Part shown: positions 1-64,000 of the stretch, one piece after another
How the letters are laid out: every line of letters starts with the position of its first letter
Position numbering within the stretch: the stretch's first letter is position 1
Source of the DNA: Mobula hypostoma
Taxonomy: Eukaryota
Reading direction: 5' to 3'
Assembly (NCBI RefSeq): GCF_963921235.1
Contig: NC_086129.1
Location: forward strand, 35,154,001 to 35,218,000
DNA: 64,000 nucleotides
Notes under the pieces: generated by a model
What the model saw: only the letters and a program-made list of their open reading frames with translations
Told to the model about the DNA's origin: nothing
The model's database searches: none
Made by a program: the position numbers and the translations under genes

Positions 1-1682
1 TCAGAGATGGCATAGGCTCAATGGGCAGAGTACTCCCTCCAAATCACAAAGAAATATCAAATATTCTGACACTCACAATCCAGGCTTGCACTTTAAACAG
101 GCACCTGATTGAAATGACAGGAGTGCAGTTGGAACATCTGGAATTTACCTCATCATGAGTCAGCTCTTTTAAAGGTAGAACAGAGAGAGGGATAAATTTA
201 TATTAGATGCTGTTGCTGGGAAGCCTATTGTTGCTTGTATTGTCTGTTATATGGCTGCAATGGGAACATTCAACCATTGTAGGCAGTGCAGAAAACAGAT
301 GAAAGGGTAGATTTCTGGCATTTGAATAACTAAGAATAAAAACAGAAATGCTGGAAGTAATCAACAGGTCAGGCAGTATCTGTGGAAAATGCAACACGGT
401 TGAAGTTTCAGGTTATTTATAGAAAGAGAAATATCAAACATTTTAAGCTCCAGCATTTTCTGTTTTTATTTAAGATTTCCAACATTTATAGTTTTTGTGT
501 ATTCAGTTTCCAAATAAAGATCATATCTCATAAGGAAGACATCAAATGTTTTAGGATGCATTAACTATAAGGACCATAGTCCAAGGGAAATTACAGATGA
601 GCAGTGGCTGTTGACCTTTTAGTGATGCCCACATCTTTAAATGATTACAGAAAACAACTTTTAATAATAGGCATACATCAAAGGAGCTTGTTTCCTTGCA
701 GTATGTTGCAGAAAAATGACTGGAATACAATTATTCAATGCCATATTAGACATGTTGGAAAAAATAGCAAGATAATAGATAATGACAGATCTTTCAACAT
801 AATGTTATATCTGGCAAGAGTTAAGATTGGCAAAATATAAACTAAATGGCACTAATTTTAATGGGGTGTAGGAAAAGTTTGACCTAAGGGCTTTTGTACG
901 AAGTATGAAATAAGTTGGTACGGTGTTAAAATAATAAGATACTGAATAAAGAATACAAAAGGCAATAAAGATATTTCTGCGTTTTTGCTTTGAGGAAGGA
1001 ATATGGCATAGGCCAAGTACAGATCTTTCTGTTCTTGATCAATTACATCTTCCTACGTAGACAGATTGTAATTCAGTTCAATATTTCATCAGAAAAACAC
1101 TGGGTATAAACTCACATTCTGTCACTTGGAAAAGACACACAGACACTGAGTATTACACCCTGAATTCACTGAAACTGAATTCTGAAAGAAATGAGCTGAA
1201 TTTTGGAAACAGTACAATGTGCAGCAGACACAAAATTGTACATTTAGTACAAGTATTGTGGTCAAATTTCTATTCTTGCTTCTTTGATGGTACTTCATTT
1301 GTATTCTGTTGAATCACCATCCTAATTACATGCTTAATCCACAGAGTGTTTCAAAGCCACAATCATCTCATTCGAAGTCAAGAGTACAACATCTTAGGCC
1401 ACTTAAAATTAGACTTTATGGAGAACACATACAGTTAACTCTTGCTTGCTAAAATTCCGTTAAGACAGACTGCACAGATTAATTCAGCAATCTATTATTA
1501 AGCAAATCTTTCTGGATAAGCTAACACACACATCATTTGAAAAAAGAAGATTCAAAAGCTTTCTGATAATGTTGCAGTATTGTGGTTAACTATTTGAAAT
1601 GGTTAAGTTTTCATATTTTGAAAATATTTTCTGTTTACTAATCCAAGGTCACCTTCATCTATAGTAGTGTTTCACAATGTAT

Positions 1683-2172
1683 CAGAATCAGGTTTAGTAT
1701 CACTGGCATATGTCATAATTTGTTGTTTTGTGGCAACAGTACAGTGCAATACATAATAAAAACTATAAATTACAATAAGTACCTGTATACATATATAAAA
1801 ATTATGTTAAATAAGTAGTGCAAAAAGAGAGGTAAAGATAGTTAAGTAGTGTTCATGGATTCATTGTCCATTCAGAGATCAGCTGGCAAAGAGGAAGAAG
1901 CTGTTCTTGAAACATTGAGTGTGTGTCTCCAGGCTCCTGTACCTCCTACTAGGTGGCAGCAATGAGAAGAAGGCATGACCCAGTCACCCAGGACATTAAT
2001 GATGAATGCCGCCTTTTTAAGGCATCACCTTTTGAAGGTGTCCTCGATGCTGGGGAGGCTAGTGCTGCTCATGATGGAGCTGGCTGAGTTTCCAACTTTC
2101 TGCAGCTTTTTCCGATCCTGTGCAGTGGCCTCTCCATACCAAATGGTGATGCAACCAGTTAAAATGCTAAAA
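1683..2172 (-). mobile_element. Rex1/Babar-type LINE 3' fragment
   Basis: ORF 2025..2228 ILTGCITIWYG-ATAQDRKKLQKV...LPSIEDTFKR matches the C-terminal region of fish/shark Rex1-type LINE ORFs. The same motif recurs near 11.4k, 26.3k, 33k, 36k, 37.5k and 48.6k. Confidence 0.7.
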
Positions 2173-2861
2173 TGTACTAAACAAAGATTCAAGAGAAGAT
2201 CAGTTACCTTTGTTACAGTGGAAAGCATATAGACAAACCGCAGACTATTTCCTTAAATTCCAACTCTTCACCTGCTTTATTACAGAAATGTTTTAAACCA
2301 CCAAGTAAACACTTTTATGGCAGTAAACCCAAATTGAGCAAATTATTTGTGTCACTGTTAATTACACCTTTGTTCATAGATTCATACAGCCTAGAAACAG
2401 GCCATTCATGTCCATATTGATGACCAAATGCCAATCTAGGCTAATCATATTTACCAAAAATTGGCCTGTAGCATTCTATGCCTTGCCATTTCAATGCTTA
2501 TCCAGATCCTTCTTAAATGTGTGAAAGTACCCACTTCCATCAATGACTCAGGATGTGTGCTGCAGATTTCAAGCACCCTCTAAACTTCTTCCCAATGTTC
2601 TACACTGTCTGAACATTGTAGATGTTACATAACTTATGTCACCTCTACTCCAAGGAAAACAAACTCAACTTCTCCAGTCTCTCCTCATAACTGAAATGTG
2701 CCATCCTAGACAACATTCTGGTGAATCTCTTCTGCACCCTCTCCAGCGCTACTGCATTTTCCCCTTGGTACGGCACATAGAACTTCATTTGTGGCCTAAC
2801 CAACATGAAGGTATAGCAAAACCTCTCTGCTCATATCCTGTGCCCCAGACACGGTCGTGGA

Positions 2862-5800
2862 GTTACAGAAAAATACAGCACAGAAACAAGCCCTTTGGCA
2901 CATCTAGTTCATGCCGAACCATTTAAAGTGCCTAATCCCAATCGACCTGCACCCGGACCATAGCCCTCCAATTCATGTACCTATCTAAACTTCCTTAAAT
3001 GTTGAAATCAAGTTTACGTGTACCACTTTCACTGGCAGCTCCTTCCACACTCTCACCACCCTCTGAGTGAAGAAGTTTCCCCTCATATTCCCTTTAAACT
3101 TTTCACCTTTCACCCTTAACTCATGACCTCTAGTTGTAGTTCCGCCCAACCTCAGTGAAAAAAGCCTGCTTGCATTTACTCTATCTATGGCCTCATAATT
3201 TTGCATACCTCTATCAAATTTCCCCTTACTCTTCTATGTTCCAAGGAATAAAGTCCTAACCTATTCAATCTTTGTTTATAACTCAGGTACTCAAAGTCAT
3301 GGCACCATCCTTGTAAATTTTCTCTTCACTCTTTCAACCTTATTTACATCTTTCCTGTAGGTAGGTGACCAAAACTGCACACAATTCTCCGAATTAGGCC
3401 TCACCAATGTATTACATCTCCTGTACTCAATACTTTGATTTATGAAAGCCAATATGCCAGAAGCTACCTTTACGGCCCTTTCTACCTTATGGACCTGTAT
3501 TCCTAGATCCCTTTGTTCTACCACACTCCTCAGTGCTCTGCCTTTCACTGCGTAAGGCCTACCTTGGTTGGTCCTACCGAAGTGCAACACCTTGCTCTTG
3601 TCTGTATTAAATTCCACCTGCCATTTTTCCAGCTGGTCCAAATCCCTGCAAGATCTGATGGACTTCCTTGCTGTCCACTGCACTTCCAATCTTGGTGTCA
3701 TCTGCAAATTTGCTGTTACAGTTTACCACATTATCATCCAGGAAGTTGATATAAATGACAAGCAGCAACAGACCCAGCACTGATCCCTGTGGCACTCCAC
3801 TGGTCCTCCGTTCAGAGAGGCAGCCATCTACTACCACTCACTGGCTTCTCCCACAAACCCAATGTCTAATCCAATTTACTACTTCATCTTGAATGCCGAG
3901 CGACTGAACCTTCTTGACCAACCTCCCATGCAGGACCTTTTCAGATGCCTTACTAAAGTCCATGTATACAACATCCATTGCCTTGCCTTCATCAACTTTC
4001 CTGGTAACTTCCTCAAAAAACTCTATAAGATTGCTTAGACACAACCTATCATGCACAAAGCCATGCTGACTCTCCCTAATCAGTCCGTGTCTATCCAAAT
4101 GCTCATATATCCGGTCTCTCAGAACACCTTCCAGTAACTTTCCCATTACTGATGTCAGGCTCACCAGCCTATAATTTCTTAGTTTTTTGAAACATTAGCT
4201 TTCCTCCAATCCTCTGGTACCACACCTGTCACGAAGGATGATTTAAATATCTCTGCTAGGGCCCCTGCAATTTCTGCACTTGCCTCCCACAAGGTACAAG
4301 GGAACACCTTGTCAGGCCCTGAGGATTTATCCACCCTAATTTGCCTTAGGACAATAAACATTTCCTCCTCTGTAATCTATATAGGGTCCATGACCTTGCT
4401 GCTGCTTTGCCTCACTTCTACAGACCCTATGAATGTTTCCCAAGTAAATACATGTACAGATTCAAAAACATCCACTTATGATCTCCCTCATCTCTTTTAC
4501 TCCATGCATAGATTACCATTCTGATCTTCCAGAGGATCAATTTTGTCCTTGCAATCCTTTTGCTCTGAACATATCTGTATAATCCCTTATGATTCTCCTT
4601 CACCTTGTCTGCTAGGACAACCTCATGCATTCTTTTAGCACTCTTGATTTCCTCCTCAAGTGTTCTCTGGCATTTCATAAGTACCTCATTTGTTTCTACC
4701 TGCCCATACCTGCTAGGCATCTCTTTTTTTTTTATTAACTAGGGCCATGACCTGTTATCTTTACTTTTATTCTGGCAGGCACATACAAGCTTTGTACTCT
4801 CAACACGTCATTTTTAAAGGCTGTTTTCTGGTAGACCTTTGCCAGGAAACAGCCTGTCCCAATCCACACTCACCAGATCCACTATGATATCATCAAAATA
4901 AGTCTTTCTCCAATTTAGAATCTCAAGCCATGGACTAGACCTATTTTTTTCCATATTTACTTTGAAACTAATGGCATTATGATCACTTGATGCAAAGTGT
5001 TCCCCTACACAAACTTCTGTCACTTGCCCTGTCTCATTCCCTCATAGGAGATCAAGTGTCGCACACTCTCTCTTTGGGACTTCTCTGTACTGATTAAGAA
5101 AACTTTCCTGAATATATTTGACAAACTCTATCCCATCTGGCCCTTTTACAATATGGGAGTTCCAGTCAATACGTGTAAAGTGAAATTCACCTACCTTGTG
5201 CTTCCTTGTGCACAATCTTATGCTTCTTGCAACAATCTGCAATCTCTCTACAAATTTGTTCCTTTAAATCCTGCAGGCTGTTGGGTGGTCCATAAAAGTG
5301 GTCATACCTCTCTTGTTCCTCAGTTTCACCCATAGAGCCTCACTAGAGAAGTTCTCCAGTCTGTCCTGACTGAGCACTGCCGTGACATTTTCCCTGACTG
5401 GTAACGCCACCCCTCCCCCTTTAATCCCTCCCAGTCTGTCACATCTAAAACAACAGAACCCCAGAATACTGAGCTGCCAGTCCTGCCCCTTCTGCAACCA
5501 AATCTCATAATTCCATGTGTCAATCCATGCCCTGAGCTCATCTGCCTTTGTTACAATACTTCTTGTATTGAAATACAGTATACGCAGCTCAGGGCATTAA
5601 TTGCACCATATTCAATCTTTTGATTCCCGACTTTGTCTGAAGTCTTAACAAAGTCTGTCTTCACAACCTCACCACTAACCATTCTGACACTCTGGTTCCC
5701 ATCCACCACAACTCTAGTTTAACCACCACCCCACCCCTTCCCCCCGCCGTCCCATGCAGCACCAGCAAACCTTCCTGCTAGGATATTAGTCCCCTTCCTG

Positions 5801-6680
5801 TTTGGGGGCAAGCTGTTTCTTTTATACAGATCCCACCTTCCCTGGAAGAGAGTCCAATGATCCAAAAATCGGACACCTTCCCTCCTACATCAGCTCCTTA
5901 GCCACAAGTTAAGCTGTATTATTTTCCTGCTTCTGGCCTCATTGTGGTGTGCACAAGGTACAGGTTGCAATCCTGAGATCACAAGCCTGGAGGTCCTGTC
6001 CTTTAACTTACCATCTAACTCCCCGTACTCACTTTACAGAACCTTGTTACTCTTCCTACCTGTCATTAGTACCCATGTGGACCACAACCTCTGGCTGCTC
6101 ACTCTCCTGCTCAAGAATACTGAGGACTCGATCCGACATGTCCCAGACTCTGGCAACATAACATCCAGGAATCTTGTTCTCATCCACAGAACCTCCTTTC
6201 AGTCCCCCTAATTAATGAATCCCCTATCACTGCAGCTCGCCTATTCTCCTCACTTCCCTTCTGAGTCACAGAGCCAGATTCAGTGCCAGGCACCTGACCG
6301 CTGTAACTTTCCTCTGCTAGGTTATCTGGCCCAACAGTATCCAAAGTGGTATACCCGTTGTTGAGGGGGATGGCCACAAGGGGACTCTGCACTGGCTGTT
6401 TAACCTCTTTCCCATTCCTGACTGCCACCCAATCTCCTATGTCCTCCATCTTGGGTGTAACTACCTCTCCATATGTCCTATCTATCATGCCCCCAGCCTC
6501 CTGAACGATCTGGTGTTCATCCAGTTCTAGCTCCAACTCATTAATGCAGATTATTAGAAGCTACAGCTGGATGCACTTCTTGCAGGTGATGTTGTCAGGG
6601 ACACTGGAGGTCTCTCTGCCTTCCCACATCCCGCAAGAGGAGCATCCTACTATCCTGTCTGGCAACCCTACTGTTCCAAC
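2862..6680 (-). mobile_element. Near full-length degenerate CR1 LINE (ORF1 Zn-finger/esterase; ORF2 endonuclease-RT)
   Basis: Fragmented ORFs: CSSCGMWE...CKKC and AAVIGDSLIRG (ORF1); SSDHNAISF (endonuclease); SLTSVMGKLLE, QHGF, VVYMDFSKA, SGVPQGSVLG, KFADDTK (RT); TRGHELRV...NFFTQRVVRVW (CR1 C-terminus). Many stops and frameshifts. Confidence 0.9.
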
Positions 6681-7093
6681 TGTGAAAATATAAAGGAAAT
6701 AGTAAATAATAGATACTGAAGCTAGAATCCTGTACGTTTTTTTTCTTCTCTTTACCCTTGCAGCCACCTTCAGCAACCCTTAGATGTGCACAAGGTCCAT
6801 CTGTACCTTTCATTGTGTCCCGCCCTTATTATTGATCCTAAAGTGTATCTAGATAAAACTCTATCTATAAATTGTGCTGCTCATTTTACAAACTGATCAA
6901 TGGCCCAATATTTTCCTCCTATCATCACTTGTTTTCTGTGATCTTACTGATCATAACTCCTATATTCAAATTCAGATTATTAATGTATATTACAAATAAT
7001 AAGGAGCCAAGCACCAATATCTATGGTACATTATACCATACTGCCAATCAGAAAATCCATCTCCCATCACTCTGTCCTACATCTCCAACCTAC

Positions 7094-7220
7094 TGAGGCA
7101 TTTATCGTGCGGATAGTCAGAGGCTTTTTCTCCAGGGCTGAAATGGCTAACACGAGAGGGCACAGTTTTAAGGTGCTTAGAAGCAGGTACAGAGGAGATG
7201 TCAGGGGTAATTTTTTTCTA

Positions 7221-7257
<37 letters not shown>

Positions 7258-7462
7258 GGTGAGTGTGTGGAATGCGGTGCTGGCAACAGTGGTGGAGGCA
7301 GATATGATAGGATCTTTTAAGAAACTCCTGGATAGGTACATGGAGCTTAGATAAAATAGAGGGCTATGGCTAACCCTAGGTAATTTCTAAAGTAAGTACA
7401 TGTTCAGCACAGCATTGTGGGCTGAAGGGCCTGTATTGTGCTGTAGGTTTTCTATGTTTCTA
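7094..7462 (+). mobile_element. CR1 LINE 3' fragment containing a (CA)n microsatellite (7227-7253)
   Basis: FFSRAEMANTRGHSFKV...RGDVRGNFF, followed by a CR1 3'UTR ending in tttctatgtttctat. Confidence 0.8.
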
Positions 7463-9392
7463 TTTGTGGATCAAATTTGCCAATTTACCCTGGATTCCCA
7501 TTGGCTTCATTGGCCTTTTGAAGAAGTCTCCCATGTACTACCATAACAAGGGTTTATTTAGTCCTTTACTAATAAAAGGAGTAGAAGGGACAATAACTAG
7601 CTTGATTGGGTTTGTCCTATTCAATGTGGAGAGGCACATATTTTTGGATCAATACTGATTCCATAACTATGATTGAATGACTTGGCTAGTGGTGTGATTA
7701 CTTCTAGTGGTATGGTGGTAGTCCATCATGTCCAACAATGTCAGGGAACCTGTGGAGGAATTTGGAAAAGTGGAAAGGCCATTGCACTGGGGCAGTTCCA
7801 CTCTCTTGACCTCAGAAGTACATGTAGAGTGGTACAAATAAGTATCACAAACAGCGGTCTTCCTTTGTTTCAGTGGATGACCATGATGTCTTCTGTGCCT
7901 TGTCATGCCCTTCGCTCTCCACGGAGTGTTGCAATAACACCTTCCTGGCCATTGGATCTCACTGTAGATCTCATCCGCCCAGTTCACCAGAGCTGACTTC
8001 ACATGCTGGGACAGGCATGTCCCTAACTCACTCGGGTATGAGACTGCCAGCTACCCTCACCTGGTTTAGCCCACTTGTTGAAGTGGTGTATCAGGGTGTA
8101 GCCACTGTCGCATACAAATAGCTACTTGGAGCCACAGGTGAGAGCTGAGTTCCAGTAGGGACTAAAGTTGATTCAGCTACCTTGGAATGGACACAACAAG
8201 CCTCCTCATCAGAGGTACTACCTCTCCCTGGACACCCCACTTCTAGAGAATAAGGTTCATTACTCCATTTGGGATATTGCTGAGACTCACAGGCTTTATA
8301 TGAGATCATAGTAAATGAATTGATTTTGTTGAAGATACACGTGCCATGGAAAGGACCTCAGGAAAACGACATGATGGGCAGTCTGCTTCTGACTGAAGGT
8401 GATTGCAACCGCTCTAACTTCGTAATTCATTTGCTGGACTTCAGCAATGTTGAAGATGAGGATATTCTTGGAGACACCTCCTCCTGTTAGATGTTTAAGT
8501 AACCATAACCAATATGACTATTGAATTGCATAGTGAAAGACATGTAAAATAACTTGGGTGGGTAGTGGTGTTACATAGCAATTTGTAATGTTCTAAAATT
8601 TCTAACATTGCCATTCAAAATACCTAAAGAAATCTTTATTAGATACATCAGCATAAATTGTGATGAATTAATGGTCATTATTTACTATCTGGCCATGAGA
8701 TGGTATATTAGCAGCTCTCAACAAAACTGTATTTATTTTGACGTTATTTAGGTGATGTTCCATGCTGTCAGTTTAATGAATAGTTCAGTTCTTAATGAAC
8801 AGTTCATTGATCACTGTCAGAGAACCTGCTCTGATCTTGATTTAGGATTTATTTTGTGAAACTAGTTACCTAGGTTATAACTAGCGTTTATTACTGAAGA
8901 TAGTTAGCAGGTATTTGGTTATGTTAGCATGGTGGGGGGGGGGGGAAGAGAAGAAAAAAAAAATCTCTTCTTCACCCAGCGGGATCTTCCACTTAAAAAT
9001 AGCTACTACCGCATGTACAAAAGTACATATGAAAATACTCCAAATTTCTAGCAGCAATTATAATCCAAAGCATGAAAAGGTCATTTGAGAACTCAATTAA
9101 AGTTTTAGCAGTATTCACTATGGAATGTTTATTAGGCATTCAATCAGAAAAATAGAAATTAAACACGGCTTCGTGACTGTCCAAATAATCTTTGAAGTAG
9201 AAGTCATAGAATATTGAGCTGCATTAAACATTCAGACATCTTTTAGTATCTGTTCTACTTTTCAGTCTACAGTCATTATAAATTTTGCTCCTTGTATCAA
9301 AAACATAAGAGAAAACTAAAACTTGGCATCCAAACACAGCGAGTTATTCTCCTATGGTAAGCTCAAGTCATTAACCTCAGGAGTGGAATGGT

Positions 9393-9533
9393 TCAGCAGG
9401 TTGAATGGAAGATCCCTCCAACAGCAACCCCCTCTTTCACCAGTCTGTTATACTGTGCCACAGCTTTCTCTGTTTGTAGAACAAAAGTATCAATGCCCTT
9501 ACTTCTGATGAAATCCAGCGTCTCTTCAGGCAC
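9393..9533 (-). CDS. aamdc: AAMDC (Mth938-domain protein), last coding exon
   Basis: VPEETLDFIRSKGIDTFVLQTEKAVAQYNRLVKEGVAVGGIFHSTC*. AG acceptor at 9535-9534, TGA at 9395-9393, characteristic GGxFHSTC C-terminus. AATAAA on the - strand at 9133-9128. Confidence 0.96.
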   Translation of the reverse strand: MPEETLDFIRSKGIDTFVLQTEKAVAQYNRLVKEGVAVGGIFHSTC

Positions 9534-10936
9534 CTGAAACCCAAATTGCAAGCTAGATTTAGCAACTACTTCTGTGTAAGAGTCTACCACTCATAACCAA
9601 ATATTAACGTGGATCATTCCAAAGTATTGATTATCGTACCAAAATTCAACAGTTTACGGAACAAAAAAATTGATGCCTGCTGGATTAATTTCTCATACTG
9701 ATATTCAAAATATCTAAAGAGGCTGTTACAAAATGCCATATTTTTAACTTGATAAAAAGTTCAAACCAACTCAGAGTTCCACATCACATCAGATGATCCC
9801 CTTTATAAAAAAAATCCAAACATGGGCCTTGGTTTAACACCTTATCCAAGAACAACATCAATTGAAAATGTTGTATTCACCTAGCACCACAATGAAATGC
9901 CCATCCAGATTGAGAGAGTGGAACTTGAATTCACTACCTACTGATGCAAGAGGCAAAAATACAATGAACCATGGATTACAAATGCAAAACCAACCAAATA
10001 ATTAGACAACACAATGGCTTGCCAAGCAAGACATAACTGGGTAATTCCATCAACAATCAACCTCAGTGACTGCAGTTTGACGTTCCTTTTGTTTATTCTA
10101 TTTAAGTACCCTACATTTATTGCATTTTTCTACTCATTTTATTGGAAAGGTTTCCTAGACTCTTGAAAGAGATATCGTTTTCACTAAGTTCACTTTGTTA
10201 TACAAGTTACTCTAACTCACATTCAACCAACTAGCTGATGTACAGCTGTCAATGAATAACTTGTTAGTAGAAATTGGACAGGGTGGAACATGGGCTGGAT
10301 CAGGCAAGATCCATGAGTATGATGGTCTTCCCACATTCTTTTTCTCATAAATGAGATTCAATCTCATGATCCATAATTAGATCCAAATAGGTACAAAGAA
10401 ACATCCCAGGGAAAGTCAGGTGGCACTTCTTAAAAAAAGGCACTAACTTGTTTTGTGTATACTAAACCTGTCTTACTCTAGTTGCTCAAGAGTGTTAATT
10501 GCCACCAGCAGCTTCAAGATATATTAGGGAAATGTTAGTAACACTTGGCAGTTACTTCGATTTGCTTTTGATGATAAAGATGCAATCACTATTTTAATTG
10601 ACAGAAGTTATCATCAAAATTGAAAAATGACCTACTGAATACAACTCAACAAAAGCAATGGGTTTAAAACTGCAAACAAGTCAGGCTTGATAATTTAATG
10701 TAGCATGTACAAAATGCTGGAGGAATGCAGCAGATCAGGCAGCATCTATACAAGGGAATAAACAGTCAACATTTTGAGCTGTGGCCCTGCATCAGGACTC
10801 TATTCCTTTCCATAGATGTCTGACTTGCTGAGTTCCTGCAGCAGAGTGAGTGTGCGTGTGTGAATGAGTGCGTGCATTTGCGTTACTCTGGATTTCCAGC
10901 ATCTGCAGGAGCTCGTGTTTAAGGCTTGATGATTTA

Positions 10937-11137
<201 letters not shown>

Positions 11138-12394
11138 CTATCAAATTCCTATTTGCTTGTCAAATATAAATGCTGGGCACTGATTTTGTACATTTTGAAG
11201 AGTCCCTATTAAAATACTGCATAATATTAATATACTGGATTTGTTTTTGAAAAAAGTGTCTAGGTTTTTCAAACTGGGAGGCCAAGCCACTGCAAAGGCA
11301 ACATTGAGGGTGAATAGGTAGGTTCAGTAACAGATAGGTTACAGCGTAAAAGGAGCTCATTCAGCTGTAACCATCAAATCTGTATTGTCTCCAAGTAAGA
11401 GTAATCCAGTCCTTTATGGCAAGGAGGGTTGTGCTTGTGATGGAAGTGGCCGGGTCTAAAGTCCTCTGCAGCCTCAATGATCCTATGCATTGGCACCTCC
11501 ATACCAGGTGTTGATGCAACCAGTTAGAATACTCTCCACTGTACATCTGAGGAAATTTGCTAAGAGCATACCAAATCTCCTCAAATTCCAAATGAAGTAA
11601 AACCAGTGTTTGCTTTATTGATGATTGCATCAATGCTTTGGGCCCAGGATAGATCCTCTGGCATGTTAATGCTCAGGAATTTGAAGCTACTTACCCTTTC
11701 CACTGCTGCCCCTCAATGAGGACTGGTGCGTACTCATCTGACTTGTCCACAAACAATTGCTTGGTCTTGCTGACACTGAATGCAAAGCTGTTGTTGTGCC
11801 ATCACTCATCCAGCTGGACTATCCTGTGGGCTAAAGGGCCAGTATTGTGCTGTACTGTTCTATCTCACTCTTGTACGCTTTCTTCTCATCATCTGAGATT
11901 CTGCCAACAACAGTGGTGGCATCGGCAAATATATATATGGTGTTTGAACTGTGCCTAACCACACAGTCATGAGTGTGGAGAGTGTAGAGCATGCATCCTT
12001 GAGGTGCATCTTGATTGTCAGTGAGGAGATGATATTACCAATCTGGACAGACTGCTCACTCAGTAAGGAAGTTGAAGATCCAGTTGCAGAGGGAAATACA
12101 GAGGCCCAGGTTTTGAACCTTGTTGATTGATGTGAGGGGATGATGGTGTCAGCAATACAGCTAAAAAAAATCTAGCAATTATAGAGAAAGCAAGCCAGAG
12201 GCAAAACCAGATGAGAGACTTTGAACTTAAAGCAAATATTTTTACTGAAAATGTTAATAAATACATGACTTGCTTTCAGTGCACTGTTCACCATGAAACT
12301 CATGTGCAAAACAAAAGCCTTTTGTGTTCTCTAAGAAAAAACATGTGAACACTGCTGAGTTACAATTATTTGCAGTACTCTATATCAAATTTCA

Positions 12395-12535
<141 letters not shown>

Positions 12536-13294
12536 TCACTCACTGTTGAAGTAAGAAAACCAACTCAGCTTCCTAAAGATACAATATACTCCATAATATA
12601 CTATATTTGGTGCACTTAAGTATGGACATTGTTTATCTGATTAAATAATACCTTCTACCACAATGCTTACATTTAGCATTTCCAACTCTAAGCTCATATT
12701 ACACAAGCTTTCAGATTGAACACCAATGGAAAAACACTCTTAAATGTGAGGGAAAAAAAGGATCAGTTTAAAATTAGTAAAATGGATCTGAGTATCTGAA
12801 TGTTCAAGTTTGGAGATGACAGACATCCCATCTCTCCCGGAACTTCCGGGAGTCTCCCGCATATTAATAGTGGCTCCCTGATGCCCACAATTTATATACA
12901 ATACCACGGAAATCAATTTTTTTGAGAGCAAGCGAGAGAAAAGCAAGAGAGAGCACGAAAGCGACCACGAGAGAGAGTGCGCGCATGAGAGAGAGCACGC
13001 GAGCGCGAGAAGGACAGAGAGAGAGCAAGCGAGAAAGCAAGCAAAAGTGCTTGAGAGCGAGTCATAGCAGAGTGTTCCAAAAAATATATAAAACGTACGT
13101 CACCCCAGACTACACTAAAGTGTACTCCTGCCTAATAGGGGTCAAAAATAATGACAGTGTTGCTCGCTGCACTGTTTGCAACAGTGACTTTTCTATTGCC
13201 CATGGTGGGTTAAGACTGTAAAAGGCATGTTGAGGTGAGTTTAACAGGTGTCATTCGTTCATTAGCATAGCTAACATTATTTAAGCTAACAACA

Positions 13295-13889
13295 AACAAC
13301 AGGAATTCTGCAGATGCTGGAAATTCAAGCAACACACATCAAAGTTGCTGGTGAACGCAGCAGGCCAGGCAGCATCTCTAGGAAGAGGTACAGTCGACGT
13401 TTCAGGCCAAGACCCTTCGTCAGGACTAACTGAAAGAAGAGCTAGTAAGAGATTTGAAAGTGGGAGGGGGAGGGGGAGGTCCAAAATGATAGGAGAAGAC
13501 AGGAGGGGGAGGGATGGAGCCAAGAGCTGGACAGGTGATTGGCAAAAGGGACATGAGAGGATCATGGGACAGGAGGTCCGGGGAGAAAGACAAGGGGGGG
13601 GGGAGCCCAGAGGATGGGCAAGGGGTATAGTCAGAGGGACAGAGGGAGAAAAAGGAGAGTGAGAGAAAGAATGTGTGTATAAAAATAAATAATGGATGGG
13701 GTATGAGGGGGAGGTGGGGCATTAGCGCAAGTTAGAGAAGTCAATGTTCATGCCATCTGTTTGGAGGCTACCCAGACGGAATATAAGGTGTAAAGATGAA
13801 GCCACACTCAGGTTGGAGGAACAACACCTTATATTCCGTCTGGGTAGCCTCCAACCTGATGGCATGAACATCGACTTCTCTAACTTCCG
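13295..13889 (-). mobile_element. Penelope-like element 3' part (pseudo-LTR plus GIY-YIG C-terminus) with an inverted segment
   Basis: Terminal repeat gcagatgctggaaattcaagcaacacacatcaaagttgctgg...; EEQHLIFRLGSLQPDGMNIDFSNF-type segment present in both orientations (13729-13791 vs 13824-13887). Confidence 0.85.
13392..13427 (-). ncRNA. Minimal type I hammerhead ribozyme motif in a Penelope pseudo-LTR (core intact)
   Basis: Minus strand reads AGUC-CUGACGA-AGG guCUUgg CCU-GAAAC-GUC-GACU: stem I AGUC/GACU, CUGANGA and GAAA core, stem II AGG/CCU, palindromic ACGU stem III, GUC cleavage triplet. Confidence 0.7.
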
Positions 13890-15016
13890 GCTGTGTAAAA
13901 AAATGTCTAACCCTGACTGCATCTTGTTGACTGCATCTTGTTTACTGCATTGCAATAAAGTTTTGAAACAAAGACAGCATTTAACTTCACATATCCAGGT
14001 CCCAACAAGATCATCCTCTACGTGTAAGCCATTGTCCATGTCTGTAGTGGAAGTTTGAAAAAAAACAGTATTGACTTAACATTGATTTTTTTACTTTTCC
14101 TATGCTGTGGCAATGTGTTCTTCTGAAACAAATGCTAAACCTGGGAGCATTTGGGTCTGTTTTTACAAGTGGTGGTGACTGAATGGAATTTGATTTATTA
14201 ACTGGAAGATCATTAACTAATGAATCTTAGTTTTCCCAGTTAATTATAAGCTGAGTTTTCTGATCAAGGTCTCATTTGACCATGAGTAAGTTTTTTTTCC
14301 TTTGAAATTACTACTTAAATTCTGGTAAATTTTATAACAATTACTTTATACCTGGAATTTTCTACTTGCTGAAGTTATAATCCCCAACTGGTCAATCCAC
14401 AGAAGGTTTTGGTTAACAGAAAAAAAATGCCATCATTAACTGAGTGCTGATTAGAGAGTTCCAATTGCGAAGGCCAGATCACGTCTGAGTAACCTAGTTT
14501 TATCATTTGAGAAAGATTACCATCATTCTGAACAATGGAGCATCTATTGATGTAGGACTTTTCTCATTAATTTTGACAAATAATATACAAAACTTAACAT
14601 GCACAGAATTGGATTAACCTTGTGATATGGGGTTGGTTATTGATTGGGAAGTAGGAATTGGAGAAGGCTAAAATGGTAAAAAGACTAAACAAAAAAAAAA
14701 GACCATCACAAACCCAGAGCAGGCTATTCAGGAAAGAAAGCAGGAAGACTTGTATCATAGTATAGTGGAAACAGACAGTTCTTCATCCAAATTCTGTACT
14801 AGTGTTTAAGTAAAAATTTCAAGTCTGAGATTGATAATTTACTGAAAAATTTATAATATGTAACATCAAATATAGACAGTTGAGACACAAATCAGTCACA
14901 ATATAACTCAAAGACGATCTCAAATGCTAAGTAGCTAACTCCTACTTCAACCCCAACACATTTTATCAATCTTTCTTTTAAAAGTATGTTTGCTCTTAGT
15001 AAAACCTTATACTGGA

Positions 15017-15340
15017 AGGTGAGGAGCTGCACAGTGGCAGCATTTACAGAGCTGCTGCCTCACAGTTCCAGCAACCCAGGTACAACAGAGACCTCTGGTG
15101 CCCTCTGCTTGCAGTTTGCAAGTTCTCCCACTTCAATTTTCTCTGCCTCTGTCTCTCCCACATTCTAAAAGCGGCTGTACATTAGTTGGCCACTAATACA
15201 TAGGTGAAAGGTAGAATCTGGAGGCATGAGGTTGGAGCCGATGGGAGGATGAAAATATAAGATAGTGTTAGTTAAAAAAATGGGTGATTAATCATCAGTG
15301 TAGATTCAGTAGACCCGAAGGACTGTTTCTGTGCTGTATT
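15017..15340 (+). mobile_element. Degenerate tRNA-derived SINE (V-SINE/HE1-like)
   Basis: Head ggagctgcacagtggcagc...gagctgctgcctcacag..ccagcaaccc, then gtttgca..ttctccc core, and a CR1-like tail (ccgaaggactgtttctgtgctgta). Confidence 0.5.
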
Positions 15341-15899
15341 TATGGCTCTAAAACATACCAGCTTGAATTACTAAGATTTGATTTTTTTAGTCAATGTAGA
15401 GCAAATGCAGTTGAATGCACAGGTAGTAGAGCCAATGCTCCATGTGACCAGGGACCTGGGTTCAATTCCCACGAGGTTTTCCCCCCAGCAATAACAACCT
15501 AACACTGAAGAACGCTACCCAGTGATAATCCCACCTATTTGCAAAGTAAATGCAGAAATAAGTATTATTTTTAATCCTATCAGGCAGTTCCCTAACTTAA
15601 AGCACGAACCATTAGGAGACACAAGAGATTGCAGATGCTGGAATCTGGAGCAACCAACAATGTGCTGGAGGAACTCCGAGTCAAGCACTATTTGTGGGGG
15701 GAGGAAGAAATTAAGGGCATTTCGGGTCGCTGCAAACCAGCAGCTCATTGCTAAGCAATTAAATTAAAAAAACTGATGCAGAGTTTATTGCTCAAAAAAG
15801 ATGGAAAAAGACAAGTCAAAAAAAAGTATCTCCACAGAAATACAGGTCCAATGAAAATTTGAGCAAGAGTAATGCACACCTAAAATGGGGGGGATCACA

Positions 15900-16580
15900 G
15901 GGGGTCAGTGTGGACATGGTGGAAGATTACAAATACCTGGGGATACGAATTGACAATAAACTGGACTAGTCAAAGAACACTGAGACTGTCTACAAGAAGG
16001 GTTAGAGCTGTCTCTATTTCCTGAGGAGACTGAGGTCCTTTAACATCTGCCGGACGATGCTAAGGATGTTCTACGAGTCTGTGGTGGCCAGTGCTATCAT
16101 GTTTGCTGTTGTGTGCTGAGGCAGCAGACTGAGGGTAGCAGACACCAACAGAATCAATAAACTCATTCGTAATGCCAGTGATGTTGTGGGGGTGGAACTG
16201 GACTCTCTGACAGTGGTGTCTGAAAAGAGGATGCTGTCTAAGTTGCATGCCATCTTGGTCAATGTCACCCATCCGCTACATAATGTACTGGGTGGGCACA
16301 GGAGTACATTCAGCCAGCGACTCATTCCACCGAGATGCAACACAGAGCGTTATAGGAAGTCATTCCTGCCTGTGGCCATCAAACTTTACAACTCCTCCCT
16401 TGGAGGGTCAGATATCCTGAGCCAATAGGCTGGTCCTGGATTTATTTCATAATTTCCCGGCATAATTTACATATTACTATTTAACTATTTATGGTTCTAT
16501 GACTATTTATTATTTATGGTGCAACTGTAACGAAAACCAATTTCCCCCTGGGATCAATAAAGTATGACTATTACTACTAC
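15900..16580 (+). mobile_element. Rex1/Babar-like LINE 3' fragment, family B
   Basis: MFYESVVASAIMFAVVC...RINKLIR...HPLH...TERYRKSFLPVAIKLYN; tail aataaagtatgactat. Closely similar to the copy at 23770-24340. Confidence 0.75.
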
Positions 16581-16599
16581 TAAATAAAGCAGAATATAC

Positions 16600-17135
16600 T
16601 GTGTGCTCTGCTGCAGGCGCGGGAAGTTTTGCCCTGTCACACTTGGTCGAGTTCACCAAGTGCGTACCGGTCAGGTCTGACGTGGCAAACAGAAACACGG
16701 CAGTAAAGGCCGATTTCACGTAAACACGAGGAATTCTGCAGATGCTGGAAATTCAAGCAACACACATCAAAGTTGCTGGCAGCATCTCTAGGAAGAGGTA
16801 CAGTCGACGTTTTGGGCCGAGACCCTTCGTCAGGATTTTAAGTACAGTTGCGTTTTTATTTATTTGCTTAACAACGAGCTGCCGGTTTGCAGCGATTATC
16901 CGCGGCCTGCTCCCAGATGAAGCCCCGGAAGCCAAACCGATCTTCAGGCAGCTCTCGCCTATCGCCCAGGACGGCACTGACATTAACCCCACACCACCCC
17001 TTTCACAAGTAATTTCCTGTTCAAGGAGAAAACTACAACCCCAGCCTGTTTCACCTGAGGAGCTCCGCAGAGCGAAGCTGTTCGCTTGACCGCGCCTATC
17101 GTCATCCAGCCATTAGCCACCGACGTCATAGAAAC
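16600..17135 (-). promoter_or_regulatory. aamdc: CpG-rich putative aamdc promoter and non-coding exon 1 (donor after 17055)
   Basis: Local CpG enrichment in otherwise CpG-poor DNA; CTCCTCAG|GTGAAA donor at 17055/17054; CRE-like TGACGTC at 17128-17122. Confidence 0.6.
16724..16835 (-). mobile_element. Short Penelope pseudo-LTR fragment with a mutated hammerhead motif
   Basis: Same terminal repeat as at 13295; the GAAA core reads AAAA. Confidence 0.75.
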
Positions 17136-17734
17136 AGGGACAAGTCACCTACATTTATATCCGTTGTAAATGCAGGGTTTCTGGTTTCTCATTTCTCATA
17201 AACTGAAGCCTATTTGCAAGGTCTAATTACTGAAAAATTAATCTCGTGCATAGTTTGCTTAGTCTGGAATTAAAATAAGTAAGAGTATTTACAGAAATGC
17301 AAAGCCACTTGTTATTTGTTTAAATATTACGCTCTTTTTAAGATTTAAATTTATCATCACAATATTGTAGTAGAGTTGAAAGAAAAACCTTGACGGCATT
17401 GAATAAAGAAAAGTCAGCTTGCAAAGTATACGCTATCTAGAAATGCCATAGACCAAAGTTCAAAAGTTCAAAGTAAATTTTAATATCAAAGTACATTTAT
17501 ATATCCATGTACAACCCTGAGATTCATTTTCTTGTAGGCATACTCAGCAAATTTATAGAATGGTAACTATAATAGGATCAACGAAAGATCAACTAGAGTG
17601 CAGAAGACAACAAACTGCAAATGCAAGTATAGATAAATAGGAATAAATAATGAAAACATGAGATAATGAGATAAAGAATCCTTGAAAATGAGGTAATTGT
17701 TTGGGGAAACATTTCAATGATGGGGCATAGGAGT

Positions 17735-18582
17735 ACCCTTTTTTCTCCAAAAAGTTCGATTTTAACTTCATCAGTCCATAGGACTTGTTTCCAAAATGCA
17801 TCAGGCTTGTTTAGATGCTCCTTCGAACCTTTTGAATAGAACTTTTTGGCCGAGAAAAAAGGGTGCAGAATTTCATGAAAAGAACACCTCTCCAACCGTT
17901 AAGCACGGGGTGAATTGATCATGCTTTGGGCTTGTGTTGCAGCCAGTGGCACAGGGAACATTTACTGGTAGAGGGAAGAATTCAATTAAATACCAGCAAA
18001 TTCTGGAAGCAAGCATCACACCGTCTGTAAAAAAAGCCGAAGATGAAAAGAGGATGGCTTCTACAACAGGATAATGATCCTAAACACACCTCAAAATCCA
18101 CAATGGACTACCTCAAGAGGCACAAGCTGAAGATTTTTGCCACGGCCCTCACAGTCCCCGACCTAAACATCATCAAAAGTCTGTGGATAGACCTCAAAAG
18201 AGCAGTGTATGCAAGACGGCCCAAGAATTTCACAGAACTAGAAGCCTTTTGCAAGGAAGAACGGGCAAAAATCCCCCAAACAAGAATTGAAAAACTCTTA
18301 GCTGGCTACAGAAAGCGTTTACAAGCTGTGATACTTGCCAAAGGGAATGTTACTAAGTACTGACCATGCAGAGTGCCCAAACATTTGCTTCGGGCCCTTC
18401 TCCTTTTTTGTTATTTTGAAACAGTAAAAGATGGAAATAAAAAAGTTTTCTTGCTTACAATATTAAAGAAATGTGTCATCTTTAACTTTATGCTTTTTGG
18501 AAATCAGTTCATCTTTTACTTGCTTAGCTATTCACAGTAACAGAAATTTTGACTGGGGTGCCCAAACTTTTGCATGCCATTG
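17735..18582 (+). mobile_element. Tc1-like transposon remnant (DDE transposase C-terminal half plus right TIR)
   Basis: WTDEVKIELFG (inverted piece), [45 protein letters not shown]; ends cccaaacttttgcatgccattg|ta. Confidence 0.85.
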
Positions 18583-18619
18583 TATATAACTCCCGTCAGG
18601 GCTTTTTTTTTACTCTTGC

Positions 18620-19470
18620 AGTTTATTAACTCTACCTACAAGGATTCTACATCTTCTGATCCTGTCACCTCTAAGGATTTGATTTCATTTTTAACCAACA
18701 TAGCCACTCCTCCCACTCCACCTACCTGCCTGTCCTTTCGATACAATGTGTATCCTTGGATGTTAAGCTCCCAACTATAATCTTCTTTCAGCCATGACTT
18801 AGTGGTGCCCACAACATTGTACCTACCAATTTCTAACTGTGCTACAAGGTTATCTACCTTTTCTGTATACATTCAAATATAATGTCGTCAGTCCTGTATT
18901 CATCAGTTTCTGATTTTGGCTCTGTTATACTTTATCTCATCCCAGACTGCAATTTTGCCCTATCATCTGCCTATTCTTCTTGACGGTCTCACTACACAGT
19001 GCCTCTGCTTGTAAACTGACTACCCCATCCTCAGTCCTATCACTCCAGTTCCCATCCTCTAGTCAAATGATCTTAAACCCTCCCCAACAGCTGTAGCAAA
19101 CCTGCCCACAAGAATACTGGTCCCACGGGATCAGGTGTAACCTGTCCTTTTTGTACAGGTCATACCTTTCCTGGAAGAGATTCCAATGATCCAGAAATCT
19201 AAAACCCTGCTCCCTGCACTAATTCTTCAGCCACATCATCCTATCCTTACCCTCACTGGCACATGGCACAAGCTGCGATCCAGATTACTATCCTGGAGCT
19301 CCTGCATTTCAGCTTCAATCTAACTCCATATGTTCCCTCTTCAGGACCTCCTCCCTTTTCTTAATTATTGCATTGGTACCAATATGCATGACTTCCTGTT
19401 GACTTCCCTTTAGAATGACATGGACCCAATTCAAGACATCCTTGACCCTGGCAATGTACCATCTAATTGT
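18620..19470 (-). mobile_element. CR1 fragment (ORF1/ORF2-endonuclease junction)
   Basis: KVDNLVAQLEIGRYNVVGTTKSWLKEDYSWELNIQGYTLYRKDR..GGVAMLVK; MHIGTNAI (esterase remnant). Confidence 0.8.
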
Positions 19471-21163
19471 CCATAGGACAAAGGAGCAGAAGTCAGCCAT
19501 TCGGCCCATCAAGTCTGCTCCACCATTTCATCATGAGCTGATCCATTCTCCCATTTAGTCCCACTCCCCCACCTGCTCAATTAATTCCCTTTTAAGCCCC
19601 AAAAAGAAAAACTTACACTCCATCCAGAAATTAAAAAATCAGAATGAACCTCGGGAATTGCAACAATGGACCAGGAGATTCTCTAGAGTATTGTTTTTTC
19701 CTTATTAATACTTAACCCTTTTTTAATATATAAAAGCTATATATTGAAATATTTGCAGTGAACCCAGTGACTAGAAAGGGACTAAAGAAACCAGGGCCAA
19801 GGAAAGCCAGATTCCTATTATTCTGGCATACCAGTAATTTGGTAAGTGGAGAATCAGTTTTATTGTATACTGGTCAGACAGCATCTGTGGATAAGAGTAT
19901 TACTTAATAAGGCAGCTAGAAACTGCACAAGTTGCATAATTCTACAATTCGAGACTTTTAAATTTATCCAGTCTGGTGAAAAGGCATAACTGAAAAGTTA
20001 CTTTGTTCTTTCTACCTTGAAGCTTCCTGACTTGAAGTCAATTCCAATATCTGCAGTTCTTTTAAGAACATATCCATACACACCAGAATTAAATATAAGG
20101 GCAAAATAACTAAAGTTGTTTGCCCATTATTCCACTGGCACCACTCCTGGAGCTAGAGATGCACTAGCAAAAACCCTTCATCCGTACAGCCTCAGATCTA
20201 CTATTTTTATCATTGGCTTCAATTTTTTTAAACACCTAAATAATTGTTTAAAATCACTTCAAACATTTGAACTGGTGTAATTGCTTGTCAAGTAATTGAC
20301 ACTGAATTGGGAAGACTCTGCACTGTGCTTACACCAGTTTCTAGGTCAAGAGTGGCTATAGGGAAAAACGGACAAGCTATTTTAGGGTCTTGTTCTTGCA
20401 GATGCATGTTTTTCCAACCCACCTCCAAATCTTTAATAGCTCCTAAACTATCCTGACCAAGTACAGGAATCTCAGTTGTTTTTCTTCACACAAAAGGTTA
20501 TGTCCATACTTAGTTAGTTTCTAACATTCAGCAGGTTACTTCTCATATAGAAAATCCTTGCATCTTACACTTGGAAGTTTTTCTTTTTGTATATTGTTAC
20601 TTCATCAATGTGATGGCCAAGACACATTTGCTGTAACAGGCAGGAATTTAATTTTGAATAAAAATGCTTTATATTCAACTGCTGTTAAATTACATGGCAT
20701 ATCAAAGTTGAGACTGAGTGAATAGACAATGTAAAAGGCCTCAGTAATCAGAACTTCTTATCTATAGTCCAAACATTTCAACACGATTTACAAAAAATCA
20801 GCTTGAGATCAGCCAAAACACTAATAAGTCACTGAGGATGCATTATTACGTGCAGTTGAGTTTAAAGCACTTCTCTACCAGAAAGAGACAAGATAATATC
20901 AGATGCAATGCTCAAAGTTCAAGCAGCATTCTAAATTAATGCTGCTGCAAATTTAACTTGCACAAGGGTTCCAGTTAAAACAAAGCCAACTCGCTAACGT
21001 TTCATTGCAATTGCTCAAAAAAAAAACACAACTAAACATGGAAGATATTTTGGACAATGCTTTTAATTGTCACAAACAATATTGCATATTGAAGTGCCCA
21101 GAGTTAGGGCAAGAATTGTGCAAATGGCCACTTAAGAATTGTTGGAAGATCTTTTTCAGCATG

Positions 21164-21317
21164 TTAGTCAGAGCCTTGGATCTGGCTATCTTGCTTGCTA
21201 CTGTCACCGTTTTCTTGGTGCATTTTTCGTTTTTTCTCTTCTGCTTTGCCTTCTTTGAATATATGCTTCCTATAAAATTGCAGCTCTTTGATGCTCTCAC
21301 GGATGTCATCCAAAGCT
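21164..21317 (-). CDS. rexo2: REXO2 oligoribonuclease exon 7 (last)
   Basis: (R)[52 protein letters not shown] at 21319-21318, TAA at 21166-21164. Confidence 0.95.
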
Positions 21318-21419
21318 CTAAAGAGATTAAATCAGTCTTAGTTCATGCAGTAAAATAGCACATTTTAGGTGAGTTTTCTTGAAGGCAAAGTACAATTTTC
21401 AAGCTACAATCCCAAAAGA

Positions 21420-21930
21420 TCATAAGACATAGAAGCAGGCTCAATGGGCTAATTCTGCTCCGCCATTCTATCGTGGCTGATTTATCATCTGTCTCAACCC
21501 CATTCTCCTGCCTTCCCTTCATCAATCAAGAACCCATCAACCTCCACCTTAAATATACCTAATGAACTGGCCTGCACAGCTGTTTGTGGCAATGAATTCC
21601 TCAGATGCACTACCCTCTGGCTAAAGAAATTTTTCCTCATCTCTGTTCTAGATGGACGTCCCTCAATTCTGAGGTTTGCCTCTGGTCCTTGACTACCCCA
21701 CTATAGAAACCATACTCTCCACATCCACTATTCTAGATCTTTCAATATTCAATAGGTTTCAATGAGATCCTCTCTCATTCTTTTAAACTCCAGCGAGTAC
21801 AGGCCCAGAGCTATCAAATGCTTACCATTTCATTCCTGGGATCATTCTCATGAACCTCCCCTGGACCCTCTCCAACACACCTTTTCTTAGATAAAGGGCC
21901 CAAAACTGCTCACAATACTCCAAGTGTAGT
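21420..21930 (-). mobile_element. CR1 3' fragment
   Basis: CR1 3'UTR (cataagacatagaagcagg...) plus C-terminal remnant matching other CR1 copies. Confidence 0.7.
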
Positions 21931-22044
21931 CAGACTAAATCAAGACCCAGGCTAATTGCACAAAACTGTTACTTTCAACTTTGGCTTTTTAAAAACTACA
22001 TGTAGCATTTTGGCATTAACGTTACAAAGCTATATTTAAGGGCT

Positions 22045-22382
22045 GGCAACAGACAGCAAAGTTGCTGGTGAACGCAGCAAGCCAGGCAGCATCTCTAGGA
22101 AGAGGTACAGTCCACGTTTCAGGCCGAGACCCTTCGTCAGGACTAACTGAAGGAAGAGTTAGTAAAAGATTTGAAAGTGGGAGGGGAGGGGGGAGATCCA
22201 AAATGATAGGAGAAGACAGGAGGGGGAGAGATGGAGCCAAGAGCTGGACAGGTGATTGGCAAAAGGGATATGAGAGGATCATGGGACGGGAGGCCCAGGG
22301 AGAAAGGGGGGGGGGGGAGCCCAGAGGATGGGCAAGGAGTATAGTGAGAGGGACAGAGGGAGAAAAAGGAGAGAGAGAGAAA

Positions 22383-22428
<46 letters not shown>

Positions 22429-22995
22429 AATAACGGATGGGGTACAAGGGGGAGGTGGGGCAGTAACGAAGTTAGAGAAGTCAATGTTCATGCCATCAGG
22501 TTGGACGCTACCCAGATGGAATATAAGGTGTTGTTCCTCCAACCTGAGTGTGGATTCATCTTTACAGTAGAGGAGGCCGTGGATAGACATATCAGAATGG
22601 GAATGGGACGTGGAATTAAAATGTGTGGCCACTGGGAGATCCTGCTTTCTCTGGCGGACAGAGCGTAGGTGTTCAGCGAAATGATCTCCCAGTCTGTGTC
22701 GGGTCTCACCAATATATAGAAGGCCACATTGGGACCACTGGACGCAGTACATCACCCCAGCTGACTCACAGGTGAAGTGTTGTCTCACTTGGAAGGACTG
22801 TCTGGGGCCCTGAATGGTGGTAAGGGAGGAAGTGTAAGGGTGTGTGTAGCACTTGTTCCGCTTACAAGGATAAGTGCCAGGAGGGAGATCGGTGGGGAGG
22901 GATGGGGGAGGGAAATGAATGGACAAAGGAGTCGCGTGGGGAACGATCCCTGCGGAAAGCCGGGGGGTGGGGGGAGGGAAAGATGTGCTTAGTGG
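22045..22995 (-). mobile_element. Penelope-like retroelement 3' fragment with GIY-YIG endonuclease and pseudo-LTR; (TA)n at 22387-22419
   Basis: ORF 22423..22926: GTYPCKRNKC...GVMYCVQ..QCGLLYIGETRHRLGDHFAEH...PVATHFN...EEQHLIF..G..QPDGMN. Hammerhead-like motif at 22109-22144 with GUG at the cleavage site. Confidence 0.9.
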
Positions 22996-23418
22996 TCACT
23001 ACATTTAAAGGGTGGCATTGTTTTCCTTCCTTCTTTTGCTCCATTCATTTAAAATCATTTCTGCACACAGTCTAGCATTGTTAATCTTGATTTCAACTCT
23101 CCAATACTTAATTCCCCAAAAATACATTTTCATATGACTCACCTGCCTTTCTGAAAAATAAAGCACTATAGGATATTACAAGTACACCAAGATTTATTCT
23201 AAAATAAAAGTGCATTAGAATAGCAGGATGGGCTTTCCCAAACTCCCTGACCTGTATACCATTTCAAAATAAAGTGGGGGGGGGGGAAGTAAATCACCGC
23301 TTATTCAAATAGTCCAGAAATGTTTTGATTTTATCTGAATCAGTTAAAAAGGCAATATTCACAAATAAGCTTGCCCCAGTTAATTATTCCTCCAGATTAC
23401 GAAACAGGCATTACTCAC

Positions 23419-23472
23419 CTATGTGACGCTTTCTTCTTTGGTGCATCTTCATACTTGTCTGGGTACCAACGT
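23419..23472 (-). CDS. rexo2: REXO2 exon 6
   Basis: (R)RWYPDKYEDAPKKKASH(R), 54 nt, AG/GTGAGT. Confidence 0.94.
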
Positions 23473-23769
23473 CTAAATACAAGAAAAACACAACTCAGTT
23501 TTACCTCAAAAGCAAGACTTCAATTGATTAAACAGAGAAAAAAAATGTTCTTAAAAAGGGAAAAGCTGTTATTGAATAATGCTAGAAATAGAGAAATTTA
23601 ATGTCAAAAAGATATTAATTGCAGGAAATACAGAAGTCCTGACCAATACTACACTTGTGTAGATGGGAAATTACACAATTTTTGTAATTTAAAGAAATGA
23701 GGAAATCAGACTGGTAATTCAACATCTATTACAAAGATTATTGACCATTTAGAGCAGCTCAAGCTTATT

Positions 23770-24340
23770 GAAAAGCCAACATACAGGAGACTGAGGTCCT
23801 TTAACATCTGCCGGACGATGCTGAGGATGTTCTACGAGTCTGTGGAGGCCAGTGCTATCATGTTCGCTGTTGTGTGCTGGGGCAGCAGGCTGAGGGTAGC
23901 AGACACCAACAGAATCAACAAACTTATTCGTAAGGCCAGTGATGTTGTGGGGATGGAACTGGACTCTCTCATGGTGGTGTCTGAAAAGAGGATGCTGTCT
24001 AAGTTGAATGCCATCTTGGACAATGTCTCCCATCCACTACATAATGTACTGGGTGGGCACAGGAGTACATTCAGCCAGAGACTCATTCCACCGAGATGCA
24101 ACACAGAGCGTCGTAGGAAGTCATTCCTGCCTGTGGCCATCAAACTTTACAACTCTTCCCTTGGAGGGTCAGACACCCTGAGCCAATAGGCTGGTCCTGG
24201 ACTTATTTCATAATTTCCTGGCATAATTTACATATTACTATTTAACTATTTATGGTTCTATTACTATTTAGTATTTATGGTGCAACTGTAACAAAACCCA
24301 ATTTCCCCCTGGGATCAATAAAGTATGACTATGACTATTA
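23770..24340 (+). mobile_element. Rex1/Babar-like LINE 3' fragment, family B
   Basis: ORF 23818..24189; (atgact)n tail; closely similar to 15900-16580. Confidence 0.75.
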
Positions 24341-25097
24341 ATGACAGGCTGTGTTAAAGTAATTTGAATTTTATGAGGAAGTAACTAAAGTTCCAGATTA
24401 AGGATTAATCAAGACTAATTAATTAGTACAGTCTTTCAGATTCTGATCCCATTCCATCTAAGAGATTTTAGCTGTAATTAACAATAGTTAAAGCATTAAG
24501 GGAAGAAAAAATATAGACCTGGTTCAAAGGCATACTCACTAAGTGAAAGGCAGACAACTATTCATGCTCCAACAAGAGGAGCTTGGGCCTTAAATCTCCA
24601 CTAAAATTAGTGATGGGTTATAATTGGTACATGTTCAAATTTACCAATGGCACAAAACTTGGTCCAAGAAATCTAGGACTGTTTAGAATATGTTGTAGAA
24701 GAGTGGACCTCTTACAAAAATAAAGATTTCACTAGCTCACATGAATGTAGCAAGGCAGGTAGATGGAACTAAGGTATACAAACTTTGGCCTATTGAAGAG
24801 GAATAGGTTCAAGGGGCCAAAAAGTCTACTCCCATACAAGAAACATGCATTTGTCATGTGTCACATAAAGAGCATTTACAAATTTTCCATTGGTAACTGT
24901 CTATTGTAGCTGCAACCTGAATGCTCTTAGTAACTTGTGTGCTACATTTGAACAACACATCAAGGGCAGTGATGATTCAATGATAATCACTTGTACGACA
25001 ATCGAATGTTAGGGTGTACCTTACTTCAAGCGCATAACATGTACAAATAGCTCGTCAATTGATAATATTGGGCTTTGTTACATGATTAAACATTTAC

Positions 25098-25206
25098 CTG
25101 CACAGTTCCTTGATGGTGCTAACATCTATTATTCTGTAATGCAAGTGCTTCATGAACTGTGGCATATACTTATCGAGAAACTTCTTATCAGCATGGACTG
25201 AATTTC
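25098..25206 (-). CDS. rexo2: REXO2 exon 5
   Basis: (G)[35 protein letters not shown](R), 109 nt, AG/GT. Confidence 0.96.
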
Positions 25207-25640
25207 CTGGAAGTCAAGAGACATTGAATTTTGCACAACATTACATTTCATCCCTTGAAAGATATGAACTCATACAAGTACATTTACCATATGTCAACAT
25301 GCCCTGGCAATTCTTTTGATGGTCTAATGTGTTATTTTAAAAAGTATTTTATCAATTACATTCTTTAAGCAAGGAAGGTCAGCATTTAAGAAACATATCT
25401 TCCACACGCATTCAATCATTTTGTAATTACTTATGTCACAACCATTTTGAGTAGACTATATACCTTGCTGCAAAAAGCTATTTCACAAAATATTTATTTT
25501 ACTACCCAGGTGATTTTTTTGTCCCTTATGGCTTCAAGGGTTCACCTACAACAAAGTTACTTTAAATGAATTAAGTATTGGGCACTGGCAGAATGAGAAA
25601 ATTTATGCAGTCAGAGAATACTTTAATTAATGAAACATAC

Positions 25641-25752
25641 CTGCAAGAGGACAAAGACCTGGAGGTGTATGCTGCCGTACAAAGGAAAGGAATTCATATT
25701 CTGCTTGCTGCAGGCTGATTTTGCTATCCCGCACTGCCTGTGTGAGACCTGA
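25641..25752 (-). CDS. rexo2: REXO2 exon 4
   Basis: [37 protein letters not shown](G), 112 nt, AG/GT. Confidence 0.96.
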
Positions 25753-27639
25753 CTGTAATGGTTAAAAGCAAAGAAGTGTATACTTACTGTTTCAAAGCCA
25801 AAAGCACAAATTCTTGGCAGAGGTCATAATTATTCACACTGTTACAATCAAACCTACAACTAAGGTAACTTCATAGTTCTGCAGCAAATTTTAAGTCAGA
25901 TTAGTGCATTTTTAAAACTTATACCTTAATTTCTATTTACACCACACCCCACAGACCAGCCAAAAGGCCAAGATTTGCCTGTAATAATAATGATAAAAAT
26001 GTCAGTGCTTCCAGTTATTTATAAAACAAGTCCAGCAGTTTATGCCATCTGTTCTTCATCTTACACACTTCCTCAGGACAGAGAGCTTGAACCAGAATTA
26101 TCACTGTGTTGTGAAGTTTGTTAACTTAGCAGCAACAGTTCAATACAATACATGATAATATAGCAAGAAAAATAAACAATTAAATCAGTTATAGTAAGTA
26201 TATATGGATGTATATTGAATATATTAAAAATTGTGCAAAAACAGAAATAATATGAAGTAGTGTTCATGGGTTCGAAGTCCCTTTAGGAATCAGATGGCTG
26301 TTCCTGAGCCGCTGAGAGTGTGCTTTCAGGCTTCCGTATCTCCTTCCTGATGGTAACATTGAGAAGAGGGCACGTCCTGGGCAATGGGGCGGGGGGGGGG
26401 GGGTCCTTAATAATGGATGATGCCTTTCTGAGGCACCACTCCTTGAAGATTTAAAGTAGTCTAGGGAAGCTAGTACCCAAGATGGAGCTGACTAATTTTA
26501 CAACTTTCAGTAGCTTCTGTGCAGTAGCCTGCACACGCACCCCCACCCCCTCCCCATACCAGAGAGTGATGTAGCTTGTCAGAATGCACTCCACAGTACA
26601 TCTATAGAAGCTTTTGAGTTACTTCCAGGGCACCTTATCTCGATCAGCAGAGCTCAATAGATACCCTGAGAATCACAACTGCTTCCAAGATATGTACATT
26701 TAATAAAGATGCCTTGACTTGCTTGTGGAAGGTGGCCATGAGCGATTATTTTTTTTTTAAAAAAGAAAAGAACATTAAAAAGCCAGTGCACATCAGCCAG
26801 CACTTGGTCTAGGCAGCAAGGTCTTGGTCCCATGACATGGAGATCCGAGACAATTTGAGACCAGGCTCAGATGCTTATCACCAAATATAATTGGTCTACA
26901 TTTCTCATTGCCTCAGTAACCAGCATAATCAAAGCCCTTTCCCAACCTCTCTTTCATCAGGCAGAAAATGGAAAGCTTGAAACATGCACCACAAAACTTA
27001 AGGACAGCTTCTATCCCACTGTCACAAGGCTCTTGAATGGACCTCTTGTTTACTGAAGATGAACTCTTGACCACACAGATTTATCTCACCTGGGTCCTTG
27101 TACCTTACTGTCTACCTGTTTTTCCTTTGTATATATCAAAGCACTTTGTTTTTGGAATGATGTGTATGGATGGCTAACAAAACAAAGTTTTTCACTATCT
27201 AGGTACTTGCAACAAAAATGAACCAATACCTGCTTTGACCATAATAAATATTGTCTCCGAGAAGAGCAAATGCAATCCAACAATAGACCAGTGGCCAGAA
27301 TGACGTGAATTTGAATATCCAATGGCCCACTGGCTTCAAAAGCAAATGCATTTAGGAATGAAAGCTTTCTAACCGACCTGAGTTACTGAATCTGACTATA
27401 TTTTGTCACAATTTCAGAATCACATCCATTAAAAAAAACACACAATGCAAGCTTAAAAAGTCTACACCCCTTCATGGTTTATTTCTTGTTTTATGTATAT
27501 TAATCATCCAAGTTACATTTTCCTGATTTAGACCTTCTCAGCGAGGGTTCTTCAATCCGATTCCATATTTAGAACATTTACATGGGTAGTTTGTTATGCA
27601 AACAAAAGAAATGGTATAAAGTCACAAAATATTAGAAGG

Positions 27640-28310
27640 CAGGCCCAACAAATAGTTAAGCAGGCAGCCTGCATATTGCCATTTATTGAACTTTCCTTAA
27701 GACTGGGAAAGCTTTATTACAGTTGTTTAGGGGGATTTGAGGCTACGCCTGGAATACTATGTATAGTTTTAGTGCCCTTAGCTGAAAGGATATAGTAACA
27801 TTGGAGGCAGCCCAAAAGAGATTCACCAGGCTAATTCTTGGGAATGAGAGGGCTGTTCCATCAAAGATGTTAGACTGTTCCGTCAGTATTCTCGGGTTTA
27901 GCAAAATGAAGTTTCACCTTGTATGAGGGATGACCTTATATAAGCATATGCATTCAAAGATCCCAAGGGGGCTTGATAAAGTACACATTGGGATGCTTTA
28001 AATAGGGGGAAGAGTCCAAAAAAAGGGGGACACAACTGGAATCTGTTATTTAAAACTTTAGGTGCCTGAAAGTGTATTCTGAAAATGTACTGAATCACAA
28101 TAATATTTTGAGTCTTCCCCCCCCCACACCCAGAAGATGGACAACAAATCAATAGATCTACTAGGTGAAGGTAATATTTGAAAAATTGAAGATGATTTAA
28201 GAGTTATGGGGAACTGGTACAGAAAAGGTGTTGAAACCAGCATAGATCAGCCATGATTATACTGGATAGCACAGCAGGCTTGAGTGGCCTACTCCTGCTC
28301 TTATTTTGTG
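27640..28310 (+). mobile_element. Degenerate CR1 3' fragment
   Basis: Remnants of the LEYCVQFW...RFTRLI region plus CR1 3'UTR (gatcagccatgat...ggcctactcctgct). Confidence 0.6.
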
Positions 28311-28730
28311 TATTGGAAAAGTGATATTAGGTTTGAACATTTGGATTTCTATTGCAAGGTCAAATTCATCAATTTCCATTATCCCACAAAGCATTCAGAC
28401 AACCACAGTATGTATACAACTAACCATACCATTTATCAAAAGCACTTACATATCGGCTCCAATCTAAGTTGTAGAAATCCAAAACATTTCAGGACATTAC
28501 AACAAATCCTTCAGGGAGATATCAACAGTTTAAACTTAAGGTACTTGTTTTTTTTCAGAAAAAGGATTTCAATTACTTTTTAAGTTTAATAACTAATCAT
28601 TAATAGTACTTGATGAACCAAAACAGTAGAATAATTATAGCAACTAGAGTTTGGTATTAAATGCAGACCACACATAACTGTTAACTGTGCAGAACTGCCA
28701 ACATAAACACATTAGTAGCCAATACTGTAC

Positions 28731-28808
28731 CTTTCCATGGTGCTGTGCACACCATTCTGACATGCCATCCAACAGCTCATTTGGTTGGTTAACAATCAAG
28801 TGTGGACC
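28731..28808 (-). CDS. rexo2: REXO2 exon 3
   Basis: [26 protein letters not shown], 78 nt, AG/GT. Confidence 0.96.
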
Positions 28809-28906
28809 CTGAGAAGAAATAGAGATTCATACGCAAGTTTAACAGAAATAAATTTCAATAACATTTAACAATAGGTGAATCTTTTCAAAAATTGAAGGTC
28901 CCTTAC

Positions 28907-28990
28907 CTCAGCTAATATATTCAATTCTGCATCAGTTATAATGCAAGCCATTTCTATGATCTTATCTTTTTCTATATCCAATCCAGTCAT
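28907..28990 (-). CDS. rexo2: REXO2 exon 2
   Basis: [28 protein letters not shown], 84 nt, AG/GTAAG. Confidence 0.96.
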
Positions 28991-30095
28991 CTGTTTAGAA
29001 AGAAGAAAAATATCAGACCATAGTGTAACTTTAGATTAGACTGACAGTATAAGCACAATCCTACAACACACTAACCTTTGAAAGTATAAAGCTCCTTCGA
29101 TAGCATAGAATAATTATTTGGTTTGTTTTATCATTTTCTTAAAAAACACATGCAATAGGGAAAAAAAATCCGTGGAATTTTTGGTCCTGCTGAAGGGTCT
29201 CAGCCCAAAACATCAACTATGTTCTTTTTCCATAGACCCTGCCTGGCCTGCAGAATTCCTCCAGCATTTTGTGTGTGTTATATAGCTTTTGATTTCTCCC
29301 CCCCCTCCCCCCCCCACAAACCCACACCAAATTTCAAACATTAGTGCTTTGGCTATTAACATTCCTTGCAGCATTAAATACACATGGATGAAATTAGGCA
29401 TAAAATGCACAAAGTGAAATTATTATTCAATTATACAACACCCAGCACACACATTGGATAGAGATCATTTTCAAATTTCATTAGTTTCCTTTTTATGTAT
29501 ATCACTAACTTGGCCAGGTACCAGGACCATGAGTTTTAGCTCTCTTTTAATTCAATATCATATTCCAACTGTTCACATCATCTGTGCATATCCATTCGCC
29601 ACCTACTTCAAATCAACAAACTCACCAGCAGTGGTAATAACTCTCCCTTGGCACATTACATATGCAGGAACACCAAACATAACAATCTTCCTAACTTTAA
29701 TTCCTGTTGAATTGAACCCATGTGTCAACATATTTAAAACACGTCAGTAATTAAATTATAATTTGACTGCTGTGACAAGGGGAAACCAAATAATTTCACA
29801 CAATATTTTGCTTCATTATTTACTTGCTTCTGTAAAAAAGTTAACTTCCGAGAAATTAAACAAAAATACAAGTAAAAACAAGGCAGGCAAATAAATACAT
29901 TTTTATCGGAATCTGACCCATTTAAAGCACAGGATAATTCATGAAAAGCAACATTAATGTAACTACTAGAGAGCTCCTTTATTTTTGTTTGCAAATTATG
30001 AAACAAGTGAATAGACGACACTTTCCGTTCTCTAGATTCCTTAATAGGGGAATGATTGACAACTAAAGAATTGTTCGTACAGCAAGACAAATTAC

Positions 30096-30350
30096 CTCTA
30101 AATCTACCCAGACCATTCTCTTTGCCATATCTTGTGCTTCCACAGTGGTGAGACGCCGAGGCATCAGCAAAGCTGCAGGACTCGAAGTGAATACGGGCTG
30201 CCGAGAAGCCAGAAACGGGCGGCCGACAGAAGGCGTAAAGCTACCGAACAAGCAATTAGCAAAATGACTACCCCTCCAAGACCAGAGCACAGCCACAGTG
30301 CACAGAGACTCCACTTTAAGGCCAACCCTGAAACCACGCAGCATCAACAT
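30096..30350 (-). CDS. rexo2: REXO2 exon 1 (putative mitochondrial presequence plus start of the DEDDh domain)
   Basis: MLMLRGFRV...MAKRMVWVDLE then GTAATT. Spliced CDS is 846 nt (281 aa) with DLE, HAD and SHRALDD catalytic motifs intact. The choice of start codon is less certain than the 3' part. Confidence 0.9.
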
Positions 30351-30600
30351 GAGCCTGACCGCAAAGTCGCCAATCGGTTCCCGCGCGCCTATCAGCAGGC
30401 CCCAACCACTGTCGCAAAGCGCATCATAAAATCTGATGGCTTTACGATATTAGCCCACTGGTGGGGCTGTGACTGAATTTCTGTTACAGTGCAAATTAAA
30501 ACAACGCGGACAGTTTGTCGTCAGCACGTTTTTTAAAATTATGTATGCTGTTTAACGTCCATATCATTAAATTAAATTAATTAAATTAAATTAAGCTAAT
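30351..30600. promoter_or_regulatory. rexo2: rexo2 promoter region, possibly bidirectional
   Basis: CpG-rich; gccaatc at 30369-30375; cgcgcctatc; AT-rich (ttaaa)n block at 30567-30594. Confidence 0.5.
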
Positions 30601-33600
30601 ATGGCTGGTGGGTTGTCTCTCGTCTGTTGCACGGTGTTGCTGCCGTCTCATTCATTCGCGTTAGCTATGAAGTCTCTCTGCGTGCAGAGTAATCACAGGC
30701 CCGTCCATTCAACTGGGGCAAGTCCTAGACTTGACGTGCCTGTACTATCCACCATACACTGGCTGACCGAGATGGGCGGTTGTCTCCGTCAGTTTGATTC
30801 CCGCACTGGAATTAGCCGTTCCTCAAATCACACGGTCACATCAGAGAATCGTCTATCAGATCCGAGAAGAACCGAGACTCGTTGATTTAAAGCGGATTCT
30901 CGATCAGCCGATTTGGAGGTCCACTGCAAGGTAATTTTAAAAACACACTTTGCTTTACCTTAATATTTTAATGATTATCTACAAATGATTTCACGACATA
31001 TGTCGATGATATTAAATCTGATTCTGATTAGTTTATTTTCATATACAGCCCGGTGTATTAAAATTCCTTGTTCGTGTGAAGCTTACAGAGTAAAGAGACT
31101 ACTTGGTAAAAATGCATGCAGCATCGAGCGCAAAAGAACAGAAAGGTGCATTTTGAAGTAGTGCTAAAAGAAATGCTAAAGCGACAATAACGGAATAATC
31201 GAGAGAGGTAGAATTGAGAACGTGGCAGCACCACCGGTAAGGGGATGTGAAAGGTCAATTACTCTTTTTCACTATTAACGTTTCCATGGTGTTCATTTTG
31301 TGTGTTTAAATAAAAATGTTCTGAAACTGAAAATTCACAACAGGCAAAACAGAGAGGCAAAATGTACTCCTCAAGCTTTGCCCATTGTCAGGTATTCAGT
31401 TCATGGGCCAGGACTTTTGTACCGCATTGTTCTGTACCTCAGACCATGTCCCTCCCACCTCAAGGACGTGGGGATATAGTGATATCACCAATGAAATATC
31501 CGCCCAGTTAAGTGTGGACGTCCAGCGATTTATAGTGGTGATTCTGGGTGGTGGAAAAATGTTTGAGGTTTTCTGATTTTTTTAATGCCATTCAACCCAT
31601 TAAATCTGTGAAGACTCAAGAGATTGCAGGTGATGGAATCTGGAGCAACAATCATGTAGAACGAGAGTCGAGTCCATGTTGACTTTCTGATCAATACCAG
31701 TAATCCCATTTCTGTCAGACTTATTCCCTGCCACACTTATGTTAAAACCCCTAATCCTATTTTCATGTCTTTAAATTTTCTGTCAAGCTTTGCAGATAAT
31801 GAGTATGCTTAGCTCTGGTTGAGACAACTTTGGTTGCCAACTGATGCTTTTTTCAACAATTGAACCTCGATATTGCGGACTAAAAGGTTCAAAGGTTCAC
31901 TTTATTGTTGAAGTGTGCCTGTATAATACAACTCTGATATTTGTCTACTTCAGATAGCCATTAAATATAGAAAGACCATGGGTGTCGATGAAAGAAAAGA
32001 CATCTACTCCACCCCCCCCAACAACCGGTATGAAAAAGAAAGAAAGAAAACTCGCAGACCACAAAATACCTCCCTTCGCTTGCGGCAAAAAACAGGCACA
32101 ATAACAATCAACAACCCCTTACAGGTAATAATCCCCAACCCCCTCACTCGCAGAAAAGAACGGCGACAGTAGCACCAAATCCCCAACCCCCCCCCAGCAC
32201 ATACAAAATAGTAACCGATCACCCACCTGCCAATCATCCACAAGAAGGAAAACACTAAAAAATTATAGGAAATTGTAGGAAACAGTCCAATAATCACATA
32301 AATCTCAGAATATGGGAAATGTCTTTTTGTCTGCATACGAGGAGAGCAGCCACGTGAACTCAGTCCTTCCATAAAGAGTGACCGCTAACCCGGGTGCAAG
32401 TGCCACCAATCTGGCTGCTGACTGTCTCTGTTGGGAGTCATCACTGACCTGCTCCAGACTCTTTGACCAGGGATGAGATGTAGGCTCGTCACTCTTGGCA
32501 TTTAACCTGTTGGAGTTCAAAAGTAATAGATGAGGCTTAGTTTCTTCTTACTAACTAATTCACTGATAACATGTGCATTATCTCTTTGCTGATATATTTT
32601 AATTAAGTTATTGGACTGAGAGTCAAACCAAAGCCTTTCTTGTCTTCCTGGTTCTCTACAGTGTTGGTATTATTTGATGAGTTGCATTGGGAGCAAACTA
32701 CAAAGTATGAATATGTTTCCAATAACAGAAGTTTATTGCTTAAATCCAGGTGTTCAGTTTGGGTAGATTAATATTGTTGGATTGACAAAATGACTGAAAT
32801 CTGTTACTGTGCCACTTCTGATATGAAATCATTCTTCTGTCTAGAAAGACTCATTTAATGGGTAGCTATTTTGGCGCTGTAGATCTAGAAGATTCATCAC
32901 AACCACAACCCTCACCACCATTGAGGACATCTTCAAGAGGCAGTACCTTAAGAAGGTACAGGGTTTCACTATAAAGACCCTCAGCATCCAGGACATGCCC
33001 TCTTCTCATTACTACCGTCGGGGAAGAGGTACAGGAGCTTGAAGACCCTCACTCAACAATTCAGAAACAGTTTCTTCCACTTCGCCATCAGATTTCAGAA
33101 TGGTGCGGGAACATGACAGTTTTTTTTGCACGATTTATTTTGTACTTTATAGTAGTTTTGATTTTGCGATTTACAGCTGCAGCAAAACAACAAATTTCAC
33201 ATCATAGAAGACAGTGATAATAAACTGGATGCTGAAGGTCAATACATAGGGGCAGCAGGACATGAGATTATGATATCATGGATTATGTATAGCTCCAATA
33301 TTGTATTCTGGCTTCCTTGATCTAAGAAACACTATGCCATTTTCTGTTCCAATTTATTTATAAAAGGATTATTTTTAATATTTATATTCCATGTGTTGCT
33401 TATCTTTGTATCAGCAAACTTGAATGTGGATAATTTTTAAAAATTGTTTTATCTTAATGTTATCTTGCCACACAAAGTTGTTCATGAACAATAAAAGAGA
33501 TTTGAGAGCACAATACAGGCTGCTATGGGATGTCGCCAGTAATAGCCTGTTAATTAGAGTACTTGCATGTTATCCCCTATTTAGGTCTTCAGCTCAGTCA

Positions 33601-34556
33601 TCATTAGTTTGGCTTCAATTCCATGAGCTTCAGTTTTCACTAATTGTGTCTTTAAGATGAGCTCTATTGACTGGAAGTCCATACAAGTAGATGTTCCTCT
33701 ATCTACTATTTACAGTTCTCTTTTTCTAAATTTTAAAATAAAAGCTTCTTTGGTTCAGTAAACATGACTTGTCTTTTATACATGGATGCTGGCTGTTCGA
33801 TCAGCTTAAAAAAAAATCAGTGCCCTCAACGTCTTCTATGCCTGCTTTGAAGATAACTACAGCTGTGAAGATCCCTGCTGCACCCGATGACCCTATGATC
33901 TCTGTCTCAGAGGCTGATGTTAGGCTATCTTTAAAGAGACTGAGAGTGGACCCTCGCAAGGCGGACGGTCCTAATGGAGTACTTGGTAAGGCTCTGAAAA
34001 CCTGTGCCAACCAAATGGCAGGAGTATTCAAGGACATTTTCAACCTATCACTGCTACGGACGGAAGTTCCCACTTGCTTCAAAAAAGGCAACAATTTTAC
34101 CGGTGCCTAGGAAGAACAATGTGAGCTGCCTTAATGACTGGTAGCACTCACATCTACAGTGATGAAATGCTTTGAGAGGTTGGTCATGACTAGACTGAAC
34201 TCCTGCCTCAGCAAGGACCTGAACCCATTGCAATTTGCCTATTGCCACAATAGGTCAATGGCAGATGCAATCTCAATGGCTCTCCACACGGCTTTAGACC
34301 ACCTGGACAACACCAACACCTATGTCAGGGTGCTGTTCATTGACTACAGCTCAGCATTTAATGCCATCATTCCCACAATCCTGATTGAGAAGTTGCAGAA
34401 CCTGGGCCTCTGTACCTCCCTCTGCAATTGGATCCTCGACTTCCTAACCGAATGACCATAATCTGTGTGGATTGGTGATAATATCTCCTTCTCACTGACG
34501 ATCAACACTGGTGCACCTCAGGTGTGTGTGCTTAGCCCACTGCTCTACTCTTTCTA

Positions 34557-35542
34557 CAGGTGTCCCCCGCTTTTCGAGTGTTCGCTTTACGTAACCTCAC
34601 TGTTACGAAAGGCCTACATTAGTTCCCTGTTTTCGCTAACAGAAGGTGTTTTCATTGTTATGAAAAAAACCAGCGCGCGCCCTGAGCAGCCGCTCTCCCC
34701 CGGATTTGGAACTGCATTCTTGCCGGCATTGCTTAAACACGAGCCTCTGAGCAGCCGTTAGTAAGATGAGTTCTATGGTGTTGGAAAAGCCTGAAAGAGC
34801 TCGTAAGAGTGTTACACTTAGCGTAAAACTAGACAATTAGGTGCCGCCCAGCACGTAATTGTCAGCCCAGATCAGAGGCGATGCAATCGGCACTGATCTG
34901 GGCTGACAATTACGCGCTGGGTGGCACCTAATTAATTAGCATGTTTATTTCAGTTTTTTTCTTAAAGATGTGCTGGGTGCCTCCCGGCTACCGCTGCATG
35001 CTTCGCGGATCGGTATTGGTCGGCGGCCTGGAGGGTGGAGGCCACTGCACCACCCAAACTCCAACGACTTAGCCTAACACACCATCAGTGTGCTCGGCGC
35101 TGTCCCAATTACGGTAAGTGATATACACTGTACATATATTATTTCTACTTTATATCGGCTGTGTATTTTTACGTGTTATTTGGTATGATTTGGCAGCTTC
35201 ATAGCTTAAAGGTTACTGGAGAGTGCTTGCGCCGTGTTTCTGCGGAGAGCGCTTGCGTGAGATTTTCGCTACGGAGAATAGTTCAGGCAATGATTGTGAT
35301 AAAGTATTTTTACTCTATATAGACTGTGTATTTATCATAACATTACTGCTTTTACTATATGTTACTGTTATTTTAGGTTTTATATGTTATTTGGCATGAT
35401 TTGGTAGGTTATTTTTGGGTCTGTGAATGCTCACAAAATTTTCCCATATAAATAAATGGTAATTGCTTCTTCGCTTTACGACATTCCGGCTTACGAACCG
35501 TTTCATAGGAATGCTCTACCTTAGGATGGTGGGGGAAACCTG
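34557..35542 (+). mobile_element. Tigger/pogo-type non-autonomous DNA transposon
   Basis: TA|CAGGTGTCCCCCGC ... GGTGGGGGAAACCTG|TA imperfect TIRs with TA target duplication. Internal MSSMVLEKPERARKSVTLSVKLD resembles a CENP-B/Tigger N-terminus. Confidence 0.8.
34835..34933. repeat. 99-nt near-perfect inverted repeat inside the Tigger element
   Basis: aattaggtgccgcccagcacgtaattgtcagcccagatcag...ctgatctgggctgacaattacgcgctgggtggcacctaatt. Confidence 0.9.
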
Positions 35543-38289
35543 TATACCCATGACTGTGTGGCTAGGTACAGCTCAAATACCATCTAAAAATTTGCTGATG
35601 ATACAGCCATTGTTGGTAGAATCTCAGGTGGTGACGAGAGGGCGTACAGGAGCGAGATATGCCAACTAGTGGAGAGGTTTCGCAGCAACAACCTGGCACG
35701 ACGTCAGTAAGACGAAAGAGCTCACTGTGAACATCAGGAAGGGTAAGACGAAGGAACACATACCAATCCTCATAGAGGGATCAGAAGTGCAGAGAGTGAG
35801 CAGTTTCAAGTTCCTGGGTGTCAAGATCTGAGGATCTAACCTGTTCTCAACATATCAATGCACTTATAAAGAAAGTAAGATAGCAATTATACTTCATTAG
35901 GAGTTTGAAGTATTTGGTATGTCAATAAATACACTCAAAACCTTCTATAGATGTACCATGAAGAGCATTCTGACAGGCTGCATCACTCTGGTATGGAGGG
36001 GCTACTGCACAGGACCGAAAGAAGCTGTAGATGATTGTAAATTTAGTCAGCTCCATCTTGGGTACTAGCCTACAAAGTACCCAGGACATCTTCAAGGAGC
36101 AGGGTCTCAGAAAGGAAGCGTCCGTTATTAAGGACCTCCAGCACCCAGGGCATGCCCTTTTCTCACTGTTACCATCAGGTAGGAGGTACAGAAGTCTGAA
36201 GGCACACACTCAGCGTTTCAGGAATTGCTTCTTTCCCTCTGCCATCCGATTCTTAAATGGATATTGACCCCTTGGACACTACCTCATTTTTTAAAATATA
36301 CAGTATTTCTGTTTTTTGCACATTTTAAAATCTATTCAATATACATATTTTGTGCAGATCACAAACACCATCTCCACCTTGCTGATGATCAACACTGGCG
36401 CTACTCTCTCTACACCCATGGACAGTGTGGCTAGGTATTTCACAAATGCCATCTATAACTTTCCTTATGATGCAACTAGTGTTGGTAGAATCTCAGATGG
36501 TGATAAGAGGGCATACAGGAGTGAGATCTACTAGCTAATTAAATGATGTCATAGCAACAACCTTGCACTCAACATCAGTAAGACAAAAGAACTGATTGTG
36601 GACTTCAGAAAGGGCAAGAGAAGGGAACACACACACGCCAGTCCTTGGAGGGATCAGAAGTGGAAAGAGTGAGAAATTTCAGGTTCCTAGATGTCAATAT
36701 CTCTGGGGGTCTAACCTGGACCCAACGTATTCTGTTAACAGTATCAAAGAACCAAAAGCCTTCCTTTAACAAGGCCAAAGTTTTTGTGGTGGTCATTACT
36801 TTGGCTCGTTGTCTGATCCCTCCTTCTTTATACTGACTATTGCCCTCTGCACTCTGTCCTGATGAAAGGTCTTAACCTGAAACCTTTGCTCCCTTAGATG
36901 CTGTTTGATCTGCCTATTCCCTCCAGCAGTTTTTCTTTTGCTCCAGATTCCTCCATCTACAGTATCTTGTGTCTCTAGCAAACATGACTCTGATACACAG
37001 ACTTCCAATTGCAGAAACACCCATCAACCATTATCCTCTGCCTTTTATCTGTGAGTACTGGTGGTTATTTTTTAAATGTACAATTATATTTAATGGAATA
37101 GTTTTCAATAAATGCAAATGCATAATTTTGTGGATGTTAGGTATCTATACCAATCAAAACCAAAACCAAAGAGCTGATTAACACGCAAAATGCTGGAGGA
37201 ACTCGGCAGGCCAGGCAGGCAACTTTTTGGGCCGAATCCCTTCATCAGGATGAGCTAATTATCGGCTACAGGAGGGAGAAGCCAGAGGTCCATGAGCAAT
37301 CCTCATTAGGATATCATAGGTTGGAGAGGGTCAGAAGCTTTAAATCCCTTGGTGTTAGCATATCAGATGACCTGTCTTGGGACCAGGATATAAGGGTTTT
37401 CACAAAGAAGGCACAACAGTGCCTTTATTTTCTTTGAAGTTTGCATAAATTTGGCTGTCGCCAAAAACTTTGACAAACTTCTATAGATACACAGTGGAGA
37501 ATATCCTAACTGGTTGCAGGAAAACACCAATACCCAGGTACAGAAAGACTACAGAAAGTTGTGGATATAGCCCAGTCCATCACAGGAAAAGTCCTCCCCA
37601 CCATTGAGCACATTTTTGTGGAGTGCTGCGTGAGAAAGCAGCATCCATCATCAAAGATCACTACTATGCAGGCTTGCTGCTACCATCAGACAAGTCTTGG
37701 GTCCCACATTACCAGCTTTAGGAACAGTTAATACCCTACAACCATCAGGCTCCTGAACTGGTGTGGATAACTACTCACCACAACTCTGCATTGATTCGAT
37801 GACCTCCTGGACTCTTAGTATTATTTATTTTATTTGCAGTTTCTCCTCTTTTGCACATTGGTTATCAGTCTTTGTTTGTGTATAGTTGTTAGTAAATTAT
37901 TTTATATTTTATTTTTTCTGTAAATGCCTACAGGAAAATGAATTTCACATATATACTTTGATAATTTGAACTAAAATGTCAGAAAATGTTGGAATCAAAG
38001 TCGAGCAGTTTCGTGCGGAGGGATGCATGGTTTGAAGTGCTAGTCTCCTGAAATACTAACTGTTTTTCTCTCTACAGATAGTCTAATTTGCATGTATAGT
38101 TCCAACATTTACTGTTCTTTTTCAAAGCATTTTAAACAGTTAGTTTATATTTATGTATATTATATAAAATACAATACTTCTATTCCATATCAGTTTCTAA
38201 ATATTGTTAAAGGTACCGTCAAAATTTTGTGATGTAGATCCTTGATAACTATATTTTCAAAAGTCACAAACAGGAGAAATTCTATAACA

Positions 38290-38715
38290 CAAACACGAGG
38301 AAATCTGCAGATGCTGGAATTTCAAGCAACACACATAAAAGTTGCTGGTGAACGCAGCAGGGCAGGCAGCATCTCTAGGAAGAGGTACAGTGGACGTTTC
38401 GGACCGAGACCCTTCCTCAGGACTAACTGAAAGAAGAGCTAGTAAGAGATTTGAAAGTGGGAGATTTGAAATGTCGACTGTACCTCTTCCTAGAGATGCT
38501 GCCTGGCCTGCTGCGTTCACCAGCAACTTTTATGTGTGTTAAGAGAAATTCTACAGATGCTGGAAATCCACTTAACACACACAAAATGCTGGGGTAACTC
38601 CCTGCCAGGCAGCATCTATGGGAAAGAGTAAACAGTCGACGTTTCGGGCTGAGATCCTTCGCCGATGCTGCCTGGCCAGTTGCGTTACCCCAGCATTTCG
38701 TGAGTCTGTTGCTCA
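38290..38715. mobile_element. Two tandem fold-back Penelope pseudo-LTR derivatives
   Basis: Inverted arms 38328-38400 / 38468-38540 (73 bp, 3 mismatches by eye); second fold-back at about 38543-38715; hammerhead-like motif at 38389-38424. Confidence 0.8.
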
Positions 38716-38756
38716 TGTTTAAAAGGTACAAAGTTTGTGGTCTGAAATCGAGGTTA

Positions 38757-38879
38757 ATGGGGCGGAAGTGTGCGTGGGTGACGACATCAGCGGGGCGGAA
38801 GGGGTAAGGAGCCGTTTTGAAAGAGGCGCCTTAATCGGACGGAGTTTAGTTACCGGACGGACGTTGGATTGTAGGAGCC
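38757..38879 (+). promoter_or_regulatory. rbm7: rbm7 CpG-island promoter / 5'UTR
   Basis: Two GGGGCGGAAG sites (GC box overlapping an ETS-type CGGAAG); CpG-rich; Kozak-like gccATGG at 38880. Confidence 0.7.
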
Positions 38880-38972
38880 ATGGGCGTATCGGATGATGCT
38901 AACAGGACGCTGTTCATTGGGAACTTGGACGCGAAAGTAACGGAGGAGCTTCTGTTCGAACTGTTCCTCCAG
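38880..38972 (+). CDS. rbm7: RBM7 exon 1
   Basis: MGVSDDANRTLFIGNLDAKVTEELLFELFLQ then GTGAGT (RRM RNP2). Confidence 0.94.
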
Positions 38973-39492
38973 GTGAGTGAGTGAGGGAGGGAGGGAGGAT
39001 TGTGGGGGGTGGTGGCGGCCTGTCGAGGCCTGTAGCTTCTCGGGCGCGCGCTTGGGTCATTCGGCCGCGTCGTCTGTTCTCCCGGGGCTCTGATACCTAG
39101 GGACGGTCTGACTGACTGCATCTTGAGGTGTAATTTTTTCCTCACCCCTGTCTTAACTACACTATTCAAAGTATCTACCTTTACCTTGTGCTGCGGCCGA
39201 CTTGCCTGGTGCTTAGTTTAAATTGTAACGAAACTCTCGTAAAAGTTCCCATATAATCAGCATCCTGGTAGAGTTATTGCCCTGCTAGCGGGTTTTGGTT
39301 TATTCGCACTACAAGAGTTCTAAGGCAGACTTTATTCTCTGTAACTGTATTTGCACAGATTTCAGCCACGCGGTTTATTTCAAACCCCATTTTAATCCGT
39401 CCGCTTCTGTTGAAGTGCAGTTCCGCCCCCGCAGGCGTTTTTTGAACGATCATGTTGAGAATGTACTACTCAGATTAGTTTCTCTTTCCCAG

Positions 39493-39655
39493 GCCGGTCC
39501 GCTTGTGACAGTAAAAATCCCCAAAGATAAGGACGGGAAGTCAAAGCAGTTCGCATTCGTGCATTTTAAACACGAGGAGTCAGTCCATTACGGAAAGGAT
39601 TTGCTGAATGGAATCCCGCTATTTGGCAGGGCTATCAAAATCCAGTTCAGATCAG
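39493..39655 (+). CDS. rbm7: RBM7 exon 2
   Basis: AGPLVTVKIPKDKDGKSKQFAFVHFKHEESVHYGKDLLNGIPLFGRAIKIQFRS(G), AG/GT, RNP1 KQFAFVHF. Confidence 0.95.
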
Positions 39656-41811
39656 GTAAACGTCAACTTAATAAATGAATCAAAGTATTTGCTTGGCGCT
39701 GGACATGCTCAGTAAACAGTTAAAGTGGTCAACAGTGCTGCGAGAGGTAAAAGTGCATTTTTAAAGTTTTGGAACTTAATTAGCAAAATTACAGGTTTTA
39801 AGTAGGTACACAAAATCAAATGGAATTGGACAAAGAGATTGTTTGGAAAGGTAACAGTAATGCCTGAGACTGGTAATTTTTTGAATGATTGAAAAGGGGC
39901 AGGAAATGTAACTGGGAATAAATGTTGGATTCTTTGTGATTCAGGGGAAAAGTTATCTGAGCCTGGAAGGCTGCAAGTCTCTAATGTTGAGTGGCTGTTC
40001 ATTGAATGTTGTATTCTGCTTTGTTGAAGCATTGTGGAAACTGCAATGTAGATCATGATCCATTGCATGCAGCTACTGATGGAGGGATGCCTCCAGGAGG
40101 AAGGGGGAATGTAAGCAGAGCACACCTCAGATTTCCCCATATTTTCACATTTAAGTCTGGAGCTTGATCTTTCTAAGATTCTAGTTGTTCAAAGCGGGAA
40201 AGGTAATTTACTTCTTGCACTCCCTTTTGTGCTGTGGCATCATCTACATAATGTTATCAAGAAGTACTTTGCAAACTACCTTTTAATCTTATTACTGTCA
40301 ACTGGTCTGGTTTTAAAGGTGAAACAGATTGTACTTGTATGATAATAGAAGTATTTTTAAATATAGAGTGCTTGTGTCACTTCAAGTTGCAATACAAAAG
40401 ATTTTCAAAGCAAGTCACTGGTGCCCCTCTTTGCACCATCTTGTAGAGTGCTGGTTAATTAGAATATAAATGGGTAAAATTGGTTTATTGGGGGCATGTA
40501 CTGAAGTATAGTTAAAAATTTGCCTTGCATTCTGTCCATACAAATCAAATCATTATGTCGGTGCTTTGAGGTAGTATAAGCTAATCAATAACACTGTAGA
40601 ATAAAATGCCCACCTTCAGTGCACTTTCTCTGTGCTGTCACAAAGGGGTAACTTGTACTAGGAAACTTGGATAGAAACTGTCCTTTAGCCTGGTACTTCC
40701 TGTTACACTGCTGGTGTTGAGGCCAGCAATGAAGGTCTGCCATCTCTGGTGGTGTTCAGGGCTGCTTTCATTGTGTCAGTAGCTTCCTCCTTGGTTTTTA
40801 CTACCGTCAGTCATGCAAGTCCTGATTAGAGACTCAGGAATACTGTTGCACTCAGATGTAGAAGGATTCTTCATTGTTGTTTCCATAACAATTTTGTTTT
40901 ACCAGTCAGGGTTGTTAGCCCTGAGCTGAACCCCTGAACCTGAGGAGCTGTGGACCACTCGTAGTCTGTCCTCTACCCTTTGACCTGTTTAGCAAAGGTG
41001 ACCCTACCGAGAGCCCTGACTCCAGCCAATGTAGCTCTTAGTCATTGAGGCCCAACACGGCTGTGGTCCTCTTGCAGGCCTTGAGTCTGGTGGTATGTGC
41101 TTTCAGGCTTTTGTATCTTCTTCCATATGGGAGGAAGGAGAAGAATTTCAGGGGTCAGTTGGATTATTGATTACGTTGTCTGCTTCACAGAGATGGTGAG
41201 GAGTGTAGATGGTGTCTACGGAGGGGAGGCTAGTTTCCATGATGTGCTGAGCTGTGCCCACAACTCCTTGCAGACATGACAAAACTGTTGTCATACTACG
41301 ATACATCTGGAGCAGTCCATTTAGCCCATGAAGCCTATGCCAAACACAATGTTGAATTAAACTGAATCTCTTCTACCTCCACATCATCCATATTCACTTT
41401 GTCTTTCCAAAAGCCCTTTAAATGTTGCTATTGTTTACATCACCCATTAACTCTGGCAGCTTGTTCCACTTGTTATAAAATCATATACCACCTTTACATT
41501 TCTCTTGCCTTTAAAGTGTATGTATTTGATATCTCCACGCTCAGGGGAAAGGATTCTGGCTAGCTACCCTATATACAGTGCCTATATAAAAAAAAAAGTA
41601 TTCTTCCCCCCCCCCCCAGAAGTTTTGTTTTACAACATTGAATCAATGGATTTAATTTGGCTTTTTTGACACTGATCAACAGAGAAAGGCTCTTCTGTGT
41701 CAAAGTGAAAACATCTCTACAAAGTGATCTAAATTGCAAATATAGAACACAAAATAATTGATTGCTTAGGTATTCACCCCCTTCAAGCCGGTAGTTAGTA
41801 GATGCAACTTT

Positions 41812-42320
41812 AGAAGCACAAAGGCATAGAAAACCTACAGCATAATACAGACCCTTCGGCCCATAATGCTGTGCTAAACATGTACTTATTTAGAAATTAC
41901 CTAAGGTTACCCGTAGCCCTTTATTTTTCTAAGCTGAATGTACCTATCCAGGAGTCTCTTAAAAGACCCTATCGCATTCGCCTCCACCACCGTTGCCGGC
42001 ACCCCATTCTACGCACTCACCACTCTCTGTGTAATAAAAAAAAAACTTACCCCTGACATCTCCTCTGTACCTACTTCCAAGTACCTTAAAACTGCCCTCT
42101 CACGTTAGCCATTTCAGCCCTGGGAAAAGCCTCTGACTATCCACACGATCAATGCCTCTCATCATCTTATACACCTCTATCAGGTCACCTCTCATCCTCC
42201 CCTGCTCCAAGGAGAAAAGGCTGAGTTCACTCAACCTATTCTCATAAGGCATGCTCCCCAATCCAGGTAACATCCTTGTAAATCTCCTCTGCACCCTTTC
42301 GAGAGTTTCCATATCCTCCC
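41812..42320 (-). mobile_element. CR1 3' fragment with 7-bp TSD
   Basis: LERVQRRFTRMLPGL...RMRGDLIEVYK; flanked by caacttt / caccttt. Confidence 0.85.
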
Positions 42321-42445
42321 CACCTTTGGCAGCAATTACAAACTTGAGTTCGTTTGGATCAGTCTCTGTGTCAACTTTGCACATCTGGACACTGCAATTT
42401 CCCCCCATTCTTCTTTACAAAACTGCTCAGACTCTTGTCAGATTC

Positions 42446-44369
42446 ATAGAACATATAGAACATAGAATAGTACAGCACAGTACAGGCCCTTCGGCCCACA
42501 ATGTTGTGCCGACCCTCAAACCCTGCCTCTCATACAACCCCCCACCTTAAATTCCTCCATATACCTGTCTAGTAGTCTCTTAAATTTCACTATTGTACCT
42601 GCCTCCACCACTGACTCAGGCAGTGCATTCCACGCACCAACCACTGTGTTTGGCATAGGCTTCATGGGCTAAATGGACTGCTCCAGACGTATCATAGTAT
42701 GACAACAGTTTTGTCATGTCTGCAAGGAGTTGTGGGCACAGCTCAGCACATCATGGAAACTAGCCTCCCCTCCATGGACACCATCTACACTCCTCACCAT
42801 CTCTGTGAAGCAGACAACATAATCAATAATCCAACTGACCCCTGACATTCTTCTCCTTCCTCCCATATGGAGGAAGATACAAAAGCCTGAAAGCCCATAC
42901 CACCAGACTCAGGTGGAGTAAAAAAAACCTTCCTCTAATATCCCCCTTGAACTTCCCACCCCTTACCTTAAAGCCATGTCCTCTTGTATTGAGCAGTGGT
43001 GCCCTGGGGAAGAGGCGCTGGCTATCCACTCTATCTATTCCTCTTAATATCTTGTATACCTCTATCATGGCTCCTCTCATCCTTCTCTCCAAAGAGTAAA
43101 GCCCTAGCTCCCTTAATCTTTGATCATAATCCATACTCTCTAAACCAGGCAGCATCCTGGTAAATCTCCTCTGTACCCTTTCCAATGCTTCCACATCCTT
43201 CCTATTGTGAGGTGACCAGAACTGGACACAGTACTCCAAGTGTGGCCTAACCAGAGTTTTATAGAGCTGCATCATTACCCCGCGACTCTTAAACTCTATC
43301 CCTCGACTTATGAAAGCTAACACCCCATAAGCTTTCTTAGCTACCCTATCTACCTGTGAGGCAACTTTCAGGGATCTGTGGACATGTACCCCCAGATCCC
43401 TCTGCTCCTCCACACTACCAAGTATCCTGCCATTTACTTTGTACTCTGCCTTGGAGTTTGTCCTTCCAAAGTGTACCACCTCGCACTTCTCTGGGTTGAA
43501 CTCCATCTGCCACTTCTCAGCCCACTTCTGCATCCTATCAATGTCTCTCTGCAATCTTCGACAATCCTCTACACTATCTACAACACTACCAACCTTTGTG
43601 TCGTCTGCAAACTTGCCAACCCACCCTTCTACCCCCACATCCAGGTCGTTAATAAAAATCTCGAAAAGTAGAGATCCCAGAACCGATCCTTGTGGGACAC
43701 CACTAGTCAAAATCCTCCAATTCGAATGTACTACCTCCACCACGACCCTCTGCCTTCTGCAGGCAAGCCAATTCTGAATCCACCTGGCCAAACTTCCCTG
43801 GATCCCATGCCTTCTGACTTTCTGAATAAGCCTACCGTATGGACCCTTGTCAAATACTTTACTAAAATCCATATAGATCACATCCACTGCACTACCCTCA
43901 TCTATATGCCTGGTCACCTCCTCAAAGAACTTTATCAGGCTTGTTAGACACGATCTGCCCTTCACAAAGCCATGCTGACTGTCCCTGATCTGACCATGAT
44001 TCTCTAAATAACCATAGATCCTATCTCTAAGCATCTTTTCCAACAGCTTTCCCACCACTGACGTAAGGCTCACTGGTCTATAATTACCCAGACTATCCCT
44101 ACTACCTTTTTTGAACAAGGGGACAACATTTGCCTCCCTCCAGTCCTCCGGTGCCATTCCCATGGACAACGAGGACAAAAAGATCCTAGCCAGAGGCTCA
44201 GCAATCTGTTCCCTCGCCTCGTGGAGCAGCCTGGGGAATATTCCGTCAGGCCCCAGGGACTTGTCCAATTCCCTAAATGTATTTTAACAACTCCAGCACC
44301 TCCTCTCCCTTAATATCAACATGCTCCAGAACATCAACCTCACTCATATTGTCCTCACCGTTCCCATTC
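42446..44369 (-). mobile_element. Young 5'-truncated CR1 with an uninterrupted RT ORF (481 aa)
   Basis: ORF 42823..44268: NYRPVSLTSVVGK, QHGF, DFSKVFD, GVPQGSVLG, KFADDTK, RPHLEYCVQFW. The C-terminus is chimeric with the inverted insert. Confidence 0.92.
42645..42911 (-). repeat. 267-bp inverted copy of 41082-41348 inserted within the CR1
   Basis: Base-by-base reverse-complement match with about 8 substitutions and no indels (counted by eye). Confidence 0.92.
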
Positions 44370-45482
44370 CATGGGGATCATGAGTGAACAGTCCTTTTCA
44401 AGTCCAGCCACAAATTCTCAATTGGATTGAGATCTGGTCTCTGACTTGGCCACTTCAGGACATTAACTTAGTTGTTTTTAAGCCATTCCTATGTAGCTTT
44501 GGCTTTATGCTTGGGGTCATTGTCTTGCTGGAAAACAAATCTTCTCCCAAGTTGCAGTTCGCTTGCAGACTGCGTCAGGTTTTCCTCCAGGATTTTCCTG
44601 TATTTTTGCTGCATTCATTTCACCCTCTCCATTCTCAAGCCTTCCAGGGCCTGCTGCAGTGAAGCATCTGATGATGTACAGGTGTTCGGCTTGCGCCAAA
44701 CATACTATTTAGTCTGATGGCCAAAAAGCTCAATTTTGGTTTCATCAGACCCTAGAACCTTCCAGCTGACTTCAGTGTCTCCCACATGCCTTCTGGCAAA
44801 CTCTAGCTGAGATTCCATGTGAGTTGTTTTTTCAACAGTGGCTTTCTCTTTGCCATTCTCCCAAAAAGCTGCGACTGGGAACGCACTTGGACAGCAGTCT
44901 CTCCCATCTCAGCCATTGAAGCTTGTAACTCCTCCAGAGTTGTCAATGGTCTCTTGGTGGCCTCTTGCAATAGTCCCCTTCTTGCACTGTCACTCGGTTT
45001 TGGAGGACTGCCTGCTCTGGGCAGATTTACATCTGTGCCATATTTTTTCCATTTCTTGATTGTCTTAACTGTACTCCAAGGGATATTCAGTGACTTGTAC
45101 ACTTTCTTGTATCCATCTCCTTGTACTTTTCAATACTCTTTTCATGGAGTTGCTTGGAGTGTTCTTTTGACTTCATGACATAGTTTTTGCCGGGATACTG
45201 ACCAGAGCTGGAACTTCCAGTTGCTGCTGCTGATGCTGGAGCAACAGTAGACCAGACATACAGTTTTCTGTGATTTTTGATTTTTTTTAAGCTGAAGTGA
45301 AGATGTTACTTCTATTTATGGAAAAGAGCGCATTGATTTTTTAAAAATAGAAATGAACGTGCTCTTTCTGCACAGGAAAACAAATTGTGTGGTAGTTTTA
45401 AATGTGTAAAGCAGGAATGTTAAATTTGCATTGTTTATACTTGAAATGGAAATTTGTAAACAAACCTTTGTTCCCTTCATAG

Positions 45483-45570
45483 GTAGTTCTCATGAATCTC
45501 GGGAAGGAAGCCTGTCTCAGACTTCAACTGCTTTCAGTCCCTACCAGACAAACCAGTTCAATAACAATAG
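45483..45570 (+). CDS. rbm7: RBM7 exon 3
   Basis: (G)SSHESREGSLSQTSTAFSPYQTNQFNNN(R), 88 nt, AG/GT, phases consistent with neighbouring exons. Confidence 0.88.
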
Positions 45571-46203
45571 GTAAAAACTTTTTTAAAGTTGCAAGACCAG
45601 CCAATTTCAGTATGTTGGTTCTGTGGCTTAAATGTTGTCAGAAATGAGATTATTGAACAGTCATGGTTTCAGGTCTAAAATTCAAAATAAGTTCCAGTAG
45701 TTTTTGTCAATGATTTTTTAATTTGTCCAAATTACAAAACTATAGTTAGTGTACAGGACAAGTCTGTTCCCTGCATTGGACTTGGAGTGGGGTTCAGTTA
45801 GGAGTTAGAAACTGATTCTAAATTTTATATTAGTGATTTGGTCATAGAACTCAAATACAAAAAGTTTCATCCTCCACCATTCATGTATGGTCTTGTCAAG
45901 AAATACTTTATTTTGGACTGTTCATTTTCAATGTAAAATGGGCTCTGTTTCTGACTTGATCATTTACTTGTCTAAGACCTTTTGCTTTGTATTTGTTCAG
46001 GAGATGCAAGGAATTCTTTTGGTTCAAAACAGAAACTAGTTGTACTTGGCAGAGAAGGAACTATTTGTATGTGGTTGTGGAATTCAGTTTACCAATCATT
46101 GTATTGGTCTGGTTTGACTTCAACAGTTTTGAGATGCCTGCTACTTTCTATTCCGTATTCATATTTTCCCTTTCTCTATTCCTCCCATTCTAACTTTTAA
46201 CAG

Positions 46204-46303
46204 GTTGGATCGATCAACAGATAGAGGATCTCAGGTATTTGCAACTCCACAATTGGTTCAGAGATCATTTTCTACACCTGATAATCTTCAAAGACAGGTC
46301 ACG
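46204..46303 (+). CDS. rbm7: RBM7 exon 4 (terminal exon not found)
   Basis: LDRSTDRGSQVFATPQLVQRSFSTPDNLQRQVT then GTAAGA. The conserved QRSFSxPxNxQRQ motif fits RBM7 rather than RBM11. Confidence 0.92.
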
Positions 46304-47666
46304 GTAAGAGAAATGGGTGTTTATGGCAAAAGTATGTTTTCAGCCTGAGTTTCTTGGAATAAATTTTCATTTATAGAATAGTTTTAAAAGTAGAGATGAG
46401 GATGGCATAGTGCCTTGAGGAATTGAAGTGATGGGTAATAGATGGTAGAGATGAGAGCAAGGGTTTTGTCTTGATGACAGAACATCCTTGTCTGTATCAG
46501 CGGGACTGTGGTGGAGATGGGTAACCACTTTAAGTCCTGGCTATGATCACTACCAAAGGTTTGTCCTCATTCAACAACCCAGAAAACACAATAGTGCCTT
46601 ACTTCCTTGGAAGATTAAGATAATTTGACATGTGATTCGTGACTATTGCCAATTTTTATAGATGTACCTTAAAAAGCATCTTATCTGAATCCATCAGTTT
46701 GGTTTGGTGACTTTTTTTCTGCCTAAGACTGAAAGAAATTGCAGCTATGAGCGCAGCAGCTCATCCAGCCTTCCCTGCGTTCACTGCCAATGATTCCTGT
46801 TGCCTCTGAAAAGGCAGCCAAGATAATCAAGGGCCCTTTCAATTCCATTCTCTTTTCTCATCCCTCCCATTGGCCAGAAGATACAGAAGCTTGAGAACAC
46901 ATGCCACCGAACTCGGACAGCTTCTATACCATGGTTGTCTGACTTTTGAACTGACCTCATATGAACTCTTGAGATCCCTGTTGTGGCCATTTCTGTATCT
47001 GTGCTGCACTTTCTTTGTAATTCCAGCACTATTTTCTGTATACCCTGTTGTGGGCTATGTACATCTCCCCTTCCACATTAGCCTGTCTGCTCTCAATTCA
47101 GCAATTGATCCATTTCTGACCATTTTACAGGCACTACACATGTCAAGTACCGCTCACACCACCGTAAGTTCATTTGATACAACTCTCATTGGCAACAATG
47201 AGGAAGAAGCAACTTCTCATGTTCTCAACTCCTGTTCTGAGATTTATTAGTCTACTTATTTACTTATTATTATTATTATTACTGAATTTGCAGTTGGTCT
47301 TTTTTTTTGTACATTGGTTGCTTGTCAGTATTTGTGTGTAGTTTCTCATTGATTCCATTGCATTTTCTTTGTTCTACTGTGAATGCCTGCCAGAGAATGA
47401 ATCTCAGGGTTGTATATGGTGACGTATATGTGCTTTGATAATAAATTTACTTTGGACTCTGGTGTGTGAAAGAAACGTAGTGCAGGGAAATGATTAAGGA
47501 AATTTGCCGCAATTAGCCTCTGCTTCACTGGGATATAGTATATAGAACCAGTTTTCATGGAATATACAAAGCTATGAAGTATTTAATTTCAATACCTCCC
47601 TATTTACATTAAGTTTTATTTTCAATGTTCAAAGTGAATTTATTAGCAAAGTACATATAAGTCATG

Positions 47667-47820
47667 CCAGCCAGTGGTATCATGGCATCCACACCAGACT
47701 TCGAAGTGAGTGGTCCTGGGTTCCAATCCGGTCGGCACCTTGCACACATTCCATCCGTGCTGAGTTGAGAGTTGAGTTAGCAACTTGGCCTCGTTTATAT
47801 ATTTAAAAAAAACAACAAAT
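47667..47820 (+). mobile_element. tRNA-derived SINE running into the gap
   Basis: Same family as 60451-60668 (gggttccaatcc B box; ccatccgtgctg). Confidence 0.7.
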
Positions 47821-48020
47821 NNNNNNNNNNNNNNNNNNNNNNNNNNNNNNNNNNNNNNNNNNNNNNNNNNNNNNNNNNNNNNNNNNNNNNNNNNNNNNNN
47901 NNNNNNNNNNNNNNNNNNNNNNNNNNNNNNNNNNNNNNNNNNNNNNNNNNNNNNNNNNNNNNNNNNNNNNNNNNNNNNNNNNNNNNNNNNNNNNNNNNNN
48001 NNNNNNNNNNNNNNNNNNNN
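47821..48020. other. Assembly gap (200 N)
   Basis: Exactly 200 N, flanked by truncated repeats. Confidence 1.
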
Positions 48021-48262
48021 CTTGTTTGCTATTTAAAAACTGTTTGCTCAAGGCACAGTGTTGTATCTAACAGCTATGCAAGTGCATGCAACTTACAGTG
48101 AGAAACTGTTCGACAACAGTCTCCTGCTTCAATTAAGCAGCATAGTATTCCAAATAAACAAAGGGAATCCCAGCTATTTTCTTGATTAATTTTTGTTCTT
48201 TAAGAATTGTCCCAAATAAGTGCCTGTCTCGATTAACTGGCCCAATTAACTGGAATCTATTG
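48021..48262. mobile_element. Partial Tigger/pogo-like MITE, same family as 57559-58381
   Basis: Ends cccaattaactggaatctattg|ta. Confidence 0.7.
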
Positions 48263-48741
48263 TATTAGGAATTTGCTGCAGAGTGTAGGTCAAGGCATGA
48301 TATGCAGCAAAAAATAATTTTCAACAATTATAAAGAATAAAAAAATTATATTAAAAAAATAAAGTAAGAAATAAAATGGGCATAAATATCAGCATGTATT
48401 TACAATGTAAACAGTGTTGTAAAGTGTTTACAGTGCAGTGACAGGGGTAATAGATGGGGGGGGGAGGGCGGGAACTGGTTGATTAGGCTAACTACCTGGA
48501 GAAGAAGCTTTTAAGATGACATGAACACAGACCAGAACACACTCTACACAATCAAGAAAGCTCACCATGCCTCTATGAGGAGGCTGAAGAGAGCTGGACT
48601 GTGCACATCTACACTTGCGTCCTTCTACAGATGCACAGTAACGAGCATCCTAACAAGCTTCATCACTGAATGGTATGGAAACTGCACTGCAGTGGAATGG
48701 AAGGCTCTAAATGGGTAGTCAAAGCTACCCATAATTTAGCA

Positions 48742-49073
48742 CTTTTACCCAAATATTGGGTAAAAGTCCAGAACGAGGGGTCACAGTTTGAGGATAAAGG
48801 GGAAGCCTTTTAGGACCGAGATGAGGAAAAACTTCTTCACACAGAGTGGTGAATCTGTGGAATTCTCTGCTACAGGAAACAGTTGAGGCCAGTTCATTGG
48901 CTATATTTAAGAGGGAGTTAGATATGGCCCTTGTGGCTAAAGGGATCAGGGGGTATGGAGAGAAGGCAGGTACAGGGTTCTGAGTTGGATGATCAGCCAT
49001 GATCATACTGAATGGCGGTGCAGGTTCGAAGGGCCGAATGGCCTACTCCTGCACCTATTTTCTATGTTTCTAT
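48742..49073 (+). mobile_element. Young CR1 3' fragment
   Basis: SRTRGHSLRIKGKPFRTEMRKNFFTQ; 3'UTR ending tttctatgtttctat. Confidence 0.8.
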
Positions 49074-50526
49074 TCTTATCCTGATTAATAATTACCTTAA
49101 AACCTGCAGAATTATGGTCACTGGTCCAAAAATGCACCTCCACTGAAATGTCAAGTACTTCAAAACCTCGCCAGGGTTATTACCCACTGTCTTGTAAATT
49201 GTCTCAAGAAACCCTCTGGATGAGTCTACCAATTCTGCTCCATCTGAGCCCTAGCACTAAGAGTTCCAGTGAATATTAGGGAAGCTAAAATAAGCTAATG
49301 TGGCCGAAAGAATAGCTGCAGTGTAGTGATTGCATTATTCTTACTCTTGGACCTCTACCCATATGGCCTCAGTGGATGAACCATCCAAGATGTCCTCTCT
49401 CGTTCAGCTGTGACATTGTCCCTGATTTGGTAATGCACACCCCCTCCAAACTTTCATATTTCTCTATCAAGTCTGAAACTTTTAATCCCTGAGACAATGA
49501 GCTGCCAGTACTGCCCTTCTCTAAACCCAGTTTCTATGATGCCTCCAATATCTTAGTTCCATGTATTAACCCAGGCTTTAAGGACATCTGCCTAACATGT
49601 TGTGCTACTTTCATTAAAATATCCAATTCTGCTTGTCAGTCCCATTGTGCTCGTTAACTTGGCCCTGCCTGATTGTTCCTGTTATGCACTTCCTTGACCT
49701 TCTCGAGGGGACGTAATTTTAAGGTGATTGGAGGAAAGTATATGGGATATGTCAGGTACATTTTTTAGAGTGGTGAGTGTGTAGAATGCCTTGCCAGAGT
49801 GATGGTAGAGACATTACAGACATTTAAGAAACTCTTAGGTAGGCACATGGATGATAGTGAAATGGAGGGCAATGTAGGAGGGAAGGGTTAGATTGATCTT
49901 AGTGTAGATTAAAAGGTCAGCACCTCATCATAGGCTGAGGGACCAGTACTGTGCTGTAATGTTCTATGTTCTCCTAAATCTCTCCACCTGCTGCTCTAAT
50001 TTACAATCCCCTGTCGCACTAATTTAAGCCCTCCCAAGAAAACCTTCCTGCAAGGATATAAATGAACCTCCAGTTTAGATGCAACCTGTACTTGGAAGAG
50101 AGTCCACTGATCCACTTGTCTGAAGCCCACCCTCTACACCAGCTCTTTAGTCACACCTTCAGCTGTACTACTTACTATGCTAACATGTGATGTAGCAAAT
50201 AATATCATTGGCTATTTTTGATTAATCTATGCCTATTGAAATGAAGGTTTATAGTTCCCTCAACATTAATTTCAAAAAAAAATTCCACTAAATTTTAATT
50301 GGACTATAATTATTCAGTTATCCCTTTCCCTTTTGTTTGAATGTTGCAATATTCAAAGTGCTTCAAGCCTGCTGTAGTCAGGGATAGTAGAAAAATTATA
50401 GAACCAGAAGCTCTATAATTTCTTCCTGTGTATTTTTTTAAACATCCTGCTATATGTTATATTTAGGGCTAGTGCTTTATCCACTTTTAAATGTCATCCT
50501 CCTTAATACTACTTCTGCTATATAAT

Positions 50527-53379
50527 TATTGTGTATTTAATATTTCAGTAATATTTGAGTAATATTGTAAGTATTGTTTGATTAAGCTTTCTTGTTCATT
50601 TAAATAATTCATTATGGGTTATATGCAAAAATACATGAATTGCATATGTTATGGCACTATCACATGAAGTAAAGAACAAACTAAGACTCTTATCTCTTGG
50701 GCTCCTGTCTTTTGCTTTCAATTGCTTTTTATGGTTTGGAGTTACAAAACATAACAGTGGTCATGAGATATTTTAAAAGCGAACCAGAGGCAAGTACCTA
50801 CCTCTTGAAGTGCAGGAAGACATAGAAGTTTTTTTTAAAGTGCAGCAAGGAGAGGTTGATTTAAAAGAAAAGCACAGCACTTTTTTTTCTTCAGAGCAGC
50901 ACCTTTTCTCTGCAAAAGGAAAGACGTTCGAGTTTTTTAAAAAGGCAAAATCGGGTTGAGTTCACGGGTTCATAAAAATGCAGAAATAGCTAGTTATATC
51001 GGAAAGGTTAATACATTTAATTACATGACAGATAAGTGGATTTTGTATACTGAACAGATTAAGCAGGTATATTTTGAAGCAAATGAAATAGCCAATGAGA
51101 AGTGAATACCAATTTTACTGAGTTATTTGGATTTAAAGGCAGACAGTTTGCTTTGAAGTTTAACCACTCCAATCAAACCAGCTGAAATGAGCTATGCTGG
51201 GGTCATGAAAGTAATGCAGGAATGTTTAGAACCGGGACCATTGTTTATTGCAGAACACTTTAGGTTTCATAAGCAGAATCAAAAGCAAGAGGAATCCATT
51301 TCAGCATACGTGGCTGAATTGAAAAGACTGAGCATTGTCAGTTTGATAATGGGCCTAATAATGCACTGAGAGATTATTTAGTTTGTAGAATCTTTCAAGA
51401 AAACTTTCAGAAATGGCTCCTAACTAAAACACAACTTAGATGTAAAAGAACATTTGAAATAGCTGTATCAATGGAAACGGCAGACAGGCGCAATTGAGTT
51501 GCAGTCAGGAATGAAAATTAGCGTGAATGATATTGTAACGTCTAAGCAGAAACTGGCCTGGCTAAACAAAATGTGTTACTGTTATGTCAGGGGCTCATGA
51601 GACCAATGCAAGTTTAAAAGCAAAACTTGCAGAAAATGCAAAACACATACAAAGAGCATGTCAGACAGACAAAAATAAATGGACTGTACAGGGTAAAGAA
51701 AAATATTAAAAAGTTAAGTTACTATTTCAGAAAGAGCACTAATGTGCATGCTGTTGATGAAAAATCTGATAATGAAGAGAGGGCTGGGTAGTTTTGAGAT
51801 TTACAATGTGACAACTAACAATAGGCAAGCAATATGGCTTACACTGGAAGTGAACAACAAATTAATTAAAATGGAATTGGACATTGGCTTAGCTGTTAGT
51901 CATTCCACAAAGTTAGTTTGAACGGCATTACAAAGATGCTAAACTGAAGCCTGCAGATATTCAACTAAGAACTTATACTGGAGAGAAGATAACTCCTGTG
52001 GGAATGACATTCATAACCGTGAAATACAATAACTAACAAGCCACATTGAGTTTGTATGTGGTAAAAACAGGAGGGCCAGCATTGTGAAGACATGATTAGC
52101 TGAAACAACTACAACTTGGTTGGAGATCCATCCAGAATTTGCATACCGCATCTCCTACTGTGAAGCCATCTGAAAGCAAATTAACAAAGATACTGCATGA
52201 CGACACAACTGTCTCCATGCTGAACACCGTGAATTGTGGCACAACAGAGGACAAACGGGTGTTGGTGCCAATCTCAGTGCCTCTGGTTGGAAAACATATT
52301 GGACCAAGGAAGGACCATGCTGCTCAGAGGAATCATGAACGTGACGAAAGCACTGGTCTGACTACAAGAGCTTTTGCAGGCAAAATCTCCGAGAAAGCGT
52401 CTGATATGTTAATCAGGCAGTTACTTGCAAAATGTGGCTTGTTTTTAAGCTGGAAGAGAGTTCAGGGAGCTTCAGGAAAGTTGCAAGCATTCGGCTTTTG
52501 TGAATCTAAAGAGCCAGAATCTACTCTGCATGCATTAGGTTATTGCATGAGCTTCAAGTGGGAGGCAAAAGCTGCTTGTAAAAGTAGATGCAAAGACCAC
52601 ACTCCAGCTGGATGAATGGAAACCCAAAAAGAAAGGAGTCAATTGAGATACAAAAACAGTGGAGTTGTTAGATGATGTGGATGAGGAAGTCAAGAGGAGA
52701 GATCAGATCGTAAAGGGAGCAACAGGAAGGATGAATAAGAGAATATTTCAGTGAACTAAATACCCAAGATCAAGATGCACATCCTAAAAAGATGAAAAAG
52801 GACAAGAAAGTTTTACAGAGCTGTCAGAACAGGTTCCTGCAGTCATAGAGTCAACTTATACAACCACCATGGAAGAGGCCCCAGAGCCACAGCCACAAGT
52901 CTCTCCTGCCAAGCAGTGTGACCCCTCCCCCCTTTCTTGTCAAGAAAGACATTATCCCACAAGAATAAGAAATCCTCCACAGGGATGAAATCTTTAGACC
53001 TGAAGGGGACAATTAAAACATTTACTATGCTGTGGATGTCTGTACATAGCAGTTGTATTATATAGTATACTGTCTATACACTTGAGATTCATTCAACATT
53101 GAGTTGGAGTTTATAGCTAAGCAGGAAGGAGTGTTGTGTATTTAATGTTTTAGAGACATTAGAGTAAAAGTAAATATTGTTTGGTTAAGTATTCTTGTTT
53201 GTTTAAATAATTCATTACAGGTTATATGTAAAAATAAGTGAATTGCATATGCCACAGCACTACCACGTGATATGTGTATGCCTTGCTTAAAGTAAAGAAT
53301 AAATTAAGATTCACATCTCTTGGGCCCCCCTCTTTCGCCTTCAATTAGATTTTGTGTTTTGGAGTTATAAAACGTAACA
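50527..53379 (+). mobile_element. Gypsy/Ty3-type LTR retrotransposon, internally deleted, carrying an RBM25 retro-fragment
   Basis: 5'LTR 50527-50756 and 3'LTR 53132-53379 (TGTT...AACA; first TG mutated in the 5' copy). PBS-like tggtcatgag at 50758 and polypurine tract at 53119-53131. Decayed gag from about 50986 (IAEHFRFHKQNQKQEESISAYVAELKRL), Cys/His knuckle remnants, protease MELDIGLAV at 51871, and pol tail RHYPTRIRNPP. Confidence 0.88.
52259..52810 (+). pseudogene. rbm25: Processed RBM25 fragment (RRM region) inside the LTR element
   Basis: VLVPISVPLVGKHIGPRKDH...KISEKASDMLIRQLLAKCGLFLSWKRVQGASGKLQAFGFCESKEPESTL, then across frameshifts LLHELQVG, LLVKVDAKT..QLDEWK.KKK, DEEVKRRDQIVKGA, IREYFSELN, HPKKMKKDKK. 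No introns; frameshifts and one TGA. Confidence 0.92.
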
Positions 53380-55088
53380 GTTATCCCACCCAATATTTCA
53401 AATATATTCTGAGCATTTTCTGAAGATTTGAAAACAAGTAATTTGGGAAAATCAAATAGCCCTGTACATACATTTCATGATACACATTATACATAGCGGA
53501 TGAGTGTAGTTATTAACCATATTTTCCTTATAATGTCACAGGAGTGTGTATGCCTACCTTGTATGATGATTTATGTGTAAAGATGGATTTATTGAATCTT
53601 TAAGTTATTATTTTTAACCCACAGAAAAATGTCAGATTCAATTTAATTGGTTTATGGAATTCAAAAAAAATTCTAAATGTTGCATTTGTTCAATATTTAC
53701 TTGATAATCTGGCAAATAAATGGAACCAGAGGCCTTAATTGTTAAAAGAACTGTTCACCTTAGCCCACCAATGAATTCCAGAATTGTTTCACACGTCTTG
53801 AAGACCATCTAATAGGTACTATGTAACTGCAAGTTCTTAATCTTCAACTTTTTGTGGGAAAAATGTCAGTACCTCCTTATTCCCACAGAAGGAAAATTGT
53901 TCTACATTTTGTAAGTGAAAAATCTTTCCTATAAATTAAAGGTGTATTCGATGTTCAAGATTCAAGATTGTTTCTTAACATTCATAGGTACACAAGTGTA
54001 AAGGAGATCCGATGCAGCATAAAGAACATGAGATTTATACTGATTATATGTACATCAAGTGACACTAGGGTGCAGGATTATCTGTACACAAGATGATTCT
54101 TACAGGAAATGATAAAGTAGAGGTGGGGTAGGTTAATGGGTGGAGGCGTAGATCCGTTTGACAACTCTGGGGAAGTAACTGCTTTTGAGTCTGGTGATCT
54201 TGGTGTGGGTGTTGTGCAGTCTCTTCCCTGATGGGAGTGAGACAAACTCTTATCAATGGTTAATGATCTGTATTTGTAGAATTCTGTATCTTTAGGTTTT
54301 GACTTTTTTAAAATCATAATTAAATATCTTGTAATCTGTTAGTTTGGCCAATAAGATGTCTCCCCCCCCCCCCCCCAATGTTAAAGGTCTAGGTTTGTGT
54401 GGTTGTATGTATTTTGTCATTGATGTTGGGTTGCTCGGTTCATTTTACTCTGTGTGACTTCCACTCTCAGGGTCCAAGTACATTCACCACTTCTGGTCAT
54501 GTGGCTCTCAAAGCTTTTATGCTGCAGGATTTATCAGCATGCAAGCTTTCTTTTGCAAGAGATTTTATAGCATGCTGAATAAGTGAAAAAAATCCTGTAA
54601 TAGAAAAGTGTCGTGCAAATATGAAAAGCATGATAAAGAAGTATTGTTGTTCAAAATGTTAGAAATACGAATGACTGAGCTAACTGGAATTATTTTTTTT
54701 ACTTTCTTTAGACTGAGTGAAATAATTAATTGATGCTAATAAATTATTTCTGTTCACTTAATGAAGTTAAATTCCAATATTCATTTACACCCAAGAATAT
54801 CCTGCAGGTTACAGAAGGGAAAATTCATTCGGCAGTGAGGTTTAGGACCTATTCTAAGCTTCAGTTAGACAATCTTTCATAATCTCTATCAACCTCAATA
54901 AATTGTCTAATTTCTATGGTTGTCATCAGTGTTTTATGTGCACGATTCAAGTGCGAAAGTAGATTAAGCACAAATTGGTCTTATTTTAATACTTTGCTTC
55001 TATTCCACCTAACAATTTAGCCAAAAGTATTGTAACCAAGAGGCATTTTTGGCTCCACAGTCTGCAGACTGCTCTCAATAATTGGAAG

Positions 55089-55221
55089 ATGAGTGACACA
55101 CACGGGCGTAGCTTTGTTGAGGTTATTTGTGAGAAGTATAGCCCAGAAAACTTCCCATATCGACGAGGAATGGGTATTGGCATCCACGTCTCTGTTGGGC
55201 CCGAGGGTTCACCTGTGAAAG
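55089..55221 (+). CDS. tbcel: TBCEL (tubulin-specific chaperone cofactor E-like), first coding exon
   Basis: [44 protein letters not shown] then GTGAGT. Candidate acceptors at 55060 and 55067. Confidence 0.93.
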
Positions 55222-56030
55222 GTGAGTGAGCCTTTACATTTGCCCCAAAATTCGGCTTATGCTTGTTTTCATACTGAGTATGATCCATTTACAACTTCTG
55301 AGATCCTGCAATTAAGTAGTAATTGGTGAATTGTAAACCATGAGATTGTTCACATTTTTAATGTGTCCCAGACTTTCAAACTGTTAATCATACGTGCATC
55401 AAGGCTCTGATAAACTTCAGAGCACAAACTTGCCATTTTTTAAAATATTATTTTTCTAATAATTGAGTGGATCATCAAGGTTGAATCTTGATTCAGCTTG
55501 TATAAAAAAAAATCAACCCTTGCAGGTATGATACTGTGGGAAAGGCCCTGTAATGGCCATCTTTAATTTTTAGTTATAAAAATACAAATTATGTTAAGCA
55601 CACTTCTAATTGTTTTTGGTATTTGTTAAATAAAAGCTCACCAACCTTAATAACACACACAAAATGCTGGAGGAACTCAGCAGATCAGGCAGCATCTATA
55701 GAGAAAAATAAACATTGCCAAGACCTCAGCCTGAAACATCAACTGTTTATTTCCCCTCCATAACTGCTGCATGACCTGCTGAATTCCTCTGGTGTTGCTC
55801 TAGATTTCCAGCATCTTCAGAATCTTTTGTGTTTTTGACTTGCCAACCTTAACACTGGTTTAATGTCCATGTTCAGTACCTGTTGGTTAGAGAATTATGC
55901 TGATGAAACATTGCCAATGATGGTGATTCCTCAGTGGCTTGAATGTCAGATTCTGAACTTCATGGTAGTCCAAGTCTACATGGTATAGCCTAGGAGAGTT
56001 TTAATTCATACGTGTGGTTTGGTTGATATA

Positions 56031-56776
56031 CACTCTGGCCACTTTATTGGGTACATTTGCTTGTTAATGCAAATATCTAATAAATCAGTCATGCAACAGC
56101 AACTCAATCCATAAAAGACACAAGAGGTACTGCAGATGCTGGATGTCTAGAGCAATACTCACAATGTGCTGGAGGAGTTCAGCAGGTCAGGTAGTATGAA
56201 GGATCTCGGCCTGAAACGTCAACTGTTTATTCCCATCTATAGATGCTGCCTGACCCGCTGAGCTCCTGCAGCACTTTGTGTGTCTTGCTGAGTGCATAAA
56301 ATTATGCAGATATGGTCATGAGGTTTTGTTGTTGTTCAGACAAAACATCAGAATGGGGAAGAAATGTTACCTGAGTGACTTTGATCGTGGAATGATTGTT
56401 GGTGACATATGGGTGGGGTGGGGTTGAGTCACTCAAACTGCTGATCTCCTGGGATTTTCACACACAACAGTCTCTAGAGTTTACAGAGAATGGAGTAACA
56501 CCAAGAAACATCCAGTGAGTTTGGTTCTGTGGGTGAAATGCCTTGTTAATGAGAGAGGTCAGAGGAAAATGGCCAGACTGGTTCATGCTTACAGGAAGAA
56601 AACAGTAACCCAAATAACCACACATAACAATAGTGGTGTGCAGACAAGCATCTGAACACACAGCACGTCGAATCTTGAAGTGGATGGGCTACATACAGCA
56701 GCAGAAGACCTCCAGATGCACTCAGTGGCCACTTCATTAGGTACAGGACATACTTAATAAAGTAGCCACTAAGTAC
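56031..56776 (+). mobile_element. Tc1/mariner-like non-autonomous element with a nested Penelope-derived fold-back (56117-56290)
   Basis: Imperfect TIRs cactctggccactttattgggt / acttaataaagtagccactaagt; internal remnant MGKKCYLSDFDRGMIVG. Confidence 0.65.
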
Positions 56777-57147
56777 ATATAATTAGTAAGCTTGTCATCA
56801 GAGATTACTTTAACTGACCATCATATAGCAAATTCAGCATTTTAATATTCAAAATCAATGAAGTTAACATAAATCTGTCTGGATTCTTGCTTGCAAGCAT
56901 ATTGATCCTTCTATACTTGGGTTCCCTGAATGTATTGTGGTTTTGAACTAAGGAATTATTTCCTTTCACACAGACTTGGGTATCTGAAAAGCCATAAGTT
57001 GATTATCAATAGAGCAATGTCTTCATTCTCATTGATTGCCTGTATGGGGAAAATTTTGCAAACAGAAATACAAAATAAATATCGGTTACAGCTGGTTGCC
57101 TACATTCACCTTTCTTCAGAATTAAGCTAAATATATGTTTTCTTTAG

Positions 57148-57287
57148 CTCGTCTAAACCTTCCTGCTGTCCTCGTGCTGGATGGTTGCGGAATTAACAGA
57201 GCCGGAGAGGAGAGTGACATTGCTGCCTTCTGCTCGCACGTTTCTGAACTCGACTTGTCCGATAATAATCTACAAGACTGGTACGAG
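57148..57287 (+). CDS. tbcel: TBCEL second coding exon (start of LRRs); gene continues beyond the window
   Basis: (A)[46 protein letters not shown], 140 nt, AG/GT, phase matches the previous exon. Confidence 0.94.
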
Positions 57288-57558
57288 GTAAATAGGTTAT
57301 GACCAAGAGTTGCAAAGTACAGATGGTAGGTTCTACACTCCAATTCTAAGTGCTGCTGTGTCATTTTAACACCATTTCACTAACGAGGTATAAGAACACT
57401 AAAAAGCTTTATTTCTGAAATTGATTCGTTTTTCCTCCATTTCATTTATTACATAAATAATTATCTTCTGTATCAGTTTTCCCTGCTTTTTTCCTCTTAC
57501 AGTCATTGACTTGATGATATGTAATTCCAAGGAAGTGGTTATTGTACAAAACAGAATA

Positions 57559-58381
57559 CAGTTAATTCTAGTTAATTGGAACATATTGAGACCATTTTAG
57601 CCCAGTTAGCCAGAGTTTCATGGAAATAATTAAAATGGAATAAAAAAGATAAACTGCTGTTTAACTGAGTAACAAATTATGTATTTAAATAAAATACAAA
57701 ATAAGTTAGAACATTACCAGTACTACTACAGTACTATAAACTGTGTATTAGTTCCTAGTAGTTGTTGATTGAGGAATTCATCCAGTGTACGCTGCTATGT
57801 TCTTTTGGTTGTCTATAAATGAACAAAATCAGCATGGACACCTGGTGCAGATAATGGACTGCCTTCGTACAGTGCTTTCAACAATTGCATCCTCCATATC
57901 TTCACCTCCATTGTAATATTCAAAATGATTGTTGATATCTTCATATTCTTCCTAGTTTCTAACTTGTTGAAGTAGTGAAATCATTTCATTTTCACTCCCA
58001 GCCGTTTGTGGCATCTCCAAGCCTGAATGCTTGAAACTGCAGTGAGCAAAACATTCCGAATTCTCCTACTGCTTATTTCTTGCCAACTATCAGTGACAAA
58101 AATTACTGTTTTTTTTTAACACACACACACAAACTGACATTTTTTTTAAAAACTGTTCGCTCTAAGCTCAGTGTAGTGTCTAATGGCCACACAAGTGTAC
58201 ACAACTGACACTAGTTAGAATCTGTTCGGCAACAGCCTCCTGTCCCATTTAAGCAGCATAGTGTCCCAAATAAATGAAGGGAATCCCAGTTAGTTTCACA
58301 GTTTGGTTTTGTTCTTTAAGAGTTGTCCCAGATAAGTGGCTGCCCCGATTAACCAATGGCCCAATTAACTGGAATCCACTG
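57559..58381. mobile_element. Tigger/pogo-like MITE
   Basis: TA|cagttaattctagttaattgg ... ccaattaactggaatccactg|TA. Confidence 0.75.
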
Positions 58382-60450
58382 TATTATGGAAAGTTGATCA
58401 AGATCAGTCGGCATTTCAGGAGAAAATCAGCAAGTTAACTTTTCTTCTCGTACTTCTCTCAGTAAATGTTGTCCAACAATTTGACTGTATGGCTGCATCA
58501 CAAATAATCTTAGTTTTGTCTTCTGATGAAGACAAAGTTTTGTCACTAATCCTTTCGAGCAGAGATCACTGTCAGATGGAAGTATGTGCTTTGAGATTTT
58601 TCTCTTCAGGTACGGGTTGTGAAGCGAGTTTTAGTAATTCTTTCAGTGCTGTATTTCAGGCCAGTTAACCATCTGATTAGAAATGGTCTCAGGGACTGAG
58701 TTTTATGTGACTTAACTACATAAAGTGTAAACTTGTTCAAACATCAAAAAGCTCATAAGTGAAGTCTCTGTTACCTCTTCAAAGCAACCTTTAAAAATAA
58801 TAGCTAATGGAGAGCAATATATAAGGTAAGAGCAAAACCAAAATAATTGGGCTTGCCAATGTGTTGTATTGAATGTTAAGTTTTCATTGTATCAATTCTT
58901 CATTCTCCTGGCAGCTGGTTTCTTAGTCACTCAGTAACCAATGGAAATATAGCTTACATGGGAAATATTCAATACAATTGGCCAACACATGCAAAAAAAA
59001 ATTTGAAAAGTATTCAGCCTCTACTGCAAGTACAGAGAACTAACAACTGAAATGTTTAGGCACCAAGCATGTTTCTTATAAGATTTTTTTTACATGACAT
59101 GAAGAGTGCAGAAAAGTTTCGGTTATTTTCCTCAATTTGTACAAATGTTATAATATTAAACTAAAAAAAAATGTAAAATTGCAGATGAGGTTTTCAAGCC
59201 TCTTCAAAACTTGTATCTGAAAATTAAAGGTGTATCCCTGCTACTTTTAGGAGTAGGCATCAGATTAGCAATGCATACTGATCAGTTGAGAAGAAAGATA
59301 TTCTGGTCAGGGAATAGCTGCCATGATTGTGAGTTGATGTTGAGTATCTTTCTATTGTTCATTATGGGATTCAGGATGGTGGTAGCAAAAGGGAGCATCT
59401 ATTGTTGACCCTTATTTGCCCTGGTCCATTTTACAGACGTCACAGTGTGCATATTGTGGAGGAAGTGAATATTTAGCATGGTGAATTGTGCATGCATCTG
59501 CAAGCTACTTTGTTCCTGGATGGTGTTGAGACAAATGTAGAATATTCTTTCGGTTTCCTGATTTGTGCCTTGAAGGTGATAGAAACTCTTTGGGTTATAG
59601 GGCAAACGTATATAGGGAAGTGCAACAGCAGAAGTCAACTATAAATGTATCGTTAAGTATAGCCCCATCCAATGTTTTCCAGGGCACACAGCTGACATAT
59701 AGCCATACACGATGCAGTAACTTTGCTTCAAAACCTGGATGTCAGTGTAAGTATCACTATTACTGCCAGAATGGTCAAGTTAACTTTCTATCAACAGTTA
59801 ATTCCTCTTGCCCCCCGCCCCCCCAAGTACCACTCACCTTCAATCAGCAATTTGATTGTCAATAACCTGTACTGGTAATGTTATTGAACATCAGGGGAAA
59901 ATGGTTAAAGACATTGTAGATGTTATTTGCCACATCAATCCATCCCAGATCTAGGTGTCTTGTGGAAATATTTGAGAAGCTGTGAATGCAGTGTTGGCCC
60001 TGCCACTTCTGGTTATTGATTGGAGGAAGCAAATAAATGGCTTGAGCTTTGTGGAAAAATATTATCAGTTCCAAGTAGAACTGCTGCCTTTTCCCTTTGT
60101 AAGTCACAGCGAGTTTGAGACTTCTACACTGATGTACAGTACGTGAGTTAACGGGTAATGGTGATTCTATAGCTGCATTTCACTATTGGACCACAGACGA
60201 TCATGAAGGCTGGAATTTCTGGCAGATTCCCAGCAATTACATCTGAGCAACCTGTGCTAGTTTGGACATGCTCCAAAAAAACACATCCATTCATTTCAAC
60301 AAGAGAAATAATGGCATGGGACCAAAGTAACTCTTAGTTAATTTACTGTTTCTTTTATTTAAATTTTCCATTTATTATCTTTCAAATACCTTTTACAACC
60401 ACTGAGCTTCACCAACTGTCAAATTTTTTCAGAGTTTCTATAAAAGACTT

Positions 60451-60668
60451 GCCGGCTGGTGGCGTAGTGGCATCAGCGCCGGACTTCGGAGCGAAGGCTC
60501 CCGAGTTCGAATCCAGCTGGCTCCCTTGCACGCTTTCCATCCGTGCTGGGTTGGGCGTCGAGCTAGCAACTCGGCCTCATAAAAATAAAGCCTGCTAAAA
60601 AAAAAGACAACGCTGTCATGACGGTGTCCCAATGACTCCACTTGGAGTTAAGGGTTTTCTTCTTCTTC
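60451..60668 (+). mobile_element. Young tRNA-derived SINE with (CTT)n tail and 15-bp TSD
   Basis: A box tggcgtagtgg, B box gagttcgaatcc; TSD ttctataaaagactt / ttctagaaaagactt. Confidence 0.85.
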
Positions 60669-63600
60669 TTCTAGAAAAGACTTATCCTACCCACTCTATC
60701 CGTTGACTCCCAGATAATAGTTTTACTTTGCAGAAGGTATCATTTGGATATATAGTTTTGCCACTGAGGTTTGTGAAGTACTTGCTGGAAAATTACTGCT
60801 GACTGGAATATTTCGCCCAATAAAGCATCTGAAGATGGGATTAGTATAGTGTGCTGAGAAACTCCAGCAATGATACACTGATTATTCTGCAGCCGTCAAT
60901 GGCTGAAGGGCCCAAAAAGCCTTCTGTCTTTGTTTGGGCTAGGAATGACTGCAGCCTTTGTAGAATTTTCCATTTGATTTCTGTCAAGGCATGTTTTCTC
61001 ATCTCATTTCTGGAATTCAATTCTCATAACCTTTGGATCAAAATGTCTAGCATTGAATGGACTAGAAATTAGAAGTTCAGATTAACAAGGGAATTTATAA
61101 ATGAAGAATACAAGCTTGTGAAAAGTATCCAATGTGAAATTCCTGAAATATTTAACTGTTGTATTACAGCTATGTTCCTGGAAGTCACAAGATGAATTGC
61201 TAGTATTTCTGTTTTTAAAAAAACTCACTGTGGTAGGTGTTTACTGAAGAGATTGAGCTTGGCAAATGAGGCTCCTTGCTAGAGCAGTTCCTATTATGGA
61301 TGTTTCTCAGACTGTAATCATACCAAGTCCCAGAGGACTGGAAAATAGCAATGTAAAACCCATTTTCAAAATAAAGGAGGGAGTTCAGCTATCAAAACAA
61401 ATCTTTAAGCCTTGTATCTCCAGGGTAAATAGGATTTTAAAGCATGTGGGGAAATTAATAAAGGGCAATCCATTGTAGATGTTTGCTACCTGAATTCCAG
61501 GAATGTGTTTAATATTGTATTCTGTTTTATGGTAACACATGTTATTTGAAGAAATACATGGATATTTAAGGTTGTCTGGCAGATTGTTTGGTAAATGAGT
61601 TGGAAGCCATTGCTGACTGGTTAACAAATTGGTTCAGTATTGACACCACTCTTGTTTGTTGATATTTTAAAATAAAGAATTCCATGTTAAATCTTTGAAT
61701 GAATTGCTCAATTTCTATGCACGGTACCCTAAAATTCCTTTTTAAGAATGCACTCATCTGCCTTTTTAAAATTACTACTGAATCTGGGTCCTTCACCCTG
61801 TTAGATGTAGTGATTCAGCCTGCTGCACAAAAATGTTTTCCTCATGTCCCCTTTTGTTCTTTTGTCAATTGCGTTTGTAGTTTATGTATGTTGCCAAAAA
61901 TGCATGACTTCATACTTCTTGGCATTAAGTTTAATCCACTGTGTAACTGTCCATTTTAGCAGTCAGTCTTTATGATCTTAAATTCTACTGTTGTGCTCAT
62001 TGTTGTTTACCATAATTCCAAGTTTTGTGGCATGTGCAGCCAAAAAAAAAATTAGGACCAGTATAATGAAAGTGCTTATCCTTAGTACTGGAAATAGCAT
62101 ACTTTGATTTGGCAGTATACTGCAGTCCTATCTGATAAACAGCCATTCACTGCATCTCTCTGATGTTTCTTTCTTGCCAGTTTCCCATTCATGCAGTCAT
62201 TCCTACTTCAGTTTCATGGGCTATTTGGTGATGTCTGTCAGTCATTATTTAGAAAGTATGTATGTACAGAAGCAACTATGCTACCGTCAACAGCCCTTTC
62301 TGTTGGTTCATCAATAAATTTATTGATTTGGTCAGTTATGATTTCTCTTTGCTAAATCTGTGCTGGCTGTAAAATAATAACCATTTGTACTGACAGTTAA
62401 TTTGGTGTTTGGTGATTTTCAGAAGTTTTCTTTAATGATCAGTTGTCTGGCTGTGTTTGTGTAGCATATTCTATTTTAGTAGCCCTATGGCAATCTCTGC
62501 ACTTTTCCCATATCTAATGATATCTGGAAGCTTATCAAAAGAGCCTCTTCAATCTCCACTTAGTTCCCTTGGGCAACGTGTGCAGTCCAGAACTGATGTA
62601 ATGTTTCTACTTTGAGAAGGACCAACTGTTAAAATAGCTTTGCTTGTTTTCATTAAGTCAATTTTTTTCTACTCTGAGCATTGTAATTGTTGGCAGTTTC
62701 CTCTTCTTCAATTAGGGCCGAGATAATGTACTTATTTAAAATATCCTAGCTGTGCCTTCTGCCTCCAAAGGAGATCTCCTTTTTGCATCCTAGATGCACC
62801 TCTCTGTTTAAACTTTTACTATTTTGCAGGTTGACAAGATACCTAAGTGTTTGTTGCCCCTCTCGTGTACTTTTCACGTTCTTTGCACTTTGTGTATTTG
62901 GTTTGGTTCTTTACCATGTTGTGATACTTTTTCATCATTAACCTGGTTTATTTTGGTTTCAATACTCATCTCAATTTTAGATGCTCTTCCTTTCCCACAT
63001 ATGTGTAATCTGTCCTTGATTTGAGTCCTCTTCAAATATCTACATCCTCATGCAGTACATTTTGTCTTCCAATATGCCTCAACCTGTTTCTTTTGAATCC
63101 ACTAAAATTGGTCCTCTGCCAAAGCAAAATAAAACTGCAGATGCTGGAAATGTAAAATAAAAAGAAAATTCTTGAAATACTTACCAAATATCTCCAGAAA
63201 AAGAGTTAACATTTTGATCAATGATCTTTCATTATTAGATTTCTTCCCGTGAGTGACCTGATTTTGGATTGTTACTCAGTTTTTTCTGTCTCTATCCCAA
63301 CTCTAAAATATTGTTTCACATTTGAAATTAAATTTTGCAACAGAAATGAAGGAAGGAACAGATTTCTACATGCACTTAATTATAATGTTCCTGTTATATT
63401 GCTATCCTTGTGTAAGAATAACAAGTTTATGAAACTCTAATATGAAATAAATCAAACATACCATATTTTTCAGATGTGTTTTAATTTTCTGTGCTCAATA
63501 AATACCATAATGTCCAGTGATCTGGATAATAAATTCAAGATTCAGCCCTATAATAAAGTAATGCCCCAAATAATGATCTGTGGTCTTGAGAAGCCTCCAT

Positions 63601-64000
63601 GGACATCTGTCATTCATAGTCATTGCTGCTTGACTGAAGCACTCTCATCATTTTTAGCATCACATTATCCATATCCTGTGGAACATCTTAGCTAGTTTCA
63701 ATGAGCCCAGCAACATTTTCTAATTGCTTCCCATGTTAGTCACCAACTTGGTAGGAATCAATAAAAAGTCTGTGCTCCACGTATGCTGAAGTAAAGTGTT
63801 CTTACTGTGCAGCTTGACAGTATAATCATGCAACACAGAACAAGGATTTTCTGCCGGTTAAACCTTTGTCACTATATCATATTTGCTCCACTCCCCCATT
63901 TTTCCCCATGACCTGGATATTTTCTTTTTTTAAATACATAGGCCCTCTGAATACTTTGTGTATTATTTAAATATATGTCTCATTGCTAATCCTCTTAATT

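Follow-up and report, generated by a model that had tools for sequence, protein, structure and literature searches.

A decayed Ty3/Gypsy-type LTR element in which an apparently spliced RBM25 coding fragment stands in place of most of pol

The window, by which we mean the whole 64-kb stretch of DNA analysed here, carries on its forward strand the exons of an rbm7-like gene, a defective copy of a Ty3/Gypsy-type LTR element (50527-53379) and the first coding exons of a TBCE-like LRR gene, in that order (Table 1). Two exons of the rbm7-like gene, the short third one and the last, were not found in the window, where a 200-N assembly gap may hide sequence, and as the last exon is missing, the element between the two sets of exons may lie in an intron or in intergenic DNA. 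The TBCE-like LRR gene, for whose first exon the Atlas returned nothing, is presumably TBCEL. No CpG-rich promoter was visible between rbm7 and the TBCE-like gene, the gap region aside, so that the two genes may share a read-through transcript or the LTR may act as a promoter 1.7 kb upstream of the TBCE-like gene. Upstream of rbm7, CpG-rich stretches were seen at 30000-31000, 34500-35500 and 16500-17500, one of which may be the promoter of a divergent minus-strand gene.

Table 1. Parts of the element and neighbouring features, in positions of the window
Feature	Position	Strand	Description and evidence
rbm7-like exons	38880-38972, 39493-39655, 46204-46303	+	First two E 9e-24 to RBM7 structures; CpG-rich start
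Assembly gap	47821-48020		200 N, between rbm7-like exons and element
5' LTR	50527-50756	+	230 nt; without 20 nt found in the 3' LTR; first dinucleotide altered by one base; CA end
PBS-like site	50758-50767	+	TGG one base beyond the 5' LTR; read directly from the sequence
Decayed gag	50986-51790	+	Remnants of two CCHC knuckles (~51574-51660); tblastn with P0122, P0121, P0129, P0186, P0228, P0230; Pfam of homologues
Decayed aspartic protease and protease-RT linker	51791-52213	+	Homology to Gypsy-type polyproteins
45 nt of neither protease nor RBM25	52214-52258	+	Open, in frame between protease linker and RBM25
RBM25 coding fragment, apparently spliced	52259-52809	+	Residues 53-241 of the Varanus protein; RRM, following helix, acidic-basic stretch
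End of pol	52810-53000	+	~60 codons (low-complexity spacer and terminal R-YP-R-R-PP motif); C-terminus alignment
Polypurine tract	53119-53131	+	12/13 purines, abutting the 3' LTR
3' LTR	53132-53379	+	248 nt, TG...CA; LTR-LTR alignment
TBCE-like LRR gene, first coding exons	55089-55221, 57148-57287	+	E 0.0012 to TBCE

The two LTRs aligned with 186 of 228 columns identical (81.6%), 32 transitions, 10 transversions and one 20-nt indel, and their K2P distance was 0.219 (bootstrap 0.16-0.30). The five bases flanking the element match at three of five positions, which fits both a decayed target-site duplication (TSD) and chance, and the PBS-like site is a candidate recognised by the position of its TGG; no tRNA gene was found in the 64-kb window. 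The LTR alignment and the homology searches confirmed the coordinates that an earlier note on this DNA had given for the element. The order of parts described there, running from LTR, PBS-like site, gag, knuckle and protease through RBM25 to the pol tail, polypurine tract and LTR, stands as well, but the 45 nt between protease and RBM25 had been overlooked. Its statement that all cis signals are kept holds loosely, the LTRs and the polypurine tract being present but the terminus of the 5' LTR altered.

The gag gene has lost its start codon and carries several stops and frame shifts, with both CCHC knuckles damaged, and in the protease the catalytic motif is altered and one frame shift and three stops have accumulated. 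Searched against the library with HMMER, the protease-linker piece matched 1144 proteins at E ≤ 0.001, and the best 150 were aligned back to the window; there they match only this element, from 50986 to ~52213. On the protease side 13 of the alignments end at 52213 and 13 at 52195, and a few weak ones run further. Word-seeded homologue searches yielded 90 candidates for the protease and 38 for the gag pieces, none at E ≤ 0.001, and Pfam gave only weak matches for the window's own fragments (RRM_1 E 0.027; PNMA E 0.03-0.04). The Pfam domains of the homologues follow the order gag, CCHC knuckles, aspartic protease, RT, RNase H and integrase, with RVT_1, RT_RNaseH, Integrase_H2C2 and rve succeeding one another in P0125, P0135, P0186 and P0228; protease, RT, RNase H and integrase in this order are the Ty3/Gypsy arrangement. 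The two knuckles and the lack of env here fit Mag-type clades, to which the element, now devoid of RT, may belong.

The RT-RNase H-integrase part of six homologous polyproteins matched the element at a best E of 0.13 and the whole window nowhere at E ≤ 1e-3, in line with the earlier note, which had seen no RT, RNase H or integrase motifs between the protease and the tail. The tail itself matched the extreme C-terminus in two of the four full-length homologues (0/500 and 13/500 shuffles, p 0.026 for the second); its matches to the remaining two were not significant. The homologue polyproteins are ~1320 residues long, the 5' break falls near residue 415 and ~60-65 terminal residues are kept, so that roughly 850 codons (2.5 kb) of RT-RNase H-integrase have given way to 0.6 kb. 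Pol was thus replaced, with discontinuous flanks, rather than interrupted.

The homology to RBM25 was established through seven named proteins and runs through four frame segments separated by three frame shifts, with one stop. Identity to the Varanus protein is 75% in amino acids over the first 93 codons (combined E ~6e-50), and it is about equal, at 71-78%, to RBM25 of lizard, frog, bichir, gar, bowfin and sturgeon, which loosely fits a shark or ray as host. A search with the open reading frame at 52100-52612 found 305 proteins of 301-2000 residues, and the 120 listed were RBM25-named or RRM-bearing relatives; our counts use the 113 named ones, among which there is no named shark or ray RBM25, and omit seven unnamed ones. 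None of the 113 is a chimeric protein and none covers the reading frame's first 35 residues in its alignment, while 69 of the 113 alignments begin at the first RBM25 residue of the insert; in the Atlas the chimeric reading frame matched generic RRM clusters only. The insert stands in sense orientation, its 5' end fused in frame with the protease and its 3' end, placed between 52810 and ~52836, out of frame with pol. No poly(A) occurs at the insert, as the earlier note had observed (the longest A-run in 52151-52900 is 5), and no TSD was found around it, the longest repeats shared by the two junction regions being one 7-mer, which belongs to the RBM25 coding sequence, and 6-mers such as chance would give. 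The element does not lie within rbm25, and the parental gene is absent from the 64-kb window, where the other RBM25 hits are low-complexity RE repeats. A GA-rich repeat at 12909-13096, for instance, yields runs of RE on translation and accounts for false RBM25 hits.

No usable exon structure of vertebrate RBM25 was among the literature matches listed, and intron positions were deduced from gene-model variants of named RBM25 proteins of other vertebrates. Between KLQ and AFG, 8 of 109 named models, including two isoforms of one frog gene, carry an insertion of 3-5 residues, which most probably reflects an alternative donor and hence an intron at this position. The second position is NG, just behind the RRM, where several models continue into V and one passes straight to the following exon. 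Neither position breaks the insert, which therefore reads as spliced, with at least two putative introns passed in a comparison with gene models of other vertebrates. We further assume a third intron within the RRM of RBM25. The intron loss claimed in the earlier note thereby gains indirect support from the KLQ/AFG and NG positions, and both speak against a source within a single exon, which that note had named as contrary to its view. A DNA duplication of a single exon was rejected as the source of the insert on the same putative introns.

The ends of the insert appear to relate to exon borders as well. In 4 of 108 RBM25 models all sequence upstream of VLVP is exchanged for unrelated sequence, which in two of them ends in acceptor-like FFQ or LFLQ (a fifth flagged model was a partial homologue and was left out), and this exchange suggests that the homology begins exactly at an exon start, that of a VLVP exon. 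At the other end, 14 of 106 models continue with V after KKEK-E-E/D, which probably marks an exon end; the insert would halt 5 nt before it, its 3' junction being uncertain to ~52836.

The 45 nt in front of RBM25 resemble neither neighbour. Compared with 40 named RBM25 proteins they scored no better than shuffled sequence (68/100 shuffles as high), and they have no second copy above 10 nt within the window and no match to the insert's own last exon. A decayed preceding exon of RBM25 was rejected (36/200 shuffles as high, against 0/200 for the first 50 nt of the insert as a control), and another part of pol is unsupported by the comparison with 21 long Gypsy proteins (83/100 shuffles as high). 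The 45 nt may come from a third template or represent an rbm25 exon, alternative or non-coding, that splicing had joined to the VLVP exon.

The decay of the insert was assessed on the 76 positions at which 95% or more of 101 ungapped named RBM25 cores agree, 9 of 110 cores being dropped for insertions and the frame-shift region left unscored. Twelve of the 76 residues are changed in the insert, where neutral simulation predicts 15.0 changes (9-22) at d=0.11, which is half the LTR distance, 11.4 at d=0.08 and 19.4 at d=0.15 (P of ≤12 = 0.036). The insert has decayed neutrally, about as far as the LTRs, and was captured near the time of insertion; it is not much older than the insertion. This speaks against a lengthy existence as a non-autonomous lineage and leaves room for a brief burst. 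An intact frame under purifying selection, as in a functional retrogene, is not what the frame shifts, the stop and a count of changes in the neutral range describe, and neither the element nor the insert has an evident present-day function. The data support the earlier note in regarding this copy, with its diverged LTRs and decayed insert, as old and dead. A pedigree rate of 7e-10 per generation (CI 1.4-14.1e-10) is given for the epaulette shark in the part of PMC10587355 used here; it would place the insertion at ~1.6e8 generations, which is implausibly old, and an absolute date was therefore dropped and only the term 'old' kept.

A double (or triple) template switch onto a co-packaged, spliced rbm25 RNA is the best explanation of this anatomy, with a probability that we put at about 0.6. 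A spliced rbm25 transcript would have been packaged in a Ty3/Gypsy particle, where the reverse transcriptase would have left the element RNA during reverse transcription, copied ~600 nt of host RNA and rejoined the element, with one join just past the protease and the other ~60 codons short of the end of pol, and some 2.5 kb of RT-RNase H-integrase would thereby have been replaced. The proteins of an intact copy would have integrated the chimeric cDNA with both its LTRs between the rbm7-like and TBCE-like genes, and the integrated copy would then have decayed neutrally. Truncation on both sides inside the coding sequence, the sense strand and the in-frame 5' fusion speak for template switching, being features of such events in the sections of Tan et al. 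2016 (PMC5131818) drawn on here. The hallmark of such switching is microhomology at the points where the template changes. Random switching, on the other hand, should produce an exon-exact 5' end rarely (a few per cent by a rough estimate), except where another exon, unseen here, lies in front. The 45 nt are also longer than the 2-26 bp of de novo junction sequence given in the Drosophila section of that paper, and the five bases flanking the element match at three positions only.

The exon-exact start and the in-frame 45 nt make a splice-based capture of the oncogene-transduction type possible, although we hold it to be unlikely. A step-by-step model exists for the transduction of oncogenes by retroviruses, and a similar course here would begin with a sense copy of the element in an rbm25 intron upstream of the VLVP exon, where a deletion or a cryptic exon (the 45 nt) would provide a donor; the LTR transcript would be spliced from gag-protease to the rbm25 exons, and a single switch of the reverse transcriptase would lead back to the pol tail. 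The RBM25 homology would then start exactly at an exon, with a G before it as at most donors, the foreign 45 nt would be in frame and only the 3' end would fall inside an exon, all of which agrees with the locus. In retroviruses, viral or cryptic donors splice to host acceptors and chimeric transcripts underlie capture, according to the part of PMC515179 used here. However, fewer events are needed if an alternative host exon made this junction, and selection would probably remove a sense insertion from so conserved a splicing-factor gene. A circular rbm25 RNA as template, in which back-splicing would have joined the end of a downstream exon, now the 45 nt, to the VLVP exon, is very improbable. 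It would account for the exon-bounded ends of the insert, and the 50 nt before the insert do show a likeness to a stretch from the C-terminal part of RBM25 that ends in TEEKR (6/200 shuffles); mouse pseudogenes derived from circRNA and flanked by LTR-element sequence are known as well (PMC4897178, in the part used here). Yet the TEEKR stretch was picked after the alignment, whereas the whole-protein test of the 45 nt gave nothing above shuffled sequence, only 2 of 107 RBM25 models break near that stretch, and the 45 nt are unlike the insert's own last exon; a literature search for 'circRBM25' found no paper.

That one or another of these three LTR-mediated routes was taken is highly likely. 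The alternative of a LINE-made rbm25 retrocopy, which would have landed in the element and later lost its 3' part and its tail together with most of pol, or would have landed in an already deleted element, is improbable. LINE-type RT remnants are abundant in the window, erosion at K ~0.1 per site may have erased a short TSD or tail, and cartilaginous fishes are rich in retrocopies, whose abundance across vertebrates follows non-LTR content, in the part of bioRxiv 10.64898/2026.06.26.734816 used here. But two events would be needed whose end points exactly mimic the anatomy of a template switch, neither tail nor TSD was found, the sense orientation and in-frame fusion would be left unexplained, and the insert is not younger than the LTRs within error. 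The earlier note had preferred LTR-mediated capture of a spliced mRNA to a LINE retrocopy, and the replaced pol, the lack of poly(A) and of an insert TSD, the 3' end inside the coding sequence and the crossing of at least two putative introns favour the same choice; a TSD or poly(A) around the RBM25 piece with pol contiguous on either side, which it had named as contrary evidence, is not what the locus holds.

The element is a further case of the already described LTR-mediated retroposition, which in the sections of Tan et al. 2016 (PMC5131818) drawn on here is reported for fly, zebrafish Gypsy and mouse and for maize Bs1, together with multi-template chimeras and a Gypsy family that switches back near exon junctions; zebrafish Gypsy-flanked retrocopies are given in its supplement S8. 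As in those retrocopies (Drosophila CG17604_r, the zebrafish Gypsy-flanked ones and mouse IAPEy ENSMUSG00000083549), a partial mRNA replaces an internal part of the reading frame with both LTRs kept, poly(A) and insert TSD are lacking, the fusion is on the sense strand and in frame, and extra junction sequence is possible. Unlike them, the present copy is much older (~0.1 substitutions per site), comes probably from a cartilaginous fish, which is not among the species in those sections, has its 5' end at a putative exon start behind 45 nt and is known from one decayed DNA copy. Maize Bs1 (PMC5131818, same sections) is likewise an LTR element with spliced host exons in its coding region, but holds pieces of three genes, exists in 1-5 copies with shared junctions and has a protein, against the one decayed copy known here. 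With retroviral oncogene transduction, as far as the part of PMC515179 used here describes it, the element shares host coding sequence that replaces pol in frame behind gag and a 5' junction at what is probably an exon start; it differs in its carrier, a Ty3/Gypsy element without env, and in that its captured gene bears no mark of selection. The circRFWD2-derived pseudogenes, in the part of PMC4897178 used here, are similarly exon-bounded, tail-less and associated with LTR-element sequence, whereas no back-splice junction is demonstrated in this insert.

What appears to be new, judging from the exon borders deduced above, is the exon-exact start of RBM25, the stop 5 nt before an exon end and the 45 nt in frame in front. 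No RBM25 or chondrichthyan LTR-captured case was among the literature matches listed, which is weak evidence, and the retrocopy lists of bioRxiv 10.64898/2026.06.26.734816, a source used in part, may include the locus. With this copy, the range of LTR-mediated retroposition comes to include a Gypsy element that is old and probably chondrichthyan; the copy is also an unusually complete fossil, with both LTRs, a PBS-like site and a polypurine tract. As surveys credit non-mammalian retrocopies mostly to LINEs (bioRxiv 10.64898/2026.06.26.734816, in the part used here), LTR-captured cases test that assumption. The exon-exact 5' end also raises the question whether Gypsy elements capture host sequence only by double template switching or, as retroviruses do, by readthrough and splicing too.

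The suggestion in the earlier note that a non-autonomous family has been spreading the RRM found no support, there being no second copy of the LTR or of the interior in the 64-kb window, no chimera among the 113 named hits and no greater decay in the insert than in the LTRs. It is doubtful, in our estimate, that this env-less Gypsy fossil of a cartilaginous fish gained its 5' junction by splicing from an element copy in rbm25, with an in-frame fusion of Gag-protease to the RBM25 RRM, and then gave rise to a short-lived non-autonomous family with shared junctions. Were this so, the RRM of a host splicing factor would have come under LTR control at many loci.

Besides the element, the window holds several other repeats. 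LINE-type reverse transcriptase reading frames lie on the minus strand at 42823-44283, presumably of CR1-like type and fairly young, being open for 486 codons, and at 3297-4194. A LINE 3' end is present in two 556-nt copies of 94.6% identity (16024-16579 and 23785-24340), with an open frame at 23701-24189. Remnants of a GIY-YIG-like endonuclease, which we take to be of Penelope type, occur at 22423-22995 (minus strand) and 13722-14075 and adjoin a repeat common to 13287-13791, 22046-22531 and 38285-38551, some copies of which form inverted pairs (13726-13889, 38317-38551). Fragments at 18031-18363 (plus strand), 44384-44800 and 56320-56760 are, by their motifs, presumably of Tc1/mariner-like transposases.
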